Shown here: positions 1 through 20,074 of the stretch, in pieces | Numbering within the stretch: position 1 is the first letter of the stretch | How the letters are laid out: every line of letters starts with the position of its first letter | From: a virus | Taxonomy: Duplodnaviria > Heunggongvirae > Uroviricota > Caudoviricetes | Virus record (IMG/VR): IMGVR_UViG_2663763227_000012 | DNA: 20,074 bases | Strand: one strand, 5' to 3' | Made by a program: the position numbers and the translations under genes | Notes under the pieces: generated by a model | Told to the model about the DNA's origin: nothing | The model's input: only the letters and a program-made list of their open reading frames with translations | Database searches by the model: none

Positions 1-57
1 TACCAATAACGGCGAGTAAGTAGTACGCATCTTACCTCTTTTTTAGAGATAACCATT

Positions 58-177
58 ATGACAATAGAAAAACACGAAAGAAGCACTAAGGATTTGGTGA
101 AAGCAGCAGTATCGGGATGGCTGGGCACTGCGCTTGAATTTTATGGATTTCAAGAGTCATGCGTGTTAACTATTTGA
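58..177 (+). pseudogene. Possible 5' fragment of a host transporter gene truncated at the prophage junction
   Basis: ATG at 58, 39 codons to TGA at 175-177 (MTIEKHERSTKDLVKAAVSGWLGTALEFYGFQESCVLTI). The GTALEFY segment resembles the N-terminal signature of MHS-type transporters, then the frame ends within a few codons. Below the 60-aa ORF-track cutoff; read by hand. Confidence 0.25.
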
Positions 178-188
178 TAAATATTAAA

Positions 189-1484
189 TTAATTTTTCAT
201 TGCTTCGTTATGGGGCATGGTTGGGGCAAACTCGCTTAACTGTGTATTTAACAAAGCTACCTGTGCATTATTGTTTTCAGACATCCATTTTCCGTATACC
301 TGAAATACCATTTGCGCATCTGCATGGCCCATCTGGTTTGCTATAAATGCCGGGTTAGCACCAGCTGTCAGCGACCAGCAGGCATAAGTATGTCTCGACT
401 GATATGATTTTCGATGGCGGAGTCCGGCACGTTTTATCGCTGCGTCCCACATCTGCCTTATTGAGTCAACGGTAAAATGGTCACCATAATTTTTTACTCT
501 CGCTGACACTTCAGGTTGAAAAACAAAGGTGCATTTTTGTTTTTCTGTTCTGCCATACTCTCTGAGGTGAACATCAATGATATGCTCTTTGCTCAGTCTC
601 GTTAATGTCATCTGACTCCGGAGAGCGTCGATTGCTGGCTTAATAAGATGAATGACCCGATTGGTTCCCGCCTGTGTTTTTGGTACCGTGAAACGGTCTT
701 TTGCTAAATTTCTCCTGATCATCATTGTTCCATTTTTCAGATCTATGTCCTCCCATCCAAGTGCACACAGCTCACCAGGGCGAACTCCAGTATAAACAGA
801 AACACACCATAAATTTTTTGCTTGCTGATTTCTGCACGCATCGATAAGACGGATAAATTCTTCCCGCGAAAGAGGATCCGGAATGGTTCTTGATTCCTTT
901 AATGGCGAGATCCCCTTAAACGGATTATCTGCCAGGTAACCGTTATCAACACCAAACTGGAACACGGCGTTAAGATTTGTCATGTAATTATTTACAGTTA
1001 CAGCCGATCTCCCTGGTTGTGTAACAATATAGTTACTTTTGGGGATCTGGTATCCAGTCAGTAACTCTTTACGAACCTCCAGTAATTTTTCTTTATTAAT
1101 CGATGAGGCAAGATTTTTTTCACCGATTATGCTCAGGATATTTTTGATGACGGCACGGTATGTGTTGAGTGATGTTTTGGCGACTTCAGTTTCTTTCAGT
1201 GCCAGAAATTTTTCAGCCAGTTCTTTTATGGTTAAATCTTGTCGGGCCTCACCAAATTTTTCCAGATTGCGTGAGGAGGGAAACTGTTTTGCATAGTCGA
1301 AAACACCAGTTTTTATTGCGTAACAAACAGAGGAGCGTAGTTCACCTGCAACGCGCCTGTTTTTTGCTGTGTCAGGAACCCCCAGATTTTCCCTGACTCT
1401 TACGTCTTTATAAACAAACCAGATACGTAATTTCCCTCCATGGTTTTCCACGCCTGTCGGATATTTCATTTCAACTTCTCTCAT
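189..1484 (-). CDS. int: Phage tyrosine integrase (site-specific recombinase)
   Basis: 431-aa ORF with a C-terminal catalytic region containing R..H..R..H..Y-type residues (LRHRKSYQSRHTYACW). Sits at the prophage edge next to an excisionase-like gene. Confidence 0.9.
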   Translation of the reverse strand: MREVEMKYPTGVENHGGKLRIWFVYKDVRVRENLGVPDTAKNRRVAGELRSSVCYAIKTGVFDYAKQFPSSRNLEKFGEARQDLTIKELAEKFLALKETEVAKTSLNTYRAVIKNILSIIGEKNLASSINKEKLLEVRKELLTGYQIPKSNYIVTQPGRSAVTVNNYMTNLNAVFQFGVDNGYLADNPFKGISPLKESRTIPDPLSREEFIRLIDACRNQQAKNLWCVSVYTGVRPGELCALGWEDIDLKNGTMMIRRNLAKDRFTVPKTQAGTNRVIHLIKPAIDALRSQMTLTRLSKEHIIDVHLREYGRTEKQKCTFVFQPEVSARVKNYGDHFTVDSIRQMWDAAIKRAGLRHRKSYQSRHTYACWSLTAGANPAFIANQMGHADAQMVFQVYGKWMSENNNAQVALLNTQLSEFAPTMPHNEAMKN

Positions 1485-1503
1485 TAGTTAGTGTGGTTTT
1501 TAG

Positions 1504-1755
1504 TCAAGTAAGATGACGTCTTGGTCTCGCTGATGCCTGGCGCTCAATCCAGCGATCAATTTCTTCCAGGTTGTAAAAGCATGGACTGTTATCCCATGGC
1601 ATACCGTCATGAGCGACATGCTTATATTCCCTTCCTTCCATAAACGATTTTTCCCGGGCCTTTTTTAACGTACCTTTTTTTATTCCTTTCAGCGCAATTA
1701 ACTGCTCTTCGGATACCCATTTGCCGGGAGAGACAATCATGATTACTTCGCTCAT
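1504..1755 (-). CDS. xis: Excisionase-like small DNA-binding protein
   Basis: 83-aa basic ORF immediately upstream of int on the same strand, the usual lambdoid xis position. Start codon uncertain (alternative internal Met). Confidence 0.55.
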   Translation of the reverse strand: MSEVIMIVSPGKWVSEEQLIALKGIKKGTLKKAREKSFMEGREYKHVAHDGMPWDNSPCFYNLEEIDRWIERQASARPRRHLT

Positions 1756-1827
1756 CGATTTCTTTATCTCTTACATCAGACGAGCGCCGGTTGCAGAATA
1801 CCAGTCACAACCGGCGACAGTTGAACA

Positions 1828-4299
1828 TTAAGAATCAGCCTGACTCGGGATCAGTTTTTGCCAGATAACTGAAACGTATTTTGCCTGGTAACGGGCGTCA
1901 TCAAGTGCATTATGGCGCTCACCTTCGAATGGAATAGCCGTTCTGGCATCGAAGTCTATGGCTTTCCCCAGCTCAACGATTGTGCGTACATCGCGATCGT
2001 TGTAGTAACGCCACGGGCAGGGGATCCCCTGCCGTTCGTATGAACGGCGCAAAATCGTGTTGTCGAAGTTGGCTCCATTTCCCCAAACCTGAACAAAAAA
2101 TTCACCGGAGTTTTCGTCGATAAATTCTCGCAATTGTAACAGTGCATCATCTAACGGGATTTCATCGGTCATAATGGCAGATTGCGCTTCGCGTGATTGC
2201 TTAAGCCACCATTTAATGGTGTCCCGATCAATGACTCCGCCAGCAGTTTCCAGATCGATAGTCTTACTAAATTCCGGTCCCATATCTCCGGTTTGCGGAT
2301 CGAAAAATATTGCACCTATTGAGATGATCGGGGCATCAGGATTTTTTCCCATGGTTTCAAGGTCGATCATTAGATGGTCACACGTCCTGCTGGTGGATGT
2401 GATTTCGTGATGACCGTTCACCTTAATTGGGTGATCTGCCGTCTCGCCAGTTTCATTATCGCTATTGTGATGCTGATTGCCGCCAGTGTTCTCCTTGTGT
2501 GGATGTTCAGCGCCTTCCATTTCCTCCGGATCATCTTCCTGAACTTCAACCTGATACTCTTCATCGAATGTTTCTTGGTATGTTGCGTCGCCCATCACCG
2601 CGCCACAATCAGGGCAGTTGCCGCCGCCGGTCTGACCGCAGGCGGTGCAGACTTTTTCCACTTCCTGTTGCGCTACTGGTTCAGGCTGTTTCGTTTCTGG
2701 CTCGTTTTGTAACGCATTTGGACTGTTTTGTTCCGCTTTTTGGTAGTTCCGTTCCGATTCATGCTGGTTCTGGTTCACAGAATCGCGGGTCTGGAGCCCC
2801 TTAACCCATTTCGGATCATTCGGGTCACTAATCCCTTCAACAAATTCACCACGTGATGCAGCAAGCAACTTATCGGCGTCAGGCTGGCTGATATTGGCTG
2901 CCTGCATAATTTTGTTTACTTCGTCAGCGGTAACTTTTATCGGCTCTGGTTGTTCTGAATCTTCAGCGGTATCTACATTTTGCGGTAAGCCCGTGTATGT
3001 GCCATTTTTTCGGGCAAAATATTCTTCTTTTGTGATTTCAGTGGCGCCAGCAGCCAGTGCCTTATCCAGACCAGAGAGTTTGTTTGCGCGACCGTATTTT
3101 TCTCCGTCCTTATCTGCGAAGAGGAAATAGAACGGCCCCTCACGCTCTACAGATGGTTCAGCTTCCGGCGCGGTTTCATTTTTTGGGATATCAGATACCT
3201 CAGTTTCCACTGCATCAGTTTGTGTTTCTGATGACTGGAGAACATCAACAGTGCCCAGGTCTGTTTCTTCATTCTCAAACACGCCCTTTGTCGTCAGGTA
3301 TTCGCAGATATATTTGTTCAGTGCTACGGGATCTTTGTGAATGTCGATCGGACGCTCACGGACAAGGCCAAAAATAGTTTGGCGGTCGTAGCGAAGGGCA
3401 TCAGGCTGTTTGCGCATTGATGCCGAGATACGCTTCCAGTCTTCGCGGTCGTTGTCGATAACTTCTTTTTTTGCCCAGCGATGGATGCTGCCGTCAATGT
3501 TTCCGGCATCCACATCACTAGGCCAGAGAGCGTAGGCCAGTTCGTCATCCAGTGTTTTCCATGTCTGCTTGTATTCGCGATGAATGGCAGCAATGACCGG
3601 GCTGATTTTTCCTGTTGAATTTTCAGTGTACTGTTGATTGGCTCTGGCGCGGGCGAGATCAACAACAGACGTGTATTTTCCGGTTTCCTTGCGTTCACCT
3701 TCGCGACGTTTTTTCCAGATGCGCATCTCTGCCTGAATTTCGGGCCATTTGGCACCAGGCTTACATTTATGCTTAACCCACCCGATGGCATGCAGCTTAA
3801 GCTCCGGATACATGGCGTTAACTTCTGGCATTTTCATCAACGCTTCAACGATATGTCCGTCGAATGTTGCCATGTCTTCCTGCAACAATTCCTGCGCGCT
3901 AATCACCATATCAACGGTGATGTTTTCACATGTGTCGAACTTAACCATGACAGCGTTCTGTACTTCAGGGGCCAGCTTGTCAAAAGTGACGTTCATCGGA
4001 TCGGATTCAGTCTCAACCGGGACAAAAGAAGCAGACTCCTCATCCCAGCGGTTTTCCTGCATATATTCAGCATCCCATGAATCGAGGGCAGGGCGGGGTA
4101 TGCCAGGTTTATCCTCGCAGACAATAAATTTATAAGCGCAGTCCTGAGCAGCCGGATAATGTTCCAGGAATTGCCAGTGAAATTTTGCTCGAGCACGGCG
4201 TTCGTCGCCAGCTTCAATGGCTGTGGCTACAGCCACAGCGCCTTCTTCCCTTGTTGCCAGTTCGTCAGGAATAGCGGCGCAAATAAAGACTTTACTCAT
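1828..4299 (-). CDS. Large prophage protein with C-terminal DnaQ-like DEDDh 3'-5' exonuclease domain and a CxxC-x7-CxxC zinc ribbon
   Basis: ORF 1828..4335 (track starts at a TTG); I prefer the ATG at 4299 (MSKVFICAAIPDE...), which has a GAGG about 10 nt upstream. Exo I (MIDLETMG), Exo II (VWGNGANFD) and Exo III (HNALDDARY) motifs lie in the last ~185 aa (nt ~1831-2390). Zinc ribbon VCTACGQTGGGNCPDCG at nt ~2599-2655. N-terminus resembles the K-12 Qin ydfE fragment from memory. Confidence 0.75.
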   Translation of the reverse strand: MSKVFICAAIPDELATREEGAVAVATAIEAGDERRARAKFHWQFLEHYPAAQDCAYKFIVCEDKPGIPRPALDSWDAEYMQENRWDEESASFVPVETESDPMNVTFDKLAPEVQNAVMVKFDTCENITVDMVISAQELLQEDMATFDGHIVEALMKMPEVNAMYPELKLHAIGWVKHKCKPGAKWPEIQAEMRIWKKRREGERKETGKYTSVVDLARARANQQYTENSTGKISPVIAAIHREYKQTWKTLDDELAYALWPSDVDAGNIDGSIHRWAKKEVIDNDREDWKRISASMRKQPDALRYDRQTIFGLVRERPIDIHKDPVALNKYICEYLTTKGVFENEETDLGTVDVLQSSETQTDAVETEVSDIPKNETAPEAEPSVEREGPFYFLFADKDGEKYGRANKLSGLDKALAAGATEITKEEYFARKNGTYTGLPQNVDTAEDSEQPEPIKVTADEVNKIMQAANISQPDADKLLAASRGEFVEGISDPNDPKWVKGLQTRDSVNQNQHESERNYQKAEQNSPNALQNEPETKQPEPVAQQEVEKVCTACGQTGGGNCPDCGAVMGDATYQETFDEEYQVEVQEDDPEEMEGAEHPHKENTGGNQHHNSDNETGETADHPIKVNGHHEITSTSRTCDHLMIDLETMGKNPDAPIISIGAIFFDPQTGDMGPEFSKTIDLETAGGVIDRDTIKWWLKQSREAQSAIMTDEIPLDDALLQLREFIDENSGEFFVQVWGNGANFDNTILRRSYERQGIPCPWRYYNDRDVRTIVELGKAIDFDARTAIPFEGERHNALDDARYQAKYVSVIWQKLIPSQADS

Positions 4300-4391
4300 T
4301 TGTTTTAACCTCATGACAGATTTAAGGATGAACAAATCCCTGCCATTGTTGGCATATAAGAATGAAACCGGATATTTATTACGGAACTGTT

Positions 4392-4583
4392 TTAAAGACC
4401 TGCCGGGATTTCGATATTATCCTGGTGAATAACTTTATCGACCGGGTAACAGTTACCGGGAATTTTCTGTTCGGTTGCTGCAGTCATACACTCCTGCATT
4501 GTCCTGTGAACACTGACTGCAATATCAACTGGCTCTCCGGAAACAAGAAAAACTGTCAGAACAAGCACAAATGCTGAATTCAT
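4392..4583 (-). CDS. ydfD: YdfD-like small secreted/membrane lysis protein
   Basis: 63 aa from internal Met (MNSAFVLVLTVFLVSGEPVD...), hydrophobic N-terminus. Overlaps the dicB stop by 4 nt; matches Qin YdfD as recalled. Confidence 0.8.
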   Translation of the reverse strand: MNSAFVLVLTVFLVSGEPVDIAVSVHRTMQECMTAATEQKIPGNCYPVDKVIHQDNIEIPAGL

Positions 4584-4768
4584 TGTGCACATCCTTTTGG
4601 CATCAGACGTAAACGAGCCAGCATTGAAACAATGCATATTTTATTTAATAGCTCCCGTTCTTGTTTTCTCTTGTTAATGGCATCTTCAGTAAATACTGGG
4701 TTACTGATAGTGACACCAATTTCAAAACAACCTTCAGACGTATTAACGTTTGGTAATAACGTTTTCAT
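4580..4768 (-). CDS. dicB: Cell-division inhibitor DicB
   Basis: 62 aa from internal Met of the 97-aa ORF (MKTLLPNVNTSEGCFEIGVTISNPVFTEDAINKRKQERELLNKICIVSMLARLRLMPKGCAQ). Sequence and position match DicB. Confidence 0.85.
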   Translation of the reverse strand: MKTLLPNVNTSEGCFEIGVTISNPVFTEDAINKRKQERELLNKICIVSMLARLRLMPKGCAQ

Positions 4769-4937
4769 TATCGCGTCCTCAACAATGAATTTTGTGATGC
4801 AGTGCCTGGTGCCTCCAGGTGACGTTAACCAGTTAACAATTAACGCCGGATACAGAGAATCCACCCATAACACTGTTTTTGGTTTTAACTGTTCCGCGTG
4901 CGCTTAGCCGCATTCACTGCATCACAAAATTCACTTT

Positions 4938-4995
4938 AAAAAGGGCGGCAGAGCAGTCACGGAGTAAAACTGATACCGCCAAACGTCACCAGAAA
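4938..4995 (-). ncRNA. dicF: DicF small regulatory RNA (ftsZ-targeting sRNA)
   Basis: Reverse complement of 4938-4995 reads TTTCTGGTGACGTTTGGCGGTATCAGTTTTACTCCGTGACTGCTCTGCCGCCCTTTTT, the DicF sequence with its terminal GC stem and U-tail. Lies between ydfC and dicB as in Qin. Confidence 0.85.
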
Positions 4996-5335
4996 ATTGA
5001 TAACAGAGGGCGTTGCAGCGGGGTTGTCACTTAAGCGTATGGTCAACCTGACAACCCGGTGTCCTCAACGGGGAAGGAATAACCCCGCCATACTTACCGC
5101 CGCGCCATTTCGCGGGTTGCCACAACCGGAAGCGCACGGTCGACGAAAATTTAACGACAGGCTATCTATGAACCAGCTACCTCGCCGTGCGCTTTCGCGT
5201 TATGGTCTGACTTTTCAGGGAAATATCCTTTCAGTAAACTGTCAGTTCCGGATGCGCACCCGTGTCCGGCGCACGCACTCCACCTCACCCGTGGAGAACT
5301 CCTTAATTACTAACCTTAGCTTTGTTGATTAGCTA

Positions 5336-5554
5336 CTAACGCGGGTATGTAATCATTCTGGCAATGCTTAATGCCGCTGCTTTTTCCAGATTGGTGATAT
5401 CCTGCTCCAGAGCGGACAGATTTTCAGCCTGCTTAGCCCTGGCTTCATTGGCCCATTTCAGATCCTGCGCTGCATTAATTTTCTGGCGCATCCACTCATA
5501 AAGTTCATCATCGGTATAGTCTGGCGCGATGATGACGGGTTCTCGTTTCTGCAT
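5336..5554 (-). CDS. ydfC: YdfC-like small protein of the dicB operon
   Basis: 72-aa ORF (MQKREPVIIAPDYTDDELYEWMRQKINAAQDLKWANEARAK...), same strand and order as the Qin dicB operon. Confidence 0.75.
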   Translation of the reverse strand: MQKREPVIIAPDYTDDELYEWMRQKINAAQDLKWANEARAKQAENLSALEQDITNLEKAAALSIARMITYPR

Positions 5555-5583
5555 ACTGATTCCTCGCGGTGCTGTTTCGCTTA

Positions 5584-5712
5584 TCAGCCGTTAGATTTTG
5601 CCGAACTGGAAAGCGCCTGTTTAAACTCACTGAAGCTGAGAGCTTCTTCGCCTTCGGCAAGGCCTTCGAAGTATTCTTCGTAAGCCTTTTCCATGATTGT
5701 GTCGAAATCCAT
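5584..5712 (-). CDS. ydfB: YdfB-like small acidic protein
   Basis: Hand-translated 42-aa ORF (MDFDTIMEKAYEEYFEGLAEGEEALSFSEFKQALSSSAKSNG), below the track cutoff. The track ORFs 5508..5717 and 5569..5766 overlap it in other frames. Confidence 0.7.
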   Translation of the reverse strand: MDFDTIMEKAYEEYFEGLAEGEEALSFSEFKQALSSSAKSNG

Positions 5713-5713
5713 A

Positions 5714-5869
5714 TCACTCACCTGAGTTTCTTTCCAGCCAGCGACGGGCACCATTTTCGGTTTTAAACGTTTTGCTTTTGGTATACGTCATTGCGGTGAA
5801 CGTGCCGTCCTGGTTTGGAAACACGCCGTACACCAGAGATTCGTTGTTGCCAAGATCGATAGTATCCAT
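5714..5869 (-). CDS. ydfA: YdfA-like small protein
   Basis: 51 aa from internal Met of ORF 5714..5947 (MDTIDLGNNESLVYGVFPNQDGTFTAMTYTKSKTFKTENGARRWLERNSGE). First gene after the promoter region downstream of dicA. Confidence 0.7.
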   Translation of the reverse strand: MDTIDLGNNESLVYGVFPNQDGTFTAMTYTKSKTFKTENGARRWLERNSGE

Positions 5870-5949
5870 GCTGACCTCATTTCCCCTTAACGCTGGGGTA
5901 GCGGAACTGTTTGCTGAGAACACCGTGCGGTGTGTTGATGCAAACAAGA

Positions 5950-6035
5950 TTAGCCATGACTAACATATCGGTCAAGTGATTTTGTATGCTATAGCTAACA
6001 TAATTGATGTGGTAAAAGATAACTCATTGATGATG
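5950..6035 (-). promoter_or_regulatory. Candidate promoter/operator region of the dicB operon
   Basis: Intergenic between the dicA stop (6036) and the ydfA start (5869). Contains TGACTAACAT (5957-5966) and TAGCTAACAT (5992-6001), related to the palindromes in the dicA-dicC intergenic region, plus a hairpin AGATAAC-N11-GTTATCT (6017-6041) overlapping the dicA stop. Confidence 0.35.
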
Positions 6036-6443
6036 TTATCTTTTATTTGTCCGCTGACGGGCTTTTAGTAATTCTTCAAAGAGTTTATTGAAGTTTTTTA
6101 CTCGAGCTCGCATTTCGGCGAGCTGGGTATCCTGTTCTGATTCTGGCAGTGCATTAAACAGCTCAAGGAGCTCTAGTTCTTTGGGGGATAAGGCAACTGG
6201 CTTCTCAACAGGTGGTGTTGGTTGCTTGTCTTCATCGCCAAATAGAATCCATGTTGGTGAGCATTGCAATACTTTGCTGAGGGCAAAAAGGTTCTTCCCT
6301 GTAGGTTCACTATCACCCCGTTCCCATTGTGATACAGACACATGGGAGATTTTCAGGGCTTTAGCAAGAGACCTTTGGGTGTGTTTGAGGTTTTTCCGAC
6401 GATACCTGATGCGTTCGCCGATAGTTAAATTTTTTGTTTCCAT
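6036..6443 (-). CDS. dicA: Prophage repressor DicA (HTH_XRE, c2/cI-like)
   Basis: 135-aa ORF (METKNLTIGERIRYRRKNLKHTQRSLAKALKISHVSVSQWERGDSEPT...) with an N-terminal HTH, divergent from dicC. Confidence 0.9.
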   Translation of the reverse strand: METKNLTIGERIRYRRKNLKHTQRSLAKALKISHVSVSQWERGDSEPTGKNLFALSKVLQCSPTWILFGDEDKQPTPPVEKPVALSPKELELLELFNALPESEQDTQLAEMRARVKNFNKLFEELLKARQRTNKR

Positions 6444-6526
6444 AGTTAGCTAATGCTAAATCGTATTGACTATGTTTTTGTTAACATCTATCTTGTTAGT
6501 TATGACTAACAATAAAGGTGTTTTAA
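6444..6526. promoter_or_regulatory. Divergent dicA/dicC promoter-operator region
   Basis: 83-bp intergenic region with palindrome TTAGCTAA (6446-6453) and a perfect 8-bp inverted repeat TTGTTAGT-tatg-ACTAACAA (6493-6512), plus a TTGACT hexamer near 6469. Confidence 0.55.
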
Positions 6527-6757
6527 ATGCTTAAAACTGACGCTCTTTTGTATTTCGGTTCAAAAACAAAACTTGCACAAGCAGCAGGTATTCGTTTGGC
6601 TTCGCTTTATAGCTGGAAAGGGGATTTAGTTCCCGAAGGTCGCGCGATGCGTCTACAGGAGGCATCTGGCGGGGAGCTTCAGTATGATCCCAAAGTTTAT
6701 GATGAATATCGTAAGACGAAGCGGGCGGGGCGGTTGAACAATGAAAATCACTCCTGA
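6527..6757 (+). CDS. dicC: Cro-like regulator DicC
   Basis: 76-aa ORF (MLKTDALLYFGSKTKLAQAAGIRLASLYSWKGDLVPEGRAMRLQEASGGELQYDPKVYDEYRKTKRAGRLNNENHS), divergent from dicA. Confidence 0.85.
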   Translation: MLKTDALLYFGSKTKLAQAAGIRLASLYSWKGDLVPEGRAMRLQEASGGELQYDPKVYDEYRKTKRAGRLNNENHS

Positions 6758-7262
6758 ACAGGCTCGTGAGGCTCTGGATGCCTGGATATGTCGACCAGGA
6801 ATGACACAGGAGCAGGCGACGATATTAATCACTGAAGCATTCTGGGCTTTGAAAGAGCGCCCGAACATCGATGTTCAGCGTGTCACATATGAAGGTGGCG
6901 CGATTGATCAGCGAGCGCTTGGCGTTAATCGAGTGAAGATATTTGAACGCTGGAAGGCTATCGACACCAGGGATAAGCGTGAAAAGTTCACGGCGCTAGT
7001 GCCTGCAATTATGGAGGCTATCCGGATTAATGATTTCAGGTTGTATCGTGAAATTACTGACGGAAAAAGCATCACGTGCATGATCGCCGGGTTAAACAAA
7101 GAATATGGCGATGTGGTGGAGTCCGGACTGCTTTTTGCTGATCCTGCCGTAGTGGATCGTGAAACTGACGAACTTATAGAAAAAGCAATTGCTTTCAAAC
7201 TTGCGTATCGACAGCAATACCAACAAAAAGCTGGATGGAATTATGAGCCTTCTTTTTGCTGA
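6741..7262 (+). CDS. YdaT-like early protein (CII-position regulator family)
   Basis: 173-aa ORF overlapping the dicC 3' end. The central segment (ERWKAIDTRDKREKFTALVPAIMEAI) resembles the conserved core of Rac YdaT as recalled. Confidence 0.6.
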   Translation: MKITPEQAREALDAWICRPGMTQEQATILITEAFWALKERPNIDVQRVTYEGGAIDQRALGVNRVKIFERWKAIDTRDKREKFTALVPAIMEAIRINDFRLYREITDGKSITCMIAGLNKEYGDVVESGLLFADPAVVDRETDELIEKAIAFKLAYRQQYQQKAGWNYEPSFC

Positions 7263-8208
7263 ACGCCCACTGGTTATAAACACGCAGCTGGCAATGAAAA
7301 TTGGCTTAAACGAAGCCATTGTTTTGCAACAACTGCACTACTGGTTGAGAGATACCAACTCCGGCATGGAATGTGATGGTGTTCGCTGGATTTATAACAC
7401 AACGGAACAATGGCTGGAACAGTTCCCATTCTGGTCAGAGTCAACGTTAAAGCGCGCGTTTGCAAGTCTGAAAACGCTGGGGCTTTTGCGTTGTGAAAAG
7501 CTCAATAAATCAAAGCGCGATATGACCAATTTCTACACGATCAACTATGGGAGCGAGCTTTTAGATGGTGGCAAATTGAGCGAATCCATCGGTTCAAAAT
7601 GCGCCGCTCCATCAGGTCAAAATGACACGATGGAAGAGGTCAAAATGAAACGCTCCATTGGTTCAAAACGACCCAATGTCATCGGGTCAAAATGGCCTGA
7701 TGATCTTACAGAGAATACAACAGAGATTACTACAGAGAATAAAAACACTTTTCGTCCGGAAGCTTCGCAACCGGACCCGCAGACGACTGAACAGGATTTT
7801 TTAACCCGGAACTCCGACGCGGTTGTGTTTAGTGCGAAAAAACGCCAGTGGGGTAGCAGGGAGGATTTGGCGTGTGCGCAGTGGATCTGGGGGCGGATCG
7901 TGGGTCTCTACGAACAGGCAGCCAGTGATGATGGCGAGATCATGCGACCAAAAGAGCCTAACTGGACTGCCTGGGCCAATGACGTGCGCACAATGCGGAT
8001 GCTGGATGGCAGAAGCCACAGACAAATTTGCGAAATGTTTGGTCGGGTTCAGCGAGATCCATTCTGGGTAAAAAACATCATGAGCCCGTCAAAGCTCCGC
8101 GAAAAATGGGACGAACTGGTCATCCGCCTGGGACGTTCACCTGTACAGCGTTGTGTTAATCATATTTCTGAACCGGATACAGAAATTCCGCCTGGTTTCA
8201 GAGGATAA
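7243..8208 (+). CDS. Phage replication initiator / replisome-organizer-like protein (O-like)
   Basis: ORF 7189..8208; I prefer the ATG at 7243 (MSLLFAERPLVINTQLAMKIGLNEAIVLQQLHYWLRD...), which gives a winged-helix-like N-terminal domain. Internal iteron array and position after the cro/cII-like genes support an initiator role. Confidence 0.6.
   Translation: MSLLFAERPLVINTQLAMKIGLNEAIVLQQLHYWLRDTNSGMECDGVRWIYNTTEQWLEQFPFWSESTLKRAFASLKTLGLLRCEKLNKSKRDMTNFYTINYGSELLDGGKLSESIGSKCAAPSGQNDTMEEVKMKRSIGSKRPNVIGSKWPDDLTENTTEITTENKNTFRPEASQPDPQTTEQDFLTRNSDAVVFSAKKRQWGSREDLACAQWIWGRIVGLYEQAASDDGEIMRPKEPNWTAWANDVRTMRMLDGRSHRQICEMFGRVQRDPFWVKNIMSPSKLREKWDELVIRLGRSPVQRCVNHISEPDTEIPPGFRG
7588..7694 (+). 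repeat. Five direct iteron-like repeats (consensus ~ATCGGGTCAAAATG) at ~23-bp spacing, candidate ori
   Basis: Copies at 7588-7601, 7611-7624, 7636-7647, 7657-7670 and 7681-7694 inside the initiator gene (seen as repeated IGSK in the protein). Confidence 0.55.
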
Positions 8209-8248
8209 GTGTTGATTTCAGGTCATGAGGTAATTTTAAGGGGGACTT

Positions 8249-8671
8249 GTGGCAAAAGTTTTTACACAAGAAGAGCGGGAAAAAATTAAATGGCAGGTGG
8301 TGGAACTCGTGCGCCAGAGCGGCCGTGAGACGTTACGGCAACTGGAAGCTAAAACAGGTGCGACTAGATATCTGATGAGCGTTCTTGCCAGAGAGCTGGT
8401 AGCCAGTGGCGATGTATACAACTCCGGCTACGGGTTATTCCCCTCTGAACAGGCGCGTAAGGACTGGCAAAACGCCCGCAAAAAACTCTCGAGGGCAAAG
8501 GTGAAGAAACCTGCTGTGGTTGATCCGGACCTTATCTGGTCATCACCTGACGGAGAAATACGTCGCTACGACAGTCGCCTAAACATAATCTGTCGCGAGT
8601 GCCGGAAGAGCGAAGTTATGCAGCGCATACTGGCTTTCTATCAGGGTAATTTTCAGGACGTGGCGCAGTGA
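8249..8671 (+). CDS. Hypothetical prophage protein, possible HTH
   Basis: 140-aa ORF with GTG start at 8249 preceded by GGGGG. Segment ETLRQLEAKTGATRYLMSVLARELV looks HTH-like. Stop overlaps the next gene's GTG start (GTGA at 8668-8671). Confidence 0.5.
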   Translation: MAKVFTQEEREKIKWQVVELVRQSGRETLRQLEAKTGATRYLMSVLARELVASGDVYNSGYGLFPSEQARKDWQNARKKLSRAKVKKPAVVDPDLIWSSPDGEIRRYDSRLNIICRECRKSEVMQRILAFYQGNFQDVAQ

Positions 8672-9024
8672 GTGCACCGGCAACCATTCTTGATATGTGC
8701 TGTGGCAGCCGCATGTTCTGGTTCGATAAGTCTGACGAACGGGCGATATTCAGCGATATCAGAAAAGAAGGATACACATTACGCAATGGGAGACGCTTGA
8801 TTATCAGCCCTGACATTATCGCAGATTTTCGTGCATTATCATTTGCAGACGCATCTTTTTCGATGGTTGTATTAGACCCTCCGCATCTTGAGAGTGTTGG
8901 TGATAACGCCTGGATGGGAAAGAAATATGGACGGCTGAATAAAGATGCCTGGCGTGATGATTCGCGACAGAGATTTAAAGAAGCCTTTCGGGTGTTGAGG
9001 CCGCACGGCGTTCTGATTTTTTAA
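8668..9024 (+). CDS. N6-adenine DNA methyltransferase-like protein, short and probably truncated
   Basis: 118 aa with SAM motif I-like DMCCGS and motif IV DPPH (VVLDPPHL), plus a RVLRPHGVLIF strand typical of class I MTases. Too short for a complete MTase fold; the frame stays open 30 codons past the TAA at 9022-9024. Confidence 0.55.
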   Translation: MSAPATILDMCCGSRMFWFDKSDERAIFSDIRKEGYTLRNGRRLIISPDIIADFRALSFADASFSMVVLDPPHLESVGDNAWMGKKYGRLNKDAWRDDSRQRFKEAFRVLRPHGVLIF

Positions 9025-10137
9025 TGGAATGAAACGCAAATACCGGTAAGCCAGATTCTGGCACTGACAGACAGAAAACCTGTTATCTGTCAACGAACAG
9101 GGAAAAAACGATAAAACCCACTGGATTATTTTTATGAAAGAGGCATCCAGTGAGTAGATTCGTAAGGCTACAGATACGTATATCTGAATAATTAAATTCA
9201 GTTCTGTAAATAAAATTTAATCCTTAACCGGATGGATTTCTGCACCCTCAGAACATCAGGAGGCCGCCCGAAAGGGCGGTAGTGAAATGCGAAAGTTCAA
9301 AATTATTATTGAAACGGGAATAGCTGGTGGAGATTTTGAGGATGTATTCGAAGTGGACGATGACGCAACACCTGAGGAAATTCATGACGGAGCATAAGAA
9401 ATTTTCTTTAACTACTGCAATTACTCATACCACGAAATAAAAGACGATGAGGAAGAACAAAGTGGCTGATTTTTGTTCAGCTAAATATAACATCAGTTTT
9501 GAAGAGCGGGATGAACTATTAATGGACTATGGTGAGTTACGCGGTGGAAGTGCTGCTGATGTCGAATCCTAGCGTGATGACTATGAAGCGGGAAAAACTC
9601 CGGTCGAAGCATATTGTGATGAGTGGGGCGATGAATGAGCGAGATTAATTATCAGGAAGGGCATGAAACGGCGGGGCAAGCAAAACCAGTGGCATGGCGA
9701 TATCGCTACGTGAAAAAAGGCGTTACGGACTTTCAGGGGAAGTAGTGGTCTGGTGACTGGAAATATGTACCGAAAAAAGAGGATTGTAACGACAGGCCGA
9801 ACTATCAAATTCAGGCCTTATTCACTGCCTCACCAGTCCCAGTTACATCAGAAGAACTGGTTAAAGCTGTGCACTTTTATGAACAACTAAAACGCGAAAA
9901 TCCACCAACATCCGGCAACTAGATTAATGGATTAACTATGTCGGTTAAACGACCAGCCAACTGAAAAAGCGGAAACCTGATTACAGGTTGCCAGATAAGG
10001 CAATGAGCTACCTGGCGCGGAACGGACTGATAAGTATGGGGAATGTTTTACGATGAACCTTTAGACTAAAGAGTTTGTAACGCTATGTAAGTGATTTTTT
10101 CTGGTTTAGATATTTATATGTCCGGCCAAATTGAGGT
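9025..10137. other. AT-rich decayed accessory segment with several gene-like frames each broken by an in-frame stop
   Basis: 9288-9470 (MRKFKIIIETGIAGGDFEDVFEVDDDATPEEIHDGA-TAA-EIFFNYCNYSYHEIKDDEEEQSG), 9490-9637 (in-frame TAG at 9569-9571) and 9635-9921 (MSEINYQEGHETAGQAKPVAWRYRYVKKGVTDFQGK-TAG-WSGDWKYVPKKEDC...). No ORF over 60 aa on the plus strand. Confidence 0.4.
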
Positions 10138-10176
10138 GTGTTTAAATGTAATTGCACATTGATTGTAGGAGGAATA

Positions 10177-10356
10177 ATGAAAAACGCATTGCAGTTTTTG
10201 TTTGTTGCGTTCTGGTTGTTCGCATCATGTATGCCCATCATCTTCACAGCAAGGTATATGGAAAAAGTTGATGTTTTGATATTAATATTTGGATATATAA
10301 ATGCCCTTTTTTTAGGGGTGTTCATGGCGGTCATGTGCATTGAATACTGGCGGTAA
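10177..10356 (+). CDS. Small hydrophobic (predicted two-TM) membrane protein
   Basis: 59 aa from ATG 10177 (MKNALQFLFVAFWLFASCMPIIFTARYMEKVDVLILIFGYINALFLGVFMAVMCIEYWR) with canonical AGGAGG 5 nt upstream. Lies in an AT-rich island. Confidence 0.45.
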   Translation: MKNALQFLFVAFWLFASCMPIIFTARYMEKVDVLILIFGYINALFLGVFMAVMCIEYWR

Positions 10357-10690
10357 ATACAGCGAACTCCATTGGTTTAGTTGGATATTTACTGTGCTGG
10401 ACAAAAACGGTTTGCGGGGAAATCTTAGTTAAGTAGAATGACTGCGGGTGCTTGAGGCTATCTGCCTCGGGCATGGACACCAACGGCAGATAGAGAAAAG
10501 CCCCAGTTAACATTACGCGTCCTGCAAGACGCTTAACATTAATCTGAGGCCAATTTCATGCTAGACACATGTAGGTTAGCCTCTTACGTGCCGAAAGGCA
10601 CGGAGAAGCAGGCTATTGTTAACACCAAGCTGTAATGTCCCCTTTGAACCATTCTAAAATGTCCCCAGACAATTCTCTGGGGGATTTTTC

Positions 10691-12004
10691 ATGATCAAAG
10701 AGACTGTTACGATGAGTCATAAGGAACTCCACCGACTTCAGATTATTCAGGAACAAGCTGCGGCACGCATTGGCATTTCTATTCGGCAGGTTAAACGTCT
10801 GGTGCAACGGTATAGAAATGAAGGGCCTTCTGGTCTGGTTTCCCACCGACGTGGAAAGCGTCCTAATAATTCCTTTTCTACTGAATTCAGAGCAACAGTA
10901 ATTTCACTCCTCAAAGGCCGTTACGCTGATTTTGGACCTACGTTTGCGTGCGAAAAATTGCGCGAGATACACGGTTTATCTTTATCCGTTGAAACTCTCA
11001 GAAAGTGGATGATAGAAGAGGGGTTATGGCGTGAACGCCGTCGTAAAATTGCCCGTATATATCAACGCCGCATGCGACGACCATCTTACGGTGAACTGAT
11101 CCAGATTGATGGCTCACCTCATGACTGGTTTGAAAATCGAGGCCCCAGATGTACACTGATCGTTTTCATTGATGATGCCACCAGTGCGTTGATGGCGTTG
11201 CGTTTTGTGCCTGCTGAAACAACCCGGGCTTACATGGAAACCCTCCGGGGTTACCTTAATGATCATGGCGTACCGCTCGCTCTCTACTCTGATAGACACA
11301 GTATATTCAGGGTAAATAACCCAGAGCGGGAAGGTGAGCTGACCCAGTTCACTCGTGCGATAAAGACACTGGGCATCGAGCCAATCCATGCCAACAGCCC
11401 GCAGGCAAAAGGGCGGGTAGAGCGCGCCAATCAGACACTACAGGACAGGCTGGTCAAAGAAATGCGGCTTCAGAATATCAGTGATATTGAAACAGCAAAT
11501 GCATGGTTGCCGACCTTTATTGAAGCCTATAACAACCGGTTCGCTACGTCGCCTCGTACTACTGATAATGCTCATCTTGATGTGCACCATTCTGAAGAGG
11601 AACTGGGTTATATCTTCAGCCTACAGGCGAAGCGCGTTCTGTCTAAAAATCTCACTTTCCAGTACAAAAGCAGTGCGTTTCAGGTACGCAGTGAGGGCCG
11701 GGGATATCGACTTAGGCATTCGGTTGTTACTGTATGCGAGAACTTTGACGGTGAAATTAACGTTCTGTATGACGGGAAAGCGCTGGGCTGGGAAAAGTAT
11801 GTTGATGGCCCGGAGCCTATACCACTGGATGATGAAAAGAGTGTCCATGAACGAGTGGATAATGCCCGTATTGATTTACGCTCAAAATACTATGTTAAAC
11901 CTAAAGCTGACCATCCCTGGCTTACGCGCCGAACGCAAAGTCATCAGCAAGTTAAGCCCCCGAAGTTACCTAAAAAGAAGCCTGATCCCGATAAAAAAGA
12001 TTGA
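10691..12004 (+). CDS. DDE transposase/integrase-core (rve) protein with N-terminal HTH, IS481/ISNCY-like
   Basis: 437-aa ORF: N-terminal HTH (IGISIRQVKRLVQRY), then an rve-type catalytic core (IQIDGSPHDW...TLIVFIDDATS...GRVERANQTLQD) and a basic C-terminal tail. Element boundaries not resolved. Confidence 0.8.
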   Translation: MIKETVTMSHKELHRLQIIQEQAAARIGISIRQVKRLVQRYRNEGPSGLVSHRRGKRPNNSFSTEFRATVISLLKGRYADFGPTFACEKLREIHGLSLSVETLRKWMIEEGLWRERRRKIARIYQRRMRRPSYGELIQIDGSPHDWFENRGPRCTLIVFIDDATSALMALRFVPAETTRAYMETLRGYLNDHGVPLALYSDRHSIFRVNNPEREGELTQFTRAIKTLGIEPIHANSPQAKGRVERANQTLQDRLVKEMRLQNISDIETANAWLPTFIEAYNNRFATSPRTTDNAHLDVHHSEEELGYIFSLQAKRVLSKNLTFQYKSSAFQVRSEGRGYRLRHSVVTVCENFDGEINVLYDGKALGWEKYVDGPEPIPLDDEKSVHERVDNARIDLRSKYYVKPKADHPWLTRRTQSHQQVKPPKLPKKKPDPDKKD

Positions 12005-12399
12005 AACCAAGATCGATTCGGTTGAGTGCATATCCATTCATAGGGTAGATTCTTAAGTCGCGTTTCTGGTGTTCATTTTCGGGTGGTTTGTTACTTGTTT
12101 TACCGGGGATATGCCAGAAACGCGCTGAGTCAGTCTGGGCGGTGCGCGTAATGAGGCGTTATGGTAAATAGCCTATGCTAATGTCCGCTAAGAGCAAGAA
12201 GCGGAAGTTGGCAGTTTTGTGGACTGTCCCCACAAAAGTGACTACAGAAATAGTTGCAATTCATAATTGATCATGGGTTGTCAGTTAAACTCGTGGCGAT
12301 TTAAATAGACTAATTGGGAGTGCGTCCATTACTTATATCTTGTAATGTTAACTATCAGAAATGATACAAAGATAATATGTCTTTAAAGAAAAGGCTGAT

Positions 12400-12427
12400 G
12401 GCGAAAAGTGGCCCGATGAGGGCCACA
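12400..12427 (-). terminator. Intrinsic terminator downstream of flxA
   Basis: Hairpin GTGGCCC-gatgag-GGCCAC (12408-12426) followed on the minus strand by a T-run. Confidence 0.5.
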
Positions 12428-12440
12428 ATACGGCTGTCAC

Positions 12441-12773
12441 TTAGACGTAAATATCAATGGTGCCAGCGGTATTTGTATCGTCTTTTTTCTCTTCTTTTTT
12501 ATCAGGCTGAACTGTCGCGTCTTCATTCTTTTTCTCTGCCTGCTGCCTTAACAACTGCTCCAGTTGAGCCCAGAGGCTTTCAATTTGCTTTTGTACCAAT
12601 GCAGCCATTTCTTTTTTCTGCTGTGTCGTCATCCCCTCTTCCGATGAGATTTTCCCAAGCTTTTCAGTCAGCACCTGAATTTGTCTTGTGATTTTGGCTA
12701 TTTCTGATGTTCCTTCCGGGGCGGAGTTGTTTGAAATAACGGTTGAGGTATTTCCCTGAATTGTGACAGACAT
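12441..12773 (-). CDS. flxA: FlxA (sigma-28-dependent Qin prophage protein)
   Basis: 110-aa ORF (MSVTIQGNTSTVISNNSAPEGTSEIAKITRQIQVLTEKLGKISSEEGMTTQQKKEMAALVQKQIESLWAQLEQLL...) matching FlxA as recalled. Confidence 0.85.
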   Translation of the reverse strand: MSVTIQGNTSTVISNNSAPEGTSEIAKITRQIQVLTEKLGKISSEEGMTTQQKKEMAALVQKQIESLWAQLEQLLRQQAEKKNEDATVQPDKKEEKKDDTNTAGTIDIYV

Positions 12774-12796
12774 AGATTTCTCCTTTTAAAAAAACA

Positions 12797-12824
12797 CTAT
12801 CGGCATGCACAAAAAAATCTTTAA
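12797..12824 (-). promoter_or_regulatory. Sigma-28 (FliA) class-3 promoter for flxA
   Basis: Minus strand reads TTAAAG-N15-GCCGATA (-35 at 12819-12824, -10 at 12798-12804), close to the FliA consensus TAAA-N15-GCCGATAA, about 25 nt upstream of the flxA start. Confidence 0.6.
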
Positions 12825-12975
12825 TCGTATTTCTTGTGTCATTAATTGTTTGATGTTCAGATTGTTTTCCTCGCGGGCTGGCGCGCCTCAGAAAGTAAAG
12901 CTTGTTGACAGGGGTAAACGTTCGGCAATAATTTTCTGCCGCATGCGGGTGTTGCATAAAACGTGTTACGTTCCT

Positions 12976-13281
12976 TTATCGACAGGTCAGGTCACCGCTC
13001 ACCCGCCGACGAGAAAGCAACACTGACATGCTAAAGCAAAAAATAGATGAATAAGTTGAGTTGTGCATATGTAGCCTGACCGTCACAAAGTATATGGTGT
13101 CTGTACCAGTAAGATGATGGCCGGACTCTTTAAAAACGAGCTGACCTGCACAATACAGGATGGACTTAGCAATGGCTGCTCCTGGCACAAAGCGGACAGT
13201 GATCACCGTTCTTACGACTACTTTCTGACTTCCTTCGTGACTTGCCCTAAGCATGTTGTAGTGCGATACTTGTAATGACAT
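12976..13281 (-). CDS. ydfV: YdfV-like hypothetical protein
   Basis: 101-aa ORF between flxA and relB, same position and length as Qin ydfV. Unusual composition, so it may not be a real protein. Confidence 0.45.
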   Translation of the reverse strand: MSLQVSHYNMLRASHEGSQKVVVRTVITVRFVPGAAIAKSILYCAGQLVFKESGHHLTGTDTIYFVTVRLHMHNSTYSSIFCFSMSVLLSRRRVSGDLTCR

Positions 13282-13294
13282 TTGTAATTACAAG
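13269..13294 (+). promoter_or_regulatory. relO-like operator in the relBE promoter
   Basis: CTTGTAAT-gacat-TTGTAATTACAAG: inverted and direct TTGTAAT hexads immediately upstream of the relB start. Confidence 0.6.
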
Positions 13295-13305
13295 AGGTGT
13301 AAGAC

Positions 13306-13545
13306 ATGGGTAGCATTAACCTGCGTATTGACGATGAACTTAAAGCGCGTTCTTACGCCGCGCTTGAAAAAATGGGTGTAACTCCTTCTGAAGCGCTTCG
13401 TCTCATGCTCGAGTATATCGCTGACAATGAACGCTTGCCGTTCAAACAGACACTCCTGAGTGATGAAGATGCTGAACTTGTGGAGGTAGTGAAAGAACGG
13501 CTTCGTAATCCTAAGCCAGTACGTGTGACGCTGGATGAACTCTGA
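13306..13545 (+). CDS. relB: RelB antitoxin
   Basis: 79-aa ORF (MGSINLRIDDELKARSYAALEKMGVTPSEALRLMLEYIADNERLPFKQTLLSDEDAELVEVVKERLRNPKPVRVTLDEL), near-identical to E. coli RelB as recalled. Confidence 0.9.
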   Translation: MGSINLRIDDELKARSYAALEKMGVTPSEALRLMLEYIADNERLPFKQTLLSDEDAELVEVVKERLRNPKPVRVTLDEL

Positions 13546-13832
13546 TGGCGTATTTTCTGGATTTTGACGAGCGGGCACTAAAGGAATGGCGAAAGCTGGG
13601 CTCGACGGTACGTGAACAGTTGAAAAAGAAGCTGGTTGAAGTACTTGAGTCACCCCGGATTGAAGCAAACAAGCTCCGTGGTATGCCTGATTGTTACAAG
13701 ATTAAGCTCCGGTCTTCAGGCTATCGCCTTGTATACCAGGTTATAGACGAGAAAGTTGTCGTTTTCGTGATTTCTGTTGGGAAAAGAGAACGCTCGGAAG
13801 TATATAGCGAGGCGGTCAAACGCATTCTCTGA
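13545..13832 (+). CDS. relE: RelE toxin (ribosome-dependent mRNA interferase)
   Basis: 95-aa ORF (MAYFLDFDERALKEWRKLGSTVREQLKKKLVEVLESPRIEANKLRGMPDCYKIKLRSSGYRLVYQVIDEKVVVFVISVGKRERSEVYSEAVKRIL). Start overlaps the relB stop (ATGA). Confidence 0.9.
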   Translation: MAYFLDFDERALKEWRKLGSTVREQLKKKLVEVLESPRIEANKLRGMPDCYKIKLRSSGYRLVYQVIDEKVVVFVISVGKRERSEVYSEAVKRIL

Positions 13833-13903
13833 ACCAAAGCATGACATCTCTGTTTCGCACCGAAGGTGACACTTCTGCTTTGCGTTGACAGGAGAAGCAG
13901 GCT

Positions 13904-14059
13904 ATGAAGCAGCAAAAGGCGATGTTAATCGCCCTGATCGTCATCTGTTTAACCGTCATAGTGACGGCACTGGTAACGAGGAAAGACCTCTGCGAGGTAC
14001 GAATCCGAACCGGCCAGACGGAGGTCGCTGTCTTCACAGCTTACGAACCTGAGGAGTAA
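13904..14059 (+). CDS. hokD: Hok-family membrane toxin HokD (RelF)
   Basis: Hand-translated 51-aa ORF (MKQQKAMLIALIVICLTVIVTALVTRKDLCEVRIRTGQTEVAVFTAYEPEE), below the track cutoff. GGAGAAG RBS; third gene after relBE. Confidence 0.85.
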   Translation: MKQQKAMLIALIVICLTVIVTALVTRKDLCEVRIRTGQTEVAVFTAYEPEE

Positions 14060-14127
14060 GAGACCCGGCGGGGGAGAAATCCCTCGCCACCTCTGATGTG
14101 GCAGGCATCCTCAACGCACCCGCACTT

Positions 14128-14158
14128 AACCCGCTTCGGCGGGTTTTTGTTTTTATTT
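14128..14158 (+). terminator. Rho-independent terminator after hokD
   Basis: CCCGC-ttcg-GCGGG stem (14130-14143) followed by TTTTTGTTTTTATTTT. Confidence 0.7.
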
Positions 14159-14275
14159 TCAACGCGTTTGAAGTTCTGGACGGTGCCGGAATAGAATCAA
14201 AAATACTTAAGTAGCGCGCAGGGATAAGAGGGATGGTCCCTTAAAGGGGAGAGCTAATTATCCGGAAGGATTCTG

Positions 14276-14527
14276 ATGATGAACATCGAAGAACTGCGTA
14301 AAATTTTTTGTGAAGATGGCCTCTATGCTGTGTGCGTTGAAAATGGAAATCTTGTTAGTCATTACCGCATTATGTGTTTGCGAAAGAATGGGGCTGCGTT
14401 AATTAATTTTGTGGATGCTCGGGTCACGGACGGATTTATCTTGCGCGAAGGTGAGTTTGTCACTTCATTACAGGCATTGAAAGAGATCGGAATAAAAGCT
14501 GGCTTTTCTGCTTTTTCAGGAGAATAA
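14276..14527 (+). CDS. rem: Rem-like small prophage protein
   Basis: 83-aa ORF (MMNIEELRKIFCEDGLYAVCVENGNLVSHYRIMCLRKNGAALINFVDARVTDGF...), matching Qin Rem in length and position after hokD. Confidence 0.6.
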   Translation: MMNIEELRKIFCEDGLYAVCVENGNLVSHYRIMCLRKNGAALINFVDARVTDGFILREGEFVTSLQALKEIGIKAGFSAFSGE

Positions 14528-14593
14528 ACTCATCTACAATCTTGCGCGGGGCTGAACTCCCGCTGAGTAACACCGTGCCACCGGAGAAAACCG

Positions 14594-14872
14594 ATGGCAC
14601 GCAACGCAAAATATTACAATTCTGATAATTCGCCCGTTCTTGCCTGCACGCACGGGCGGTATTCTCACGCATTCAAGTCTGAATGGTTCCAGCACCCTCC
14701 ATGCACTGCAGAACAGGCCGAATGGCTGATTCATTCTTACCGCAGGCGCGGGTTCGAGGTTAAGAAAGCTCTCAGTCTCGACTATCGGCACTGGATAATC
14801 TCTGTCAGGCTGCCTTATTCCGAACGCCCACCACGTGCGTCCCGCACTTTCCAGCAACGGATCTGGAGGTAA
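14594..14872 (+). CDS. Hypothetical protein (Cys/His-containing)
   Basis: 92-aa ORF with GGAG RBS before ATG 14594. Its stop (14870-14872) lies 1 nt before the GTG start of the DUF968-like gene. Confidence 0.5.
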   Translation: MARNAKYYNSDNSPVLACTHGRYSHAFKSEWFQHPPCTAEQAEWLIHSYRRRGFEVKKALSLDYRHWIISVRLPYSERPPRASRTFQQRIWR

Positions 14873-14873
14873 C

Positions 14874-15875
14874 GTGCGGGTATTACTTAGACCTGTTCTG
14901 GTGCCTGAGCTTGGGCTGGTGGTCCTTAAGCCGGGCCGTGAATCCATACAGATATTTCATAATCCTCGAGTGCTGGTGGAACCGGAACCAAAAAGCATGC
15001 GTAATCTGCCATCCGGAGTCGTTCCTGCCGTTCGCCAGCCGCTGGCGGAAGACAAAACATTGCTGCCGTTTTTTAGTAACGAACGGGTGATTCGTGCTGC
15101 TGGCGGCGTTGGCGCATTGTCCGACTGGCTATTACGTCATGTTACATCCTGCCAGTGGCCTAATGGCGATTACCATCACACTGAAACAGTCATTCACCGT
15201 TATGGTACCGGCGCAATGGTGTTGTGCTGGCACTGCGACAACCAACTGCGTGACCAGACATCGGAATCACTGGAGCTGCTTGCTCAACAAAATCTGACAG
15301 CATGGGTGATTGACGTCATCCGTCACGCAATAAGCGGTACGCAGGAGCGGGAATTATCTTTGGCTGAATTATCCTGGTGGGCGGTCTGCAATCAGGTGGT
15401 GGATGCACTACCTGAGGCTGTATCGCGTCGTTCGCTGGGATTACCAGCGGAAAAAATCTGCTCGGTGTACCGCGAAAGCGACATCGTACCGGGAGAGCAG
15501 ACCGCCACCAGCATATTGAAACAACGCACAAAAAATCTTGCACCGTTGCCTTACGCCCACCAGCAACAAAAATCACCACAGGAAAAGACGGTGGTAAGCA
15601 TCACCGTTGATCCAGAGTCTCCGGAATCTTTCATGAAGCTGCCTAAACGTCGCCGCTGGGTTAAGGAGAAATACACACGTTGGGTTAAGACACAGCCGTG
15701 TGCTTGCTGCGGTATGCCAGCCGACGATCCGCATCATCTGATTGGTCACGGGCAGGGCGGAATGGGAACAAAAGCACATGATCTCTTTGTGTTGCCTTTG
15801 TGCAGAAAGCATCACAACGAGCTGCATACGGATACAGTGGCATTTGAAGATAAGTATGGCTCCCAACTGGACTGA
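14874..15875 (+). CDS. ydfU: DUF968/YdfU-like protein with C-terminal HNH-like Cys/His motif
   Basis: ORF 14835..15875 in the track; I prefer the GTG at 14874 because GGAGG sits 4 nt upstream. C-terminus CACCGMPADDPHHLIGHGQGGMGTKAHDLFVLPLCRKHHNELH is HNH-nuclease-like. Confidence 0.65.
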   Translation: MRVLLRPVLVPELGLVVLKPGRESIQIFHNPRVLVEPEPKSMRNLPSGVVPAVRQPLAEDKTLLPFFSNERVIRAAGGVGALSDWLLRHVTSCQWPNGDYHHTETVIHRYGTGAMVLCWHCDNQLRDQTSESLELLAQQNLTAWVIDVIRHAISGTQERELSLAELSWWAVCNQVVDALPEAVSRRSLGLPAEKICSVYRESDIVPGEQTATSILKQRTKNLAPLPYAHQQQKSPQEKTVVSITVDPESPESFMKLPKRRRWVKEKYTRWVKTQPCACCGMPADDPHHLIGHGQGGMGTKAHDLFVLPLCRKHHNELHTDTVAFEDKYGSQLD

Positions 15876-15935
15876 TATTTCGTTTTATCGATCGCGCGCT
15901 GGCAATTGGCGTACTGGCGTAAGTGGAGAACGAGC

Positions 15936-16688
15936 ATGAACCTTGAAGCCTTACCAAAATATTACTCCCCAAAATCTCCAAAATTGAGCGATGACGCTCC
16001 AGCGACAGGCACCGGTTGTTTAACAATTACGGATGTAATGGCAGCGCAGGGGATGGTGCAGTCGAAAGCACCACTTGGGTTGGCCTTATTTCTGGCAAAA
16101 GTTGGTGTTCAGGACCCTCAGTTTGCGATTGAAGGCCTGCTAAATTACGCGATGGCACTGGATAACCCGACATTGAACAAATTGAGTGAAGAAATCCGGT
16201 TACAGATTATTCCTTACCTCGTGAGTTTTGCCTTTGCTGATTACTCCAGGTCTGCGGCAAGTAAGGCTCGCTGTGAGCATTGTTCAGGTACGGGATTTTA
16301 TAATGTATTGCGCGAAGTGGTGAAACACTACAGACGCGGGGAATCTGTAATCAAGGAAGAATGGGTGAAGGAACTATGTCAGCATTGCCATGGTAAGGGC
16401 GAAGCCAGCACAGCGTGCAGAGGGTGTAAGGGTAAAGGGATTGTTCTGGATGAAAAAAGAACCCGGTTTCATGGCGTACCGGTATATAAGATTTGTGGGC
16501 GTTGTAATGGAAACCGGTTTAGTCGTTTACCGACCACGCTGGCACGACGTCATGTCCAGAAGCTGGTACCAGACCTGACCGATTATCAGTGGTATAAGGG
16601 GTATGCGGACGTCATTGGTAAACTGGTAACAAAGTGCTGGCAGGAAGAAGCATACGCGGAAGCGCAATTGAGGAAGGTGACGAGATAA
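15936..16688 (+). CDS. quuQ: Late-gene antiterminator Q
   Basis: 250 aa from ATG 15936 (MNLEALPKYY...), GGAG 8 nt upstream. Cys-rich zinc-binding region (CEHCSGTG...CQHCHGKG...CRGCKGKG...CGRCNGN) typical of the 82/DLP12-type Q family. Confidence 0.8.
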   Translation: MNLEALPKYYSPKSPKLSDDAPATGTGCLTITDVMAAQGMVQSKAPLGLALFLAKVGVQDPQFAIEGLLNYAMALDNPTLNKLSEEIRLQIIPYLVSFAFADYSRSAASKARCEHCSGTGFYNVLREVVKHYRRGESVIKEEWVKELCQHCHGKGEASTACRGCKGKGIVLDEKRTRFHGVPVYKICGRCNGNRFSRLPTTLARRHVQKLVPDLTDYQWYKGYADVIGKLVTKCWQEEAYAEAQLRKVTR

Positions 16689-16793
16689 ATGATTTTTGCT
16701 GAAGATGGCGACATGATGTTTGCATTTTTCAAAAAATATGGATAAAATTTTTTCAACGATGGGCTTTGTATACCCGACGTTAAGAAAAAGTAG

Positions 16794-16824
16794 AAAACCC
16801 GCTGATGAGCGGGTTTTGTGCTTT
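16794..16824. terminator. Bidirectional intrinsic terminator (candidate tR')
   Basis: CCCGC-tgatga-GCGGG stem (16798-16813) flanked by A-run and T-run, so it is T-rich on both strands. About 105 bp downstream of Q. Confidence 0.6.
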
Positions 16825-17109
16825 AAATGGGGCAATGGTAATGTTGAATCTCATCCCGGGACTCATGTCTGTTAACTTATTATTTAGCTGGTGACTTGGT
16901 TATTTGCCTGATGTTTAAAATGTTTTCTTCCAGTACAATGTCCCTAAACACAATGAGTCTGCTTATTATATTATTAGCAGAGCTATTACGGCCAAAGTAC
17001 AGCATAAGCTTTTAAAGCCAATCAACCAGTCATCAAGACAGACGGGGTTATTCATAAAAACTCTCCATGTGTGATCCGATGGGGCCTGAAATTAAAGCTT
17101 TAATATAGC

Positions 17110-17322
17110 TCATGAAAGGTAAACATTGGCAGCTGAAGGGCCACGCAGACCATTTATCCGGCAAAATTCCACGCGTAATCCGGTGGTAATTTCTTCTGCA
17201 TCGCGGAGATTGAGCGCTGAAACATGAAGCTGGACATCGATACGACCATCGGATGGGGTGATAAGACCCTTGCCGCTTTTGCCGTCAAAGGTTTTGACAA
17301 TTCCTGTCATTTTACGGGACAA
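17110..17322 (-). CDS. cspF: Cold-shock-domain protein, CspF/CspH family
   Basis: 70-aa ORF ([70 protein letters not shown]), divergent from cspB. Confidence 0.85.
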
Positions 17323-17622
17323 AAAAATTCCTTAATACTTATAACTTGGCGCACTATACACACGTTCCTGAAGAAAGCTATAGTTTTTTGATGGGGTTGA
17401 AGATGGCTGGATGTCTAAAATAAACATTGCTTCATATGTTCAACTATGCGTTAATGATTGCGTCGGTTTGAAGAACAGACGATATACGAAGTAGTTTACT
17501 AAAGCAGTTCTCATTTCAGGTGTTATTCACTTATTCCTTCTTTGAGTCTCTCCAATTAAGTACGAAGTCGTTTCTGTTATGCAAACCATTTATGCCGAAA
17601 GGCTCAAGTTAAGGAATGTAGA

Positions 17623-17838
17623 ATGTCAAATAAAATGACTGGTTTAGTAAAATGGTTTAACGCTGATAAAGGTTTCGGCTTTATTTCTCCTGTTGATGGT
17701 AGTAAAGATGTGTTTGTGCATTTTTCTGCGATTCAGAATGATAATTATCGAACCTTATTTGAAGGTCAAAAGGTTACCTTCTCTATAGAGAGTGGTGCTA
17801 AAGGTCCTGCAGCAGCAAATGTCATCATTACTGATTAA
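17623..17838 (+). CDS. cspB: Cold-shock protein CspB
   Basis: 71-aa ORF ([71 protein letters not shown]) with RNP1/RNP2 motifs and a ~300-nt AT-rich upstream region typical of csp genes. Confidence 0.9.
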
Positions 17839-18118
17839 AATTCATCGCTCGTCTGTATACGATAACGAAGAAGGCTGATGCCTGAGTAGAGATACGGACA
17901 GAGTAGTGAATATTGGATCTCTTTAATAAAAAGTAAGGAGGTCCAATACATGAAACAATGGCTAGCATATTTGGCAAAATCTTAATCAGGAAAAGTATGC
18001 TAACCATTGTGGTGAAGTGCAGGTTTGCTGCATGAATAGTTTTACAGCAGAAGCTAACTGCTGGCATGGCAAAACAAAGTGCGTAAGTGGATGACTCCCA
18101 CAAAAAGCACCACAATCT

Positions 18119-18145
18119 CAAACCCGCTCAGGCGGGTTTTTTATT
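18119..18145 (+). terminator. Rho-independent terminator downstream of cspB
   Basis: CCCGC-tcag-GCGGG stem (18123-18136) followed by TTTTTTATT. Confidence 0.7.
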
Positions 18146-18201
18146 ATCTGCTTTAAATATATTATTAAAATATAAAAAATACTTGTTACTAATAAAATCA
18201 A

Positions 18202-18372
18202 TCAGGCTACAGCTTTAAGATTTGTCTGGAATACTTTGTTGCAATGAGGGCAGATCAAAAGGGCACCTTTTTGTACTCTTGAAAAACTGTGTTCTGACTC
18301 TTGGGTGCAGTTTGGGCAGGAACATTTAACGAGATAATTACGGCGTGATTTTGAGTTTTTACGTTCTGACAT
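18202..18372 (-). CDS. Small zinc-ribbon protein (CxxC...CxxC)
   Basis: 56 aa from internal Met of ORF 18202..18423 (MSERKNSKSRRNYLVKCSCPNCTQESEHSFSRVQKGALLICPHCNKVFQTNLKAVA), basic N-terminus and two CxxC pairs. May correspond to one of the small Qin zinc-binding proteins; not confirmed. Confidence 0.5.
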   Translation of the reverse strand: MSERKNSKSRRNYLVKCSCPNCTQESEHSFSRVQKGALLICPHCNKVFQTNLKAVA

Positions 18373-18591
18373 AGGCTTTTCCTGTATAAATGGCCGTATA
18401 CAGTACACTAAATATGAAAACATTTCTCGTATTATTATTTTATATATGACTTTCTTTCAAAATAATTACCCACATTTTTAATGTGTATGTTTTTTTAGCG
18501 CCGTTGAGAACAACGTGTGCTGTCAAAACTACCCCGTAGACTCCGAGCTTTTCAAACATATTGCACCATCCGTGTACATCGGGGTGAGGAT

Positions 18592-18807
18592 ATGAAATCA
18601 ATGGATAAGTTAACAACAGGTGTTGCCTATGGCACATCGGCGGGTAATGCTGGTTTCTGGGCATTGCAGTTACTCGATAAAGTAACTCCGTCACAGTGGG
18701 CTGCAATCGGTGTGCTGGGTAGCCTGGTTTTTGGCCTGCTGACGTATCTGACAAATCTTTATTTCAAGATTAAAGAAGACAGGCGTAAGGCTGCGAGAGG
18801 AGAGTAA
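18592..18807 (+). CDS. essQ: Holin (EssD/EssQ-type)
   Basis: 71 aa from ATG 18592 ([71 protein letters not shown]), GAGGA RBS, transmembrane segments and a charged C-terminus. First gene of the lysis cassette. Confidence 0.85.
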
Positions 18808-18811
18808 TCCA

Positions 18812-19119
18812 ATGACTCAAGACTATGAACTGGTTGTGAAAGGAGTCCGTAATTTTGAGAATAAAGTTACGGTAACTGTAGCCTTACAGGACAAAGAACG
18901 CTTTGACGGTGAAATTTTTGACCTGGATGTCGCCATGGACCGTGTTGAAGGAGCTGCGCTGGAGTTTTATGAGGCAGCAGCCAGAAGGAGCGTCCGGCAA
19001 GTCTTCCTGGAAGTAGCAGAAAAATTGTCAGAAAAAGTTGAGTCTTATCTGCAGCATCAGTACTCCTTTAAGATTGAAAATCCTGCCAATAAGCACGAGC
19101 GTCCTCATCATAAATATCT

Positions 19120-19123
<4 letters not shown>
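18812..19123 (+). CDS. ydfR: YdfR-like protein between holin and endolysin
   Basis: 103-aa ORF in the holin-to-lysozyme position, same length and position as Qin ydfR. Function unknown. Confidence 0.6.

Positions 19124-20074
<951 letters not shown>

Follow-up and report, generated by a model that had tools for sequence, protein, structure and literature searches.

We report that the first 188 bases of the stretch of DNA analysed here (IMG/VR record IMGVR_UViG_2663763227_000012, 20,074 nucleotides, hereafter the window) are almost certainly the attL site of a Qin-type lambdoid prophage, known as PPydfJ in the literature on STEC, that is site-specifically integrated in the Escherichia coli gene ydfJ. 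The Qin/ydfJ junction as such is already described and ordinary: according to an earlier paper, site-specific integration of Qin into the 5′ end of ydfJ cost the gene its promoter and 28 N-terminal codons (PMC6379469).

In the mechanism that we propose, a lambda-type tyrosine integrase would have exchanged strands inside TTATGGATTTC, which is common to the phage attP and to codons 28-31 of ydfJ. The gene would have been split by this event into a promoter-proximal part of 28 codons, which has stayed beside rspB and runs into phage DNA as a short chimeric ORF (ynfP in K-12), and a remainder of 427 codons, starting from the ATG of the core, which would lie at attR beyond the window and would have no promoter of its own. 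The features that were located are collected in Table 1.

Table 1. Features of the attL region, of the adjoining prophage DNA and of the four att sites. Positions refer to the window unless another sequence is named; a dot marks features to which no strand was assigned.
Feature	Position	Strand	Basis or remark
Spacer between rspB stop codon and ydfJ start codon, host DNA	1-57	+	Identity with EC16 locus 3001-3057
ydfJ 5′ end, host DNA, codons 1 to ~31, severed from the remainder	58-151	+	Alignment with intact ydfJ
Chimeric host-phage remnant ORF, ATG start, 39 codons, MTIEKHERSTKDLVKAAVSGWLGTALEFYGFQESCVLTI	58-177	+	Homologue of K-12 ynfP
T-run with one extra T (TTTT), +1 frameshift of the remnant	139-142	+	Alignments
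att common core TTATGGATTTC, 11 bp, perfect in attB, attP, attL and attR	141-151	.	Five-way and six-way alignments
P′ arm of attL, phage DNA, overlaps int 3′ end	152-230	.	Near-identical to attP of mEp460_ev081 and HannyBb
Putative IHF site, TATCAAATAGTTA against consensus WATCAANNNNTTR, at the lambda H′ position	167-179	-	Read from sequence
Two TGGGGCA copies 11 bp apart, candidate arm-type Int sites (P′1/P′2-like)	211-217, 222-228	+	Motif repeats
Tyrosine integrase gene, 426 aa from annotated start	189-1469	-	Pfam; RefSeq 'site-specific integrase'
Excisionase gene, 83 aa	1504-1755	-	DUF1233 'putative excisionase', 1.6e-31; RefSeq 'excisionase family protein'
Exonuclease ORF, open, 835 aa from TTG start	1828-4335	-	RefSeq annotates 823 aa in O55:H7
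DicF small RNA	4943-4994	-	Rfam RF00039, 76.7 bits
sok antitoxin RNA match	10446-10617	+	RF01794, 104 bits
437-aa ORF adjoining the sok match	10691-12004	+	
cspA-type thermoregulator 5′ UTR, upstream of prophage cold-shock gene cspB	17462-17854	+	RF01766, 158.8 bits
Hairpin followed by UUUUU, P arm of mEp460; equivalent at attR, outside the window	2208-2245 of the mEp460 stretch	-	Folding z-score
attB (EC16), gcgcttgaatTTATGGATTTCcagttatattc			
attP (mEp460, HannyBb), cacctgtgaaTTATGGATTTCaagagtcat			
attL (O55:H7, K-12), gcgcttgaatTTATGGATTTCaagagtcat			
attR (O55:H7, K-12), cacctgtgaaTTATGGATTTCcagttatattc			

Host DNA at the left end of the window

A reading made earlier from the sequence only had placed a prophage-host junction in bases 1-188, had taken a coding sequence rather than a tRNA for the target, and had proposed a BLAST of these bases against E. 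coli genomes. Megablast against 5426 complete E. coli genomes returned two kinds of match. The first kind covers all 188 bases, with no annotated gene beneath it, and the second covers only bases 1-151 or 1-154 and lies inside a gene annotated as 'ydfJ: MHS family MFS transporter YdfJ'. Free phages match from base 141 rightwards only.

In EC16 the genes are arranged in the order rspA, rspB, ydfJ (1368 nt, 455 aa) and ydfI; rspB ends at position 3000 of the locus and ydfJ starts at 3058, which puts base 1 of the window directly after the rspB stop codon and base 58 at the start of ydfJ. When aligned, the window and EC16 are identical through base 151, save for one extra T, and are unrelated beyond it. 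The supposed integration into a coding sequence was thus supported, with ydfJ as the target: uninterrupted ydfJ loci match bases 1-151 and then diverge completely. The first 140 bases are host DNA, contrary to the possibility that all 188 were derived from a phage. A tRNA as integration target was rejected, in agreement with the sequence-only reading, by an ARAGORN scan that found neither a tRNA nor a tmRNA in the whole 20 kb. A promoter and terminator scan of bases 1-600 yielded nothing above chance, and an Rfam scan of bases 1-188 gave no match.

The att core and the four att sites

The core had been expected around 150-190, but it actually lies at 141-151, off by about one core length, and 152-190 is P′-arm DNA. 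It spans codons 28-31 of ydfJ (codons 28-32 of the remnant ORF) and contains the ATG of YdfJ Met29. Scattered identities flank the core on both sides, and with a gap of one base in the T-run the likeness reaches left to TGAATT. The attP of the free phages (...CACCTGTGAATTATGGATTTCAAGAGTCAT...) equals the left arm of attR, the core and the right arm of attL joined together, and the sequence CAGTTATATTCGC... is ydfJ from codon 32 onwards.

Strand exchange must occur within the 11-bp core. The core region of attP forms a dyad, TGAATT-ATGG-ATTTCA, and its centre at ATGG points to TATGGAT as the stretch that probably contains the overlap region. The length of the T-run is not the same in attP as in attB, so this run would lie outside the overlap.

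The window has a single copy of the core, the one starting at 141, and a search that allowed three mismatches did not find in it the 30 bases of ydfJ that come next; attR therefore lies outside the window. The matching attR that was to be looked for at the other prophage end was found at the far end of the prophages of the related genomes O55:H7 USDA5905 and K-12, where the remainder of ydfJ is 47.5 kb and 20 kb away, respectively.

Within the 3′ coding region of int, the 21-mer ACCTGTGCATTATTGTTTTCA at 259-279 is identical at 18 of 21 positions to the attP core region ACCTGTGAATTATGGATTTCA, which is 127 bp away. The chance of such a likeness in the region was roughly estimated at ~0.01, and the 21-mer could represent a pseudo-core or a further Int site, or the likeness could be coincidental.

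The remnant ORF and its counterpart ynfP

The sequence-only reading had described a 39-codon ORF at 58-177 that begins like an MHS-family transporter and ends about 10 bp from the int stop codon. This ORF exists, starts with ATG and encodes 39 aa, and 11 bases (178-188) separate its stop codon from that of int. Its homology to a transporter is genuine and is that of the true N-terminus of ydfJ: residues 1-27 are identical to the N-terminus of the intact YdfJ of EC16, and by BLASTP 30 of the first 32 residues are identical to YdfJ (E=1e-18). Codons 1-27 are thus those of YdfJ, the T-run then shifts the frame, and phage DNA provides the final 8 codons together with the stop codon. The protein encoded by an intact ydfJ has the Pfam domains MFS_1, which spans residues 21-344, and Sugar_tr. 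Taken by itself, the 39-aa ORF has no Pfam match; it represents a piece of an MHS-family member of the MFS, lacks the twelve-helix MFS domain and is no transporter.

In K-12 the corresponding ORF, ynfP (b4534), encodes 36 aa (MTIEKH...EFMDFKSHAC). With the extra T, the reading frame changes at codon 28, and the ORF in the window consequently comprises 39 codons rather than 36, and its tail reads YGFQESCVLTI instead of MDFKSHAC.

We consider it very unlikely that ORF 58-177 constitutes a genuine small-protein gene of the YnfP type, with a function of its own, and is more than debris of ydfJ. Its counterpart ynfP is annotated as a CDS in K-12, and a tagged version of YnfP was detected as a small protein in K-12 grown in rich medium (PMC6001520, Table 1), which means that the start region of ydfJ is still transcribed and translated. 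This detection, however, shows only that the translation start of ydfJ is still in use; a remnant that keeps an intact ribosome-binding site is expected to be translated, which is no evidence of function. Moreover, codons 1-27 or 1-28 are just the start of ydfJ, the tail is read from P′-arm DNA and is not conserved, as the frameshift in the window demonstrates, and the ORF is without a family in Pfam.

Consequences for ydfJ and the extra T

At attR, an in-frame TGA precedes the core ATG by two codons, and the phage therefore supplies no new N-terminus to YdfJ. The ORF at attR has the 427-aa form (MDFQLYSLGAAL...) that is annotated in K-12 (MDFQ...), without the first 28 residues and without its own upstream region. 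Because the MFS_1 match starts at residue 21, the truncation removes some of the first helix region, and we infer a loss of function of the truncated YdfJ. The integration of e14 and phage 21 in icd and of Rac in ttcA likewise has protein-coding genes, not tRNA genes, as targets (PMC6379469). Those elements bring along a replacement for the lost gene end, so that the host gene stays open, whereas ydfJ is truncated here without a substitute.

The T-run has the form TTTT in the window, TTT in attB and in nearly all copies of attL, and TT in attP and attR. Only 3 complete genomes (SCU-172, MSB1_4I and OZ547117) match window 105-188 exactly, compared with 2666 that carry the junction. The additional T, on the left border of the core, would stem from a later 1-bp expansion that shifted the frame of the remnant. 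In MSB1_4I, which shares the TTTT allele, no attR was detected within 50 kb; there, IS2 interrupts the prophage, and rearrangement has affected the region.

An arrangement of this kind could in principle act as a reversible switch ('active lysogeny'), in which regulated excision of the prophage restores ydfJ when substrate is available. The reading frames of int and xis are intact in the window, and ydfJ belongs to a cluster of the sugar-acid type (rspA, rspB, ydfI). Because the core is inside the coding sequence, precise excision restores ydfJ. Nevertheless, we regard such a switch as extremely improbable: there is no evidence of regulated excision, the prophage of K-12 is defective and permanently fixed, with intQ a pseudogene, and in the window the extra T to the left of the overlap would probably cause precise excision to give back a ydfJ with TTTT that is still frameshifted. 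If the switch were true, excision would restore the sugar-acid transporter of the rspAB-ydfJ-ydfI cluster, and the extra T would lock the off state here. When the claim is put as either a reversible ydfJ switch or a translated, chimeric YnfP-like micro-protein with an acquired function, we judge it highly unlikely. The preferred reading remains that of an attL left by site-specific integration, with ydfJ truncated.

Candidate Int and IHF sites and a hairpin across attP

The arm-type sites and the IHF site in the P′ arm are candidates that were deduced from motifs. The IHF consensus is WATCAANNNNTTR, and the match in the P′ arm is a putative site. The motif TGGGGCA has 3 exact copies in the 651 bp around the attP of mEp460, against 0.04 expected, a figure to be read with the post hoc choice of the motif in mind; likewise, 0 of 1000 shuffles reached 3 copies of a motif that was chosen after the repeats were seen. 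The P′-arm pair is positioned at +65 and +76 from the core centre, inside the last codons of int. In the P arm, a pair is located at -142 and -131 from the core centre, again 11 bp apart, of which the -131 copy reads TGGGACA (one mismatch), and an inverted copy with one mismatch is present at -118. These candidate repeats sit at positions that resemble those of P′1-3 and P1/P2 in phage lambda.

The likeness to lambda comprises the arm-binding N-terminal domain of Int, an xis gene that adjoins int, and an attP immediately downstream of int; it would extend to candidate arm repeats in both arms at lambda-like distances and to a putative IHF site that lies between the core and the P′-arm pair. 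The element differs from lambda in its core and in its target, the attB of lambda being intergenic between gal and bio, and its integrase belongs to another subfamily (Arm-DNA-bind_2).

The free phage carries a hairpin of -20.7 kcal/mol (z=-4.1), followed by UUUUU, on the int strand ~250-290 bp past the core. Its topology, downstream of int across attP, is that of tI/sib in lambda, an element that becomes separated from int upon integration. The position of the hairpin suggests retroregulation of int, which integration would abolish.

Integrase, excisionase and further content of the prophage

The longest ORF of the integrase gene reaches 1484 (431 aa), and its stop codon is at 189-191. The protein matches Arm-DNA-bind_2 (PF12167; 3.8e-22) and Phage_integrase (PF00589; 4e-18), both above the gathering thresholds, and it aligns with the Int of Tn1549 over the catalytic domain, with the R..RH..GH..Y motifs (RHT, GH, Y) in register. 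A sequence search of the PDB with the integrase matched Tn1549 Int and Xer-type recombinases and did not match lambda Int; the kinship to lambda Int is therefore one of domain architecture only.

Because the exonuclease ORF is open, the early region is less decayed than that of Qin in K-12. In SCU-172 and MSB1_4I, IS2 interrupts the exonuclease gene, and K-12 keeps only the pseudogene ydfE. DicF, sok and the cspA 5′ UTR were the only Rfam matches in the window. DicF is situated within an immunity-type region with dicB/ydfD and dicA/dicC, as in Qin of K-12. Around the sok match and the 437-aa ORF, the O55:H7 prophage contains pseudogenes and a truncated ISNCY transposase, and this part of the early region looks like a zone of insertion or decay. 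Qin-type prophages bear several csp paralogues (cspB, cspF, cspI and ydfK).

Related prophages, free phages and prevalence of the junction

The prophage of O55:H7 USDA5905 matches window 1-19817 at 99.9%, and this match forms the left part of a complete lambdoid prophage of 47.5 kb. The latter encodes int, xis, the exonuclease gene, dicB/dicA/dicC, relBE and a Q-type antiterminator gene, followed by lysis, head and tail genes, pinQ and ydfK, and its far end adjoins a ydfJ whose annotation reads 'missing N-terminus'. The attL of Qin in K-12 (rspB - ynfP - intQ′, with ydfJ′ at the other end) has the same host flank, the same core, the same first phage bases and the same 3′ end of the integrase gene. 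It is identical to the window except for the length of the T-run, and the annotated boundary of Qin (1652745) corresponds to window 152. The two prophages differ in their state: Qin of K-12 is a 20-kb remnant whose intQ pseudogene is disrupted by IS2, whereas int, xis and the exonuclease gene are open in the window.

The free phages PhiR42_1, HannyBb, Tritos and mEp460_ev081 match window 141-1500 at 98.8-99.9%, and these matches begin exactly at 141. They have the same attP core and P′ arm, but their genomes are free and contain an intact attP, whereas the window contains the recombined attL.

The PPydfJ elements of STEC and EPEC are described as lambda-like prophages at ydfJ whose att was derived from attP, attB, attL and attR (PMC8112680), as was done here. 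According to the S7 Fig legend of that report (Nakamura et al. 2021, PLoS Pathog.), the att of PPydfJ was determined from an attP PCR product and is 18-19 bp long, compared with the 11 bp of perfect identity found here plus imperfect flanking identity. The PPydfJ prophages described there frequently contain T3SS effector loci and lie in tandem clusters; a cluster of this kind was not seen in the 20-kb window.

Fifteen records of Stx2a prophages within the range LC727844-LC727872 (Stx2a-converting phages) have at their ends ~340-1160 bp with 91-93% identity to window 140-479, and in one of these records the match extends to 1303. The matched part takes in the core, the P′ arm and a portion of int. 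These record ends may reflect recombination of Stx2a phages with prophages that occupy ydfJ, of the kind reported in PMC8112680.

The junction was counted with window 105-188 as query and the empty site with the 91-bp attB of EC16, each with at least 80% of the query covered. By these measures, the junction is present in 2666 of the 5426 complete E. coli genomes, and 2012 of the 5426 have the empty site with an uninterrupted ydfJ. The 4715 genomes that contain at least 80% of bases 1-188 were rejected as a count of lysogens because an intact ydfJ alone covers 80-82% of this query.

That ydfJ was cut by a deletion or an IS-mediated rearrangement abutting a prophage, rather than by Int-mediated integration, has next to no probability and is refuted by the set of attP, attB, attL and attR: the prophage region is IS-rich and rearranged in some strains (IS2 in SCU-172 and MSB1_4I), but the break falls on the same base in 2666 genomes, the second copy of the core is exactly where the missing part of ydfJ starts, the reciprocal attP is present in free phages, and bases 1-188 contain no IS.

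Implications

For the annotation of the element, which is the main gain, the left boundary of the prophage is set at window 152 with the core at 141-151, and the 39-codon ORF is to be regarded as a remnant of ydfJ and a homologue of ynfP, not as a gene that needs a name. The extra T is the sole strain-specific point, and it implies that ydfJ would be frameshifted even after precise excision. The family to which this element belongs is very common: in about half of the complete E. coli genomes, the site in ydfJ is occupied by a prophage or a prophage remnant.

Follow-up and report, generated by a model that had tools for sequence, protein, structure and literature searches.

The intact integrase-excisionase-exonuclease arm of a Qin-type prophage in ydfJ and its remnants in Escherichia coli K-12

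The stretch of DNA analysed here (20,074 nucleotides, called the window) raises the question of whether a Qin-type prophage has kept the end that encodes its integrase, and what this means for the history and the activity of the prophage. The inactive intQ and the variation in Qin size from strain to strain are already published. One study (PMC3105296) detected no excision of Qin in K-12 and described intQ as inactive. A sequence-only reading of the window had claimed that int, xis and a full exonuclease gene were uninterrupted in it, and that K-12 Qin was rearranged and had no intact integrase module next to the dicB operon. We compared the window with K-12, with complete E. coli genomes and with sequenced phages. 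The coordinates of the features are collected in Table 1.

The window covers the 20 kb at the integrase end of a lambdoid prophage of the Qin type, with ydfJ as the insertion site. The stop codon of rspB directly precedes the first position of the window, and K-12 Qin occupies the same site in ydfJ beside rspB. In an empty-site genome, the uninterrupted ydfJ aligned to window 1-154, with its start codon at window 58. The phage match began at 141 and the empty-site match stopped at 151-154, which bounded the attachment core. The Qin core TTATGGATTTC was common to the window, K-12 attL and K-12 attR. At 11 bp, the core was too short for a repeat search across K-12 Qin to recover the att duplication, and this search gave chance repeats only. 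The gene order from dicB to rzpQ was colinear with that of K-12 Qin (NC_000913.3, 1632277-1652745), as judged by the annotation of the colinear locus L001, and covered the dicB operon, dicA/dicC, relBE, hokD, ydfU, cspB/F and the lysis genes. The aligned segments were 99.3-100% identical. The T-run at 139-142 had four T in the attL of the window and three in attB, K-12 and two other lysogens. This extra T beside the core could be a sequencing error, or it could disturb the core-type Int site.

Table 1. Features of the window and of its comparison with K-12 Qin
Feature	Position	Strand	Description or basis
ydfJ 5' fragment (host gene; ynfP in K-12 annotation)	58..151	+	Bacterial side of attL
att core TTATGGATTTC in attL	141..151	none	Four-way alignment: empty attB, window attL, PhiR42_1/Tritos attP, K-12 attR
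int	189..1469	-	426-aa tyrosine recombinase (RefSeq start 1469); N-terminal arm-type DNA-binding domain
xis	1504..1755	-	83-aa excisionase, DUF1233 family
exo	1828..4299	-	823 aa from RefSeq ATG 4299
dicB operon, immediately upstream of exo (also minus strand)	4392..4994	-	RefSeq annotation of colinear locus L001
ydfD	4392..4583	-	
dicB	4580..4768	-	
DicF sRNA	4943..4994	-	Rfam, 76.7 bits, E 1.1e-15
Segment missing from K-12 Qin	1349..3532 (2184 bp)	none	blastn breakpoints 1348/1349 and 3532/3533
Second segment missing from K-12 Qin	7021..11819	none	blastn
End of IS3-family element inserted in rzpQ (Rz)	19818..20074	none	Runs off the window

The claim that the three genes are uninterrupted held. 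Window 189-4335 carried three uninterrupted ORFs on the minus strand, which were translated without internal stops and had strong family matches. This int-xis-exo module was placed between the ydfJ attachment site and ydfD-dicB-DicF. PHROGs called an integrase, an excisionase (PHROG 539) and an exonuclease (PHROG 2082, with 822 of the 823 profile positions covered). The int ORF (189-1484) gave 431 aa from the first ATG at 1484, compared with 426 aa from the RefSeq start, and the protein was the same as RefSeq WP_000876958.1. The N-terminal arm-type domain matched PF12167 (Arm-DNA-bind_2, 3.8e-22) over the full-length profile with 78.5 bits (cutoff 22), and the catalytic domain matched PF00589 (Phage_integrase, 4e-18) with 66.2 bits (cutoff 27.1). 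When Int was aligned to Tn1549 Int, R230, K264, R359, H382 and Y392 were in place. The first His of the R-K-H-R-H-Y set was Tyr356, a residue common to the phage integrases. The xis gene shared the strand of int and was located 34 bp upstream of it, and the xis product matched the DUF1233 excisionase family (PF06806, 1.6e-31) over profile positions 1-69 of 70 with 108.1 bits (cutoff 22).

The exo ORF (1828-4335) gave 835 aa from a TTG, compared with 823 aa from the ATG at 4299. The C-terminus of Exo was an Rv2179c-like DEDDh 3'-5' exonuclease domain (PF16473, aa 654-825 in the 835-aa numbering, 2.4e-67) with 226.5 bits (cutoff 27), and the motifs DLET, NFD and HNALDD were visible in the alignment consensus. 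Exo is thus predicted to be a DEDD-type 3'-5' exonuclease. This exonuclease alone was also present in many unrelated Stx and ompW prophages.

The arrangement suggested a leftward early operon ydfABC-DicF-dicB-ydfD-exo-xis-int, which would be repressed by DicA, with the 823-aa protein as a probable solitary 3'-5' exonuclease at its distal end. When window 1-6600 was scanned for promoters and terminators, the counts equalled or came close to those expected from shuffled sequence, and neither int expression nor retroregulation could be read from them. In phage lambda, the leftward early operon ends by attP with a tyrosine integrase of the arm-binding kind and a small excisionase, and recombination or nuclease genes lie just upstream. 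The lambda int-xis-exo region is a functional analogue of the left arm of the window, since both have an arm-binding integrase, a small excisionase next to the attachment site and a nuclease gene just upstream. However, Xis of the window belongs to another family (DUF1233), the insertion is in ydfJ and not in the lambda site, and the nuclease is predicted to be an 823-aa DEDDh 3'-5' enzyme and not lambda Exo. No gene annotated as having a Beta/RecT-type or Gam-type function was found in the left arm.

In the comparison with K-12 MG1655 (NC_000913.3) by blastn, window 1-1348 matched 1652895-1651549 at 99.85% and window 3533-4878 matched 1650844-1649499 at 99.3%. No counterpart of the segment between them was found, which confirmed that K-12 Qin has no intact arm. 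The lost DNA comprised int codons 1-41, all of xis and exo codons 256-823 (the C-terminal 568). At the gap, K-12 had a 706-bp IS2 remnant (IS2E), located by annotation between the ydfE and intQ pseudogenes, and a true IS2 terminal repeat abutted intQ in the K-12 sequence. The term rearranged did not fit this end of K-12 Qin. It was deleted instead, and the remnants still flank the IS2 fragment next to the dicB operon: a 386-codon intQ without residues 1-41 of the arm-binding domain, and a 255-codon ydfE that corresponds to the first 255 aa of Exo. Compared with the window proteins, the intQ fragment had no more than one changed residue and the ydfE fragment had none. Judged by sequence comparison, the identity of the left-arm genes and their relation to K-12 are very probably correct as described.

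K-12 Qin was also without a second segment. Window 6398-7020 and 11820-12458, on its two sides, were each 100% identical to adjacent K-12 DNA. The segment held the C-terminal part of a YdaT-like gene, an O-like replication initiator (7243-8208; PHROG 391, 1.1e-91), a DUF977 gene and a methyltransferase, and further held pseudogenes, a sok-like RNA and most of an ISNCY/rve transposase ORF. This initiator supported the claimed presence of replication genes. By annotation, nearly all head and tail genes were gone from K-12 Qin, with nohA running straight into stfQ. In contrast, rzpQ had no IS in K-12, whereas it was interrupted in the window copy. K-12 Qin very probably belongs to the lineage of the window prophage and has decayed further. 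In K-12, codon 41 of int would have been the entry point of an IS2, and a deletion next to it would then have removed the inner IS2, the int start, xis and the catalytic two-thirds of exo; the order of these IS2 events is inferred.

The intact form was not confined to the window. At least 80% of window 1-4878 was present in one place in 2260 of the 5426 complete E. coli genomes, which is an upper bound because some matches reached only 84% of the query and missed the int 3' end. The K-12 junction was present in 351 of the same 5426 genomes. Phage PhiR42_1 (PV340562.1, 48,668 bp, host E. coli ECOR13) matched window 141-19817 in one piece at 99.9%. It had identical Int and Xis, Exo at 100% (rounded), and the same ISNCY/rve ORF and pseudogene stretch. 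It differed in being deposited as a complete phage genome with attP joined, in carrying all the lambda-like head, tail and fibre genes, and in having no IS in Rz. No paper on how PhiR42_1 was obtained was found in the literature searched, and its status as a propagated phage was taken from the record metadata and the joined attP only.

Tritos (OV696610.1), HannyBb (PP925841.1) and mEp460_ev081 (LR597641.1) shared the arrangement of pin, attP, int, xis, exo, ydfD and dicB. Int was 99-100%, Xis 100% and Exo 89-100% identical to the window proteins in these three phages, and the same ranges held when PhiR42_1 was counted as the fourth. However, only 54-68% of the window was shared with the three, and their immunity, replication and late-regulation modules differed. 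Of the three, Tritos alone was compared at the core and the P' side; its core was one base off (TTATGCATTTC), and its P' side differed from the window at two positions. In the records of PhiR42_1, Tritos and HannyBb (the three inspected), a ynfT/ydfK-type prophage far end lay beyond attP, which is the excised configuration. The isolation source of HannyBb was given as 'bird poop'.

These comparisons bear on two other readings of the arm. If exo were an orthologue of RecE (exodeoxyribonuclease VIII), the left arm would be a Rac-like RecET recombination module. The PhiR42_1 and Tritos records label Exo as exodeoxyribonuclease VIII, and about 445 bp of the window (2433-2877) were 86% identical in DNA sequence to recE of Rac-type prophages. 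This resemblance lay in the central region of Exo, which is homologous to the non-catalytic part of RecE. However, the NCBIfam model of exodeoxyribonuclease VIII (NF007259) covered profile positions 271-600 of 877 only and scored 281.6 bits, far under the cutoff of 1269, and the RecE identity of exo was rejected on this score. The C-terminal third of the RecE model had no match in Exo, which carries the DEDDh domain there instead, and exo had no neighbour annotated as RecT or another annealing protein. A RecE orthologue is therefore hardly credible here. Tritos is the listed prototype of a class with a nuclease and without an annealing protein (PMC12315714). The other reading is that the intact arm was not ancestral to K-12 Qin, and that the window copy is a mosaic that acquired it later from a Tritos/mEp460-type phage. 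Lambdoid phages are mosaic, and the exonuclease occurs outside this module. In addition, Tritos, HannyBb and mEp460 carried int-xis-exo at 95-99% identity while sharing little more than half to two-thirds of the window. Against this, both flanks of the K-12 deletion were 99.3-100% identical to the window, the intQ and ydfE fragments nearly matched its proteins, K-12 Qin as a whole was 99.8% identical to PhiR42_1, and an IS2 remnant lay exactly at the gap. A later acquisition is very unlikely because a simple deletion explains all of these observations.

The remaining question was whether the prophage with this arm is still active. Int and Xis would recombine attL, with its core at 141-151, and attR to give a circle carrying attP. 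The predicted attR would have the core TTATGGATTTC with the phage arm ...CACCTGTGAA on one side and the ydfJ sequence CAGTTATATTCGC... on the other. The products would be attP with ...CACCTGTGAATTATGGATTTCAAGAGTCATGCG... and attB with ...GCGCTTGAATTTATGGATTTCCAGTTATATTCGC.... Particle production would require an intact run of genes from terminase to tail fibre, of the kind present in NZ_CP039837.1 at 2647556-2670320. The window holds attL, and attR and the late genes are beyond it. The chance that this copy can excise appears to be about even. The possibility that the left arm is intact but the prophage is grounded by damage elsewhere, and cannot excise or cannot make particles, falls only a little short of that. 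The grounding could be caused by the IS in Rz, by a missing attR, by missing head and tail genes, or by the additional T at attL, where four T stand against three in attB and the other lysogens. Colinearity with L001 and PhiR42_1 ended at 19817, and the rest of the window matched IS3-family transposase copies, so that an IS3-family element interrupts rzpQ at 19817/19818. This rzpQ::IS junction was found in 0 of the 5426 complete genomes, and the best whole-window matches among them had other IS insertions. In the close relatives L003 and L004, an island with its own integrase has inserted into this prophage and split its major capsid gene. However, a lambdoid phage normally survives without Rz. 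The relative found in O55:H7 USDA5905 ended at ydfJ and had its head, tail and fibre genes complete, the early region of the window was 99.9% identical to the complete PhiR42_1 genome, and nothing in the window inactivates int or xis.

The sequence-only reading had taken the rve region, the decayed stretch and the IS in Rz as signs that the prophage is defective. The first two were weak evidence because PhiR42_1 carries both in its single aligned piece, and only the Rz IS was specific to this copy. The same reading had proposed the window as a better template for the ancestral phage. It is better than K-12, but it had no special value among about 2260 of 5426 genomes with the intact arm and beside PhiR42_1. 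It seems rather unlikely that the prophage is still inducible and particle-forming despite the IS remnant and the pseudogene stretch. If this were true, Qin-type phages would tolerate IS and pseudogene 'junk', and the Rz IS, the only lesion visible in the window, would at worst impair lysis under some conditions. Its Int and Xis, supplied in trans, might also excise K-12 Qin.

The intact left-arm form is a correct observation that is ordinary and already known. Its significance is weak because the form is common and is represented by sequenced phages. Templates of the ancestral Qin are already at hand in the genomes of PhiR42_1, Tritos, HannyBb and mEp460 and in thousands of lysogens. Both att cores are kept in K-12, and therefore clean excision of Qin could be assayed there with the int-xis cassette of any intact copy. 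The ydfE, intQ, ydfX and ydfW of the reference genome are deletion remnants and not genes. The comparison is a reminder that this phage type still circulates and that its Qin copy in K-12 is a wreck peculiar to that lineage.

The window, 20,074 bp of E. coli DNA, began directly after the stop codon of rspB and extended into a lambdoid prophage. Its top matches were E. coli chromosomes (99.7-99.9% identity), in which RefSeq gave the order site-specific integrase, excisionase, exonuclease, ydfD, dicB, ydfC/B/A, dicA, and dicC. These were followed by a YdaT-like gene, a replication gene, DUF977, a methyltransferase, pseudogenes, an ISNCY transposase, ydfW, flxA, and ydfV, and then by relBE, hokD, rem, ydfU, ydfT, cspF, cspB, essD, ydfR, rrrQ, and rzpQ. 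This gene order was that of the K-12 cryptic prophage Qin, taken from the rspB side. The cold-shock gene of the prophage, cspB, was preceded by a cspA-type thermoregulator 5' leader.

The int, xis, and exo genes were translated, and no internal stop was found in any of the three. The functions given by PHROGs were the same as those from Pfam. These results confirmed the sequence-only reading, which had described int, xis, and the full exonuclease gene at 189-4335 as uninterrupted. Residue 356 of Int was Tyr (YQSRHT), at the position of the first His in the R-K-H-R-H-Y tyrosine-recombinase signature. The same Tyr was present in the identical integrases of the phages PhiR42_1, Tritos, HannyBb, and mEp460.

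Features of the prophage and their coordinates in the window
Feature	Position	Strand	Length	Assignment
attL common core	141-151		11 bp	within ydfJ codons 28-31
int	189-1484 (RefSeq start 1469)	-	431 aa (RefSeq 426 aa)	arm-type DNA-binding and phage-integrase catalytic domains (Pfam)
xis	1504-1755	-	83 aa	full-length DUF1233 excisionase (Pfam)
exo	1828-4335 from TTG (RefSeq ATG 4299)	-	835 aa (RefSeq 823 aa)	C-terminal Rv2179c-like 3'-5' exonuclease domain (Pfam)
sok antitoxin RNA	10446-10617	+		Rfam, 104.1 bits, E 4.7e-23
ISNCY/rve ORF	10691-12004	+	437 aa	HTH and rve_3 domains
cspA-type thermoregulator 5' leader	17462-17854	+		Rfam, 158.8 bits
IS3-family element	19818-20074			in rzpQ (Rz)

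The corresponding region of K-12 was compared by blastn against MG1655. Window 1-1348 matched K-12 1652895-1651549 with 99.85% identity, and window 3533-4878 matched K-12 1650844-1649499 with 99.3%. The 2184 bp between these blocks had no counterpart in K-12, where a 706-bp IS2 fragment (IS2E/insD7) is annotated between the pseudogenes ydfE and intQ. This bore out the earlier claim that K-12 lacks an intact left arm, and the exact breakpoints were now placed. In protein alignments, K-12 intQ started at Int residue 42, so that most of the arm-binding domain was missing, and ydfE corresponded to residues 1-255 of the 823-aa Exo protein, without the nuclease domain. xis was absent from K-12. The intQ side of the K-12 IS2 was a terminal inverted repeat, and the ydfE side was an internal IS2 breakpoint. 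In the simplest history, IS2 would have inserted in int first, and an adjacent deletion would have followed.

A second deletion removed window 7021-11819 from K-12, and both of its flanks were 100% identical to the window. K-12 ydfX was therefore the surviving N-terminal part of the YdaT-like gene, and ydfW was the tail of the uninterrupted ISNCY/rve ORF, whose last 49 codons were left by this 4.8-kb deletion. In RefSeq the ORF is annotated in two pieces, a "partial ISNCY transposase" and ydfW, which takes its name from K-12. The sok antitoxin RNA was located within the K-12-deleted region that had been called a decayed stretch, and the strand opposite carried only a degenerate Hok-like frame (an ORF with ...EFAVFTAS...). 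This appeared to be another hok/sok locus in decay, in addition to hokD.

Several phage records name the exo product exodeoxyribonuclease VIII (RecE). The NCBIfam RecE model gave 281.6 bits for the 823-aa protein, against a cutoff of 1269, and covered profile positions 271-600 only. The C-terminus was instead a DEDDh 3'-5' exonuclease domain, with the motifs DLET, NFD, and HNALDD. RecE identity was rejected on these grounds, and the likeness lay in a non-catalytic middle common to both proteins. No annealing-protein gene was annotated by RefSeq among the neighbours of exo. Tritos was described as the prototype of a small lambdoid phage class with a nuclease, but without an annealing protein or anti-RecBCD function (2025 survey, PMC12315714).

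To place the attachment site, the window was aligned with an empty ydfJ site from another genome, with attP of PhiR42_1 and of Tritos, and with K-12 Qin at its far end. This four-way alignment gave the common core TTATGGATTTC. The phage match started at window 141 and the empty-site matches stopped at 151-154, so that independent boundaries agreed with the core. The T-run at 139-142 beside it had four T in the window, three in attB, K-12 attL, and two other lysogens, and two in attP. The extra T put the small ynfP ORF out of frame. It could be an error in sequencing the homopolymer, or it could be genuine and alter an Int core-type site. attR was beyond the window.

The same module was found in sequenced phages. 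PhiR42_1 (PV340562.1; 48,668 bp, host ECOR13) matched window 141-19817 in a single piece with 99.9% identity. Its morphogenesis genes were complete, its attP was joined, and it was 99.8% identical to K-12 Qin. The search for a paper on how it was obtained found none, and its status as a propagated phage was taken from its record. Tritos (OV696610.1), HannyBb (PP925841.1; isolation source "bird poop"), and mEp460_ev081 (LR597641.1) carried pin, attP, int, xis, exo, ydfD, and dicB. Their proteins compared with those of the window at 99-100% for Int and 89-100% for Exo, and Xis was identical. The integration module of the window was therefore that of phage genomes deposited as complete.

The prophage had been read as defective, based on the rve region, the decayed stretch, and the IS in Rz. 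The rve ORF and the decayed stretch were weak evidence of a defect because both were inside the single-piece PhiR42_1 match. The IS3-family element in rzpQ (junction 19817/19818) was the sole lesion specific to this copy, and its junction was found in 0 of 5426 complete RefSeq E. coli genomes, which places the source strain outside that set.

Separately, in two close-relative lysogens, L003 (46006-48311) and L004 (CB6837; 44476-49130), the Qin-type prophage had its major capsid gene truncated by an inserted element. The L004 insert encoded a tyrosine integrase of its own together with an HTH regulator, an Icd-like product, and a primase, a P4-satellite-like content. Of the L003 insert, the part up to the end of the locus showed only the integrase, the HTH regulator, and a gene for a DUF2971 protein.

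In 2260 of the 5426 complete E. coli genomes, a single place contained 80% or more of window 1-4878; this count is an upper bound for arms that are fully intact. The ydfE-IS2-intQ junction of K-12 was found in 351 genomes; the examples listed were ER1709 and one strain with its source given as "laboratory". In O55:H7 USDA5905, the same prophage continued through terminase, head, tail, and fibre genes, a full lambda-like set, and reached pinQ, ydfK, ynfT, and the 3' part of ydfJ. Phage genomes already available and thousands of lysogens pre-empted the value proposed for this copy as an ancestral template. In K-12, Qin excision was undetected and intQ was described as inactive (Wang et al. 2010, PMC3105296). 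Qin-locus prophages span 11 to 97 kb in 189 strains, with intQ mutations noted (Ramisetty and Sudhakari 2019, PMC6379469). From these two studies, it was already established that K-12 Qin is what deletions have left of larger prophages. The observation of an intact left arm and its comparison with K-12 were correct, now with exact breakpoints.

Follow-up and report, generated by a model that had tools for sequence, protein, structure and literature searches.

The ydfE-type protein of lambdoid prophages: a scaffold related to RecE with a predicted DexA-like DEDDh exonuclease domain

The ydfE-type gene of the caudoviral DNA analysed here (20,074 nucleotides, IMG/VR record IMGVR_UViG_2663763227_000012; hereafter the window) encodes a protein built of three folded N-terminal domains, a conserved motif, a zinc ribbon, a linker and a C-terminal DEDDh domain (Table 1). 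By sequence and profile comparison its entire non-catalytic part, including the zinc ribbon, is homologous to RecE. The C-terminal domain is predicted to belong to the 3'-5' class of exonucleases, whereas RecE and lambda Exo are of opposite polarity. Since a RecE-homologous non-catalytic part is joined to a different nuclease, the protein is best regarded as a paralogue of RecE in which the nuclease has been exchanged and not as an unrelated large ORF. E. coli genomes carry the gene very frequently.

Table 1. Position of the ydfE-type gene, its neighbours and the parts of its product in the window.
Feature	Position	Strand	Support or remark
Excisionase gene xis, directly downstream	1504..1755	(-)	annotated excisionase in Tritos and PhiR42_1; PF06806
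Full-length ydfE-type gene	1828..4299	(-)	823 aa + stop, ATG at 4299
ydfD (4392-4583) and dicB (4580-4768), directly upstream, same operon	4392..4768	(-)	
N-terminal folded domain, aa 1-205, alpha/beta + helical	3685..4299	(-)	AlphaFold2 pLDDT >90
Helical domain, aa 245-345, common to RecE	3265..3567	(-)	pLDDT ~96
Small beta-beta-alpha-beta-alpha domain, aa 385-435	2995..3147	(-)	pLDDT 90-97
Region aa 262-627 aligning directly with RecE aa 278-592	2419..3516	(-)	BLASTP E 2e-61
Conserved motif GEFVEGISDPNDPKW, aa 484-498	2806..2850	(-)	confirmed by translation
CxxC-x7-CxxC zinc ribbon CTACGQTGGGNCPDC (C551/C554/C562/C565)	2605..2649	(-)	confirmed by translation
Acidic disordered linker, aa 571-636 (~65 aa)	2392..2589	(-)	pLDDT <50
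DEDDh 3'-5' exonuclease domain, aa 640-820 (predicted)	1840..2382	(-)	Pfam PF16473, fold, residue alignment

The mechanical ORF extends on the (-) strand from 1828 to 4335 and counts 835 residues from a TTG at 4335. The ATG at 4299 is the likely start of the protein; a GAGG Shine-Dalgarno sequence lies 9 nt 5' of it, and phrog_2082 (823 positions) covers residues 13-834 of the mechanical ORF. An identical protein is present in Qin-site prophages, beside rspB. Within the early-left operon, where xis marks the end of the slot, the gene fills the interval from xis to ydfD/dicB with no space for a further gene, in agreement with the first-pass annotation, which had placed a single protein of ~823 residues there. 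That annotation had also stated that the protein has no annealase partner, and the wider survey supports this: no RecT, Bet, Exo, Gam, Rad52-like or Sak protein was found in 94 loci with the DEDDh form (the window and 93 related ones), and no annealase is annotated across the 46 kb of the isolated phage Tritos (99% identical). A recT-like frame hidden inside the ORF was ruled out, as tblastn gave no match and the ORFs in alternative frames are short.

The C-terminal domain matches the Rv2179c-like Pfam family PF16473 over profile positions 2-177 of 177; its score of 226.5 bits, where the cut-off is 27, is far beyond chance (E 2.4e-67). The three DEDDh motifs noticed earlier in this part of the protein, MIDLET (2353-2370), WGNGANFD (2062-2085) and HNALDDA (1894-1914), are confirmed by translation. 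They harbor an intact set of catalytic residues: D646 and E648 (Exo I, DxE), D746 (Exo II), and H796 and D801 (Exo III, Hx4D). When T4 DexA and the YeP1 homologue are aligned with the protein, all five positions stay unchanged, and a sequence search of the PDB led to T4 DexA (8KEL). In the AlphaFold2 model (pLDDT mostly 80-92) the domain adopts an RNase H-like alpha/beta exonuclease fold, the best Foldseek matches of which are RNase T and DexA (E ~3e-7, TM 0.6-0.67 on target). No Pfam or BLAST match connects the protein with residues 600-866 of RecE, which form the PD-(D/E)XK nuclease of PF12684 type. Both profile and fold comparison thus speak for a DEDDh domain instead of the RecE-type fold, consistent with the polarity class proposed at first. 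We infer the polarity, the substrate (DNA or RNA) and the timing of expression of the ydfE-type protein. PADLOC returned a single match, to a generic CRISPR-associated DEDDh model (E 1.7e-5), and this gave no assignment to a defence system. In e14-like phages the corresponding genomic position is taken by stand-alone homologues of the domain (55-59% identity) that lack the scaffold, so the nuclease can work without the platform.

The N-terminal region of ~550 residues had been described as devoid of recognisable motifs. This description does not hold, as BLASTP and hhalign demonstrate its relationship to the non-catalytic part of RecE. The direct BLASTP alignment (Table 1) reaches ~80% identity across its last ~150 residues and starts at residue 262, within the region of the helical domain. 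The preceding part, residues 1-260, is by profile comparison remotely homologous to the N-domain of RecE (PF06630; hhalign 97.7%, E 1.4e-12), where part of the score may stem from a motif shared at the domain end. Only positions 271-600 of the NCBIfam model PRK09709 align to the protein, and the score against the RecE equivalog NF007259 (281.5 bits) stays below the cut-off of 1269. The domain of residues 1-205 spans Pfam YdfE_N and YdfE_C, and fold comparison with PDB and BFVD yielded nothing informative for it. The folded scaffold domains are under strong purifying selection: dN/dS is 0.07-0.09 for residues 1-205, 0.13-0.17 for residues 245-345 and 0.03-0.07 for residues 385-435, that is 0.03-0.17 overall in contrast to 0.4-0.8 in the linkers. 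The motif GEFVEGISDPNDPKW ends a set of moderately confident helices and precedes a poorly predicted stretch (residues 502-546). It is conserved in RecE and occurs in 18 of the 48 full-length family representatives, with all main types of C-terminal module, and it may be a protein-interaction peptide. The zinc ribbon, correctly recognised before, is retained in RecE as ACNACGQTGGDNCPDC and is found in only 6 of the 48 representatives.

Comparison within the family reveals how the protein is assembled. Two N-terminal types are combined with at least four C-terminal modules, namely the RecE PD-(D/E)XK nuclease, the DEDDh domain, a probable Rad52-like annealase and a module of unknown kind; among the 48 full-length representatives these account for 11, 7, 16 and 5 proteins, respectively. 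Each of the three main cargos is found with both N-terminal types. In each of 80 loci the RecE-type nuclease is followed by recT, whereas neither recT nor bet was found in the 94 DEDDh loci. The exchange point can be located by comparison with one relative (L100), which carries the same scaffold (68-88% identity) followed by the RecE nuclease and recT. DNA homology to this relative ends inside the linker, at residue ~622 (window position 2433), and this is the cassette-exchange point. The scaffold is a portable platform of enterobacterial lambdoid prophages.

The cargo of ~170 residues is probably a Rad52-like annealase. It is labelled as probable because the assignment is based on sub-threshold matches to Pfam PF04098 (11 of 13 members) and on the annotation of its stand-alone homologues by depositors as RAD52-like annealing proteins. 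The search of PDB profiles gave nothing relevant for this cargo and NCBIfam gave nothing; in an hhalign comparison with Sak of the lactococcal phage ul36 the signature helix alone was aligned (probability 0.3%). The gene order in a Citrobacter prophage is KilR, GamL, the scaffold with Rad52-like fusion, Gp157, Exc and Int. The idea that gp06 of Pectobacterium phage ZF40 is a DEDDh protein acting as partner to the Rad52-like fusion was ruled out, there being no similarity; its sequence appears to resemble Gp157, and its positional counterpart in the Citrobacter prophage matches PF05565 (Sipho_Gp157). Of the two functions suggested earlier for the N-terminal region, annealing and targeting, the former is unlikely on these comparisons, because many relatives have, fused to this scaffold, a domain of its own that is probably a Rad52-like annealase. 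Targeting or a platform function is the better fit.

Of 5426 complete E. coli genomes, 3537 (~65%) carry at least 80% of the gene, often in multiple copies, as in EHEC strains. The K-12 strain keeps an N-terminal fragment only, as had been supposed: its ydfE corresponds to residues 1-256 (99% identity) and is cut by IS2. The literature found on ydfE consists of gene lists, and nothing further was found on the ydfE-type protein. A predicted nuclease present in this share of E. coli genomes is a notable gap in the description of a well-studied organism, whatever its role may be (recombination, exclusion or other). Many copies are named '3'-5' exoribonuclease' by NCBI, and several phage records say 'exodeoxyribonuclease VIII'. 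The latter label is misleading, as the score is far below the RecE equivalog cut-off, the nuclease is another one and recT is lacking. It is misapplied both to DEDDh proteins and to probable-annealase proteins in which no nuclease domain is recognisable.

The reading that we favour, though tentatively and at somewhat short of even chances, is that the RecE-family scaffold carries a DexA-like 3'-5' exonuclease which serves an early lytic function without a phage annealase. The cargo would be a DEDDh 3'-5' exonuclease of the T4 DexA/Rv2179c type that replaces the PD-(D/E)XK 5'-3' nuclease of RecE, and the gene would be transcribed with the early-left operon in lytic growth. The scaffold would deliver the exonuclease to the same target that the RecE N-region recognises, which may be the ends of DNA or else a host factor present at intermediates of recombination or replication, and there the domain would strip nucleotides from 3' ends by two-metal hydrolysis. 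Any strand pairing would then have to be provided by the host (RecA pathways), or the role may be limited to end trimming or degradation. A 3'-5' exonuclease destroys the 3' tails needed by annealases and RecA, therefore a pro-recombination role is not obvious. The scaffold-free homologues of e14-like phages also count against this reading.

The N-terminal two-thirds of RecE have remained for decades without an assigned function, yet they alter recombineering outcomes and make linear-linear recombination better (PMC11611040). At least three DNA-processing cargos on one scaffold, together with the selection acting on three folded domains and on the short motif, argue for a shared binding target. 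It is possible, with a confidence slightly lower than for the lytic role itself, that the N-terminal ~600 residues of RecE are a portable targeting platform with interchangeable cargos and one common target (a DNA end or a host factor). In that case the DEDDh version, carried by about two-thirds of complete E. coli genomes, would perform an annealase-independent 3'-end processing undescribed for temperate phages. The shared target can now be sought with any member of the family.

The main rival is a role in prophage exclusion or defence, in which the lysogen would be protected because the nuclease breaks down the modified (5hmC-type) DNA of T-even phages that superinfect it. It draws on EcD, a stand-alone E. 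coli homologue of DexA from the proposed 'HREX' defence that was reported to digest T4 DNA and to protect against T4 (Kang et al. 2025, PMC12153337). Among relatives of the C-terminal domain that have been studied by experiment, EcD is the closest (38% identity over 183 residues, E 2e-37); the domain itself belongs to the DexA family. Its locus was found through the forward primer, the reverse primer matching a random locus only. EcD has 189 residues and is free of the scaffold, and its genomic surroundings differ. The abundance of the gene in E. coli, often in several copies per genome, also suits a protective function. However, the gene lies at the end of a repressor-controlled early-left operon, and a simple consensus search detected no sigma-70-like promoter on its strand; the gene should therefore be silent in the lysogen. 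At least one of the residues involved in DexA disagrees as well: W152 and D169 were proposed to be readers of 5hmC, with the Trp stacking on it (PMC12153337), and the position of W152, a Trp in EcD as well, is occupied by Tyr766 in the ydfE-type protein, while D169 belongs to a DexA-specific insertion without a counterpart in it (the alignment is uncertain there). The tetramer-forming D90 of DexA, which is A78 in EcD, aligns with Asp718, but Ala719 adjoins and a shift by one residue changes the call. In addition, the scaffold is common to recombination proteins and the PADLOC match is generic. Taken together, we consider an exclusion role unlikely.

The name of the PF16473 family, taken from the exoribonuclease Rv2179c, the NCBI names of many copies, and RNase T and oligoribonucleases among the best fold matches would all agree with a 3'-5' exoribonuclease of Rv2179c or RNase T type that trims or degrades host or phage RNAs in lytic growth. 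RNase T cuts DNA too, so the fold match does not separate the substrates; DNA is the substrate of EcD and also of DexA, the nearest of the characterised phage homologues (PMC12153337), and the other cargos of the scaffold are DNA enzymes (the RecE nuclease and the probable annealase). These points make an RNA substrate more doubtful still than exclusion. The fold matches include further DEDDh enzymes, the dinucleotide-degrading Orn/REXO2 and the CBASS-associated Cap18, and together with the early-operon position they raise the thought of an anti-defence enzyme which early in infection breaks down a nucleic acid of host immunity, for example retron msDNA or oligonucleotide signals of cyclic or linear form. 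This appears improbable, since the protein has no specific similarity to known anti-defence proteins, its closest sequence relatives are DNA exonucleases of DexA type, and the scaffold in common with RecE favours a context of DNA ends. A decaying, non-functional chimera left by prophage recombination could be imagined from the high mosaicity of the family and from truncated or frameshifted copies (K-12 ydfE, L012, L015, SKA5). This last explanation is already contradicted by the dN/dS values and by conservation, and is the least credible by far: conservation extends to the catalytic residues, purifying selection on the folded domains is strong, intact copies exist in thousands of genomes, and the gene is intact and of full length in isolated plaque-forming phages such as Tritos, HannyBb and PhiR42_1.

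One of the nearest known systems is RecE, the exodeoxyribonuclease VIII that the Rac prophage encodes together with its partner RecT. Both genes occupy the operon slot from kil/dicB to xis; the N-domains are homologous by profile comparison, and the central region, the conserved motif, the zinc ribbon and the acidic linker are alike by BLASTP. The ydfE-type gene differs from RecE in encoding a DEDDh 3'-5' domain in place of the C-terminal PD-(D/E)XK 5'-3' nuclease and in having no adjacent recT. With T4 DexA (exonuclease A, PDB 8KEL/8KEN) the C-terminal domain shares the DEDDh family and the fold at ~28-31% identity, the catalytic residues aligning throughout; DexA is a stand-alone protein of 227 residues with extra loops, whereas in the ydfE-type protein a scaffold of 640 residues precedes the domain. 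The fusions of the scaffold with the probable Rad52-like cargo, such as ZF40 gp07 and proteins of Klebsiella, Salmonella and Citrobacter prophages (the latter three bearing the name 'exodeoxyribonuclease VIII'), have in common with it the YdfE_N/YdfE_C scaffold, the middle region and the kil-to-xis slot. They carry the cargo with the Rad52-type signature instead of the DEDDh domain, and their loci hold GamL and Gp157 genes, both of which are absent from the window. Lambda Exo/Bet and other two-component recombinases agree with the ydfE-type gene in genomic position and early-operon timing. Such recombinases combine a 5'-3' exonuclease with an SSAP; here the nuclease is predicted to be of the opposite, 3'-5' polarity class, and it is accompanied neither by an SSAP gene nor by Gam.

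The window comprises the integrase-to-lysis half of a lambdoid prophage of the Qin/mEp460 type, and three phage isolates, PhiR42_1, HannyBb and Tritos, are 99% identical to it over the region. The exact 823-aa protein is found in E. coli contigs, in a prophage adjoining rspB/rspA, which is the Qin site of K-12. The minus-strand order is dicA-type repressor, ydfA/B/C, DicF RNA, dicB, ydfD, ydfE-type gene, xis and int. The ydfE-type gene lies at the end of the early-left operon, where it wholly occupies the xis-ydfD interval; no promoter of its own was detected. The protein is taken as 823 aa long because GAGG precedes the ATG at 4299 by 9 nt and PHROG 2082 (823 positions) begins at this ATG. 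As a sequence the gene was already known, and it has a PHROG and Pfam families. A megablast comparison with 5426 complete E. coli genomes places at least 80% of it in 3537 of them, with as many as 10 sites in one genome, and some part of it in 4800; partial matches may come from the stretch it has in common with recE. No publication describing what the gene does was found.

Features of the ydfE-type protein (residues, AlphaFold2) and of the window (nucleotides)
Feature	Position	Strand	Remarks
Folded alpha/beta and helical unit	residues 1-205		pLDDT above 90
Helical unit	residues 245-345		pLDDT about 96
Small beta-beta-alpha-beta-alpha unit	residues 385-435		pLDDT 90-97
Two helices ending in motif GEFVEGISDPNDPKW	residues 458-500		moderate pLDDT
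Motif GEFVEGISDPNDPKW	2806-2850 (aa 484-498)		adjoins poorly predicted stretch
Zinc ribbon	residues about 551-565		poorly defined
Disordered acidic linker	residues 571-636		pLDDT below 50
Exonuclease domain	residues 640-820		pLDDT mostly 80-92
Mechanical ORF	1828-4335	-	starts at TTG; 835 aa
DicF RNA	4943-4994	-	between ydfA/B/C and dicB
118-aa ORF	8668-9024	+	C-terminal end matches only last ~20 positions of methyltransferase profile
sok antitoxin RNA	10446-10617	+	Rfam, 104 bits
437-aa ORF, IS-type transposase	10691-12004	+	HTH_28/29/32 and rve_3 integrase-core match; nin-like region, adjoins hok/sok locus
cspA-type thermoregulator 5' UTR	17462-17854	+	full-length; Rfam, 159 bits

Elsewhere in the window, the cspA-type 5' UTR precedes and overlaps a 71-aa ORF that corresponds in position to the CspB-like cold-shock gene of Tritos. 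No plus-strand ORF of at least 55 aa is present in 9025-10080, about 1 kb following the 118-aa ORF, and 8668-10080 may be a segment decayed or rearranged relative to Tritos.

The first-pass annotation regarded the N-terminal region as devoid of a recognisable motif; this has to be revised, as the non-catalytic part is that of RecE. The NCBIfam RecE model covers residues 258-635 of the 835-aa ORF (281 bits versus a cut-off of 1269), and BLASTP aligns K-12 RecE 278-592 with residues 262-627 (E 2e-61). The identity is ~80% from residue 474 on, across the zinc ribbon and acidic tract, and alignment is lost at the start of the RecE nuclease part. The nuclease domain of RecE is formed by residues 564-866, the remainder being described as "of unknown function" (review PMC11611040). 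The first 260 residues belong to the new Pfam families YdfE_N and YdfE_C and have no BLAST similarity to the RecE N-domain (PF06630). Profile-profile comparison of this group with the PF06630 group gives 97.7% probability (E 1.4e-12, 239 columns), a score to which a shared end-of-alignment motif may contribute. No paper was found that describes the ydfE-type protein as a RecE paralogue in which the nuclease has been exchanged, or that reports alternative cargos on the RecE scaffold.

The positions previously annotated for the three DEDDh motifs and the CxxC-x7-CxxC ribbon are correct, and K-12 ydfE is indeed an N-terminal fragment (residues 1-256, 99% identity, then IS2). Residues 642-813 match PF16473, the Rv2179c-like 3'-5' exoribonuclease domain (Pfam, E 2.4e-67). 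T4 DexA (8KEL/8KEN) was matched in the PDB sequence search, and Foldseek with the AlphaFold2 model returned RNase T, DexA, oligoribonucleases, Cap18 and a Cas2-DnaQ domain. The catalytic residues of DexA have their aligned counterparts in D646, E648, D746, H796 and D801; at the sequence level, the DEDDh active site is intact. The AlphaFold2 models (built from 68 aligned sequences for the whole protein and from 57 for residues 1-440) predict the exonuclease domain to be held on a flexible tether. Motif GEFVEGISDPNDPKW recurs in 18 of the 48 full-length representatives of the family regardless of N-domain or cargo, and resembles a short peptide through which a partner might be bound.

Exhaustive HMMER search of 1.84 billion representatives with residues 1-640 matched 253 clusters in all (50% identity level). 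Module seeds, mapped onto the 48 representatives 450 aa or longer, revealed as cargo a ~170-aa domain with motif KKSLTDAxKKALSxLGF (16), a RecE-type PD-(D/E)XK nuclease (PF12684; 11), the DEDDh domain (7), a module ending "...QQLTIAALxGLCANPA..." (phrog_26058, function unknown; 5), an in-frame RecE-RecT fusion (1) and other C-terminal modules (8). The YdfE_N and RecE_N domains are each seen with all three main cargos. The "...QQLTIAALxGLCANPA..." cargo is carried by P0126, P0262, P0265, P0266 and P0268, plus P0133 (classed "other" in the census); it has no Pfam family, phrog_26058 being its sole match. In the fusion protein P0203 (703 aa) the RecE N-region, broken within the zinc ribbon, is joined in frame to RecT, presumably after the nuclease domain was deleted.

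For the ~170-aa domain, a Rad52-like annealase is the probable identity. Rad52_Rad22 is the top Pfam match in 11 of 13 members, all below threshold (best E 0.0012), and phage homologues occurring on their own carry the annotation "RAD52-like annealing protein" or "single strand-annealing protein". A Citrobacter koseri prophage (L207:6001-8364) has the fusion of scaffold and ~170-aa domain in the recombination slot, with KilR/GamL on one side and Gp157/Exc/Int on the other. The assignment found no confirmation in PDB profile, hhalign or NCBIfam tests. In NCBI such fusions are called "exodeoxyribonuclease VIII", with no nuclease domain detectable. Hundreds of enterobacterial prophage proteins with a YdfE-type scaffold are of this kind, including P0129, P0134, P0135, P0154, P0168, ZF40 gp07 (L178:3633-5798) and the C. 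koseri protein, with C-terminal motif KKSLTDAxKKALSxLGFSADV; the naming looks like a systematic mis-annotation.

In 80 of 80 IMG/VR loci recT lies directly downstream of the RecE nuclease domain. The DEDDh loci comprised 80 from IMG/VR (fetched by the zinc-ribbon region of the ydfE-type protein), 9 from species-representative genomes, the window and 4 phage records; a search of the surrounding 7 kb found RecT, lambda Bet, Exo or Gam in none of these loci, and none gave a Rad52-like, Sak or Gp157 match. The earlier claim of a missing annealase partner is borne out: the interval is filled, and the larger ORFs of the window lack a RecT/Erf/Red-beta Pfam match. No annealase is annotated across the 46 kb of Tritos. 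A phage annealase is consistently absent from these DEDDh loci. The related locus L100 has the order dicB, YdfE-type scaffold, RecE nuclease domain, recT; its scaffold is 88%, 79% and 68% identical to that of the window by segment, and the DNA homology runs from 5293 down to 2433, ending at residue ~622 within the acidic linker. This arrangement and homology break indicate that one scaffold bears either of two cassettes, "[RecE nuclease + recT]" or "[DEDDh domain]".

In the e14-like phages SKA5 (L005:4998-5571) and YeP1 (L006:4998-5570), DEDDh homologues of ~190 aa (55-59% identity) stand alone in the equivalent place immediately ahead of xis/int, at the early-operon end after HD-hydrolase, EaE and Ea22 genes, with no annealase annotated nearby; a frameshift splits the SKA5 copy. 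A contig labelled as a Veillonella parvula MAG (JAGZPX010000007.1) contains dicB together with a RecE_N-type DEDDh gene whose C-domain is 100% identical to that of the window, and is almost certainly a mis-binned E. coli prophage contig.

The scaffold is conserved, under selection and common to RecE and the probable annealase fusions. We tentatively propose, at somewhat less than an even chance, that in lytic development it would carry the exonuclease to a target also recognised by the RecE N-region, where the DEDDh domain would take nucleotides off 3' ends. RNA as the substrate appears rather improbable, and degradation of immune signals still more so. That the gene is a dead chimera is hardly credible, being contradicted by selection and by the intact copies in plaque-forming phages.

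Exclusion of the EcD type is unlikely, being weakened by the operon position and by non-conserved recognition residues. EcD, a stand-alone E. coli homologue of DexA, was reported to digest T4 DNA and to protect cells by Kang et al. 2025, who solved the DexA structure (PMC12153337). An EcD-type 189-aa protein, identified via the published forward primer and agreeing in its Ala78 with the description in that paper (PMC12153337), is 38% identical to the C-domain of the ydfE-type protein. On alignment, the proposed 5hmC-reading residues are not clearly kept, so membership of the EcD/DexA-type defence class is not supported: W152 of DexA is replaced by Tyr766 and D169 sits in an insert absent from the ydfE-type protein, while the "tetramer" residue Asp90 aligns with Asp718.

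Follow-up and report, generated by a model that had tools for sequence, protein, structure and literature searches.

The window analysed here, a 20,074-nt stretch of DNA, carries on its minus strand, at positions 4392–5869, the genes ydfA, ydfB and ydfC, the small RNA DicF, and dicB and ydfD, uninterrupted and in the order known from Escherichia coli K-12. A preliminary description of this DNA, made from its letters, had claimed just such an intact operon in the order of the Qin prophage, and all six features were mapped by transferring the K-12 annotation through an ungapped alignment with MG1655. Positions 3533–7020 correspond, reversed, to MG1655 1647357–1650844 at 99.57% identity (blastn; 15 mismatches, 0 gaps); the window is colinear with MG1655 Qin at 99.6–99.9% identity, its prophage adjoins rspB, and the gene content at the locus is that annotated in K-12 and O55:H7. 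Each of YdfA, YdfB, YdfC, DicB and YdfD is 100% identical to its MG1655 counterpart. On this basis we regard the region, with little doubt, as the early-left (pL-type) dicBF operon of a lambdoid Qin prophage, and as such the operon is already known, well studied and ordinary.

The promoter-proximal part comprises ydfA (5714–5869; 51 aa; DUF1391, PF07151 at 98.5 bits), ydfB (5584–5712; 42 aa; no Pfam or NCBIfam family matched) and ydfC (5336–5554; 72 aa). The statement that several genes of the operon fall below 60 aa and escape the open reading frame (ORF) track applies to two products, YdfA and YdfB, but not to DicB (62 aa), YdfD (63 aa) or YdfC; in the mechanical ORF list only the ydfB ORF (56 aa) is shorter than 60 aa, those of ydfA, dicB and ydfD extending upstream to 77, 97 and 81 aa. 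Five nucleotides within 4392–5869 differ from K-12, namely 4905, 4918, 4919 and 5187, which are non-coding, and 5450, which is synonymous in ydfC; apart from this last, one lies in a loop and three preserve RNA pairs. The combination of window alleles at 4905, 4918 and 4919 was not found full-length in 5,426 complete E. coli genomes (the closest match reaching 98.8%), and we take it to reflect variation between strains or a patch of recombination, with nothing functional attached to it. The difference at 5187 changes a U·G pair of K-12 to C–G within a long hairpin of the ydfC–dicF spacer (5120–5206, minus strand), predicted in a single minimum-free-energy fold, which may contain the RNase III site (approximately 5128–5132) from which the 190-nt DicF precursor takes its 5′ end; both this 190-nt species and the 813/814 cut are published (PMC10448788).

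The immunity region has the Qin-type layout, with dicA on the same strand as the operon, dicC divergent from it, and lambda-like operators. The repressor gene of dicBp, dicA (6036–6443, minus strand; 135 aa; NCBIfam DicA, 234 bits), carries one synonymous change from K-12, at 6276; dicC (6527–6757, plus strand; 76 aa; NCBIfam DicC, 159.5 bits; Pfam P22_Cro) encodes a Cro-like regulator, and rem (14276–14527, plus strand; 83 aa) the antirepressor that relieves DicA repression of dicBp (PMC10448788). DicA, DicC and Rem are all 100% identical to MG1655, and the DicA and DicC family scores, like that of DUF1391 for YdfA, lie well above their cut-offs. The operator pattern TTAGYYANKRCTAA has five matches in the window against 0.24 expected, among them TTAGCTAATGCTAA (6446–6459) and TTAGTTATGACTAA (6496–6509), which span 6446–6509 in the dicA–dicC intergenic region, where three lambda-like operators have been described (PMC10448788). 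A further match (5950–5963), read as TTAGTCATGGCTAA on the minus strand (5963–5950), overlaps a candidate dicBp (5947–5975, minus strand; −35 TTGACC at 5975–5970, 17-nt spacer, −10 TAATCT at 5952–5947), and the dicA–ydfA intergenic region that holds this operator and candidate promoter is without base differences from K-12. We infer the placement of dicBp by eye from these motifs and the overlapping operator; a consensus promoter scan called no minus-strand promoter at this position.

DicF (4943–4995, minus strand) is a 53-nt RNA with an intrinsic terminator hairpin and U-run. An alignment with K-12 had been suggested for DicF and DicB, and both proved 100% identical; for DicF all 53 bases match b1574, which bears out its description as the canonical sRNA, and against Rfam RF00039 it scores 76.7 bits (gathering score 48) over the full length of the model (1–52 of 52; E 1.1e-15). 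The ftsZ gene lies outside the window, as do the host genes minC, zipA, manYZ and ispG. That targeting of ftsZ should be retained, as had been predicted, is nevertheless a sound expectation, given the identity of DicF, the demonstration of DicF–ftsZ pairing in K-12 by compensatory mutations (PMC5069750), and an ftsZ region (−50 to +30) that is identical to the K-12 stretch in 5,327 of 5,425 complete E. coli genomes. Direct modelling of DicF with the ftsZ leader by RNAduplex was set aside as evidence, since it yielded an over-extended duplex whose energy was matched or beaten by 14 of 500 shuffles, a weak margin.

The division inhibitor gene dicB (4580–4768, minus strand) has a Shine–Dalgarno sequence, GAGGA, at 4781–4777, and its 62-aa MinC-dependent product matches PF05358 (136.8 bits, cut-off 27) and NF049927 (132.8 bits, cut-off 100) over residues 1–62 of 62; the open frame extends upstream to a GTG at 4873. 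Beyond it, ydfD (4392–4583, minus strand) encodes a 63-aa protein identical to b1576 (PF07358, DUF1482; 91.1 bits, cut-off 25). The preliminary description had called YdfD a lysis-type membrane protein; the literature has it as a lysis protein that binds IspG, not as an established membrane pore, with its lysis offset by DicB (PMC8835842). The two genes overlap by 4 nt, as had been noted, with the dicB stop codon (4582–4580) and the ydfD start codon (4583–4581) sharing the ATGA at 4583–4580; K-12 has the same arrangement (1649794–1649797), and an ATGA or GTGA overlap is kept in 35 of 36 dicB loci.

Translational coupling of dicB and ydfD would be a plausible consequence of this arrangement, suggested by the conserved overlap and by an AAGGA 8 nt before the ydfD ATG; the literature on the pair goes no further than to remark on a ‘partial overlap’ together with the offsetting of YdfD lysis by DicB (PMC8835842), in view of which it would be biologically sensible for the two proteins to be made in a fixed ratio. 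The overlap also persists in diverged ydfD variants, even where the start codon has changed to GTG, which speaks against its being nothing but compact phage gene packing with YdfD translated independently from its own Shine–Dalgarno sequence. That reading is a serious competitor, to which we give somewhat less than an even chance: the AAGGA, which lies within dicB, would allow ydfD to be initiated independently, the close relationship among the 36 loci makes conservation of the overlap weak evidence, and some phages have dicB without ydfD (matches to the PPompW phage end inside dicB).

Downstream of ydfD, a consensus scan found a weak terminator-like hairpin (4331–4354, minus strand; TGCCA-ACAA-TGGCA and a U-rich tail), with a further variant, 4349, in its loop; this hairpin would fit the published 1,608-nt ydfABC–dicFB–ydfD transcript (PMC10448788) if transcription starts at about 5941–5945. 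The next gene in the same early-left transcription unit (1828–4299, minus strand) is annotated ‘exonuclease’ in O55:H7 and is full-length here (823 aa, no internal stop; PF16473, 226.5 bits), whereas its K-12 counterpart is the IS2-truncated pseudogene ydfE; the Qin copy of the E. coli strain from which the window derives is less decayed than that of K-12. Elsewhere in the window, near a sok match (10446–10617), no intact hok ORF of at least 26 aa was found on the plus strand between 10300 and 10800.

The preliminary description made no mention of a folded RNA between dicF and dicB. This spacer (approximately 4785–4935, minus strand; in K-12, approximately 1649442–1649592 of NC_000913) folds into a pseudoknotted structure resembling STnc100/PasD, with P1 (4935–4915 with 4805–4785; 21 bp), P2 (4912–4895), P4 (4847–4821), P5 (4819–4805), and a pseudoknot between CAGUUAA (4891–4885) and the P4 loop. 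Its fold has an energy of −68.4 kcal/mol (z = −6.9), and against Rfam RF02076 it scores 36.2 bits (E 1.9e-6 in a search of 401 nt), below the gathering score of 47, its relatives scoring 33–43 bits. The structure is borne out by covariation across 54 phage homologues, which covers four helices and the pseudoknot: pairing is kept in 88.3% of cells against 38–44% with the partners slid, both sides have changed in 23 of the 37 pairs, and the covariation score is 0.442 against at most 0.124, with none of 500 shuffles reaching it. The window sequence obeys all five helices, and of its differences from K-12 those at 4918 and 4919 preserve P1 pairs and that at 4905 lies in the P2 loop. Judged on score, fold and covariation together, the dicF–dicB spacer appears to be a divergent, sub-threshold member of the STnc100/PasD (RF02076) family of prophage RNAs. 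Two other readings of the spacer were abandoned. A helix enclosing DicF (4917–4923 with 5014–5020), seen in a 351-nt minimum-free-energy fold, is replaced in the alignment and covariation by pairing with 4796–4804; and an analogy with the P1 immI c4–icd–ant system, raised by spacer matches in phages P7 and D6, fell away when the P7 match proved to lie in the ban/tRNA operon upstream of terB, not in immI.

Open frames do run through the spacer, both as the N-terminal extension in the 97-aa dicB frame from GTG 4873 and as a 26-aa ORF (4833–4913) in which the 4905 difference is synonymous, and a longer open frame around dicB was noted by Cam et al. (1988), as cited in PMC8835842. A protein-coding spacer is, however, very improbable: its homologues range from 108 to 146 nt, with a hypervariable middle and differences in length not divisible by three, compensatory substitutions run through four helices and the pseudoknot, and we reject the coding reading on these length differences and compensatory pairs. 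Moreover, the element is also found ahead of unrelated genes (kil, terB) or with no gene after it, and the title of Cam et al. (1988), again as cited in PMC8835842, has DicB translated from an internal ATG.

RNAs of this sub-type lie, in phages, a short way upstream of small toxic genes (dicB, kil). No terminator follows the spacer RNA; the dicB Shine–Dalgarno sequence begins 3 nt, and the AUG 16 nt, past the 3′ end of P1. When distances were measured from the end of the conserved core, a dicB, kil or terB start codon lay 14–40 nt downstream in 40 of 48 copies (30 dicB, 8 kil, 2 terB), whereas canonical STnc100 copies have no consistent downstream ORF, and a P1 of 20–22 bp occurs only in the dicB-linked copies. 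With the transcription start estimated at about 5941–5945, on which its placement relies, the 21-bp P1 would coincide with the RNase III end published for the 72-nt DicF. We tentatively propose, as a possibility that we rank below the probable, that the spacer, far from being a passive gap, belongs to a distinct, unannotated STnc100/PasD sub-family specialised as the leader that precedes genes of small toxic proteins (DicB, Kil, small membrane ORFs), and that in the dicB-linked copies the lengthening of P1 to about 21 bp has turned it into a substrate of RNase III. A cut in this helix would generate the 72-nt DicF and release the folded RNA, possibly to act in trans as an sRNA, while dicB–ydfD would keep a short leader of approximately 26 nt; RNase III would then gate how much lysis protein and division inhibitor is produced once transcription has passed the DicF terminator.

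The element could instead be a stand-alone, trans-acting, Hfq-dependent sRNA, as is reported for canonical STnc100 and PasD, merely co-transcribed and without a cis role in dicB expression. We consider this unlikely to a similar degree, though it draws on the architecture shared with STnc100, on canonical STnc100/PasD copies, which build up as separate RNA species in EHEC (PMC5331693) and are regarded as sRNAs that act by base pairing (bioRxiv 10.64898/2026.05.13.724894), and on the fragment of approximately 130 nt that would be freed if RNase III cut both strands of P1. Against it stand the lack of a terminator of its own in this sub-type, the close spacing to dicB, kil or terB start codons that canonical copies do not share, and the restriction of the long P1 to dicB-linked copies.

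Drawing on published work (PMC10448788, PMC5069750, PMC6832061, PMC8835842, PMC9438474), and attributing activities to this copy through its identity with K-12, we suggest that the operon would work as follows. DicA, a CI/C2-like repressor, would hold dicBp off until it is activated by Rem, the antirepressor of the prophage, or by a rare spontaneous switch. Much of the resulting polycistronic RNA would end at the DicF terminator and be trimmed by RNases III and E to 190-nt and 53-nt DicF, which with Hfq would pair with the ftsZ ribosome-binding site (and also with xylR, pykA and manX) and block translation. Transcripts that read through would carry the folded STnc100-like RNA, its 21-bp closing helix probably being an RNase III site that yields the 72-nt DicF, followed by dicB and ydfD. 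DicB, in complex with MinC, would be brought to ZipA at midcell, dismantling FtsZ rings, and by blocking ManYZ would exclude lambda-like phages; YdfD, whose translation would start inside the dicB stop codon, may inhibit IspG and lyse dividing cells, the division block imposed by DicB offsetting that lysis.

The operon itself, as first described, adds little: the annotation is right, but the cryptic-prophage operon that it describes is among the best studied, and a large fraction of E. coli genomes carry it. In K-12, derepression causes filamentation through DicF and DicB (PMC10448788), and if DicA repression were lifted in the strain from which the window derives, that strain should likewise filament, resist lambda-like phages through the action of DicB on ManYZ, and be prone to lysis by YdfD. 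The spacer RNA is worth more, as it may explain in structural terms the cut that RNase III has long been known to make 3′ of DicF, may connect STnc100/PasD, a poorly understood family, with the control of toxic small proteins encoded by phages, and lends itself to direct testing in K-12.

Of 5,426 complete E. coli genomes, 2,112 contain 80% or more of the operon, and the dicF–dicB–ydfD stretch also occurs in sequenced lambdoid phages. The closest known system is the dicBF operon of K-12 MG1655 Qin (b1571–b1576), which has the same order, the same site (beside rspB/ynfP), and products and regulators that are identical, with no base differences in the promoter/operator region and five silent ones in the operon. 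It differs in its downstream neighbours, which are intact in the window (the 823-aa exonuclease, xis and int) but carry an IS2E insertion in K-12, and in having lost 4.8 kb of replication-region DNA that the window retains. The lambdoid phages mEp460, PhiR42_1, HannyBb and vB_EcoS-813R8 carry DicF, the spacer element, dicB, ydfD, exonuclease, xis and int in the order of the window, at 95–99.5% identity over dicF–ydfD and with the module downstream of a DicA/C2-type repressor; in mEp460, the only one of these phages for which the gene neighbourhood was inspected, other small genes lie upstream in place of ydfABC, and the spacer helix has C–G/G–C pairs where the window has C–G/A–U and K-12 U·G/G·U.

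A more distant parallel is found in the pL operon of Stx and related lambdoid phages, in which a terminator hairpin resembling that of DicF, the same spacer element and kil lie upstream of the exonuclease gene and hold the place of DicF, spacer and dicB in Qin; the partner there is a different small protein, annotated Kil and taken as unrelated to DicB, whereas in Qin it is DicB with the overlapping ydfD. With STnc100/PasD the spacer RNA has in common P1, a P2 hairpin with a bulged A, P4, a P5 of the form CCNGG-AGGCA-CCNGG, the conserved junctions GGUGAAU and UCACC, and the pseudoknot in which the strand following P2 pairs with the P4 loop. P2 is fully swapped between the two (GCGGC/GCACGC in the spacer RNA, CCCCC/GGAGGGG in STnc100) and P1 is 21 bp as against 6–9 bp; and whereas STnc100/PasD stands alone, the spacer RNA, without a terminator of its own, is placed after the DicF terminator and before the start codon of dicB.

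Mapping of K-12 features onto the window places ydfA at 5714–5869, ydfB at 5584–5712, ydfC at 5336–5554, dicF at 4943–4995, dicB at 4580–4768 and ydfD at 4392–4583, all on the minus strand, and the limits of 4392–5869 given in the preliminary description match the mapped ends of ydfA and ydfD exactly. The K-12 alignment proposed there for DicF and DicB gave identity at 53/53 bases and at every residue, respectively; YdfA, YdfB, YdfC, YdfD, DicA and DicC are likewise residue-for-residue equal to K-12, and Rem (14276–14527) is identical to the K-12 antirepressor. DicF scores 76.7 bits in Rfam (gathering score 48), and DicB, DUF1482 (YdfD), DUF1391 (YdfA), DicA and DicC lie far over their Pfam and NCBIfam cut-offs. 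The operon differs from K-12 at five nucleotides, none at a position known as required: 5450 is synonymous in ydfC; 5187 turns a K-12 U.G pair into C-G in a predicted long hairpin (~5206–5120) that holds the RNase III site for the 190-nt DicF precursor (PMC10448788); 4918 and 4919 keep pairing in helix P1 of an RNA element between dicF and dicB (the spacer RNA, 4785–4935, minus strand), and 4905 is a variable position of its P2 loop. Since 5451–6275 shows zero differences from K-12, the dicA–ydfA intergenic region is unchanged. There we infer a candidate dicBp, the DicA-repressed operon promoter (TTGACC at 5975–5970, a 17-nt spacer and TAATCT at 5952–5947), at a site not called by a consensus promoter scan; the candidate is overlapped by the operator TTAGTCATGGCTAA (5963–5950), a motif with two further copies between dicA and dicC and five window matches against 0.24 expected.

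The ftsZ gene is located outside the window. That its targeting should be retained is a sound expectation, since DicF equals that of K-12, the K-12 ftsZ stretch from −50 to +30 is 100% identical in 5,327/5,425 complete E. coli genomes, and DicF–ftsZ pairing was proven via compensatory mutations (PMC5069750). The energy computed here for a DicF–ftsZ duplex was equalled or beaten by 14 of 500 shuffles and adds little to this. The operon is matched at least partially in 4,757 of 5,426 complete E. coli genomes, and to 80% or more in 2,112, at a median of two places per genome. It is a known system, correctly annotated: published work already covers the operon, how it is regulated and processed, and what DicF, DicB and YdfD do.

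The 4-nt overlap of dicB and ydfD is present as described, the ydfD ATG (4583–4581) and dicB TGA (4582–4580) forming ATGA, and K-12 has the same arrangement. An ATGA or GTGA overlap is kept in 35/36 dicB-bearing loci compared, including some with diverged ydfD variants and variants without an upstream in-frame ATG; this conservation also supports the annotated ydfD start, which has AAGGA 8 nt upstream. The literature notes the ‘partial overlap’ and describes YdfD as an IspG-binding protein whose lytic effect is prevented when DicB or SulA is co-expressed (PMC8835842). On these grounds translational coupling of dicB and ydfD appears plausible, with simple phage-style gene packing and independent initiation as a live rival.

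The window represents Qin prophage DNA from a strain of E. coli, reversed relative to MG1655. In blastn against NC_000913 1640000–1660000 it forms three colinear blocks (1–1348, 99.85%; 3533–7020, 99.57% with 15 mismatches and no gaps; 11820–19177, 99.9%), K-12 being without 1349–3532 and 7021–11819, and an O55:H7 chromosome, our source of annotation, is colinear with 1–19817 in a single piece (99.9%). The integrase (189–1469, 426 aa), excisionase (1504–1755, 83 aa) and full-length exonuclease (1828–4299, 823 aa, with a C-terminal 3′–5′ exonuclease domain), all on the minus strand, are intact, whereas K-12 Qin carries IS2E in place of 1349–3532, which disrupts or truncates these genes (189–4299), leaving ydfE and intQ as truncated pseudogenes. 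The 4.8 kb missing from K-12 Qin (7021–11819) hold, per the O55:H7 annotation, the remainder of a YdaT-family gene (start 6741), a hypothetical protein (‘primosomal protein I’ is the annotation of its mEp460 counterpart), DUF977 and a methyltransferase, along with two pseudogenes and part of an ISNCY transposase. A strong sok/hok Rfam match (104 bits, 10446–10617, plus strand) marks a second hok/sok-type locus in addition to hokD, probably a remnant, since a search of the plus strand over 10300–10800 gave no intact hok ORF and the ISNCY fragment begins ~95 nt past the match. Elsewhere, ydfU (DUF968; 14874–15923, plus strand) has a 1-nt deletion at 15871 relative to both K-12 and O55:H7, a frameshift near the 3′ end that costs the final 16 residues, and a cspA thermoregulator match (Rfam, 158.8 bits, 17462–17854, plus strand) falls where Qin has its cold-shock gene cspB with the leader. 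Substitutions relative to both chromosomes are concentrated in 3751–5450 (eight in the exonuclease gene at 3751–3904, others at 4349, 4905, 4918, 4919 and 5450), which points to a patch acquired by recombination from a different dicB-bearing prophage; no full-length exact match to the 86 nt at 4890–4975 was found among 5,426 complete E. coli genomes.

The preliminary description overlooked the structured spacer RNA, which emerged from blastn of dicF–ydfD against phage genomes. The whole module is present in the lambdoid phages PhiR42_1, HannyBb, mEp460 and others, and the dicF–dicB spacer alone matches Stx phages, an Actinobacillus phage, Klebsiella phages and the P1-like P7 and D6, in every case in unannotated DNA. 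The same sub-type stands directly upstream of kil in Stx phages and the Actinobacillus phage, and ahead of terB in P1-like phages (in P7, between tRNA genes and terB). With a relaxed Rfam threshold the segment is STnc100 (RF02076), at 36.2 bits in the window and 33–43 in relatives; all fall below the gathering score of 47, so that automatic annotation would never pick up the RNA. The STnc100 family consists of prophage sRNAs, has 11 copies in EHEC EDL933 (PMC5331693) and was lately connected with PasD (bioRxiv 10.64898/2026.05.13.724894); the papers found to mention it, these two included, do not place it in the dicBF operon. The spacer RNA, found also in K-12 (~1649442–1649592), is a divergent new sub-type of this family. 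In some viral contigs (L016 at 2331–3273, L029, L047, L086, L093, L097 and L115), canonical STnc100 copies stand in tandem as two or three units 220–920 nt apart, an uncommon arrangement for an sRNA that acts by simple base pairing.

Using the invariant P5 motif, at least 120 viral-contig stretches were gathered, and a hand-drawn structure (P1, a P2 hairpin with a bulged A, a pseudoknot of the post-P2 strand with the P4 loop, P4 and P5) was tested on a sequence-only alignment of 54 representatives. Standard pairs occupied 88.3% of cells, against 38–44% with partners slid 1–3 columns; the covariation score was 0.442, a value that 0/500 shuffles reached, whereas slid partners scored no higher than 0.124. 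P2 is wholly swapped between the canonical (CCCCC...GGAGGGG) and window (GCGGC...GCACGC) types, and the window copy conforms to each helix. An independent fold gave the same nested helices (−68.4 kcal/mol, z = −6.9). Protein coding as the reason for conservation is excluded, because copy lengths differ by non-multiples of three and the element has a hypervariable central part. The K-12 differences at 4905, 4918 and 4919 fit the modelled structure, the pairs at 4919/4918 being C-G/A-U in the window, U.G/G.U in K-12 and C-G/G-C in mEp460.

P1 is an unbroken 21-bp helix in the window and K-12 (4935–4915 with 4805–4785). According to PMC5069750 and PMC9438474, citing Faubladier 1990, a 72-nt DicF arises when RNase III processes the full-length dicBF RNA; its 3′ end would fall at 4924, mid 5′ strand of P1. 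Given a transcription start estimated at ~5941–5945 from the published 813/814 cut and 190-nt species, the 1,146-nt ydfABC–dicF RNA (PMC10448788) would end at 4796–4800, in the 3′ strand of P1, and the 1,608-nt RNA at ~4334–4338, just past a weak terminator-like hairpin (4354–4341); we infer these matches from published lengths, not mapped ends. Among the 48 window-type copies listed, a start codon of dicB (30), kil (8) or terB (2) lies 14–40 nt past the conserved core, which serves as end mark, in 40, and a DicF-like terminator precedes the element in 33; no consistent downstream ORF follows the 92 canonical copies listed. Our reading, held with rather low confidence, is that the sub-type acts as a processing module and leader for small toxic proteins; alternatively, it may be a trans-acting sRNA co-transcribed with the operon, or an RNase III site and no more. 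The spacer RNA is a modest lead that lends itself to direct testing, in K-12 too. The window-type sub-family alone, among the copies listed, has a P1 of 20–22 bp (11/25 distinct copies, these being dicB-linked where checked), and the 21-bp P1 of the window spacer RNA contrasts with the 6–9 bp of canonical STnc100.

Follow-up and report, generated by a model that had tools for sequence, protein, structure and literature searches.

In phage lambda, the cI-rexAB transcript is closed by the terminator tIMM, which is followed by the operators OL1-3 and the early promoter PL, with the three operators spaced at 20-24 bp. In P22, whose corresponding elements are C2, OL, PL, and OR, the operators are 18 bp long and have a 4-bp centre. 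A third system, dicBp of the Qin prophage (Bejar, Bouche and Bouche 1988, Mol Gen Genet 212:11; Ragunathan et al. 2023, J Bacteriol 205:e00129-23), is the very locus analyzed in this work, and it should be stressed that this control region is already known in substance and that its layout was proposed for the locus in 1988. As cited in the later paper (PMC10448788), Bejar et al. 1988 considered dicBp a PL-like, DicA-repressed promoter with operators in the dicA-dicBp interval, and Ragunathan et al. (PMC10448788) themselves mention "three operator sequences". Direct binding of DicA has been documented, by an in vivo assay, for the operator Oc only; it was DicA-dependent and was abolished by the change of CTAACAA to CTCACAA, while Oa and Om alone were reported (data not shown) to give no DicA binding in vivo (Yun et al. 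2012). At dicBp, DicA "is predicted to bind" (Ragunathan et al. 2023, PMC10448788), and the RegulonDB-derived text of Reg-Seq (eLife 2020) lists the DicA site at dicB as "low evidence, location unknown". The Reg-Seq (eLife 2020) data were found to be uninformative for dicBp, since a predicted start at K-12 position 1649597, just upstream of dicB, was used there.

The window, i.e., the whole 20,074-nucleotide stretch of viral DNA analyzed here (IMG/VR record IMGVR_UViG_2663763227_000012), carries a Qin-type lambdoid prophage immunity locus, as identified by its ORF listing and by similarity searches. The repressor gene dicA (6443..6036, minus strand), an ORF encoding a 135-aa P22 C2-like HTH protein (Pfam HTH_3 at 1.3e-16), is annotated under this name in the identical record of E. 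coli ATCC 8739, with which positions 5850-6550 share 100% identity, and dicC (6527..6757, plus strand) is divergent from it. On the other side, ydfA (5714..5869, minus strand; DUF1391), recognized by its ORF, annotation, and Pfam match, is the first gene of the dicBF operon and is followed on the same strand by ydfB, ydfC, dicB, and ydfD, alongside DicF (4994..4943, minus strand; Rfam, 76.7 bits). In an Rfam scan of positions 4900-6600, DicF alone was matched, with no match inside the interval between dicA and ydfA. In the full-length phage record PhiR42_1, the immunity region is 99.7% identical and annotated as cI/Cro. Within the interval, no K-12 primer or Term-seq string taken from the literature differs from the window at any position, and therefore the experiments performed in K-12 apply directly here.

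Compared with lambda, the locus shows the order of tIMM-OL-PL (repressor gene, terminator, and operators over an outward-facing early promoter), and the similarity extends to half-sites shared between these operators and the divergent repressor/cro promoters, to a Cro-like second repressor, and to bistability. The differences from lambda concern the operators, as the two operator-like sites are 35-36 bp apart; the repressor, as DicA is short (135 aa), has no Ala-Gly bond for RecA-dependent cleavage, and is switched off by the antirepressor Rem (PMC10448788); and the terminator, which is much weaker than tIMM and overlaps the stop codon. Unlike in lambda, no N/nut system was identified at the locus. 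With the C2/OL/PL/OR system of P22, the locus shares the N-terminal domain of DicA, homologous to the P22 C2 DNA-binding domain (E = 8e-20), the DicC protein, which matches Pfam P22_Cro, and palindromic half-sites of the ...TAG/CTA... kind; however, the DicA operator measures 20 bp, TTAG and CTAA being 6 bp apart, and the C-terminal domain of DicA differs from that of C2. On the evidence presented below, we regard it as highly probable that this lambdoid immunity region holds two neighbouring elements with separate functions, a terminator hairpin of dicA and dicBp with two operators, here called OB1 and OB2.

The layout of the region is simple: the end of dicA at 6036 is followed on the same strand by a -35/-10 pair (5975..5947) and then by the start of ydfA at 5869. 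The -35 hexamer TTGACC (5970..5975, minus strand) agrees with the consensus in 5/6 positions and lies within the promoter homology arm of primer O-PR124, whereas the -10 hexamer TAATCT (5947..5952, minus strand), replaced by TAAATT in other immunity types, agrees in 3/6; the spacer between them has 17 nt. Transcription would start at 5939..5940 (minus strand), 7-8 nt past the -10, and it is also about here that the immunity-specific sequence passes into a leader common to all types. In the published in-locus dicBp-lacZ fusion, the construct was joined through a 40-nt upstream arm, CACTTGACC...TAATCTTGTTTGCA (Ragunathan et al. 2023, PMC10448788), which, mapped to the window, ends exactly at A5939, and the expression of dicBp in this fusion was raised 165-fold by Rem (PMC10448788). 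The minimal dicBp fragment of 113 bp (5923..6035, minus strand), obtained with primers O-PR241/O-PR242 for an ectopic dicBp-lacZ fusion (Ragunathan et al. 2023, Table S2), responded to the deletion of dicA with 22-fold derepression at the ectopic site (Ragunathan et al. 2023, PMC10448788). The published lacZ fusions, together with the conservation of the hexamers described below, support the identification of the predicted sigma-70 promoter TTGACC-17-TAATCT as dicBp. A consensus promoter/terminator scan of positions 5200-6800 gave no minus-strand call in the interval, which was not counted against the elements proposed here, because both the -10 and the hairpin fall below the thresholds of the scan. 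The sequence-only reading of this DNA had placed the promoter of the dicB operon downstream of dicA and under the control of the same repressor as the dicA/dicC palindromes; dicBp sits within the interval, not beyond it.

The second part of that claim, a shared repressor, is supported by three lines of evidence, namely the operator-like palindromes over the -35/-10 pair, their co-variation in heteroimmune relatives, and the DicA-repressed 113-bp fragment. The half-sites themselves, TGACTAACAT at 5957-5966 and TAGCTAACAT at 5992-6001, were found exactly where they had been reported, although only one arm had been seen per operator and the full palindromes had been missed. Read on the minus strand, each CTAACA half-site forms the left arm of a putative palindromic operator of 20 bp. 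The promoter-proximal one, OB1 (ATGTTAG-TCATGG-CTAATCT; 5947..5966, minus strand), has the half-site 5957-5966 as its left arm and covers the dicBp spacer and the entire -10. Its core TTAGTCATGGCTAA (5963..5950) is an exact TTAGY-N4-RCTAA palindrome, and a contiguous stretch of 10 nt, TGTTAGTCAT, is identical to Oc. The upstream one, OB2 (ATGTTAG-CTATAG-CATACAA; 5982..6001, minus strand), ends 6 bp upstream of the -35; its left arm (the half-site 5992-6001) is intact and its right arm is degenerate, with a T at the position where the A-to-C change kills Oc. The core of OB2, TATGCTATAGCTAA, has 2 mismatches, a level that is frequent by chance. The reference operator Oc (TTGTTAGTCATAACTAACAA on the minus strand; 6493..6512), located in the dicA/dicC intergenic region, is identical in the window to the sequence of Yun et al. 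2012, and the Oa core TTAGCTAATGCTAA (6446..6459) adjoins the start of dicA.

The statistical weight of these similarities depends strongly on the motif chosen. The CTAACA hexamer is not enriched in the window (5 copies found vs. 8.4 expected); 4/5 copies fall in a 552-bp part of the immunity region, and among these are both arms of the validated operator Oc. The core palindrome TTAGYNNNNRCTAA (TTAGY-N4-RCTAA), on the other hand, occurs in exactly 3 copies (5950-5963, 6446-6459, and 6496-6509) vs. 0.02 expected in 20 kb, a number reached in 0/100 shuffles, and all the copies are located in the immunity region; when 1-2 mismatches are allowed, the counts are at chance level. Scored over the 14 arm positions of Oc, OB2 reaches 11/14 (the second best site in the window) and OB1 10/14, a score that it shares with five further sites, of which one is Oa and the rest are unrelated. 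About 9 sites with scores of at least 10 are expected per 20 kb, and the counts fit the Markov null; the 20-mer Oc-arm score was therefore rejected as stand-alone evidence. As the arm score is not significant alone, the case for the operators rests on the core palindrome, the position of the sites, and the comparative data.

For the Qin dicBp, three operator sequences are mentioned in the literature, whereas this analysis yielded two convincing ones. The 113-bp fragment was scored for Oc-like sites and none was found besides OB1 and OB2. A candidate for the third operator, TTGTTTGCATCAACACACCG (5947..5928, 9/14), was rejected, as its arm positions vary among type A variants and its right half falls within the leader common to all immunity types. 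The palindrome of the hairpin at the dicA 3' end was likewise rejected in this role, as it shows no half-site similarity.

For the comparative analysis, 80 loci encoding YdfA were collected from IMG/VR viral contigs, giving 44 distinct upstream sequences. In 41/80 loci ydfA has no adjacent immunity region, and the remainder represent about seven immunity types with different repressors. The -35 is kept as TTGAC[CGA] or TTGCCT in all immunity-linked types and the -10 as TAATCT or TAAATT in most of them, the 17-nt spacer recurs in the immunity types that were matched, the sequence around the hexamers changes, and the leader CATCAA[GC]ACACCGCACGGTG... is conserved from about the start site onward. 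Two palindromes always occupy the same places, the first covering the spacer and -10 and the second lying just upstream of the -35, and the distance between their centres is 35-36 bp in the three types for which it was measured (A, B, and C), being 35 bp here. The words of which the palindromes are composed differ by type and recur in the repressor/cro intergenic region of their own locus: TGTTAG-N6-CTAACA in types A and B, ATTGAGTTTTCTCA (in both regions) in type C, CTTAG/CTAAG in type D, CTAC/GTAG in type E, and AAAACC[AT]ATAGTTTT in type F.

Within type B (locus L003, with a DicA protein 56% identical), OB2 is, at the same position, a perfect palindrome, TTGTTAGACTAATCTAACAA (TTGTTAG-ACTAAT-CTAACAA), while OB1 keeps TGTTAG-N6-CTAA and has a different centre. 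The four type A variants differ in the 6-bp centres and in the flanks but all have the same arms, TGTTAG and CTAA. A matrix of the 7-mers common to the repressor/cro and the PL-like regions was dominated by A-rich, low-complexity words, and the comparison was therefore based on explicit palindromes and on the longest word that two regions have in common. Within a locus this word has 8-16 nt, and in most comparisons across types it has 6-9 nt (in a few, 9-10 nt). Operators recognized by the repressor of their own locus classically show such co-variation, and it is the main evidence that the half-sites are functional; DicA would contact both OB1, as the occluding site, and OB2, as an auxiliary site, probably in a cooperative manner. 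The region shows several features of a lambdoid PL/OL-type early-left control region: its predicted promoter, next to the repressor gene, points away from that gene toward early/toxic genes, two or more candidate palindromic operators have half-sites in common with those of the OR side and one or more of them lie over the promoter, these operators co-vary with the repressor, and a fragment limited to the region shows repressor-dependent activity in the published experiments mapped here.

The second element is the hairpin at the 3' end of dicA. The stem AGATAAC-N11-GTTATCT was confirmed at 6017-6041, where it overlaps the dicA stop codon, and it extends further, to AAAAGATAAC (6014-6023) and GTTATCTTTT (6035-6044), so that the whole structure, AAAAGAUAAC-A-UCAUCAAUGA-GUUAUCUUUU (6014..6044, minus strand), is larger than previously described. 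The stop codon TAA (6038..6036, minus strand) lies in the 5' arm of the hairpin as transcribed. Folded as the dicA-strand RNA, it forms a stem of 11+3 bp, interrupted by one bulge, capped by a UCAA tetraloop, and flanked 5' by an A-tract and 3' by U4, at -11.4 kcal/mol (z = -6.5), with 0/200 shuffles as stable. The stem is AU-rich, with 3 G-C pairs of 14, and the tract UUUUACCA has 4 U of 8; the structure thus departs from the G+C-rich stem-loop with a U-rich tract that defines an intrinsic terminator. In the variant from STEC1588, the hairpin has two extra G-C pairs, U5, and a folding energy of -15.3 kcal/mol. Hairpins with a U-run are present between the repressor stop and the operators in types A3, C, D, E, and F, and those of types E (CCCGGCATTGCCGGG-T8) and F (A6-GCGCC...GGCGC-T7) are canonical terminators, while in type B a fold of the region revealed no hairpin at the position of the dicA 3' end. 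The 5' arm of the hairpin contributes a single base, its last one (6035), to the minimal 113-bp dicBp fragment, in which the stem is therefore not intact; as the fragment is still controlled by DicA, the hairpin is not needed for this control.

An in vivo 3' end of the dicA mRNA is available in the public Term-seq data, in which it is classed as "primary" (supplementary file 1, Adams et al. 2021); read counts of 4704 and 2354 are given in the two entries considered here, out of three occurrences in a file with three condition tabs (Adams et al. 2021). The 3' nucleotide corresponds to position 51 of the Term-seq 61-mer, as calibrated on SgrS and on the coordinate of the dicA stop, and the end thus falls at K-12 1648368(+), i.e., at 6009 of the window (minus strand), where the RNA ends with ...GUUAUCUUUUACCAC-3'. 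This is 27 nt past the stop codon, 9 nt past the GAUAAC/GUUAUC stem, and 5 nt past the full 14-bp stem, and the distance of 9 nt after GUUAUC fits the usual geometry of intrinsic release. The region of dicA is absent from the list of Rho-dependent (bicyclomycin-sensitive) regions in supplementary file 2 (Adams et al. 2021), although absence from a list is weak evidence. The proposal of the sequence-only reading that the hairpin acts as a weak terminator thus gained support from the Term-seq 3' end located 27 nt past the stop and from the U-run hairpins of the other types. The hairpin is probably a weak intrinsic terminator, analogous to lambda tIMM, and it is called weak on account of its AU-rich stem and a tract of no more than four U. 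In a literature search combining dicA and ydfA with terminators, no paper discussing a dicA terminator was found.

Three other explanations were weighed against the reading that a dicA terminator lies next to a DicA-controlled dicBp. The CTAACA-like motifs at 5957-5966 and 5992-6001 could be there by chance, with DicA acting through another sequence of the fragment or indirectly, as their arm scores of 10-11/14 are within the chance expectation for 20 kb and the look-alike Oa reportedly does not bind; this is extremely improbable in view of the statistic of the exact core palindrome, the constant placement of both sites and their co-variation with the immunity type over at least six types, and the lack of any other Oc-like sequence in the 113-bp fragment. 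A rather unlikely, though more serious, explanation concerns the hairpin, which may be an RNA-stability element at which dicA transcripts that end further downstream (at Rho-dependent or other sites) are trimmed by 3' exonucleases. The weak U-tract (UUUUACCAC), the three G-C pairs, the silence of the consensus scan, and the position of the 3' end just 5 nt beyond the full 14-bp stem would all agree with trimming, and the Term-seq authors state that 3' ends alone cannot separate termination from processing (Adams et al. 2021). However, the geometry of the 3' end relative to GUUAUC fits intrinsic release, textbook terminators occupy the same place in heteroimmune relatives, dicA is not among the Rho-dependent regions, and the dicA transcript would otherwise enter dicBF; the 3' end therefore presumably arises by termination rather than by trimming.

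The overlap with the stop codon raises yet another explanation, i.e., that the hairpin is a translation-coupled attenuator, in which a ribosome on the UAA would block folding, so that the extent of read-through would vary with the translation of dicA and its coupling to transcription, providing basal DicF/DicB linked to DicA. With the stop in the 5' arm, about 30 nt separate the P-site of a ribosome standing there from the release point, a distance that a ribosome following closely, given its footprint, can reach. Moreover, according to the literature, DicF is present in the stationary phase in the repressed wild type, independently of Rem, with no other promoter found. Nevertheless, we consider this role improbable, as in the published data dicA mRNA fell 10-fold while dicB mRNA rose 3700-fold, i.e., the bulk of dicB does not follow dicA transcription; in addition, stop-proximal terminators are common and usually have no regulatory meaning, and in the other immunity types the terminators are located 20-60 nt past the repressor stop.

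Returning to the adjacent, functionally separate terminator and promoter, the two elements probably work as follows. The hairpin would serve as a weak Rho-independent terminator, or at least as an element defining the 3' end, for the dicA transcript, and most dicA transcripts would end there, which would limit read-through into the toxic ydfABC-dicF-dicB genes. A DicA dimer bound to OB1 would occlude RNA polymerase, and a second dimer on OB2, probably binding cooperatively, would strengthen the repression; DicC, as a Cro-like protein, would be expected to use OB1 and OB2 as well. Upon the loss of DicA activity, dicBp would open, and the reported routes to such a loss are Rem, heat, urea, and spontaneous switching (PMC10448788). 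It is also conceivable, if doubtful, that the weakness of the terminator makes it a deliberately leaky, translation-sensitive valve, where ribosomes on dicA would transiently block the hairpin and let some DicA-activated transcripts pass the repressed dicBp. Were this so, the valve would be a source of the Rem-independent, low-level DicF of the stationary phase while dicBp stays off.

In relation to the earlier descriptions of this locus, the present analysis adds window coordinates for the two putative operators, placed by means of the co-variation over about seven immunity types, and thereby an operator placement where the databases list the DicA site at dicB with "location unknown". In addition, the hairpin is connected here with an in vivo 3' end of dicA, which stands without comment in a public Term-seq table.

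Two small ORFs, 5877..5975 (minus strand) and 5976..6068 (plus strand), are sited in regulatory sequence that differs between the immunity types.

Comparison of the 80 IMG/VR ydfA loci showed that the type-specific sequence gives way to a leader common to all immunity-linked types at a mosaic boundary located at about position 5940/5941 of the window. This boundary lies within a few nucleotides of the inferred transcription start of dicBp, the promoter of the ydfABC-dicF-dicB operon, and therefore the immunity module has its recombination joint at +1. In 41 of the 80 YdfA-encoding viral contigs (loci L004-L083), neither a repressor gene nor a PL-like region precedes ydfA, which indicates that the ydfA-dicB module also occurs away from an immunity region. 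These 41 contigs carry a different, GC-rich sequence upstream of ydfA, joining at GTTCCGCTACCCC.

Within the leader, a small 5'-proximal hairpin, ACACC-GCAC-GGTGT (5920-5933, minus strand; approximately +7 to +20 of the dicBp transcript), was distinguished, and the comparison of ydfA loci revealed that the leader containing it is common to most immunity types. At the same position, different hairpins are present in the leaders of type E (GCAC-AACG-GTGC) and type F (ACAACGA-ACCGCA-TCGTTGT). As these two types carry different hairpins at the same place, the sequences suggest a conserved structural role for this element, e.g., as a 5' stabiliser, a nut-like site or an RNase site; the RNAalifold alignment of six sequences contained only one compensatory pair. 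Further downstream, a CCCC-N8-GGGG stem (5883-5898, minus strand) is localized directly 5' of the ydfA Shine-Dalgarno sequence GAGG (5878..5875, minus strand). The stem is invariant and was found in all ydfA loci examined, even those without an immunity region, and since it shows almost no variation, it provides no covariation evidence.

The middle operator of the dicA/dicC region, Om (6472-6487), resembles ATGTT-N6-AACAT, and its half-site arrangement is unlike that of Oc and Oa of the same region and of OB1 and OB2, the candidate DicA operators at dicBp. This deviation, seen in the sequence, is consistent with the reported failure of Om to bind DicA on its own (Yun et al. 2012).

The region 6014-6062 was also read on the plus strand. 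In this orientation, a better T-run (TTTTATTTG) than on the minus strand comes after the dicA 3' hairpin, and next to appear is another hairpin resembling a terminator, GTCCGCTGACGGGC-TTTT, located inside the dicA 3' coding end. At K-12 1648695(-), corresponding approximately to window position 5682 on the plus strand, Adams et al. reported a Rho-dependent 3' end that lies antisense to ydfA/ydfB. The dicA 3' hairpin element may be bidirectional, protecting dicA against antisense transcription.

The Term-seq data of Adams et al. also include an 'orphan' 3' end at K-12 1649368/9(+), which falls at window position 5008 (minus strand). The 5' end of DicF (4994) lies 14 nt downstream of this site, and the orphan end probably belongs to the upstream fragment left when RNase E cleaves the transcript to generate the 53-nt DicF.

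Downstream of ydfD, the window contains an uninterrupted 835-aa ORF (1828-4335, minus strand), annotated as an exonuclease in ATCC 8739. The corresponding position in K-12 is occupied by the truncated ydfE/IS2 remnant, and the prophage copy in the window is less decayed than K-12 Qin.

Follow-up and report, generated by a model that had tools for sequence, protein, structure and literature searches.

The short space between two divergent regulatory genes of a prophage raises the question of which of its inverted repeats serve as operators, and for which of the two encoded proteins. In the window, i.e. the whole stretch of 20,074 nucleotides analysed here (IMG/VR record IMGVR_UViG_2663763227_000012), these genes are dicA (6036-6443, minus strand), which encodes a CI/C2-like repressor of 135 amino acids and was assigned from its open reading frame and the RefSeq annotation of the identical Escherichia coli ATCC 8739 locus, and dicC (6527-6757, plus strand), which encodes a Cro-like regulator of 76 amino acids (open reading frame and annotation). 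The dicA start codon is the complement of 6441-6443 and the dicC ATG begins at 6527, which leaves a gap of 83 bp (6444-6526); an HTH repressor gene and a Cro-like gene are thus divergent and less than 100 bp apart, as in OR regions of the P22/lambda type. The segment 6000-6800 is 100% identical to that of E. coli ATCC 8739 and 99.9% identical to that of K-12-type strains, in both of which the genes are annotated as dicA and dicC of the Qin prophage, and the whole segment is present in approximately 850 of 5426 complete E. coli genomes. The host locus is a Qin-like lambdoid prophage. Elsewhere in the window, the Rfam matches above the gathering score were DicF sRNA (4943-4994, minus strand, 76.7 bits), sok antitoxin RNA (10446-10617, plus strand, 104 bits) and a cspA-type thermoregulator leader (17462-17854, plus strand, 159 bits), all usual cargo of Qin-like prophages.

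In the Pfam domain search DicA matched HTH_3 (1.3e-16) and gave no match to Peptidase_S24. Its residues 8-70 are 59% identical to the DNA-binding domain of P22 C2 (residues 6-68), and the homology ends at residue 70. DicA belongs to the short, non-cleavable class without the S24 autocleavage domain and is therefore not SOS-inducible; the Rem antirepressor has been reported to relieve it (PMC10448788). DicC matched P22_Cro (1.7e-11) and is 36% identical to P22 Cro. The end of dicC overlaps by 17 nt with a YdaT-family gene (6741-7262, plus strand; Pfam YdaT_toxin, E = 4.5e-5), whose place is occupied by ydfX in K-12 and which is annotated cII in the record of phage PhiR42_1; in the immunity regions of Rac and CP-933P, ydaT is described in the literature as the gene downstream of the Cro-like ydaS.

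For dicC, the promoter scan predicted a promoter at 6466-6494 (plus strand) with a -35 hexamer TTGACT at 6466-6471, a 17-nt spacer and a -10 hexamer TATCTT at 6489-6494, and transcription starts at approximately 6501; 5'RACE on dicC in K-12 places the -11 A within the -10 hexamer (PMC3441716). The dicA mRNA is leaderless in K-12 as determined by dRNA-seq (PMC4681348, Fig. 2A), and dicA is on a list of known leaderless genes (PMC8794815). Because of the 99.9% identity we transferred this start to the window, where the first base of the transcript, the A of the ATG, is at 6443 (minus strand). No -10 or -35 element of dicA passed the consensus promoter scan of the region, Yun et al. give none either, and an RNA polymerase site for dicA was also absent from the Reg-Seq results (PMC7567609).

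The initial annotation proposed that an 8-bp perfect inverted repeat with a 4-nt spacer at 6493-6512 binds DicA or DicC. The repeat, TTGTTAGT-TATG-ACTAACAA, is present exactly there, between dicA and dicC, and as a DicA operator it is the same sequence as the published Oc, being the exact reverse complement of 5'-TTGTTAGTCATAACTAACAA, as Oc reads on the dicA strand (PMC3441716). The core, TTAGT-N4-ACTAA, is at 6496-6509, and the site aligns with OR1 of P22. No second copy of the 20-mer is found in the window when up to three mismatches are allowed (any such match was found in 9 of 100 shuffles), and perfect inverted repeats (arms of 8 nt or more, spacer 0-8 nt) were present in 2.5% of 83-nt sequences simulated with a first-order Markov model of the same composition as the gap. 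With respect to function, Yun et al. (2012) reported that DicA repressed a reporter through Oc in vivo, that a single A-to-C change in Oc (Oc*) abolished DicA binding/repression in vivo, that high-copy clones of the promoter were viable only with point mutations in Oc, and that extracts containing DicA shifted the promoter fragment in EMSA (PMC3441716). Moreover, a reduction of DicA to one tenth raised dicC 700-fold and DicA was required for activity of a dicA-promoter fusion, such that Oc-bound DicA represses dicC and activates dicA (PMC3441716); Reg-Seq also recovered a DicA site at dicC (PMC7567609). Oc spans -8 to +12 of the dicC promoter, beginning inside the -10 hexamer at 6489-6494. We found no difference between the control region and the Oc region of the K-12 Qin (Kim) prophage. 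Oc is thus an already published, experimentally characterised, textbook-level DicA operator and not a discovery of the present analysis.

To describe the variation at these sites we used 81 related loci that represent 49 distinct sequences; per-site counts are based on 47 of these, with the frameshifted L072 and L075 excluded. The 8-bp arms of Oc are not the conserved unit, since only (T)GTTAG and CTAAC(A) are constant in the 49 distinct loci, and positions 6500, 6501, 6504 and 6505 vary within the operator. According to our own mapping of the quoted sequence, the published Oc* mutation corresponds to a T to G change at 6497, which converts TTAG into TGAG; this position of the TTAG core is invariant in the 47 distinct loci.

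The repeat at Oc is part of an extended imperfect palindrome (6483-6500 and 6505-6522, 83% complementary) that folds as single-stranded DNA with -7.7 kcal/mol (z = -3.7), and it could on these grounds be read as a structural element (a cruciform in the DNA or a hairpin in the RNA leader of dicC) instead of a protein site. This reading is extremely improbable in our judgement. The dicC start is in the middle of the palindrome, so the dicC RNA carries one arm only, the A+T-rich stem is weak, conservation is lacking in the outer arms, with 6512-6514 as the most variable positions of the region, and point mutations in the core abolish DicA binding (PMC3441716). We have accordingly rejected an RNA or cruciform role of 6483-6522, on the position of the dicC start and the variability of the outer arms, and treat the repeat as the operator Oc.

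A second, smaller palindrome, TTAGCTAA, was also named as a candidate operator, and it is present exactly at 6446-6453 in the gap between dicA and dicC. It lies inside a larger predicted operator, Oa (6446-6459, TTAGC-TAAT-GCTAA), which was delimited from the shared motif, its conservation and the alignment with P22 OR3, and in this respect the suggestion stands, but its register does not: the relevant dyad axis is at 6452/6453 and not at 6449/6450. Oa and the Oc core TTAGT-TATG-ACTAA have the same 5+4+5 geometry, and the Oa axis is 3 bp to the right of that of TTAGCTAA. As for the possibility that TTAGCTAA is a separate short operator with its own axis at 6449/6450, it is a perfect 8-bp palindrome situated 2 bp from the dicA start codon and it is present in the Citrobacter and Serratia loci; its frequency is however at chance level, as it was found in 29 of 100 shuffles of the window and some spacerless 8-bp palindrome occurred in 42% of the simulated 83-mers. 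A spacerless 4+4 site also misfits an HTH dimer, the proven site having its half-sites 10 bp apart, and the register TTAGC-N4-GCTAA agrees with that of Oc, of the dicB-side site discussed below and of P22 OR3. Furthermore, relatives with DicA proteins of 57-63% identity read TTAGAATTACCTAA at Oa, i.e. TTAGCTAA is lost and TTAG-N6-CTAA is kept, which identifies TTAG-N6-CTAA as the conserved unit and settles the register. A separate operator at 6446-6453 is hence very unlikely, and the TTAGCTAA 8-mer plays no part by itself.

The idea that DicA binds at this palindrome finds no support, since neither Oa nor the middle site Om, cloned separately, was bound by DicA (data not shown in PMC3441716). 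According to Yun et al. (PMC3441716), Bejar et al. (1988) had earlier recognised Om and Oa in this intergenic region purely from the sequence. Our coordinates for the two sites were taken from motif, spacing and alignment with P22 and not from the figure of Bejar et al., and a search of the available papers for the Oa sequence gave no match, with only Oc appearing, in Yun et al. (PMC3441716). The refinements made here are the register of Oa, its placement on the -10 region of dicA, and the finding that its TTAG-N6-CTAA core is kept down to 57% repressor identity.

The motif shared by these sites, TTAGY-N4-RCTAA, is matched perfectly at only three places in the 20 kb, namely 5950-5963, 6446-6459 and 6496-6509, all of which flank dicA. 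The expected number is 0.02, and three copies were reached in none of 100 shuffles. One further match, with one mismatch, at 12168-12181 was discarded as being at chance level (1.9 such matches expected). Within the gap there are two perfect dyads, Oc and Oa, which are 50 bp apart, and between them a degenerate candidate for a third, Om (6471-6484, TATG-TTTTTG-TTAA), which we placed by our own reading of the sequence and by alignment with P22 OR2. The centre of Om is 25 bp from those of Oa and Oc, and it has three core mismatches. The dicC-dicA gap is collinear with the P22 cro-c2 gap, with Oc on OR1, 6470-6485 on OR2 and Oa on OR3. Both divergent promoters are overlapped by operators, Oc covering the +1 of dicC and the Oa core covering -3 to -16 of the leaderless dicA transcript; relative to the dicA start at 6443, the centres of Om and Oc are at -34.5 and -59.5, respectively.

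The evidence on DicC comes mainly from ChIP-seq. A 2024 preprint gives the strongest DicC peak at the dicC-dicA promoter, infers DicC sites on either side of dicA, derives a palindromic motif TT(A/C/T)G...C(G/A/T)AA and reports that induction of DicC lowers dicA 48-84-fold (PMC11430063). Oc, Oa and 5950-5963 read TTAG...CTAA and fit the two half-sites of this motif. The text of a ChIP compendium paper makes no mention of DicA or DicC, and PMC10636207, considered as a source on DicA, is irrelevant as it concerns DcuR and not DicA binding. In a 2025 Reg-Seq preprint, a repressor-like site of the dicC promoter pulled down ArcA and YgbI, and host factors (ArcA and YgbI as well as Cnu/H-NS) may also touch the DNA of the dicA-dicC gap.

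With Oa and Oc 50 bp apart, i.e. beyond the resolution of ChIP-seq, DicC could act through Oc alone, and Oa and Om might then be dead relics of a P22-like ancestor, with both DicA and DicC acting only through Oc. The failure of DicA to bind isolated Oa or Om in vivo (PMC3441716), the degeneracy of Om with its three core mismatches, and the inability of ChIP-seq to resolve Oa from Oc are in line with this explanation. Against it, only 1 of the 14 Oa positions is variable in the 47 distinct loci vs. 41 of 135 third-codon positions of dicA, and a clean TTAG-N6-CTAA is present at Oa in relatives with 57-64% DicA identity and diverged spacer DNA. Oa also sits in the leaderless dicA promoter over the -10 region, where a shut-off of the Cro type needs it, and the 48-84-fold decrease of dicA upon DicC induction (PMC11430063) argues in the same direction. 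We consider it unlikely that the two sites are relics; from its position on the -10 region, its fit to the DicC motif and its correspondence to OR3, Oa is most likely a site for the Cro-like DicC.

Operators that match those of the gap are also found across the repressor gene, at what appears to be a second, PL-like promoter. The third perfect motif copy (5950-5963, TTAGC-CATG-ACTAA), found by the motif search and kept in Citrobacter and Serratia, lies to the left of dicA, towards the promoter of ydfA-dicF-dicB, and overlaps the spacer and the putative -10 of a leftward promoter that we read manually (-35 TTGACC, the complement of 5970-5975; -10 TAATCT, the complement of 5947-5952); the automatic consensus scan made no call for a leftward promoter on the dicB side. 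A second candidate operator, half-degenerate, is at 5985-5998 (TATG-CTATAG-CTAA), 35 bp from the first. Its pattern of variation (positions 5, 6, 9 and 10) is that of Oc and 5950-5963, and its first half, TATG, is outside the DicC motif as published (PMC11430063). Operator pairs equivalent to 5950-5963 and 5985-5998, 35-36 bp apart, were found in the related loci L004, L005 and L090. Three operators at dicCp and three at dicBp have been described for the bistable DicA/DicC switch (Ragunathan and Vanderpool 2023, PMC10448788).

The layout is retained well beyond E. coli. In Citrobacter (DicA 73% identical) and Serratia rubidaea (64%), Oc-like and Oa-like dyads are 50 bp apart and two further dyads, 35-36 bp apart, are present beyond the repressor gene. 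TTAG-N6-CTAA is likewise found at the Oc and Oa positions in a prophage region from an Stx2a phage record (63%; L090) and in a phage fragment (57%), and the former has a near-perfect site also at the Om position, with spacings of 26 and 25 bp. The distant DicA/DicC loci examined for the P22 layout thus keep dyads at equivalent positions, and the arrangement of 2+2 sites is kept in the Citrobacter (73%), Serratia (64%), Stx2a-record prophage (63%) and 57% relatives. For L006 and L007 (DicA identity of 53% and 32%, respectively) the upstream DNA is unrelated and uninformative on operators. A 2.5-kb contig (L003, JAIIUG010000151.1) labelled as a MAG of Collinsella sp. (Actinomycetota) encodes a DicA that is 99% identical to that of E. 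coli, and it is almost certainly an E. coli binning contaminant.

Comparison with known systems places the locus closest to its K-12 counterpart and to P22. The K-12 Qin (Kim) locus (Bejar et al. 1986/1988; Yun et al. 2012) has the same 20-mer, genes and promoter, and differs in carrying ydfX where the YdaT-family gene follows dicC here. With the right operator of P22 immC the locus shares divergent C2-like and Cro-like genes approximately 80 bp apart, what is probably a set of three dyads with a spacing of about 24-25 bp, the -35 sequence TTGACT of the rightward promoter, and a repressor ATG 0-2 bp past the third operator. It differs from P22 in its half-site, TTAG(Y) vs. TTAAG/TAAAG, in the degenerate middle site, and in a repressor of 135 amino acids that lacks the S24 domain, and with it SOS induction, and is relieved by Rem instead; moreover, DicA alone has been reported on only one of the three sites (PMC3441716). 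As in lambda OR, the switch is bistable and divergent, the repressor represses cro and activates its own leaderless gene, and the Cro analogue represses the repressor gene. The operator sequence and the C-terminal domain of the repressor differ from those of lambda, as does the position of the proven activating site, which is near -59.5 of the dicA start, whereas the activating site of lambda is centred near -42. Finally, PaaR2/YdaS/YdaT of CP-933P and RacR/YdaS/YdaT of Rac resemble the dic locus in that the repressor is outside SOS control and its gene leaderless, the operators sit in a short intergenic region, and ydaT comes after the Cro-like gene, while judged by their descriptions they are set apart by other repressor families and operators.

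Taken together, we consider it highly probable that the 83-bp gap is a P22-type OR of a Qin-like prophage, with Oc as the site of DicA, Oa as the probable one of DicC, and matching sites on the dicB side. The three dyads, 25 bp apart and all built on TTAG-N6-CTAA, would make up the right operator region. Since Oc extends over -8 to +12 at the dicC promoter, a DicA dimer bound there blocks RNA polymerase at dicC, and from about -59.5 it also stimulates the weak leaderless dicA promoter, as experiments in K-12 have demonstrated. Oa is positioned on the dicA -10 region just before the ATG, as P22 OR3 is before c2, and by analogy with Cro and OR3, DicC on Oa would most likely shut off dicA after removal of DicA, e.g. 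by Rem. As DicA bound neither Oa nor Om alone, any role of DicA at these sites would need cooperativity, to which the single-site assays of Yun et al. (PMC3441716) are blind; Om, if used, is probably filled only cooperatively. The sites at 5950-5963 and 5985-5998 would give DicA and DicC control over the dicB/dicF operon.

An unusual variant is the frameshifted locus L075 (IMGVR_UViG_2526164632_000027), where the Oc flank is replaced such that perfect arms of 18 nt are formed, AACACCTTTATTGTTAGT-CATA-ACTAACAATAAAGGTGTT. The change covers the equivalent of 6483-6522 in the window and destroys the dicC -10 hexamer, and dicA of this locus has lost one nucleotide from the A-run at its codons 4-5 (equivalent of 6430). 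It looks like a quasi-palindrome template-switch mutation, and the palindrome change possibly compensates for the loss of DicA.

In the 47 distinct loci, variation within the operators affects only 2 of 24 positions of the TTAG/CTAA cores and none of 6 in the central AT. The four central pyrimidine/purine (Y/R) positions per site are all variable in Oc and the two dicB-side operators (12 of 12), as are 17 of the 24 flanking positions located 3-6 nt from the cores, eight of which have at least three alleles; none of the variable dicA third-codon positions has three alleles (operator zones vs. the rest, Fisher's exact test, p = 2e-8). Relative to loci L008-L087, the hypervariable positions are 6500, 6501, 6504, 6505 and 6512-6514 at Oc, 5954, 5955, 5958, 5959 and 5966-5969 at the 5950-5963 operator, and 5977-5979, 5989, 5990, 5993, 5994 and 6001-6003 at the 5985-5998 operator. 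These positions are homoplasic among otherwise near-identical Qin-like loci, and several of the operator sites still differ between loci that show no other difference over 577 positions and encode the same DicA. The central bases of the P22 and 434 operators have reportedly been found by Koudelka and colleagues to modulate affinity without being contacted, and we take the variable central positions of the dic operators to be their counterparts. Non-contacted operator positions may evolve faster than synonymous sites, which we put forward tentatively and as possible rather than probable.

The dic switch may not be confined to prophage remnants. Escherichia phage PhiR42_1 (L088, PV340562.1, 48.7 kb, from E. 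coli ECOR13) carries it at 6918-7500, with dicA (annotated cI), dicC (annotated Cro) and all operators identical or nearly so to those of the window, which suggests that apparently complete phages, too, make use of this 'cryptic' switch. The fast variation of the operators in the Qin-like loci could reflect a local mutational hot spot that arises from quasi-palindrome template switching, an event of which kind, perfecting a palindrome, is seen in L075; alternatively, it could represent recurrent selective tuning of switch strength. If it is tuning, selection might act on, for example, the leakiness of the toxic dicB/dicF operon or immunity against related phages.

Follow-up and report, generated by a model that had tools for sequence, protein, structure and literature searches.

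Does the array of direct repeats that lies inside the O-like initiator gene of this prophage mark the site where its replication starts? We addressed this question by computation on the whole stretch of 20,074 nucleotides (the window) which, judged from sequence, holds the immunity and replication genes of a lambdoid prophage of the Qin/mEp460 type. Our answer is that positions 7564-7745 are, with a probability of about 0.8, the replication origin of this prophage, situated within the part of the initiator gene that encodes its linker. The original prediction had read the repeats in the same way, and the support that this reading has now received is computational: the position in the linker, the unstable DNA, the constraint at synonymous sites and the co-variation. 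An origin inside the initiator gene is an ordinary arrangement in kind, and this type of prophage is very common in E. coli, the initiator gene being present over at least 80% of its length in 1749 of 5426 complete E. coli genomes (about a third). The gene and the parts of its product are as follows.

7243-8208, plus strand: O-like replication initiator gene, 321 aa, ATG at 7243, PHROG 391
7243-7563, plus strand: N-terminal winged-helix-like domain, about residues 10-105, from predicted structure, PHROG matches, consensus and co-segregation
7789-8130, plus strand: C-terminal helical domain, homologue of the lambda O C-terminal domain (BLASTP; PHROG 2357/277/2514)
8143-8205, plus strand: C-terminal tail (…VNHISEPDTEIPPGFRG), matching the extreme C-terminus of E. 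coli DnaT

The gene product matched PHROG 391 ('replication initiation O-like') with an E value of 1e-91 and its C-terminal part aligned with the P-interacting half of lambda O by BLASTP (residues 147-294 with residues 135-270, 34% identity over 148 aa, E 1e-26), which confirms that the repeats lie inside an O-like initiator gene. The same CDS ends are annotated in PhiR42_1 and in E. coli ATCC 8739, both 100% identical. No Pfam family, Phage_rep_O included, matched the initiator even at E 10. PHROGs 2357, 277 and 2514 are common to the C-terminal domain and lambda O, and helices are predicted at residues 183-296 by AlphaFold, in a model of the initiator that is poor overall (mean pLDDT 55). 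In a phmmer search against the DnaT chains of the PDB the tail VQRCVNHISEPDTEIPPGFRG aligned with the last 21 residues of DnaT (E 2.5e-4), both stretches ending their protein. It corresponds to positions 160-179 of the 179 of NCBIfam DnaT and is conserved in the family alignment. Residues 154-179 of DnaT are reported to increase its affinity for single-stranded DNA and its cooperativity (PMC4132743); the part of a 2026 preprimosome paper that was available does not address the DnaT tail.

The N-terminal domain is the presumed iteron-binding domain. Its secondary structure in the AlphaFold model, at low confidence, comprises a helix (14-37), strands (42-51), a second helix (54-78) and further strands (82-100); residues 2-170 match PHROGs 6493, 428 and 11233, and the domain fits a cross-phylum consensus, LxQxxYW...GxxWxY...W...S...RA...L..G. 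A profile search against solved structures returned nothing, the 21-residue DnaT tail being the sole part matched elsewhere (phmmer, PDB). Since the domain matches neither lambda O nor Pfam nor solved structures, its putative role in DNA binding rests on weak winged-helix matches in relatives and on the co-variation described below.

The direct repeats and the elements that adjoin them are these.

7564-7586, plus strand: decayed iteron 0, GGTGGCAAATTG / GATGGTGGCAAATTGAGCGAATC, in 23-bp register with the array
7587-7609, plus strand: iteron 1, CATCGGTTCAAAATGCGCCGCTC
7610-7632, plus strand: iteron 2, CATCAGGTCAAAATGACACGATG, with dyad-symmetric arms
7633-7655, plus strand: iteron 3, GAAGAGGTCAAAATGAAACGCTC
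7656-7678, plus strand: iteron 4, CATTGGTTCAAAACGACCCAATG, arms matching at 6/7
7680-7702, plus strand: iteron 5, CATCGGGTCAAAATGGCCTGATG, arms matching at 6/7
7702-7705, no strand: GATC at the junction of the last iteron and the 12-mer array
7708-7743, plus strand: three 12-bp repeats, ACAGAGAATACA / ACAGAGATTACT / ACAGAGAATAAA (direct repeat D2; Tandem Repeats Finder period 12)
7741-7742, no strand: mosaic (recombination) joint between an origin-plus-N-terminal module and a C-terminal module

A direct-repeat search found five good copies of a 23-bp unit with the core GGTCAAAATG at 7587-7702, spaced start to start by 23, 23, 23 and 24 bp, and Tandem Repeats Finder gave a period of 23 (score 71). 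The five repeats of the original prediction were exact in their end points, with ATCGGTTCAAAATG at 7588-7601 and ATCGGGTCAAAATG at 7681-7694. Its 23-bp period and its count of good copies also stood; the conserved unit is about 23 bp rather than 14 bp, and a decayed sixth copy is present at 7564-7586, six being the family standard. Allowing one mismatch at most, we counted 7 occurrences of the core in the window where 2.1 are expected; four of the seven are in phase within 103 bp. A 9-mer, again with at most one mismatch, occurs five times in 7520-7719, where the maximum in 500 dinucleotide-preserving shuffles was three, and this is the strongest such cluster of the entire 20-kb window. A chance origin of the array is excluded. 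The arms CATYRGG / CCYRATG match at 5-6 of 7 positions in units 2, 4 and 5, which are the only clear palindromes (unit 1 matches at 4/7 and unit 3 at 2/7); iterons 2 and 5 form the inverted-repeat pair I1 in the repeat search. Taken over its whole length, the array shows strong self-complementarity (dyad symmetry z -3.3 to -3.7), in line with what sites for a dimer would show. We found no DnaA box in or near the array, the sole TTWTNCACA match in the window lying outside it at 8260, and no known Rfam family in the region; the window's DicF, sok and cspA thermoregulator hits are all elsewhere.

The original prediction would have been refuted by orthologous genes devoid of the repeats; every orthologue examined has them. 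In relatives at 68-78% protein identity all six iterons are clean, among them a copy, GA(A/G)GAGGTCAAAGTGAACGAATC, at the position of decayed iteron 0, so that the window array is a 5+1 version of the six-copy family standard. The spacing is fixed in the family ([23,23,23,(23),24] followed by a distance of 23 bp to the first 12-mer), and the five-copy form recurs unchanged in many loci. The iterons are most likely the initiator-binding sites of the origin.

Directly downstream of the iterons, where an AT-rich unwinding element had been anticipated (about 7700-7760), lies the least stable, AT-rich DNA. The 40-mers of lowest stability in the gene begin at 7703-7714 (dG -44.3, against a gene mean of -55.1, sd 3.6), and the segment 7703-7745 is 69% AT and 63% purine on the top strand. 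Folding of the 12-mer element as single-stranded DNA gave no structure on either strand. We presume from these sequence properties that the 12-bp repeats at 7708-7743 are the DNA-unwinding and helicase-entry element. Their consensus across loci is nCAGAGAnTAcw, in 2-5 in-frame units. The junction GATCTTACAGAG, with its GATC, is common to several enterobacterial initiator families. Separately, relatives carry Dam methylase genes 3' of the O gene. Readings of the 12-mer as DnaA-trio, DnaA box, IHF site or primase site were judged by eye, and none fits convincingly. CTG and CTA trinucleotides recur on opposite strands of the 12-mer, and a link to known sites would be speculation. The codons of the 12-mer run against host usage. 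Translational pausing at the TE codons, favouring cis-binding of the nascent N-terminal domain, is unsupported, and is disfavoured because the 12-mer is conserved across phyla with different tRNA pools. Literature searches on the 12-mer DNA, the TEITTE / TENTTE peptides and PPGFRG returned nothing relevant, and one on replisome organisers and origins was uninformative.

The genes of the prophage run in the order dicA/cI, dicC/cro, YdaT-like (cII-like) and O-like, with a DUF977 gene and a methyltransferase 3' of O, and a candidate promoter precedes them.

6466-6494, plus strand: pR-like promoter upstream of dicC/cro, TTGACT-17-TATCTT, by consensus match only

Transcription from the predicted pR-like promoter would proceed across the ydaT-like cII gene and the O-like gene, origin included. 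The 25 kb of annotation for the identical prophage of ATCC 8739 list no P-type, DnaC-type or helicase gene. An alternative is that the array is an origin by descent but inactive here, a relic in a cryptic prophage of Qin type that is in decay and has no helicase loader left. It fits this alternative that no such gene follows O, that a relative at 88% nucleotide identity has a DnaC-like gene directly after O, that the methylase ORF is short and the first iteron decayed, and that pseudogenes and an IS element (ISNCY transposase) lie a few kb downstream; even with an intact origin, the prophage may fail to be induced. Nevertheless, the O gene is undamaged and does not differ from that of PhiR42_1 (100% identity); PhiR42_1, HannyBb and mEp460_ev081, all phage records, carry the gene at 97-100% identity, and the five-copy array is kept unchanged in many loci. 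The O-only layout is moreover shared by mEp460_4F5 and by a circular lambdoid phage genome of 43.7 kb, which was put together as a molecule separate from the chromosome, carries a 78%-identical version of the gene and had no plasmid replicon typed; and 34 of 314 lambdoid phages are O-only (PMC12315714). We therefore consider a relic very unlikely.

An origin in use also has to be told apart from an array that serves another DNA-binding protein, or acts purely in titration or regulation while replication starts elsewhere. Several DNA-binding regulators are encoded next door (the cII/YdaT-like protein, DicA, DicC and the DUF977 protein are candidates), and cloned lambda origins are known to act as titrating decoys (PMC4488673, PMC3349717). 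Against this, the type of iteron goes with the N-terminal domain encoded by the same gene. Among 146 related loci, 86% of the pairs with a common iteron have the N-terminal domain in common as well, but only 32% the C-terminal domain; from these sequence comparisons the iteron type follows the N-terminal and not the C-terminal domain. The homology to a Klebsiella phage ends at query position 553 (window 7741) and homologues of the C-terminal part alone begin at 554, and a similar joint is found at the TE linker in the Pseudomonas-type and Staphylococcus-type families. Across the 7741/7742 joint the iterons and the N-terminal domain move together, while the upstream and downstream genes differ among relatives. 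In addition, the least stable stretch of the gene comes directly after the array and in phase with it, and lambdoid origins that were defined by experiment have this layout (PMC7466680). Sites for another protein, or a purely titrating or regulatory array, are on this evidence very unlikely.

Iterons 0-5 (7564-7702) encode residues 108-153, inside the low-confidence linker of the AlphaFold model; residues 110-175 are its structure-free part and are predicted to be a disordered linker between the domains. The iteron core is read in all three frames, as SK, GQN and VKM. Because 23 bp is not a multiple of 3, one DNA core is translated differently from copy to copy, which favours a function at the level of the DNA over one at the level of the peptide. 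The linker of IGSK repeats that had been proposed is true of three of the five copies, the other two not being IGSK. We compared third-codon positions with orthologues at about 70% protein identity and found identities of 0.80-0.83 for the iterons and 1.00 for the 12-mers, against 0.41-0.47 in the N-terminal and 0.30-0.41 in the C-terminal domain (excess conservation, Fisher P 3e-5 with the iterons alone, 7e-10 with the 12-mers included). This indicates a constraint on the DNA beyond coding in both elements. That a tandem IGSK peptide merely forms the linker, the DNA itself being functionless, is hardly credible: IGSK or SIGSK does appear three times in the translation and the region does encode a predicted disordered linker, but units 2 and 3 translate as SGQN and EVKM, leaving the peptide unrepeated where the DNA repeats, third-codon conservation is twice that of the folded domains, the iteron spacing is exact to the base pair throughout the family, and a peptide repeat as the cause is ruled out by the reading-frame and synonymous-site analyses.

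Returning to the region as an active origin, we infer initiator binding, unwinding, helicase recruitment and origin firing on the model of lambda. After derepression, transcription from the pR-like promoter would make the O-like protein and cross the origin. Dimers of the N-terminal winged-helix domain would bind the five (ancestrally six) partly palindromic 23-bp iterons and form an O-some-like complex, and the stress from this complex would melt the adjoining, least stable and structure-free element of 3 x 12-bp CAGAGA repeats (7708-7743). The lambda-O-like C-terminal domain and the DnaT-like tail could then recruit the helicase system of the host to the melted site, a step proposed because the phage is without a P, DnaC or helicase gene of its own. 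The origin map defines the fragment and the protein domains with which a replication start that dispenses with its own helicase loader can be tested.

Across many phyla, phage and prophage initiator genes carry the 12-mer nCAGAGAnTAcw at this same position, in most cases behind iterons that are specific to the family and spaced by about 23 bp. In 195 non-redundant loci that share the downstream 12-mers, at least three iteron-like repeats were present within the 200 bp upstream in 82% of loci, as compared with 10-17% of control segments, and the dominant spacing was 23 bp. The window protein fits the layout of a 'YW' winged-helix and TE-linker group in its N-terminal consensus, its 23-bp iterons and its three 12-mers; this group was defined in the present analysis and is not a curated family, and the loci selected by pattern include some that carry the junction and 12-mer sequence of the window itself (for example L026, L085 and L119). 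PHROG 428 was matched by 94 of 117 diverse members of the group. These comparisons lead us to a tentative joint reading, to which we give somewhat less than an even chance, that the 12-mer is an undescribed DNA-level part of a pan-bacterial class of phage origins and a recombination joint as well, with the DnaT-like tail as the link to the host. Such a class may consist of a 'YW' domain, family-specific iterons with a near-universal period of 23 bp, near-invariant 12-mers and a swappable helicase-recruiting domain. The 12-mer array may serve strand opening or helicase entry, or may be a single-strand contact for the initiator; it may also be the joint at which the origin-recognition and helicase-recruitment halves of initiators are shuffled, and in O-only phages the DnaT-like tail may provide the link to the host helicase-loading machinery. 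The comparison points to the 12-mer as a conserved DNA element. As a simple signature, 23-bp iterons followed by CAGAGA 12-mers could locate origins in thousands of uncharacterised phages and prophages across phyla.

Among known systems the layout of iterons within O has been demonstrated experimentally for the origins of lambda and Stx phages (PMC7466680). As in lambda, the iterons occupy the central part of the initiator gene, where the inter-domain linker is encoded, with an AT-rich, purine-skewed unwinding region on their promoter-distal side and the cI-cro-cII-O order of genes from a pR-like promoter; the C-terminal domains are homologous (34% identity, E 1e-26). The dyad symmetry that some of the iterons show is, like that in lambda, arranged around a TCAAAACG-type A-tract centre, and the centre of iteron 4, TCAAAACG, is identical to that of the lambda iteron TCCCTCAAAACGAGGGA. 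The two origins differ in that this array has 5 or 6 units of 23 bp, repeated with a strict period of 23 bp, whereas lambda has four 18-bp units at 20, 24 and 23 bp, and in the iteron arms, which are GG..CC here and CCC..GGG in lambda. No P gene follows the initiator here, a DnaT-like tail takes the place of the C-terminus proper to lambda O, and the unwinding element is 3 x 12 bp of CAGAGA repeats in place of an A-rich tract. The N-terminal domain showed no similarity to lambda O residues 1-138 by BLASTP or hhalign, and homology between the two was rejected. Both proteins match PHROG 678, the sole indirect N-terminal link between them. The lambdoid arrangement that had been proposed for the locus, with the origin inside the initiator gene, is supported; the module is not lambda-like throughout, having neither a P or loader gene nor a detectable lambda O N-terminal domain.

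The Stx phages 933W and P27 resemble the window in having six iterons, some of them weak, inside O and before an AT-rich region, and in origins of this type the extra iterons are required in vivo (PMC7466680). They differ in having a lambda-type O and iterons with a P partner, while the initiator here is of another family and has no partner. The Stx1_14040-type O gene (LC567819) carries the element GATCTTACAGAGAATACAACAGAGATTAC with 97.5% identity over 40 bp; its reading frame and its position, immediately behind an iteron array, are those seen here. This gene has GGGAAA-type iterons, other N- and C-terminal domains (PHROG 270) and a helicase gene that follows O. Comparable modules are those of phage LLS and mEp460_4F5, with a single O-like gene and no helicase or loader (PMC12315714); mEp460_4F5 has a 78%-identical orthologue with six iterons. 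The initiator belongs to the O-only lambdoid class, whose replication is described as 'not yet understood' in that text, which deals with gene content and, in the part accessible, mentions neither iterons nor a replication origin.

Iteron plasmids such as R6K, pSC101, F and P1 have tandem initiator-binding repeats of about 19-22 bp, placed outside rep and usually accompanied by DnaA boxes. Here the array is coding, inside the gene and with no DnaA box in or near it. Titration or incompatibility through extra copies would be a plausible parallel, and with the origin map it can be tested whether resident prophages of this type, by titrating the initiator, disturb each other or phages that enter the cell. 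A likeness by analogy only exists with the basal unwinding system of bacterial oriC (DnaA boxes and DnaA-trios): in both, a short periodic motif adjoins the known or putative duplex sites of the initiator and is conserved across phyla, the motif being the 12-bp nCAGAGAnTAcw here and 3-nt trios in oriC. In lambda itself a single sequence resembling the 12-mer, TCAGAGAATTCT (S-E-N-S), is present in frame on the right-hand side of the AT tract.

The five direct repeats of the original prediction were found exactly where it had placed them. They form units in a 23/23/23/24 bp register with the core GGTCAAAATG or GTTCAAAAYG. The features of this region are as follows.

7243-8208, O-like gene, starting with the ATG at 7243 (321 aa)
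7564-7586, decayed iteron unit
7587-7702, five iteron units
7702-7705, GATC right at the junction of the last iteron with the first 12-mer
7708-7743, three 12-bp repeats (12-mers), ACAGAGAATACA, ACAGAGATTACT and ACAGAGAATAAA
8143-8205, C-terminal 21 residues of the O-like protein, VQRCVNHISEPDTEIPPGFRG
8249-9024, DUF977 ("Ren-like") gene and short methyltransferase ORF, next after O

With up to one mismatch allowed, the window has 7 occurrences of the core where 2.1 are expected, four of them in phase within 103 bp. Five copies of the iteron 9-mer in 200 bp were reached by none of 500 shuffles (maximum 3), and this cluster is the best of its kind across the 20-kb window. The array is genuine and statistically solid, not a product of chance. 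Units 2, 4 and 5 are partial palindromes (CATYRGG-N9-CCYRATG), and the self-complementarity of the array as single strands is far above that of shuffles (z about -3.5). The predicted number of five holds for the good units but leaves out the decayed sixth one ahead of them; six clean units, spaced 23, 23, 23, 23 and 24 bp, are present in the orthologues from mEp460_4F5, a second E. coli prophage, Citrobacter and a circular phage genome of 43.7 kb.

The O-like protein matches PHROG 391 (replication initiation O-like, 1e-91) and no Pfam family. Its residues 147-294 share 34% identity with the C-terminal half of lambda O (E 1e-26); neither BLASTP nor a shallow profile comparison revealed any similarity of the N-terminal part to the lambda O N-terminal domain. 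The AlphaFold model is poor overall (mean pLDDT 55), yet the layout is clear: an N-terminal helix/strand domain (residues ~10-105), a structure-free stretch (110-175, pLDDT about 30) and a C-terminal helical domain (183-296). Residues 108-167, encoded by the iterons and 12-mers, form the predicted linker. A period of 23 bp is not divisible by 3, and the core DNA is hence translated in three ways, as SK (units 1, 4 and 5), GQN (unit 2) and VKM (unit 3); the IGSK repeats proposed for this linker are therefore present in only three of the five units and missing from units 2 and 3. We found no experimental characterisation of this initiator family in the searchable literature.

An AT-rich element had been proposed just downstream of the iterons, and it is there (7703-7745), as the least stable part of the gene and the presumed unwinding element. 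The least stable 40-mers of the O-like gene begin at 7703-7714 (dG -44.3; gene mean -55.1, sd 3.6). AT pairs make up 69% of this segment, purines predominate on its top strand, and neither strand forms any computed secondary structure. It occupies the position of the lambda AT-rich region: BLASTP pairs LTENTTEITTENK of the window with lambda GDTKDTITKEKRK, and lambda has one in-frame 12-mer-like copy, TCAGAGAATTCT. The position of the GATC suggests that control of the origin by methylation or SeqA may be possible. The junction GATC(T/A)TACAGAG recurs in several enterobacterial initiator families, and a Dam methylase is encoded just downstream of O in relatives.

In all, the iteron array is very probably the prophage origin, and an ordinary one in kind, lambdoid and inside the initiator gene. 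The original interpretation is supported but needs three corrections, which concern the IGSK repeats, the number of copies and how lambda-like the module is. On this last point, the C-terminal homology and the AT-rich site stand, but the N-terminal domain has no detectable similarity and no P gene follows O.

Third-codon positions of the window were compared with those of orthologues at about 70% protein identity.

Third-position identity by segment
Iterons: 0.80-0.83
12-mers: 1.00
N-terminal domain: 0.41-0.47
C-terminal domain: 0.30-0.41

This excess (Fisher P 3e-5 for the iterons alone, 7e-10 for iterons and 12-mers together) shows selection on the DNA itself. Among 195 non-redundant loci, 82% contain some 9-mer three or more times within the 200 bp that precede the 12-mers, against 10-17% for control segments of those genes; the repeated words vary by family and the dominant spacing is 23 bp. 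In locus pairs sharing the same iteron, the N-terminal domains are closely related in 86% and the C-terminal domains related in only 32%. This co-variation is the strongest computational support for recognition of the iterons by the N-terminal domain.

Of greater interest is the 12-mer array, for conservation that crosses phyla and defies codon usage, next to an iteron period of 23 bp that is nearly universal. In blastn, a 53-bp query matched 100 phage records, and all matches listed lie inside replication-initiator genes, with hosts including Klebsiella, Erwinia, Pantoea, Acinetobacter, Pseudomonas, Burkholderia, Vibrio, Staphylococcus, Bacillus and Geobacillus. The exact pattern CAGAGAHTACWWCAGAGAHTAC, for which we calculated a chance expectation below 1 in such collections, gave at least 120 matches in IMG/VR and at least 120 in GTDB species genomes. 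The GTDB matches listed include many Bacillota and Pseudomonadota as well as Nostoc, Chloroflexota, Gracilibacteria, Brevinema, Fibrobacteres, Campylobacter and Halanaerobium. Among the matches listed, 210 of 240 fall within ORFs of 200 aa or longer, without exception in the T-E-x-T frame; the motif sits mid-ORF (median relative position 0.51 in 191 complete ORFs), and locus GC spans 0.29-0.65 in the 120 IMG/VR loci among them. Replication initiators account for the main PHROG matches of 117 diverse representatives (PHROG 428 in 94, PHROG 6493 in 89, PHROG 270 in 78). Their shared N-terminal domain is outside Pfam coverage, and their C-terminal domains are varied (Phg_2220_C, DnaB_2, DUF6017, DnaT DNA-binding domain, DnaA_N). 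The in-frame repeat nCAGAGAnTAcw (T-E-x-T) is present in the window at 7708-7743 and in comparison loci L003 (1506-1553), L008-L011 and L016-L255. No text on the motif or its peptide was found in the searchable literature, which does not prove it undescribed.

Codon choice in the 12-mers was assessed in relatives gathered with protein seeds, independently of codon choice, and runs against host usage.

Codon choice in the motif and in the rest of the same genes
Staphylococcus-type, Glu as GAG: motif 41/41, rest 23%
Pseudomonas-type, Thr as ACA or ACT: motif 79%, rest 26%
Pseudomonas-type, Ile as ATT: motif 93%, rest 25%
Pseudomonas-type, Ser as TCA: motif 87%, rest 11%

The profile nCAGAGAnTAcw was derived from 291 units outside the selection set, and is somewhat biased to the consensus since units were admitted at 7 or more of 12 consensus positions. 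In these units third-codon positions are no less conserved than others, the variable first base yields T, S, A or P, and conservation is lowest at a second-codon position, which yields N, T or I. Such a pattern marks a constraint on DNA (or RNA), not on peptide. Some families with other N-terminal domains have other linker repeats, such as NQVTS x3 and NNTSNN; the 12-mer is thus tied to a single N-terminal superfamily. In loci L266-L277 and L324-L360, with the same C-terminal and other N-terminal domains, the TE repeat is replaced, for example by SPTNQVTSNQVTSNQGTNQ (Pseudomonas phages) and ENNTSINNTSNNNIN or TTNNNSTNNDFTNND (Staphylococcus phages). These linkers may be alternative unwinding elements paired with other origin-binding domains.

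The O-like gene has a sharp mosaic joint at the 12-mers (7741/7742). In Klebsiella phages the homology covers just the N-terminal domain, iterons and 12-mers, ending at 7741, and in other E. coli prophages it covers just the part from 7742 onward. Some Stx phages have only the 40 bp of 12-mers in common with the window; in one of these, an Stx1 phage, the same 12-mers follow different, GGGAAA-type iterons in a different O gene, itself followed by a helicase gene. Work on lambda-phi80/82 hybrids reportedly assigned the N-terminal half to the cognate origin and the C-terminal half to helicase recruitment, and this classical picture appears to hold here. Pseudomonas-type and Staphylococcus-type families have corresponding joints at the TE linker.

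In the window, O has no P, DnaC or helicase gene after it, and the short methyltransferase ORF (118 aa) covers only positions 52-165 of a 229-position profile. This layout matches O-only lambdoid modules, counted in 34 of 314 phages and called not understood by PMC12315714. In a relative at 88% nucleotide identity, the gene next after O encodes a DnaC-like ATPase (L006, 2525-3265). The O-like protein ends in VNHISEPDTEIPPGFRG, and its last 21 residues align over their full length with those that end E. coli DnaT. Family members have kept this tail, and initiator PHROGs 3729 and 18526 also contain it; it is possibly a motif recruiting host machinery in the O-only module. Removal of the DnaT C-terminal segment, whose role is unsettled, lowers ssDNA affinity and cooperativity (PMC4132743). 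Since the module has no loader of its own and carries this tail, we infer that the C-terminal domain and tail would serve as the link from the melted origin to the host's loading machinery, of the DnaB-DnaC or PriA type.

The E. coli ATCC 8739 prophage adjoining rspB and phage record PhiR42_1 (ECOR13) both match the O-like gene and the DNA around it at 100% identity, and 1749 of 5426 complete E. coli genomes carry the gene over at least 80% of its length. The gene content is a complete Qin-type lambdoid prophage set: int, xis, exo, dicB, DicF RNA, ydfA-C and dicA (cI-like); dicC (cro-like), the YdaT/cII-like gene and O; the DUF977 and methyltransferase genes after O; and relBE, hokD, rem, ydfU, antiterminator and cspF/B further downstream. 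Rfam RNAs, the usual Qin cargo, and a transposase are listed here.

4943-4994, minus strand, DicF sRNA
10446-10617, plus strand, sok-type antitoxin RNA
10691-12004, ISNCY-family transposase ORF (437 aa), counterpart annotated partial in the identical ATCC 8739 prophage
17462-17854, plus strand, cspA thermoregulator leader

Beyond the replication module the prophage shows partial decay, and there are frameshifted pseudogenes upstream of the transposase ORF. The 43.7-kb circular "plasmid" of E. coli AH02 (L365, NZ_CP081704.1), in which plasmid replicon typing typed none, is an O-only lambdoid phage genome with six such iterons, consistent with a phage replicating extrachromosomally.

Follow-up and report, generated by a model that had tools for sequence, protein, structure and literature searches.

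A probable relic of a small class I SAM-dependent phage methyltransferase, interrupted by a nonsense codon and a frameshift, in a Qin-type prophage of Escherichia coli

Introduction

A (D/N/S)PPx motif at the end of strand beta4 marks methyltransferases that act on exocyclic or amide nitrogens: N6 of adenine and N4 of cytosine in DNA, m2G and m6A in RNA, and N5 of glutamine. Among the prophage-borne enzymes, PamA of the Staphylococcus aureus prophage mPhi11, an orphan methyltransferase of 141 aa with the motif NPPY, methylates GATC and has been described as Dam-homologous (PMC12435837). For the truncated "methylase" YfdM of the K-12 prophage CPS-53, a phenotype has been reported in a preprint (10.1101/413146); a link of the present locus to YfdM, prompted by an O157 copy that adjoins yfdR, was rejected: YfdM, YfdT and all of K-12 CPS-53 are non-homologous to the family treated here. 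The named members of this family (PHROG 954; PADLOC) comprise the putative methyltransferase of Listeria phage A118, Rorf161 of Lactobacillus phage phig1e, gp20 of Pectobacterium phage ZF40 and gp57 of Gordonia phage Pickett; no characterised member was found in the literature on DPPH, ZF40, Qin or orphan prophage methyltransferases, and neither a dedicated Pfam model nor a solved structure of the family was found.

The present analysis deals with a truncated open reading frame (ORF) in a DNA stretch of 20,074 nucleotides (IMG/VR record IMGVR_UViG_2663763227_000012; this whole stretch is called the window in the following, and the relevant features are collected in Table 1). In all likelihood, this ORF is what remains of a small phage gene for a class I SAM-dependent amino-methyltransferase, a pseudogene without function.

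Table 1. Features of the methyltransferase relic and its direct neighbours (positions refer to the window).
Feature	Position	Strand	Remarks
DUF977 family gene	8249..8671	+	upstream neighbour of the methyltransferase relic
Truncated ORF, 118 codons + TAA	8668..9024	+	GTG start; RefSeq WP_001310834.1
Motif I, SAM-binding loop DMCCGS, residues 9-14	8692..8709	+	family consensus LD[MPA]CCGS
Motif IV DPPH, residues 70-73	8875..8886	+	invariant in 88 diverse relatives; end of strand beta4 (model)
Nonsense codon TAA for ancestral AAA (Lys119, 99% conserved)	9022..9024	+	T5/A3 homopolymer junction; inside beta5
Untranslated continuation, frame 0, WNETQIPVSQILALTDRKPVICQRT	9025..9099	+	homologous to residues 120-144 of intact relatives
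GGG run, one G more than intact copies (GG)	9100..9102	+	+1 frameshift lesion
Ancestral C-terminus GKNDKTHWIIFMKEASSE, frame +1, stop TAG 9155-9157	9101..9157	+	would form strands beta6-beta7
DUF7167 gene, pseudogene with internal stop	9287..9469	+	downstream neighbour of the relic

Results and Discussion

Prophage setting and neighbouring genes

Judged by its sequence, the window represents a Qin-type cryptic lambdoid prophage of E. coli, located beside rspAB; compared with the Qin-type prophage of strain ATCC 8739, its identity amounts to 99.7% over the whole length and to 100% in the methyltransferase region. Among the annotated genes are integrase, excisionase, exonuclease, ydfD, dicB, DicF, ydfABC, dicA and dicC, together with a gene resembling ydaT, one for replication, and the DUF977 gene and methyltransferase ORF; relBE, hokD, ydfU, an antiterminator, cspF/cspB and essD lie further along the prophage. 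The DicF sRNA (4943-4994, minus strand) and, in front of cspB, a 5' leader of the cspA thermoregulator type (17462-17854, plus strand) are expected elements of a Qin prophage.

The GTG start of the methyltransferase ORF overlaps the stop codon of the DUF977 gene as GTGA, and the same gene order with the 4-nt overlap is present beside intact copies of the gene (06-00048, 55989). By means of this overlap, the methyltransferase gene is translationally coupled to the DUF977 gene within the early(-right) operon; it is therefore no "moron", a possibility raised in the sequence-only reading, in the sense of a gene equipped with a separate promoter and terminator. No restriction endonuclease gene adjoins the relic, the neighbours being the DUF977 and DUF7167 genes, and the methyltransferase gene is therefore classified as an orphan.

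The downstream region is marked by decay: the DUF7167 pseudogene is followed by a frameshifted hypothetical gene (about 9635-10056), likewise a pseudogene, and by a transposase fragment. Compared with E. coli 55989 (L094 1698-2305), approximately 600 bp are missing from the window at 9157-9215; in 55989, the methyltransferase and DUF7167 genes are separated by this extra segment, in which two short genes (84 and 103 aa) are located. Between an AGGAG and the start codon ATG of the DUF7167 gene lies a GC-rich hairpin (GCCGCCC-GAAA-GGGCGG; 9263-9280, plus strand), which the O157 copy has as well; compared with shuffled sequence, no significant gain in folding energy was seen (z=-1.6). Further downstream, a match to the Rfam sok antitoxin (RF01794; 104 bits; 10446-10617, plus strand) adjoins an ISNCY/IS1202-family transposase ORF (10691-12004). 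An IS-disrupted hok/sok remnant seems to be present here: the match is not followed by an intact hok-like ORF, and the RefSeq record of ATCC 8739 carries no annotation at this place.

Reconstruction of the ancestral reading frame

The truncated ORF is designated "class I SAM-dependent methyltransferase" in RefSeq, where it is still listed as a normal CDS for ATCC 8739 and many other genomes; the copy of strain GF31 is already recorded as a pseudogene ("frameshifted; internal stop"). The residues retained within the 118 aa comprise motif I, D30, P48, D53-F54, DPPH and R108; thus, the presence of motifs I and IV, as first read from the DNA alone, was confirmed. In protein as well as DNA alignments, the nonsense codon of the window is positioned opposite the lysine of a conserved block (LIF-K-WNETQ) of the intact homologues, with AAA as codon 119 in E. 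coli copies such as those of O157 and 55989.

Beyond the nonsense codon, frame 0 of the window remains open for 29 sense codons (WNETQIPVSQILALTDRKPVICQRTGKKR) until a TAA at 9112-9114. An open run of this length is expected by chance with a probability of (61/64)^29 = about 0.25, roughly one in four; it nevertheless counts as real because codons 120-145 align with invariant or near-invariant columns of the intact homologues. In frame 0, the homology covers the 26 codons following the TAA (WNETQIPVSQILALTDRKPVI.QRTGK) up to a second lesion, an additional G, beyond which it continues in frame +1: the window reads ACA GGG AAA AAA CGA TAA, whereas intact copies read ACA GGA AAA AAC GAT AAA ACC CAC TGG. 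Owing to this G, the last three frame-0 codons (KKR) of the continuation lie outside the ancestral frame, and the relic extends over 8668-9157 (162 ancestral codons) instead of 8668-9114.

The core of the sequence-only reading, i.e. that a longer orphan methyltransferase was cut short by a nonsense mutation, is borne out by these data: thousands of intact homologues of 157-167 aa run past codon 119, they possess Lys opposite the TAA (encoded by AAA in the E. coli copies), and the codons downstream of the stop have counterparts in them. As regards the reading frame, two details require correction. The continuation that had been counted as 30 open codons consists of 29 sense codons and is homologous except for the final KKR, which is out of the ancestral frame; the stop codon is real but accompanied by the extra G in the GGG run, which had been overlooked.

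The arrangement of the two lesions also bears on programmed recoding, i.e. read-through of the stop combined with a +1 frameshift or transcriptional slippage at GGGAAAAAAC, by which a low level of full-length enzyme would be produced. The frameshift does adjoin an A6 run, and the downstream frames are open up to the ancestral stop; however, two independent low-efficiency events would be needed, UAA read-through among them, intact relatives need none at either site, and six invariant residues are replaced in the window copy as well. A recoding signal is not conserved, since the relatives carry AAA and GG at the two sites, and such an origin of full-length enzyme is regarded as extremely improbable.

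Occurrence of the alleles in E. coli genomes

A 51-mer centred on the TAA was found in 475 of 5,426 complete E. coli genomes, in one chromosomal copy each, and the frameshift allele in 473 genomes, likewise as a single chromosomal copy. The AAA version of the 51-mer gave no match at full identity in the 5,426 genomes; its matches were confined to divergent copies in other prophages, mostly annotated as intact. The GAA version was without any match in the complete E. coli genomes, so that none of them has a sense codon at this site in the Qin background. An ENA protein of 133 aa (P0006), a 99% identical variant, has Glu (GAA) in place of the stop and terminates with the frameshifted ...GKKR.

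Within the Qin background, the extra G is absent from one genome only, E. coli VE-V11-M (L013), which has GG at this site together with the TAA and the 118-aa product. The late changes S76 and S99 are common to this strain and the window, and GF31 lacks both of them but is frameshifted; in VE-V11-M, the G was therefore probably lost secondarily or dropped when the homopolymer was assembled. For the window lesions too, errors of sequencing or assembly in homopolymers might be considered, as both of them touch homopolymers (T6AA and GGGA6) and the VE-V11-M assembly is without the extra G; this explanation is, however, effectively refuted, with a practically negligible residual chance, by the same lesions in 473-475 independently sequenced complete genomes and in IMG/VR contigs. 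From this recurrence it follows that both lesions are older than the Qin lineage sampled here and do not stem from sequencing.

Gene loss has also occurred elsewhere in the family. The O157:H7 copy carries independent stops: at codon 95, TGG has become TAG, and a further TAG, in codon 157, costs only the last few, poorly conserved residues. In Salmonella phage vB_SosS_Oslo (L006 2989-3366), the homologue is annotated with 125 aa and recovered by tblastn in two pieces, suggesting that the copy of this sequenced phage was broken independently as well. The identical AAA-to-TAA change at codon 119 is present in an IMG/VR provirus (L066, UViG 2548876869_000009, 4355-4357), for which the provirus call ends at the stop: of 1,563 bases aligned with the intact 55989 gene, this change is the only difference, and this divergent allele is 89% identical to the window copy. 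The repeated change at the T5/A3 junction could reflect a dislocation-type hotspot or a homopolymer read error; if AAA-to-TAA has arisen twice, a mutational hotspot or selection for gene loss in lysogens may be responsible.

Structural consequences of the truncation

An AlphaFold2 model was obtained for the intact relative P0001 from an alignment of 88 diverse sequences (pLDDT 94, pTM 0.88); an earlier model from 48 sequences of at least 71% identity was discarded (pLDDT 59). The modelled 162-aa protein is a bare, helix-poor, stripped-down class I methyltransferase core: strands beta1 (7-9) and beta2 (26-30) are followed by a hairpin (34-46) and by beta4 (64-69), which ends in DPPH; the C-terminal part consists of helices 82-87 and 95-109, beta5 (110-121), a short helix (127-131), beta6 (138-144) and beta7 (150-156). 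No target-recognition domain or other extra domain is present in the model, and the N-terminal extensions of some relatives are not conserved.

Codon 119 is located within beta5; the 118-aa product is thus deprived of the end of beta5 and of beta6 and beta7 of the seven-stranded sheet, and, according to the model, it cannot form the methyltransferase fold. No usable in-frame restart codon follows the TAA. The initial judgement that 118 aa are too short for a complete methyltransferase agrees with the position of the stop inside beta5 and the missing strands, even though the full-length enzyme of the parent family is itself unusually small.

Sequence decay after inactivation

When five further copies from E. 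coli and phages are compared, 11 synonymous and 14 non-synonymous changes are private to the Qin branch versus 12 synonymous and 5 non-synonymous ones in the intact L011 branch. Six replacements in the window copy (C39R, D40N, P58S, F69L, R76S and G102R) affect sites at which 48 enterobacterial relatives agree without exception (100% conservation). R76S and L99S are restricted to the sublineage of the window; as GF31 lacks them, they arose after inactivation. The pairwise dN/dS values are only moderately raised (0.16-0.27 against Qin versus 0.11-0.17 among the other copies), most of the divergence being older than the inactivation.

These data weigh against a functional 118-aa fragment, i.e. 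a SAM-binding or regulatory peptide kept by selection. The ORF is indeed intact and near-identical in about 475 genomes, is called as a CDS by RefSeq and retains motif I, D30, D53-F54 and DPPH; the near-identity, however, reflects recent shared ancestry and not constraint, R76S and L99S were introduced at invariant positions inside the ORF after its truncation, the product ends inside beta5 without beta6-beta7, and the surrounding genes are decaying too. In addition, no conserved short form exists in 80 viral loci: the short ORFs encountered there represent the same allele, one single-base variant of the intact gene, or an N-terminally shortened call (L087). A selected function of the fragment is accordingly considered very improbable, and the locus is an ordinary pseudogene amid decayed prophage genes, already annotated as such in some RefSeq records.

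Parent family and its substrate

For the repaired 162-aa sequence, a match over the full length was obtained with PHROG 954 "DNA methyltransferase" (E=6.7e-80, residues 5-161); its homologues number 6,694, of which the intact ones comprise 157-167 aa (closest: 88% identical, 162 aa), and its identity to proteins of phages across several bacterial phyla amounts to 45-65%. The intact relative P0001 matches the PADLOC model MTase_II PDLC03288 (E=2.4e-71) and also the oMTase model PDLC03730. As a member of the family is an uninterrupted ORF of about 155-167 aa and the window copy is interrupted by the TAA at codon 119 and the frameshift, the locus belongs to the PHROG 954 / PDLC03288 family by descent only, i.e. 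as a pseudogene.

The family comprises about 2,030 clusters at 50% identity and was detected by tblastn in 254 deposited phage genomes (37-65% identity), the hosts including Streptococcus, Vibrio, Acinetobacter, Porphyromonas, Listeria (A118), Gordonia, Lactobacillus (phig1e), Enterococcus and Staphylococcus pseudintermedius; a Halorubrum virus is represented as well. Its range thus covers enterobacterial, actinobacterial, Firmicute, Bacteroidetes and haloarchaeal viruses. Across 88 diverse members, D30, P48, D70-P71-P72-H73 and R108 are invariant, and K119, the stop in the window copy, is near-invariant. No partner gene is conserved across 80 viral loci, the largest neighbour cluster being DUF977 (10/80). 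In two unrelated phages, the small methyltransferase gene overlaps or abuts an annotated DNA methylase gene of far greater size: of 717 aa in ZF40 (L005 2992-5618) and of 525 aa in Gordonia phage Pickett (L007 1418-3468).

The DPPH at the end of beta4 suggests that the family consists of amino-methyltransferases: the motif is correctly placed, with His where (D/N/S)PP(Y/F/W) has Tyr, Phe or Trp. The more specific assignment as an N6-adenine or Dam-like enzyme, as first proposed, is not established. The Pfam matches of the query were all below threshold (Methyltransf_11 and N6_N4_Mtase only, the latter with 15.6 bits versus a cut-off of 26.7), a MethyltransfD12 or Dam match was not obtained, and the fold matches are those of a generic class I enzyme; among the 88 relatives, the generic Methyltransf_11 was recognised in 57 and N6_N4_Mtase in one. 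A PDB search with the single sequence gave no match, and a profile search gave weak generic matches only, with Trm11 as the best amino-methyltransferase (E=0.13, not significant); by profile and fold together, the best amino-methyltransferase matches are of the Trm11 / TrmN / Trm14 / RsmC type. For one identical intact protein (WP_001275729.1 of E. coli 55989), PGAP now gives two names, "class I SAM-dependent methyltransferase" and "TRM11 family methyltransferase".

The "DNA methyltransferase" label of the family is predictive. We would favour DNA as the ancestral target with somewhat better than even confidence; RNA appears markedly less probable, and some other substrate least so. That the family might not consist of sequence-specific DNA methyltransferases at all but of Trm11-like RNA or non-specific amino-methyltransferases, the Qin copy then being a dead example of an unrecognised phage function, is regarded as rather unlikely.

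Proposed history of the locus

The ancestral gene of 162 codons was disabled by two lesions that are fixed across the Qin lineage, the AAA-to-TAA change at codon 119 and the insertion of one G at 9100-9102, and replacements at otherwise invariant positions continued to build up after inactivation. The intact ancestor presumably bound SAM via motif I, D30 and D53-F54 and may have used the invariant DPPH to methylate an exocyclic amino nitrogen; its likeliest target would have been a base in DNA, whereby the phage DNA could have been protected from restriction. An anti-restriction or epigenetic role of the ancestor is plausible.

For annotation practice, the CDS WP_001310834.1 of hundreds of E. 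coli genomes ought to be regarded as a pseudogene and not be listed as an active enzyme in methylome and restriction-modification inventories. The parent family is modestly interesting as a minimal (about 155 aa), very widespread phage amino-methyltransferase, with its substrate as the one point of mild novelty.

Comparison with known systems

The nearest intact counterpart is the 162-aa copy of E. coli 55989 (WP_001275729.1), which resembles the window copy in the GTG start, the 4-nt overlap, the succession of DUF977, methyltransferase and, later, DUF7167 genes, and the presence of motifs I and IV, at a DNA identity of 88%. Unlike the window copy, the intact E. coli copies possess AAA at codon 119, GG instead of GGG, and C39, D40, P58, F69 and G102; residue 76 is Cys in 55989, Arg in the other intact copies and Ser in the window. 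With respect to the PHROG 954 / PDLC03288 family, the repaired window sequence spans the whole profile, whereas the window copy itself is broken.

The RNA amino-methyltransferases Trm11, TrmN, Trm14 and RsmC share the class I fold and a (D/N)PPx-type motif at the end of beta4 with the family; the Trm11 family differs from the window relic in its N-terminal THUMP RNA-binding domain, which the relic lacks, motif I starting already from residue 8. PamA, compared here by its description, is similar to the family in being very small, prophage-borne and orphan, with an xPPx motif near residue 65-70, but it deviates by its NPPY and its Dam homology from the family with its DPPH and without a Dam-family Pfam match; S. 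aureus phages were found neither in the organism and host tallies of the family nor among the tblastn matches listed. As PamA is active with only 141 aa, the small size alone is no argument against a DNA target of the intact family.

Follow-up and report, generated by a model that had tools for sequence, protein, structure and literature searches.

Decay of four adjacent early genes in a Qin-type cryptic prophage of Escherichia coli

The Qin element and its gene order

Qin is a grounded prophage of Escherichia coli that is known for its pseudogenes and insertions, and the disruption of its hokD gene by integration of relBE has already been described (PMC6379469). The DNA considered here is IMG/VR record IMGVR_UViG_2663763227_000012, and "the window" below means the whole stretch of 20,074 nucleotides that was analyzed. 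By its gene order, its chromosomal site, its dicA/dicC switch and the presence of DicF (from the L001 annotation, Rfam and comparison with MG1655), the element containing the window is identified as a full-length Qin-type cryptic prophage of E. coli, that is, a defective, grounded lambdoid prophage. An annotated locus (L001) that is 99.8% identical to positions 1–19399 of the window has in its left part rspB, the integrase, excisionase and exonuclease genes, ydfD, dicB, ydfC/B/A, dicA and dicC; these are followed by a YdaT-family gene, a gene for a 321-aa hypothetical protein, a DUF977 gene, a methyltransferase gene and three genes that are called A, B and C here, and then, in the right part, by an ISNCY transposase gene, ydfW, flxA, ydfV, relBE, hokD, rem, ydfU, ydfT and cspF/B. 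A 1.8-kb query (window 8600–10400) is matched at 100% identity in many independently sequenced complete E. coli chromosomes. An Rfam scan of the window found DicF (76.7 bits), sok RNA and the cspA thermoregulator, all three outside 9120–10100, and no known RNA inside that interval, and a search of the whole window for tRNA genes found none.

In K-12 strain MG1655 (L013), everything that corresponds to window positions ∼6740–10700 has been lost between the 5′ part of the YdaT-family gene (ydfX) and ydfW, which forms the downstream edge of the K-12 deletion. This deletion takes out replication-region genes, the DUF977 gene and all four of the pseudogenes described below.

Four adjacent genes at 8668–10056 are disabled in the window, and this very probably reflects mutational decay of lytic-cycle accessory genes in a defective Qin prophage. 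The original prediction for this stretch had already proposed pseudogenization in a lambdoid prophage, and this is borne out by intact homologs of all four genes and by the RefSeq/PGAP label "internal stop" on genes A and C. The features are:

8668–9157, + strand: pseudogene of a YfdM-like orphan DNA methyltransferase (MTase), assigned by alignment with the intact L006 and L008 genes
9264–9281, + strand: putative GC-rich hairpin, GCCGCCC-GAAA-GGGCGG, read from the sequence and from RNA folding
9287–9469, + strand: gene A pseudogene, DUF7167/phrog_1997, a 60-aa acidic protein when intact (homology, alignment)
9462–9638, + strand: gene B pseudogene, phrog_519-like, a 58-aa acidic protein when intact (homology, alignment)
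9635–10056, + strand: gene C pseudogene, phrog_660, an Ea22-like mosaic protein of 171 aa when intact (homology, alignment)

The methyltransferase pseudogene

The first of these genes, which the original prediction had taken for a short MTase, is indeed truncated and carries two lesions. An AAA (Lys) codon has become TAA at 9022–9024, leaving a stump of 8668–9024, and one extra G in the run at 9100–9102 (GG to GGG) causes a +1 frameshift; with the extra G removed, the frame reads on to ...THWIIFMKEASSE, ending at a TAG at 9155–9157. The intact relatives are 157 aa long in L006, where the gene adjoins yfdP, yfdQ and yfdR, and 164 aa long in L008, where it lies after a DUF977 gene. The MTase matches the profiles phrog_954 "DNA methyltransferase" (4.7e-73), PADLOC MTase_II (2.6e-73) and PADLOC oMTase (3.8e-49), its translation keeps a DPPH motif, and no partner endonuclease lies beside it, its neighbors in the L001 annotation being the DUF977 gene and gene A. 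On this combination of profile match, motif and absence of an adjacent nuclease it is assigned as a small orphan DNA methyltransferase, which when intact would methylate phage DNA; it is the only one of the four genes that is plausibly restriction-related.

In L001, PGAP annotates only the 118-aa stump (8668–9024; WP_001310834.1), as an ordinary CDS, and in L005 and L007 it labels the gene "frameshifted; internal stop". RefSeq names the stump protein "class I SAM-dependent methyltransferase" in many genomes. The consequence for annotation is that hundreds of genomes list a 118-aa MTase stump as a normal protein, and do so without gene B.

Genes A, B and C

The three genes that follow the MTase overlap one another. 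Upstream of gene A, an AGGAGG sequence (9258–9263) is followed directly by the hairpin at 9264–9281, which has a 7-bp GC stem and a GAAA loop, and then by 5 nt to the gene A ATG (9287). Folding of the RNA of 9245–9300 gives −17.4 kcal/mol (z = −2.1). The hairpin is conserved in L002–L006, and the arrangement is kept where other genes follow (L006). Looped out, the hairpin would restore a normal spacing between AGGAGG, the putative ribosome-binding site, and the start of gene A.

The gene A frame matches phrog_1997 at 2e-29, it is annotated by PGAP in L001 (9287–9469) as "DUF7167 family protein, internal stop", and an intact A homolog scores 46 bits against PF23768 (DUF7167), for which the Pfam gathering score is 24.4. 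Its sole internal stop is a TAA at 9395–9397 in place of AAA (Lys37), within a predicted helix. An AF2 model of an intact A protein (P0121) has a pLDDT of 86.6 and consists of a predicted beta-hairpin and then a helix; a comparison of this model with the PDB gave no solved-structure match (best E = 0.41), and the predicted fold resembles only uncharacterized phage proteins, including proteins of phage phAPEC8 and Lactococcus phage 949. Remote relatives of A, ∼55 aa long, show the same pattern. A search of 8 million papers did not find the name "DUF7167". In other lineages gene A is broken in various ways, by frameshifts and truncations (P0175, P0178, P0181, P0185 and P0188). Protein P0153, encoded on a metagenome contig (window ∼9377–9400), is a 53-aa variant of the window A allele that is without seven codons ("HDGA*E."); the deletion apparently occurred between two GAAATT repeats and removes the stop in frame.

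Gene B matches phrog_519 at 2e-22 and is not annotated by PGAP in L001 (9462–9638). It begins with GTG (9462–9464) where intact homologs have ATG, and its internal stop is a TAG at 9570–9572, a position at which nearly all homologs have TGG (Trp) and one close allele (P0310) has CAG. Gene B shares 8 nt with the end of A (ATGGCTGA) and 4 nt with the start of C (ATGA). The TAG lies within a 29-nt patch (9562–9590) that has seven differences from the intact, common allele and flanks that are identical to those of metagenome contig L014. This patch looks like a gene-conversion tract, unlike a set of independent point mutations.

Gene C matches phrog_660 at 2e-74, and PGAP annotates it in L001 (9635–10056) as "hypothetical protein; frameshifted; internal stop". 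The first stop is a TAG at 9743–9745, where P0030 has TGG with otherwise identical flanks and other homologs have other sense codons, and the second is a CAG to TAG change at 9919–9921. There is also a 90-bp in-frame deletion after 9898, a gap that the intact 141-aa protein P0035 shares; a further deletion, of 4 bp after 9953, shifts the frame, so that reading continues to a TGA at 10054–10056. A Glu residue replaces the family's invariant Gly74. The structure model of C is poor (pLDDT 55, pTM 0.32).

The original description of this cluster, at least three acidic small-protein frames each interrupted by a single in-frame stop, therefore needs some revision. It fits A and B, but C has a second premature stop in the TAG at 9919–9921, where the gene had been thought to end naturally. 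The A frame had been placed one nucleotide off its true position, B starts at 9462 and not at 9490 and ends at 9638, and C runs on to 10056. The intact A and B proteins are acidic (pI 4.1 for each), but the intact C protein is not (pI 7.6).

Intact relatives and operon setting

Uninterrupted homologs, which the original prediction had suggested seeking, were found for all four genes in other E. coli prophages, and annotated intact genes are present in L002–L004, L006 and L008–L012. Intact A (60 aa), B (58 aa) and C (171 aa) occur in the same order in diverged prophages (84–94% identity), and these full lengths are the norm for the three families. The same order of intact A, B and C is found in isolated phages, including PhiR42_1, vB_EcoS-640R1 and ArgO145/Stx2a-converting phages, and in the many lambdoid prophages and Stx phages that have them, A and B invariably lie side by side and overlap. 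The genes belong to the rightward early operon and follow its replication-region genes, with the antiterminator beyond them; in working relatives the order is the DUF977 gene, then the four genes, then hok and the antiterminator gene. The overlapping stop and start codons of A, B and C imply that their translation is coupled.

The idea that this is a moron region is not upheld. The A, B and C genes overlap, follow early-operon genes on the same strand and stand in the same order in isolated lambdoid and Stx phages, and a count of promoter-like sites gave 4 where 4.5 were expected, which is no enrichment. Between gene C and the IS there is no terminator-like site that has a T tract. The suggestion of defense cargo fares no better: among A, B, C, a 72-aa ORF and the MTase, PADLOC matched the MTase alone, NCBIfam has no match for A, B or C, their only Pfam match is DUF7167 (gene A), and none of their PHROG families (phrog_1997, phrog_519 and phrog_660) has an assigned function. 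By their arrangement and family matches, A, B and C are best classed as ordinary lambdoid early accessory genes, neither morons nor recognizable defense cargo, and A and B are candidates for screens of small phage early proteins. The GC content of the segment, a comparison that had also been proposed, is only slightly low (0.42, vs 0.46 for the window), and a foreign origin was rejected on that measure since the difference is small.

Distribution of the lesions and recombination

In 526 records the 861-nt segment from A to C is matched at 99% identity or more. Of the allele backgrounds, the one that surrounds the B stop occurs in 506 genomes, as a single chromosomal copy in each, and the one that surrounds the first TAG of C occurs in about 1,156 genomes. 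A search of 5,426 genomes with 61-mers in which the stop had been reverted (for A, B, the MTase and C) gave no exact full-length match, that is, no reverted codon on the same 61-nt background. In L002 and L003, the TAG of C at 9743–9745 and its 90-bp deletion are present together with intact A and B; L002 also has the second TAG and the 4-bp deletion of C, and L003 has deletions there. The occurrence of the C lesion background in ∼1,156 genomes and beside intact A and B genes shows that C decayed earlier or that its decay has spread more widely; the lesions of A, B and the MTase mark one Qin lineage.

The only intact relatives of the exact window allele are recombinants in metagenome contigs. 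Two of these, L014 and L017, have the same Qin context (a 59-aa ORF, the ISNCY transposase gene and flxA), and both keep the C lesions. In L014, which starts at window position 9189, 3′ of the MTase, and is uninformative on its lesions, B is intact by virtue of a replaced 29-nt patch (9562–9590, with the seven differences mentioned above). L017 has the other allele type over 9382–9592, with A and B both intact; it reaches into the MTase and keeps its TAA and frameshift. These patches indicate that lesions are carried or removed by short recombination events, and exchanges on this scale, from some tens of bases up to about two hundred, call for caution when prophage decay is dated.

Timing of the lesions and explanations for them

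The lesions, set against the ancestral codons seen in homologs, comprise AAA to TAA (twice), TGG/CAG to TAG, TGG to TAG, CAG to TAG, a +1 G insertion and a 4-bp deletion. They lie at positions that are sense or in frame in homologs that are intact elsewhere, and they are real and inherited, being present in about 500 genomes. From base composition, A would have one stop or fewer with a probability of 0.08, B with one of 0.09 and C with one of 0.009; identification of these frames as genes is drawn from homology and goes beyond base composition.

Compared with intact alleles, A and B have dN/dS values of 0.12–0.22 at a dS of about 0.4. In the MTase, the window branch has 18 synonymous changes, 17 nonsynonymous changes and one stop, and the intact branches have synonymous to nonsynonymous counts of 11:8 and 10:7. 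The mostly synonymous divergence of A and B, together with an MTase branch that is like the intact branches, points to genes that were functional for most of their divergence and acquired their lesions late, and the lesions are thus judged to be recent relative to the age of the alleles. For gene A, with L012 as outgroup and the alignment read by eye, the window branch has two synonymous, five nonsynonymous and one nonsense change, and the intact clade has six synonymous and one nonsynonymous. The excess of nonsynonymous change on the window branch of A suggests relaxed constraint, as does the loss of the invariant Gly in C. Within the stop-bearing clade the unique polymorphisms are eight synonymous and six nonsynonymous, a ratio that differs from the neutral one, although the numbers are small and all are transitions; several of these polymorphisms are probably imports from intact alleles.

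The preferred explanation is that these genes were no longer needed because the prophage cannot run a lytic cycle and the operon lies behind the DicA/DicC switch. Constraint would have been lost in this defective and repressed state, and disabling point mutations and small indels would have gone unpurged and then become fixed. Where one gene is stopped early, those downstream of it would be expressed less, through lost translational coupling and Rho polarity, so that one change could free the rest from constraint, and short recombination patches would have moved lesions from prophage to prophage. Of random substitutions in these genes, about 4.6% produce a stop codon, and several nonsense changes are thus expected after a few per cent of neutral change. 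Such decay is ordinary and partly known, in that RefSeq/PGAP already flags A and C as pseudogenes; it adds one further example from a well-known defective prophage and has little importance for biology.

Uniform neutral drift may not be the whole story. At least eight lesions are clustered in 1.4 kb, and the only other PGAP pseudogene in the 19.8-kb locus is the IS transposase; the flanking DUF977 gene is intact, yet it is as diverged from other lineages (84–90%). That the segment is simply older than its flanks was rejected, since divergence from other lineages is as great in the DUF977 gene as in A and B. By a rough estimate, the excess of missense changes on the window branch of the MTase, A and B is perhaps 5–10 changes, which predicts less than one nonsense change where three are observed. 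An orphan methyltransferase that leaks from a prophage can harm hosts with methylation-dependent restriction (McrBC, Mrr), and the small acidic products of early phage genes can poison the host or undermine its defenses. The host might accordingly have favored disabling of these genes, each being silenced quickly by its first null mutation, and the concentration of the lesions in these four genes among equally diverged intact neighbors, the finding that A, B and the MTase each have one or two null lesions and are otherwise little decayed, and the many ways in which A is broken in other lineages would all agree with this. We nevertheless consider it unlikely: PADLOC and NCBIfam give no toxicity or defense signal for A, B or C, the enrichment argument draws on three events plus a soft estimate, neutral prophage decay would be just as likely to leave broken copies in many lineages, and a repressed promoter should make the cost in a lysogen small. 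Marginally less probable again is a version in which the MTase and the coupled A and B genes formed a counter-defense or host-takeover module whose leaky cost led the host to disarm it, the null mutations being positively selected soon after Qin was grounded; if that were so, L014 and L017 would owe their repair to continuing exchange with active phages.

It has also been proposed that many in-frame stops in bacterial genes are read through (PMC7918605), and tolerated or read-through stops would allow these genes still to be used at a low level. A and B do have one stop each and are otherwise clean, their dN/dS against intact alleles is low, and the 8:6 polymorphisms of the stop-bearing clade lean the same way. 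Continued use of these genes is nonetheless very improbable, since diverged homologs have sense codons at every stop position, the MTase and C are also frameshifted, the stop in A is a TAA, B has lost its ATG, and divergence from before the stops arose accounts for the low dN/dS. A suppressor tRNA or programmed recoding was rejected as well, given that the window has no tRNA gene and that the homologs carry sense codons. There is virtually no chance that the stops are sequencing or assembly artefacts or that these are genuinely short genes. The stretch is identical in many independently sequenced complete genomes, with the A and B stops shared by ∼500 of them, which excludes sequencing error; outside copies of this one allele the short ends do not recur, diverged homologs read through them, and the full-length forms of 60, 58 and 171 aa are the norm. 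Decay of unneeded lytic-cycle genes thus remains the reading that we favor.

Neighboring features

Several features lie just downstream of the pseudogenes. A 59-aa ORF (10177–10356, + strand) stands behind an AGGAGG and has a hydrophobic product (MKNALQFLFVAFWLF...). It is unannotated by PGAP in L001–L004, is called by gene callers in contigs L014 and L017, and is intact and 98–99.5% identical in L002–L004, as against ∼90% for its flanks. It may be a real gene for a small membrane protein.

A full-length match to sok RNA (104 bits) at 10446–10617 (+ strand) lies just upstream of the ISNCY transposase gene. In uninterrupted relatives (L004) the sok sequence runs straight into hokD, and window position 10616 joins position 13890 in the L004 alignment with a 16-bp overlap. 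This junction implies that the hok regulatory half and the hokD coding sequence lie ∼3.3 kb apart, with the IS, ydfW, flxA, ydfV and relBE between them. The ISNCY/ISEsa1-like transposase ORF (10691–12004, + strand) is open for 437 aa in the window; L005 and L007 differ from it by a 13–14-nt indel at ∼10739–10752, and PGAP calls it "incomplete" in related records.

Comparison with known systems

The MTase resembles the small phage methyltransferases of the YfdM type in its strong profile matches, its DPPH motif and the presence of the same gene in a CPS-53-like context (L006); it differs from them in that the window copy is disabled by a stop and a frameshift and has no adjacent partner endonuclease. 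Intact A falls among the DUF7167 (PF23768) phage proteins, scoring above the family cut-off and having a pattern in common with the ∼55-aa remote relatives, but the window copy is cut at codon 37. Gene C is like the λ Ea22-like mosaic early proteins (relatives of PF13935) in having a conserved core, EGLVKAVRFYEQVKRENPP, in common with proteins annotated as ead/Ea22-like, and in that its family likewise swaps N- and C-terminal modules; the 171-aa form of gene C differs in being without any Pfam match. As a whole, the element shares with the Qin prophage of K-12 its rspB-side neighborhood and the order dicB, DicF, dicA, dicC, flxA, relBE, hokD, rem, ydfU, ydfT and cspB/F, but in MG1655 the stretch between ydfX and ydfW is deleted, leaving dicC-ydfX-ydfW. 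The Qin of the window is thus the fuller version, which ATCC 8739 also has, along with about 500 further complete genomes.

What the first reader, a model, noticed from the sequence alone, without database searches (positions are those of the whole stretch)
10167..10356. Small hydrophobic protein with a canonical RBS in the AT-rich island
A 59-aa ORF with two predicted TM segments and a perfect AGGAGG at ideal spacing stands alone in an AT-rich, otherwise decayed stretch. Small membrane proteins of this kind in prophages are often type I toxins, superinfection-exclusion factors or membrane-depolarising abortive-infection effectors. No antisense RNA or partner gene is evident from sequence alone.
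Basis: inference. Interest (0 to 1): 0.45.

Follow-up and report, generated by a model that had tools for sequence, protein, structure and literature searches.

The report
Unannotated small membrane protein beside hok/sok
The 59-codon reading frame is very probably a real gene for a tiny membrane protein of unknown role carried by an E. coli prophage. It is not itself a recognisable toxin-antitoxin gene: the true type I toxin locus (hok/sok) lies just downstream and was split by a transposon that carries relBE.

Summary
AGGAGG lies at 10167-10172, a 4-nt spacer follows, the ATG is at 10177 and the stop ends at 10356. The product is 59 aa with two hydrophobic helices. In shuffles, a perfect Shine-Dalgarno (SD) ahead of an ORF this long, or an ORF this hydrophobic, each occur about 0.1% of the time.

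The window is a Qin-type lambdoid prophage of E. coli. RefSeq annotation skips the ORF, and no Pfam, PHROG, NCBIfam, PADLOC or PDB match exists.

An exhaustive protein search found one diverged sister family: 59 aa, 41% identical, ungapped, with the same start and stop. The pair shows coding-type divergence (codon-position identity 58/72/48%, dN/dS about 0.19) and no indels, while the flanks are full of indels. I conclude it is a real gene.

Both family members sit directly upstream of a hok locus. S17-C18 lies in a lipobox-like motif and is invariant. I found no antisense RNA, no structured leader and no similarity to any toxin, so "type I toxin" is unsupported. Function remains unknown.

The real type I element is the adjacent hok/sok leader (10446-10616). 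It was cut from its coding half, hokD at 13904, by a 3274-bp ISEsa1-relBE transposon flanked by a 15-bp target duplication. Interest is modest.

The parts
10167..10172 (+). Shine-Dalgarno AGGAGG, 4 nt before the ATG. It is polymorphic: AGGGGG in 77 of 199 copies.
10177..10356 (+). 59-aa ORF (stop included): a small hydrophobic two-helix protein. The start is supported by the sister family, whose frame is closed by a TAA six codons upstream of the aligned ATG.
10186..10251 (+). Codons 4-25, hydrophobic segment 1. It reads either as TM helix 1 or as a lipoprotein-type signal peptide. The lipobox-like L14-F15-A16-S17-C18 is at 10216-10230, and S17-C18 is invariant in both subfamilies.
   Evidence: pattern matched by hand against the PROSITE lipobox rule recalled from memory
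10273..10341 (+). Codons 33-55, hydrophobic segment 2, with G39xxxA43xxxG47 and N42. F38, G39, N42, A43 and L44 are invariant across the subfamilies.
10307..10313 (+). T7 run inside the ORF, the site of the recurrent frameshift alleles.
10412..10439 (+). Likely hok promoter: TTGCGG, 16 nt, TAGAAT, ending 6 nt before the start of the hok-mRNA match.
   Evidence: consensus match only
10446..10616 (+). 5' half of a hokW/hokD-type hok/sok locus. It holds the hok mRNA leader and the mok start ATG (10558). I infer from the R1 arrangement that sok is encoded antisense within it; this was not measured. The leader is cut after 'AT' of the hok start codon.
10602..10616 (+). Left copy of the 15-bp target-site duplication GGAGAAGCAGGCTAT.
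   Evidence: (D10)
10617..13890 (+). 3274-bp transposon-like unit. It carries the ISEsa1-type (IS1202 family) transposase ORF 10691-12004, flxA, ydfV, relB and relE. Its ends are imperfect inverted repeats (22/30).
13891..13905 (+). Right copy of the 15-bp target-site duplication.
13904..14059 (+). hokD coding sequence, the displaced 3' half of the same hok locus. The protein is identical to the Hok of the uninterrupted loci.

Best explanation
The ORF at 10177-10356 is a genuine but unannotated protein-coding gene. It encodes a 59-aa, very hydrophobic two-helix protein of the cytoplasmic membrane.

It belongs to a two-member family found only in E. coli and Shigella prophage DNA. In both members the gene lies immediately upstream of a hok cassette, in the nin-like region between the replication genes and the Q antiterminator of a Qin-type lambdoid prophage. 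It is on the same strand as the early-right operon.

Shown here:
- It behaves as coding sequence over deep divergence.
- It has a usable ribosome-binding site.
- It has two hydrophobic helices.
- It keeps fixed synteny with hok.
- It is intact in about 99% of copies.

Inferred:
- No promoter or terminator of its own was recognised, so it is probably transcribed by read-through from the early-right promoter during prophage induction.
- It then inserts N-in/C-in as a helical hairpin. Alternatively it is processed at the invariant lipobox-like L/I-F/V-A/I-S-C18 into a lipid-anchored 42-aa single-span peptide.
- The conserved small-residue face G39-A43-G47 plus N42 suggests self-association in the membrane.
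- My best guess at its role is a phage membrane accessory protein, acting in exclusion or defence or assisting lysis. It is not a stand-alone type I toxin.

The type I toxin-antitoxin element of this island is the neighbouring hok/sok leader. Its coding half is hokD, 3.3 kb away, separated from the leader by an ISEsa1-relBE transposon.
For: Coding signature from the sister family:
- P0037/P0042 is 59 aa, 24/59 identical and ungapped, with the same start and stop.
- ORF nucleotide identity is 59.4%. Identity by codon position is 58/72/48%. A permutation test of the position 3 versus position 2 excess gives P = 0.006.
- pN is 0.338 and pS 0.716, so dN/dS is about 0.19.
- After 73 random substitutions the frame stays open in only 2.5% of simulations. 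Amino-acid identity of at least 24/59 occurs in 0.4%.
- The ORF has no indel in 180 nt. The flanks have at least 9 gaps in 140 nt upstream and at least 5 in 60 nt downstream.

Population data:
- 197 of 199 retrieved copies are intact.
- The common polymorphisms (A16V, V31I, I37M, Y40H, M53T) fall at positions that also vary between the subfamilies. Positions 43, 44 and 49 (conserved in the window/L130 pairwise alignment; 43 and 44 invariant in A3) are hit only by single-copy variants.

Chance and structure:
- The SD and the hydrophobicity each appear in about 0.1% of shuffles.
- Two helices are predicted.

Synteny:
- 100 of 101 loci with enough sequence have a hok leader after the ORF, and 78 of them have a complete hok.
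- The sister gene is followed by a hok 3'-half remnant.

Context:
- The window is a Qin-type prophage and the ORF is on the strand of the dicC-to-Q operon.
Against: - NCBI's pipeline does not call the ORF in any RefSeq genome inspected.
- Two phage annotations call the opposite-strand ORF instead.
- All 11 distinct within-population substitutions are nonsynonymous, with none synonymous. Known prophage genes at the same shallow depth give 23 synonymous to 41 nonsynonymous. Recent constraint is therefore not demonstrable.
- The perfect SD is replaced by AGGGGG in about 40% of copies.
- Frameshift alleles at the T7 run exist.
- The single 91%-identical copy (L126) has lost both the SD and the frame.
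- The family has only two members and one host genus, so the coding test rests on a single deep comparison.
- No expression data exist. K-12 lacks the region, so the published K-12 small-protein screens cannot have seen it.
- No functional evidence of any kind exists.
Confidence: 0.7

Rival explanations
1. The ORF is a non-functional chance or relic reading frame in decaying, T-rich prophage DNA. Its hydrophobic look comes from T-rich codons and it makes no selected protein.
For: - It is not annotated by PGAP.
- Shallow polymorphisms are 0 synonymous to 11 nonsynonymous.
- The SD is polymorphic.
- Frameshifted protein variants are in the databases.
- The L126 copy is decayed.
- It has pseudogene neighbours.
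- Its taxonomic range is narrow.
Against: - The sister family keeps exactly 59 codons with no indel at 59% nucleotide identity.
- Third positions diverge most and second positions least, dN/dS is about 0.19, and amino-acid identity exceeds the neutral expectation (P about 0.004).
- 197 of 199 copies are intact.
- The SD and the hydrophobicity are each about 1 in 1000 by shuffling.
Confidence: 0.12
2. It is a type I toxin in its own right, a membrane-depolarising peptide whose antisense or overlapping RNA antitoxin has not been recognised.
For: - Its size and hydrophobicity fit the class.
- It is in a prophage, next to another type I system.
- A weak sigma-70-like match on the minus strand occurs at the same ORF position (+65) in both subfamilies.
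Against: - It has no homology to Hok or any listed toxin family.
- It has two helices rather than the usual single helix.
- It has a strong, unstructured, short leader (z = 0.18) instead of the long, folded, translation-blocked leaders of type I toxin mRNAs (established knowledge of hok, ldr and tisB).
- No Rfam RNA lies on or opposite the ORF.
- The minus-strand match lies in the conserved P-I-I codons and is no better than chance (one search reports none at its threshold).
- The only minus-strand terminator-like site (9989-9974) is not conserved in phage vB_EcoS-640R1.
Confidence: 0.08
3. It is a functional accessory of the hok/sok cassette, for example a modulator or second membrane component acting with Hok at lysis. 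That would explain why the pair stays adjacent in two loci that have diverged to 59% identity.
For: - Adjacency holds in 100 of 101 loci and in the sister locus.
- The presumed hok promoter lies in the DNA segment that travels with the small ORF. Homology with Stx-phage hok loci begins only at about the hok transcription start.
- hokW-sokW was shown to assist Sp5-mediated lysis and phage release (PMC8621323).
Against: - The same hok type occurs in 110 phage records, but only 3 carry the small ORF. Other genes sit upstream there.
- The small ORF stays intact where hok has been split (this window) or half deleted (sister locus), so it does not depend on hok.
Confidence: 0.1

Closest known systems
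Hok/Gef type I toxins (HokW of Sp5, HokD/RelF of Qin; Pfam PF01848)
   Same: It is a small hydrophobic inner-membrane peptide encoded in the same part of lambdoid prophages, and is physically adjacent to one.
   Different: There is no sequence similarity. It has two helices instead of one helix plus a periplasmic Cys-containing tail. It has no mok-like overlapping frame, no Sok-like antisense RNA and no folded leader.
Small phage inner-membrane superinfection-exclusion proteins (e.g. T4 Imm, P22 SieA, lambda SieB) - comparison from my own knowledge
   Same: It is a short, phage-encoded, multi-helix inner-membrane protein without an enzymatic domain.
   Different: It matches no PHROG or PADLOC family. 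It has no own promoter or terminator of the moron type. No exclusion phenotype has been tested.
Small phage lipoproteins (Rz1 o-spanin, Cor, Llp) and the T1 gp11 unimolecular spanin (lipobox plus C-terminal TM) - comparison from my own knowledge
   Same: The N-terminus has K/R, a hydrophobic core and [LI][FV][AI]-S-C at residue 18, invariant in both subfamilies. Like a u-spanin it would combine a lipid anchor with a C-terminal TM helix.
   Different: Only about 14 residues lie between Cys18 and the second helix, far too short to span the periplasm. The gene is not in the lysis cassette, which here is at 18593 onward. Lipidation is untested.
Class II holins / pinholins (e.g. S21) - comparison from my own knowledge
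   Same: About 60-70 aa with two transmembrane helices, encoded by a lambdoid phage.
   Different: It has no charged C-terminal tail (it ends in EYWR), shows no dual start, and is not next to an endolysin.

Membership tests
Protein-coding gene (generic test) | Divergence concentrated at synonymous or third codon positions, with dN/dS below 1 | tested here: met
   Window versus sister gene (L130 7001-7180): identity by codon position 58/72/48%, P = 0.006, pN 0.338, pS 0.716, dN/dS about 0.19. This rests on one deep pair only. Shallow polymorphisms (0 synonymous, 11 nonsynonymous) are uninformative or contrary.
Protein-coding gene (generic test) | Reading frame, start and stop preserved; indels excluded relative to the flanks | tested here: met
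   59 codons in both, no gaps. The flanks carry at least 14 gap events in 200 nt. 197 of 199 copies are intact.
Hok/Gef family (type I toxin) | Sequence match to the Hok/Gef model | tested here: not met
   No Pfam, NCBIfam or PADLOC hit even at E up to 1-10.
Hok/Gef family (type I toxin) | Sok-like antisense RNA and a mok-like overlapping frame in a long folded leader | tested here: not met
   The Rfam hok/sok match is at 10446-10617, outside the ORF, and nothing lies on the ORF. The leader fold gives z = 0.18.
Type I toxin (any family) | Small hydrophobic membrane peptide | tested here: met
   59 aa, GRAVY 1.27.
Type I toxin (any family) | Cognate antisense or overlapping RNA antitoxin | tested here: inconclusive
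   No promoter-like site at the tool's threshold. A weak minus-strand match at +65 in both subfamilies coincides with conserved codons. No conserved minus-strand terminator was found.
Type I toxin (any family) | Growth arrest or killing on expression | not testable with these tools
   Needs an inducible-expression experiment.
Bacterial lipoprotein (SPase II substrate) | K/R in the first 7 residues, an uncharged hydrophobic core, and a lipobox [LIVMFWSTAG]2-[LIVMFYSTAGCQ]-[AGS]-C with Cys at residues 15-35 (PROSITE rule, recalled from memory) | tested here: met
   Window: K2, LFVAFW, L-F-A-S-C18. Sister: R2K3, LCISIW, I-V-I-S-C18. S17 and C18 are invariant. This is a pattern match by hand only. 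TM helices containing SC can match by chance.
Bacterial lipoprotein (SPase II substrate) | Lipid modification and cleavage before Cys | not testable with these tools
   Needs globomycin treatment, palmitate labelling and a C18A mutant.
Class II holin / pinholin | Two TM helices plus a charged C-terminal tail, encoded beside the endolysin | tested here: not met
   Two helices are present. But the C-terminus is EYWR, and the gene is 8 kb from the lysis genes at about 18593-20074.
Known anti-phage defence or exclusion proteins | Match to a PADLOC or PHROG family of known function | tested here: not met
   No PADLOC hit. No PHROG hit for the window protein.

The most novel reading that the evidence does not exclude
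The 59-aa protein is a lipid-anchored or hairpin membrane peptide that is a functional third player of prophage hok/sok modules. For example it could gate or potentiate Hok-driven membrane collapse at induction, or serve as a phage-exclusion factor. This would define a new small-protein family that annotation pipelines have missed in about half of sequenced E. coli, counting the two paralogues together.
Probability: 0.12. Interest if true: 0.6.

Novelty: new member of a known kind. Interest (0 to 1): 0.35.

Why it matters
The small-protein gene:
- It adds a credible, conserved small membrane protein gene that the RefSeq pipeline omits.
- Subfamily 1 is present in 1585 of 5426 complete E. coli genomes. 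Subfamily 2 is in 1045.
- It is absent from K-12, so the K-12 small-protein screens could not have found it.
- It gives a defined candidate for tests of phage exclusion or lysis.

The more informative by-product concerns hokD. The leaderless hokD (relF) of the K-12 'relBEF' operon is explained here as one half of an ordinary hokW-type hok/sok locus. An ISEsa1-type unit carrying relBE inserted between the hok SD and its ATG. The same unit sits at the same position, with its own 15-bp duplication, in a plasmid hok locus. This suggests that relBE is mobile, that hok start sites are a preferred target, and that the missing target duplication reported for ISEsa1 (PMC10132070) may reflect a mis-set right end.

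Tried and rejected
- **GTG start at 10138 (72 aa), used in many GenBank entries.** Rejected. The sister gene has an in-frame TAA six codons upstream of the aligned ATG.
- **Opposite-strand 85-aa ORF (10083-10340), annotated as 'hornerin' or hypothetical in phage records.** Rejected. Its composition is low-complexity, polymorphisms give no coding pattern in that frame (2 synonymous, 9 nonsynonymous), and the deep codon-position pattern fits the plus frame.
- **Own promoter.** I first read TGtTTAAAT (10139-10147) as a conserved extended -10. I dropped it because it lacks the essential A at position 2. Neither the tool nor my own scan found a promoter conserved in both subfamilies.
- **Antisense terminator at 9989-9974.** It is not conserved in phage vB_EcoS-640R1.
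- **Remote homology.** There was no third subfamily by exhaustive HMMER, profile word-search or IMG/VR pattern scan. There was no PDB sequence relative. A weak TIGR03647 hit for the sister protein (E = 0.031, 14.5 bits against a cutoff of 26) was treated as compositional.
- **Literature.** Neither peptide string occurs in the searchable library.
- **Canonical ISEsa1 right end.** Plasmid copies share only 10617-12209 with the window and show no clear inverted repeat there. I did not resolve whether the 1.6-kb form is an independent element or a truncated derivative.

Full report
**What is at the coordinates**

The plus strand reads gtAGGAGGaataATGAAAAAC. AGGAGG is at 10167-10172, a 4-nt spacer follows, the ATG is at 10177 and the TAA ends at 10356. 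The product is 59 aa.

Kyte-Doolittle 19-residue windows peak at 2.14 (residues 7-25) and 2.39 (residues 33-52), and GRAVY is 1.27. AlphaFold2 on the family alignment gives two helices, 2-26 and 28-58, with mean pLDDT 74.

I made 3000 dinucleotide-preserving shuffles of the 1416-nt gene-poor stretch 9025-10440:
- ORFs of this length are common (78% of shuffles).
- One preceded by a perfect SD occurred 4 times.
- One this hydrophobic occurred 3 times.

Three details needed correcting:
- The spacer is short rather than ideal.
- AGGAGG is AGGGGG in 77 of 199 retrieved copies.
- The ORF is not isolated (see "The neighbour" below).

**Where the window comes from**

Rfam finds DicF (4943-4994, minus strand), a cspA-type thermoregulator (17462-17854) and a hok/sok element. 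The region is 100% identical to many E. coli chromosomes. There the neighbours are annotated dicB, dicA, dicC, a YdaT-family gene, a replication-like gene, DUF977, a methyltransferase, two pseudogenes, an ISNCY transposase, ydfW, flxA, ydfV, relBE, hokD, rem, ydfU and ydfT. This is a fuller version of the Qin cryptic prophage.

K-12 MG1655 has a deletion joining ydfX to ydfW, so it lacks the ORF. NCBI's pipeline annotates nothing at the ORF in any RefSeq genome I inspected. Two phage records call the opposite strand there.

**Is it a gene?**

The first evidence looked negative:
- All word-based homologues were from E. coli or Shigella and at least 74% identical. Many were truncated by frameshifts at the T7 run 10307-10313.
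- I fetched 124 ungapped copies from IMG/VR and from genomes. They carry 11 distinct substitutions in the ORF, all nonsynonymous.
- One 91%-identical copy (L126) has lost both the SD and the frame.

Shallow polymorphism has little power here, however. Known prophage genes at the same depth give 23 synonymous, 41 nonsynonymous and 2 stop changes. Over deeper divergence the DUF977 gene gives 69 synonymous to 29 nonsynonymous.

The decisive result came from the exhaustive HMMER search of 1.84 billion representatives. It found a second subfamily, P0037/P0042:
- It is exactly 59 aa, 24/59 identical and ungapped, with the same start and stop.
- The invariant residues are M1 L5 L8 W13 S17 C18 P20 I21 I22 T24 L36 F38 G39 N42 A43 L44 E56 W58 R59.

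At the DNA level:
- The two ORFs are 59.4% identical, with identity of 58/72/48% at codon positions 1/2/3. The position 3 versus position 2 excess has P = 0.006.
- pN is 0.338 and pS is 0.716, so dN/dS is about 0.19.
- With the same number of random substitutions the frame stays open in 2.5% of simulations. Amino-acid identity reaches 24/59 in 0.4%.
- The ORF has no indel, while the homologous flanks have at least 9 gaps in 140 nt upstream and at least 5 in 60 nt downstream.

The sister gene's frame is closed six codons upstream of the aligned ATG. This fixes the 59-aa start and rejects the 72-aa GTG start.

The common polymorphisms in the window's subfamily fall at positions that also vary between the subfamilies, and two of them (I37M, Y40H) reproduce the sister residues. 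Positions 43, 44 and 49 (conserved in the window/L130 pairwise alignment; 43 and 44 invariant in A3) are hit only by single-copy variants. 197 of 199 copies are intact.

I conclude it is a real gene, with the caveat that the coding test rests on one deep pair.

**Distribution and context**

- Subfamily 1 is in 1585 of 5426 complete E. coli genomes, all at 95% identity or more. It is in only 3 of 50,697 phage records.
- Subfamily 2 is in 1045 of 5426 genomes. It lies between ttcA plus an integrase fragment and sit-operon fragments, uspF and ompN. That is a heavily deleted prophage or island remnant at the Rac attachment region.
- No third subfamily appeared with a profile search or an IMG/VR pattern scan.
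- There is no Pfam, PHROG, NCBIfam, PADLOC or PDB-sequence match. Database names are all 'hypothetical' or 'uncharacterized membrane protein'.

**The neighbour**

Ninety nucleotides after the stop, Rfam RF01794 matches 10446-10617 at 104 bits. By its consensus (GGGUGCUUGAGG...AUG) this is the sense strand of the hok mRNA leader. I infer from the R1 hok/sok arrangement that sok is encoded antisense within it; that was not measured.

In phage vB_EcoS-640R1 the same small ORF is followed by an intact mok/hok. Its Hok protein is MKQQKAMLIALIVICLTVIVTALVTRKDLCEVRIRTGQTEVAVFTAYEPEE.

Among 101 retrieved loci with enough downstream sequence:
- 78 have the complete hok.
- 22 have the window's interrupted form.
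- 1 has neither.

The sister ORF is followed by a remnant of the 3' half of a hok coding sequence. The small ORF-hok adjacency is therefore old.

It is not obligatory, however. This hok type is about 93% identical to the experimentally characterised hokW-sokW locus of Sp5 (PMC8621323). It occurs in 110 phage records, nearly all without the small ORF and with other upstream genes.

**Why the type I toxin reading fails for the ORF itself**

- It has no similarity to any toxin family.
- It has two helices.
- Its leader is short and unstructured (z = 0.18), with a strong SD.
- No Rfam RNA lies on either strand of the ORF.
- No promoter-like site reaches the tool's threshold on either strand.
- My looser scan found only a weak minus-strand match that coincides with the conserved P-I-I codons.
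- The one minus-strand terminator-like site upstream is not conserved.

**How it probably works**

Shown: the coding signature, a usable start, two hydrophobic helices, its position on the strand of the early-right operon, and no recognisable promoter or terminator of its own.

Inferred:
- It is expressed by read-through during induction.
- It adopts an N-in/C-in topology.
- One structural alternative is a plain helical hairpin.
- The other rests on both subfamilies fitting the lipoprotein rule: K/R near the N-terminus, an uncharged core, and [LI][FV][AI]-S-C18 with S17-C18 invariant. On that reading it is cleaved and lipid-anchored, leaving a 42-aa single-span peptide.
- The G39xxxA43xxxG47 face with N42 suggests self-association.

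The role is unknown. I rank a phage membrane accessory (exclusion, defence or lysis-assisting) ahead of a Hok partner, a stand-alone toxin, or no function.

**By-product: the split hok locus**

The hok leader ends at ...GGAGAAGCAGGCTAT (10602-10616), immediately followed by TGTTAACACC.... The same 15 nt recur at 13891-13905, running into the ATG of hokD.

The 3274 bp in between (10617-13890) begin with the left end of an ISEsa1-type (IS1202-family) element. They carry its transposase ORF (10691-12004), flxA, ydfV, relB and relE. They end in an imperfect inverted repeat of the left end, 22/30.

The uninterrupted loci are the empty site. They have one copy of the 15-mer, and their Hok is identical to HokD.

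Enterobacter asburiae plasmid pEnt261 carries the same unit (3307 bp, 98.7% identical). There it sits in a different, R1-type hok locus at the same position, flanked by that locus's own 15-mer GGAGAAGAAGGCCAT.

So relBE with flxA and ydfV rides on a transposable unit that has twice hit the hok start site. The K-12 'relBE-hokD' arrangement is the result.

Harmer and Hall list ISEsa1 as 1609 bp with no detectable target duplication (PMC10132070). The 3.3-kb unit may be the form that actually transposes. I did not resolve this.

**Verdict**

- The feature is real and the gene is probably real.
- The family is uncharacterised and missed by standard annotation.
- The toxin interpretation is unsupported.
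- Interest is modest for the ORF. The neighbouring transposon-split hok locus is the more instructive result.

Noticed in passing
window 10602-10616, 10617-13890, 13891-13905, 13904-14059: A perfect 15-bp direct repeat GGAGAAGCAGGCTAT flanks a 3274-bp unit with 22/30 terminal inverted repeats. The unit carries an ISEsa1-type transposase, flxA, ydfV and relBE. It splits a hokW-type hok/sok locus between the hok SD and the ATG, which leaves hokD leaderless behind relE. Uninterrupted loci (L005 and 78 IMG/VR loci) are the empty site.
   Followed up: yes
L225 (NZ_AP024282.1, Enterobacter asburiae pEnt261), reverse-complement coordinates 916-4222: The same 3.3-kb unit (98.7% identical) is inserted at the same position of a different, R1-type plasmid hok locus, with its own 15-bp duplication GGAGAAGAAGGCCAT. 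This argues for a mobile relBE-carrying element that targets hok start sites. ISEsa1 is reported in PMC10132070 as having no detectable target duplication.
   Followed up: partly
window 11855-12004 (and K-12 b1567): The annotated 'protein YdfW' is the last 49 codons of the transposase reading frame (same frame and same stop as ORF 10691-12004). In this window the frame is continuous at 437 aa. It has a 27-nt in-frame deletion relative to the 446-aa plasmid copies.
   Followed up: partly
L130 7001-7180 and about 7225-7300 (E. coli CP042246.1): The sister small ORF sits in a deleted prophage or island remnant between ttcA with an integrase fragment and sit fragments with uspF. It is followed by a remnant of the 3' half of a hok coding sequence. 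It is present in 1045 of 5426 complete genomes and is unannotated in RefSeq.
   Followed up: yes
window 10446-10617: The Rfam family named 'sok antitoxin' (RF01794) matches the sense strand of the hok mRNA leader (the consensus runs from the 5' GGGUGCUUGAGG to the hok AUG). Sok itself would therefore be on the minus strand. The presumed sok -35 reads GTGCCT here against TTGCCT in the intact phage locus (my reading).
   Followed up: no
window about 9287-9469 and 9635-10056: Two nin-region genes are pseudogenes here (internal stop; frameshift) but intact in phage vB_EcoS-640R1 (L005 4538-4720, 4713-4889, 4886-5143). Two of the intact ones match PHROGs of unknown function.
   Followed up: partly
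window 10307-10313: A T7 homopolymer inside the ORF is the site of recurrent +1/-1 frameshift alleles in database proteins. Many of these come from read-assembled data, so some may be sequencing errors.
   Followed up: partly
window 14874-15923 and 15937-16689: Using coordinates transferred from strain cq9, ydfU and ydfT do not translate as intact ORFs in this window. This is either an indel offset or pseudogenisation.
   Followed up: no
window 4943-4994 (-) and 17462-17854 (+): A DicF sRNA (76.7 bits) and a cspA-type thermoregulator leader ahead of cspB (158.8 bits) are present, as expected for Qin.
   Followed up: no
L221, L223, L224 (Enterobacter, Klebsiella and Citrobacter plasmids): Hundreds of plasmids carry 99.9%-identical copies of the first 1.6 kb of the element (window 10617-12209). 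They have non-hok left flanks and different right sides (ncrY nickel-resistance genes, ISEsa2). No target duplication was obvious in those inspected.
   Followed up: partly

Follow-up and report, generated by a model that had tools for sequence, protein, structure and literature searches.

Toxin-antitoxin pairs are reportedly built into transposons of the Tn3 family. At chromosomal hok loci of Escherichia coli K-12, IS150 is said to lie at hokA and IS186 at hokC and hokE, and these insertions reportedly belong to other IS families and lie near, not at, the hok reading frames. The IS1202 family, once classed as a group within ISNCY (Harmer & Hall 2023, PMC10132070; Siguier et al. 2022, bioRxiv 10.1101/2022.12.17.520857), is made up of compact insertion sequences (1.3 to 2.5 kb) with the transposase as sole or main gene, imperfect terminal inverted repeats of ~22 to 29 bp, and target duplications of subgroup-typical length (3 to 6, 15 to 18, or 24 to 29 bp). 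ISEsa1 (ISfinder; Cronobacter sakazakii) is described as 1609 bp long, with a TIR of 15/22 and no TSD detected (PMC10132070, Harmer and Hall). For K-12, hokD is described as co-transcribed with relBE in one operon (literature as cited in PMC5120126), and integration of relBE into hokD and a plasmid origin have already been reported (Ramisetty & Santhosh 2016, as cited in PMC6379469).

A cargo-bearing transposon at the start of hokD

The window analyzed here is a stretch of 20,074 nucleotides from a Caudoviricetes virus (IMG/VR record IMGVR_UViG_2663763227_000012). Its positions 10617 through 13890 very probably constitute a single transposon of 3274 bp that belongs to the IS1202 family, in the ISEsa1-like branch of ISNCY, and is inserted at the start of hokD. 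The element runs from a left terminal inverted repeat (IRL) through the transposase gene, variable cargo (here flxA and ydfV), and a relBE type II toxin-antitoxin module to a right terminal inverted repeat (IRR), and the features of the locus are as follows.

10380-10616, plus strand: 5' half of the split hok/sok locus (leader and putative promoter half), outside the mobile element (Rfam RF01794)
10602-10616, no strand: left target-duplication copy, 15 bp, GGAGAAGCAGGCTAT, identical to 13891-13905 and present as a single copy in the empty site L003
10617-10642, plus strand: IRL, TGTTAACACCAAGCTGTAATGTCCCC, 19/26 complementary to 13865-13890
10652-10666, plus strand: second subterminal AAAATGTCCCC box of the left end, putative second transposase-binding site, conserved at ~45 of both ends
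10691-12004, plus strand: DDE transposase, IS1202 family (ISNCY, ISEsa1-like), 437 aa (NF033594, 456 bits)
11855-12004, plus strand: stretch annotated ydfW (b1567) in K-12, equal to the final 49 transposase codons (from L001 and L002 annotation projected onto the window)
12005-12205, plus strand: noncoding tail of the conserved left module, whose homology in other elements stops at 12195-12220
12206-13177, minus strand: variable cargo, flxA (12441-12773; Pfam FlxA, 53.8 bits) and ydfV (12976-13281), from the annotation of the identical L001
13178-13890, plus strand: conserved right module, relB (13306-13545; Pfam RelB, 110 bits), relE (13545-13832; Pfam ParE_toxin, 51 bits), and IRR
13865-13890, minus strand: IRR, GGTGACACTTCTGCTTTGCGTTGACA, directly abutting the right target-duplication copy
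13891-13905, no strand: right target-duplication copy, 15 bp, GGAGAAGCAGGCTAT, adjoining IRR
13904-14059, plus strand: hokD toxin reading frame (Pfam HOK_GEF, 82.9 bits; L001 annotation)

The 437-aa reading frame at 10691 through 12004 (plus strand) had been recognized in the original prediction and is confirmed. Its product scores 456.4 bits against the NCBIfam model ISNCY_2 (NF033594; cut-off 250) and combines N-terminal Pfam HTH_32, HTH_29, and HTH_28 domains with a DDE core, as expected of an IS1202/ISNCY-type transposase; an alignment of relatives shows conservation of QIDGSPHDWF, LYSDRHSIF, and KGRVERANQTLQDR, motifs of the DDE region. The Pfam rve_3 match is weak (24.4 bits, under the 26.5 cut-off). 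Of the two families first suggested for this rve/DDE transposase with HTH, ISNCY stands and IS481 falls, NF033577 scoring 125.7 bits against a cut-off of 224. Copies 99% identical to the transposase carry the PGAP label "IS1202-like element ISEsa1 family transposase". Every relative aligned has a transposase of 446 aa or equivalent; the window's gene has a 27-bp in-frame deletion that removes nine conserved N-terminal residues (ESINRHITQ in relatives). The residues lost belong to the N-terminal DNA-binding region, and this copy is probably no longer mobile.

With 3274 bp and four passenger genes, the element exceeds the compact format of its family; rather than a plain IS, it is a transposon with cargo ("transporter IS"). 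The sizes of relatives lie between 2.6 and 12.8 kb, and cargo-less copies in Hahella measure 1449 bp.

Terminal repeats and target duplication

The imperfect 26-bp inverted repeats fall within the length range of the family, and the IRL 26-mer is found with identical sequence at the element border in plasmid, genome, and metagenome copies. TGTC boxes lie at positions ~20 and ~45 of both element ends and are common to every relative examined; the boxes of the inverted repeats read AATGTCCCC, and in the window's version those of IRR are degenerate (TGTCACC and TGTCATG). The AAAATGTCCCC box at ~45 is kept in relatives down to 62% transposase identity. It doubles as the 5' arm of a terminator-like hairpin (10662 through 10683), which takes in the purine run before the tnp ATG. 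This hairpin is the only within-element candidate for a regulated transposase leader, an unproven one with weak covariation: in an alignment of ten relatives, the consensus fold is only -1.0 kcal/mol and two of seven pairs covary.

An inverted-repeat search of 10300 through 12400 returned short chance pairs and stems of the hok leader only, with no terminal pair. The original prediction, that clean terminal inverted repeats are missing, thus holds within 10380 through 12260 and fails for the element, whose IRR lies at 13865 through 13890. The three TGTCCCC motifs it listed all exist, two of them one base away from where they had been placed (actual positions 10636-10642, 10660-10666, and 12225-12231). 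The first two are the conserved left-end boxes at ~20 and ~45. The third, proposed as a feature of the right flank, does not mark an end: it lies in variable cargo just past the left module, is directly oriented, and does not recur in other versions of the element. We treat it as a chance occurrence, since a 7-mer is expected about 0.2 times in 2 kb, counting both strands.

The 15-bp duplication GGAGAAGCAGGCTAT reaches from the Shine-Dalgarno sequence of hokD to the first two letters (AT) of its ATG. Its length is one of those typical of IS1202 subgroups, and in 28 distinct complete elements, including the 1449-bp Hahella copies, the duplication measures 14 to 17 bp, mostly 15 to 16. The alignments of the empty site L003 to window 9970-10616 and to 13890-15922 overlap by 16 nt; the insert and its duplication are therefore the sole difference between L003 and the window. 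The leader is 98% identical to L003 2091-2736, where it is directly continuous with the hokD ATG. Comparison with an empty site, the check proposed at the outset, accordingly defines both ends and duplication, and an element thought to be unusual or without boundaries turns out to have 26-bp imperfect inverted repeats and a 15-bp duplication, to measure 3274 bp, and to end past relE. In a set of E. coli genomes, the leader-hokD junction is uninterrupted in 4030 of 5426; 1163 contain the relE-IRR-hokD junction, and 785 the left junction.

These observations show that the element transposed into a hok/sok locus carried by a Qin-like lambdoid prophage. It entered precisely where the ribosome-binding site and start codon of hokD lie, and 15 bp were duplicated.

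Repeated insertion at hok translation starts

Besides one phage record, at least 16 plasmids carry the entire 3274-bp unit at 98.7 to 99.2% identity. The plasmid copies carry duplications of their own, TGGAGGGGCTATGAT in the IncI pnd locus and AGGAGAAGAAGGCCA in an IncF hok locus. When the pnd empty site was rebuilt from both flanks and one duplication copy, it proved 100% identical over 400 nt to ColIb-P9, with matches in 1799 plasmids at a coverage of at least 80%. Plasmid pMS7884B was rejected as a clean 12.8-kb example; its hok flank is found at the right end only, so that there is no matching duplication.

Relatives occupy the same nucleotide (±1 to 2) of many different hok-family loci, almost always in one orientation; a single locus (L022) has the opposite one. 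In genomes, the duplication begins right after ggcaa in at least 10 distinct hok loci, and at five loci the RF01794 match stops exactly at IRL. Of 38 distinct left flanks taken from metagenome contigs, about 28 are hok leaders, and the insertion point shifts by 1 to 2 nt in either direction between otherwise identical metagenome flanks. Insertions outside hok exist as well (five loci and about eight metagenome flanks), and the specificity is therefore a strong preference rather than an absolute one. Hok and non-hok sites have a single feature in common, a CAA triplet directly 5' of the duplication; no palindromic or other target motif beyond it was evident by eye.

Because relatives repeatedly strike the same hok nucleotide in near-constant orientation, it is most likely, judging from this distribution, that the transposase or a cofactor selects the hok translation start. 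The association might also have arisen without targeting, through a few chance insertions spread by homologous recombination or through selection for disarming a toxin gene. Recombination is possible given that hok loci are repeated and related, uncoupling of hok from its promoter might be favored, and the non-hok insertions are compatible with such an origin. We nevertheless consider it improbable: the duplications are not the same, each fitting the local sequence on either side (e.g., TGGAGGGGCTATGAT in pnd), divergence among the flanking loci far exceeds that among the elements (~99% identical), insertion points differ by 1 to 2 nt within otherwise identical flanks, and selection cannot yield nucleotide-level precision or constant orientation. 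Targeting of hok would steer the element to plasmids and prophages, and relBE would aid its persistence.

Conserved modules around variable cargo

The element is modular, with a variable middle between two conserved parts, the left module and the relBE-IRR module. Across eight variants with otherwise different cargo, the right module, with its adjacent genes for a RelB antitoxin and a RelE toxin (type II), shows 93 to 99% identity, six of them reaching about 99%, and the ydfV reading frame extends ~100 bp beyond the homology boundary into it. In one branch (Scandinavium), relBE is replaced by a TacA/GNAT pair. The tail of the left module contains a degenerate counterpart (~12199 through 12215) of ...GGTTGACG, the IRR-like tip (L006 3600-3629) that closes a shorter, ISEsa1-length left arm in other plasmids. 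Since the left module closes with such a tip in some plasmids, a shorter 1.6-kb form may also be, or may once have been, mobile; at the two loci examined (L006 and L008), no duplication was found at this inner tip.

The inner tip, the end of left-module homology at ~12205, and the variability of the cargo between the modules would also fit two separate events, in which a 1.6-kb ISEsa1-type IS (10617 to ~12215) came to lie beside an independently acquired flxA-ydfV-relBE block. Such a history is very improbable. The 15-bp duplication encloses the whole 3274 bp, not the left arm; the whole unit has moved to pnd and to IncF hok, where its outer ends are bordered by new duplications, and none was found at the inner tip; and the relBE-IRR module accompanies the transposase throughout the eight variants despite their differing cargo.

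The severed hok leader

An Rfam scan, also suggested at the outset, identifies the region upstream of the transposase as a hok leader: RF01794 matches 10446 through 10617 over model positions 1 through 157 (full length), with 104.1 bits (gathering score 59) and E = 4.7e-23, and the final three positions of the model are the hok AUG in the empty site. Three hairpins (10458-10493, 10517-10532, and 10588-10601) are present here, as predicted. The first and third are RF01794 stems, and the second lies within an insertion relative to the model. They are far beyond chance and part of the hok locus, not of the transposase gene, so the role first given to them, that of a regulated transposase leader, is lost; the same leader is continuous with hokD in genomes without the element. 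A simple sigma-70 scan returned no promoter hits in 10300 through 10760, a crude scan that is silent either way on hok/sok promoters.

A structured hok mRNA leader is therefore present, and the hok reading frame contiguous with it is not: hokD, cut from its own leader and now directly downstream of relE, lies 3274 bp away. The "structured leader" is the severed front half of the hok gene because the element landed precisely on the hokD start. The insertion orphaned the leader and putative promoter half (10380-10616) upstream, and hokD kept a Shine-Dalgarno sequence and ATG from the duplicated 15 bp, ending directly behind relE.

That the locus is instead a solitary IS481/ISNCY-like IS within ~10380 through 12260, with a long regulated leader and atypical ends (direct TGTCCCC), is scarcely credible: the transposase frame and hairpins are adjacent on the same strand, TGTCCCC occurs on both sides, and ISEsa1 in ISfinder is likewise short with poor inverted repeats and no duplication (PMC10132070), but the hairpin region is contiguous with hokD in thousands of genomes that lack the transposase there, IRL begins only after the hairpins, at 10617, the third TGTCCCC belongs to variable cargo, and the leader is not conserved with the transposase at non-hok sites.

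Origin of the K-12 relB-relE-hokD order

The suspected link to a K-12 pseudogene is borne out: ydfW (b1567), presumably the gene formerly named intK, corresponds to the last 49 codons of the transposase frame. In K-12-type genomes, the remnant of the element comprises window 11820 through 13890 only, homology starting at 11820; the right arm in the window and its K-12 counterpart share 99.9% identity, and L001, whose locus is 100% identical to the window's, has the same relBE protein accessions as the K-12-type L002. Insertion of the element very likely produced the relB-relE-hokD order of E. coli K-12. K-12 later lost the equivalent of window 7021 through 11819, a 4.8-kb deletion that left ydfW and the right arm.

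Significance

More broadly, ISEsa1-branch IS1202 elements are probably not TSD-less 1.6-kb insertion sequences. They appear to be 2.6- to 12.8-kb cargo transposons with a type II toxin-antitoxin module at the right end and 15- to 16-bp duplications. They would home, always oriented the same way, to the point where translation of hok-family type I toxin genes starts (ribosome-binding site and start codon), in plasmids as well as prophages, and one such event would have made relB-relE-hokD of K-12. If so, a transposon bearing a type II toxin-antitoxin module captures a type I toxin gene and removes its antisense control. relBE-hokD of K-12 is among the most studied toxin-antitoxin loci, and the element offers a vehicle and a mechanism for the arrival of relBE beside hokD, an integration previously described without a mechanism. 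We found no published description of the transposon or of its hok targeting, the report of Ramisetty & Santhosh 2016 being represented by a paper that cites it.

The same vehicle carries metal-resistance cargo (ncr/chr and cation efflux) among Enterobacteriaceae plasmids. Its natural "landing pad" of roughly 40 bp would be easily tested and could serve targeted insertion. In annotation, the element explains ydfW as a transposase remnant and accounts for orphan "sok" Rfam matches beside ISNCY transposases, and the published description of ISEsa1 (length, ends, and "no TSD") would be corrected.

Comparison with known systems

The element resembles IS1202-family members in its DDE transposase with N-terminal HTH, its imperfect ~26-bp inverted repeats starting with TGT, a 15- to 16-bp duplication that fits the 15- to 18-bp class, and the passenger genes that some members carry. 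It differs in having several of these together with a toxin-antitoxin module, in versions of 2.6 to 12.8 kb. One IS1202 subgroup inserts site-specifically and in a fixed orientation, 5 bp from pdif/dif sites of plasmids, whereas this element favors the hok translation-initiation region, not Xer sites. This points to hok loci as a second type of target, besides Xer/dif sites, for site-specific insertion within the family; both types mark plasmids and other mobile DNA.

The element also resembles ISEsa1, whose family label PGAP gives to the ~99% identical transposases and whose length the left ~1.6 kb approximates. Going by the published table only, ISEsa1 differs in that the present element reaches a distal IRR beyond relE and makes a 15- to 16-bp duplication. 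The two descriptions conflict unless the published definition covers the left arm alone, and because the mobile unit here runs to the distal IRR and makes a duplication, the published limits may indeed do so.

Tn3-family toxin-antitoxin transposons likewise keep a type II module conserved beside transposition functions, with variable passenger genes; the element differs in its unrelated transposase family, in having no resolvase, and in carrying the toxin-antitoxin module at the end opposite the transposase. As at the chromosomal hok loci of K-12, hok is disrupted by a mobile element, but here one element family repeatedly strikes one nucleotide position. The relBE-hokD (relBEF) locus of K-12 Qin is the same locus as the window's. 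It lacks the left end, which is why the vehicle is invisible in K-12; the window retains the transposase, both inverted repeats, the duplication, and the displaced hok leader.

A split hok locus and an inserted transposon

The interval 10380-12260, in which the original prediction placed an rve-family transposase gene behind a structured leader, spans two features that had been merged there, real as they are: an orphaned hok leader and the left arm of a relBE-carrying, 3274-bp IS1202-family transposon (ISNCY, ISEsa1-like). In a megablast search of 5426 complete E. coli genomes, the query 10380-12300 falls into two portions: thousands of hokD/Hok-Gef loci match nucleotides 1 through 237 (window 10380-10616), and transposase genes annotated "ISNCY" or "IS1202-like element ISEsa1 family" match the remainder. 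A covariance-model scan of the leader had also been proposed; run over the whole window, it returned a full-length match to the Rfam sok/CssrC family (RF01794), which here marks the hok leader.

Features of the window (window coordinates)
4943-4994, - strand: DicF sRNA (76.7 bits)
10446-10617, + (hok-sense) strand: RF01794 (sok/CssrC) match (104.1 bits, E = 4.7e-23)
10602-10616 and 13891-13905: 15-bp target duplication, from the hokD Shine-Dalgarno sequence to the first two start-codon bases
10691-12004, + strand: transposase gene, tnp
12441-12773, - strand: flxA
12976-13281, - strand: ydfV
13306-13545: relB
13545-13832: relE
13904-14059: hokD, directly after the element
17462-17854, + strand: cspA-type thermoregulator 5' UTR (158.8 bits)

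The hairpins predicted upstream of tnp exist at coordinates within one base of those given, and two of the three are stems of the RF01794 model; they belong to the hok leader and not to the transposase. At the element-free site in NZ_CP145662 (L003), a 98%-identical leader is continuous with the hokD ATG, followed by rem and ydfU, and an uninterrupted leader-hokD junction occurs somewhere in 4030 of the 5426 genomes. Window 10380-10616 is half of a split hok locus. DicF and the cspA-type 5' UTR, ordinary Qin-prophage features, fix the genomic context, and their presence identifies the window as a Qin-like lambdoid prophage of E. coli.

Comparison with an empty site, as the original prediction had advised, fixed the ends and the duplication. 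L003 aligns with window 9970-10616 and 13890-15922, and because 16 nt of L003 are shared by both alignments, an insert and a short duplication are what distinguish the window from this site. Junction sequences (slash, element boundary):

left: ...aaaggcac GGAGAAGCAGGCTAT / TGTTAACACCAAGCTGTAATGTCCCC...
right: ...GGTGACACTTCTGCTTTGCGTTGACA / GGAGAAGCAGGCTAT Gaagcag...
empty site: ...aaaggcaa GGAGAAGCAGGCTAT Gaagcag...

The inserted unit is thus 10617-13890, 3274 bp. Its boundaries, previously described as unresolved and lacking clean inverted repeats, consist of imperfect 26-bp inverted repeats (19/26; left, IRL; right, IRR) and the 15-bp duplication; the hokD start was hit by a transposition event with a 15-bp staggered cut. 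TGTC(C/A)CC-type boxes lie at positions ∼20 and ∼45 of both ends, an architecture common to every relative examined, down to 62%-identical Hahella elements. Two of the TGTCCCC motifs pointed out earlier are end boxes (10636-10642 and 10660-10666); the third (12225-12231) falls within variable cargo and is put down to chance.

The window copy and its remnant in K-12

The 437-aa open reading frame (ORF) at 10691-12004 (+) was confirmed. Its product carries HTH domains at the N terminus, matches rve_3 weakly, and scores 456 bits against the NCBIfam "ISNCY family transposase" model (NF033594), in agreement with one of the two families originally suggested; membership of the other, IS481, was rejected (125.7 bits, below the cut-off of 224). 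Alignment shows that it lacks nine residues, ESINRHITQ, kept by all relatives, even those ∼45% identical, as well as by all plasmid copies and by L018, a Shigella copy that occupies this same site. The cause is a 27-bp in-frame deletion between TCAGGA repeats (window 10740-10760; tnp codons ∼20 through 21), which is secondary, since the L018 element measures 3301 bp. Outside this gap the transposase is intact, DDE-region motifs included. As the deletion falls in the N-terminal DNA-binding region, the window copy is probably inactive.

K-12-type genomes lack window 7021-11819 (4.8 kb), comprising prophage genes, the orphan hok leader, IRL and three quarters of tnp; the deletion junction joins ydfX to window 11820 with a 2-bp overlap (TA). 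In the megablast search these genomes match 11820-12300 only, under ydfW. The guess that K-12 retains a pseudogene fragment of this gene was correct: ydfW (b1567), which we take to be the former intK, corresponds to the transposase's final 49 codons. The relE-IRR-hokD junction is present in 1163 of the 5426 E. coli genomes and the left part still in 785. For the locus identical to the window (L001), PGAP labels 4312-5355 (window 10691-11734) of the intact ORF a truncated pseudogene, "missing C-terminus", and calls the final 49 ORF codons ydfW, an artefact that the annotation carries over from K-12.

A unit mobile in its entirety, with variable cargo

Copies of the full 3274 bp, 98.7 to 99.2% identical, occur in phage record PhiR42_1 and on no fewer than 16 plasmids from Salmonella, Enterobacter and E. 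coli. On IncI plasmid pSA20064858.1 (L004) the element lies between the pnd leader and a PndA-type Hok ORF, with duplication TGGAGGGGCTATGAT; in L005, an IncF plasmid from Enterobacter, it lies 5' of a Hok ORF, with duplication AGGAGAAGAAGGCCA. The pnd empty site was rebuilt as a 400-nt query from both L004 flanks and one duplication copy. Along its entire length it is 100% identical to ColIb-P9 and numerous IncI plasmids, and at a coverage of at least 80% it finds 1799 plasmid records. The element copies are ∼99% alike, and the flanking hok loci are highly diverged. Both are clean, independent insertions, and it is the entire 3.3-kb unit that has moved. On L004 (6144-6650), the DNA downstream of the element at pnd contains a second RF01794 match and two AgrB (RF02891) antisense RNA matches next to dqlB, a cluster of several type I toxin-antitoxin loci.

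Across loci, a left module (IRL and tnp) is conserved up to window ∼12205 and a right module (relBE and IRR, 13178-13890) is 93 to 99% identical in eight variants with different cargo; the middle is variable. It holds flxA and ydfV in the window, and elsewhere cytochrome b561 and a cation-efflux protein (with or without an IS110-family element), a LysR regulator and DMT-like proteins, or ncr/chr metal resistance. This last version, on pMS7884B (L176, NZ_CP022534), spans 12,843 bp (12.8 kb) from IRL to IRR, with ncrABCY, chrBA and a HupE/UreJ gene ahead of relBE; on the right it is flanked by a hok ORF (GGAGAAGAAGGCCATG...) and on the left by unrelated sequence, the matching hok-leader left flank being present in L008. 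Scandinavium relatives (∼80% transposase identity), at sites that are not hok loci, carry a TacA antitoxin (Pfam, 90.9 bits) and a GNAT fragment beside IRR in place of relBE (L039 10275-11020; L025 13952-14697). The vehicle thus recurrently includes, at its right end, a type II toxin-antitoxin module.

Preference for hok starts

The element is found again and again at hok starts. A transposase scan of one genome per species returned 79 loci; among enterobacterial copies sharing the IRL, at least 10 distinct loci, one of them hokE-like, have on the IRL side a hok leader that ends ...ggcaa/GGAG... (slash, insertion point), and the RF01794 match stops exactly at IRL base 1 in five (L004, L012, L015, L026, L040). 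Searching metagenome contigs for exact copies of the 26-nt IRL yielded 38 distinct left flanks of 60 nt. About 28 of these are hok leaders, and some flanks that are otherwise identical have the insertion point shifted by 1 to 2 nt, which indicates repeated independent hits. IRL adjoins the leader in all cases except L022. Insertions elsewhere (L011, L019, L025, L039, L079 and about 8 metagenome flanks) also have duplications. From this distribution we conclude that the element has a strong, orientation-specific preference for the hok start.

Among 28 distinct complete elements the duplication measures 16 bp (n = 14), 15 bp (n = 10), 14 bp (n = 2) or 17 bp (n = 2), and CAA nearly always adjoins the left copy on its 5' side (gCAA, tCAA, aCAA) at hok and non-hok sites alike. 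The triplet also precedes the duplications of cargo-less 1449-bp Hahella copies at otherwise unrelated sites, and may be a minimal target signal. Head-to-tail IRR-15 bp-IRL junctions with a hok-type duplication (L007 2687-2753; L023 about 8510-8563, where the second element is a diverged one; L157) show that a second element can enter the site regenerated by the first, so target immunity seems to be absent.

The Hahella sp. SMD15-11 chromosome (L027-L038, L052) carries at least 10 of these 1449-bp relatives (62% transposase identity), with 15- to 17-bp duplications and one tandem pair sharing a duplication (L028). In Kluyvera, an isrO match (RF01397, 58.8 bits; L019 6837-6950, -) abuts and overlaps the IRL of a 4.6-kb copy, whose flank is only loosely hok-like.

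Proposed mechanism

The transposase would choose the site, possibly through CAA together with the adjoining conserved hairpin and purine-rich stretch. Homing to hok would place the element on plasmids and prophages, and relBE would stabilise the carrier. Insertion would part hokD from its promoter and remaining 5' leader, hence from Sok control; hokD may then be read from the relBE promoter, as suggested by co-transcription literature cited in PMC5120126. In read-through transcripts that start at the hok promoter, the tnp ribosome-binding site could be masked by a hairpin at 10662-10683, whose support from covariation is weak.

Comparison with known systems

In transposase, inverted repeats and duplication length the element is a variant of the known IS1202 family; unlike the family's compact insertion sequences, it is a larger unit. 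ISEsa1 is described as 1609 bp with terminal inverted repeats of 15/22 and no detected duplication, forming its own subgroup with ISCARN112 (Harmer and Hall, PMC10132070). We suggest that these limits correspond to the left arm only and that the real mobile units reach the distal IRR. In L006 and L008 the left arm stops at a ...GGTTGACG tip, where we looked for a duplication and found none.

A 2019 review (PMC6379469), citing Ramisetty & Santhosh 2016, describes relBE as integrated into hokD and of plasmid origin; the sections consulted give no vehicle, ends or target preference. No description of a relBE transposon or of hok targeting turned up in the literature searched; an earlier description, for instance in ISfinder or TnCentral, is possible. 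The apparent hok-start targeting, the built-in toxin-antitoxin module and the role in making the K-12 relBE-hokD locus seem to have no earlier description; all three are directly testable. The putative homing to hok parallels the targeting of pdif/dif by the ISAjo2/ISAba32 subgroup (PMC10132070; bioRxiv 10.1101/2022.12.17.520857).
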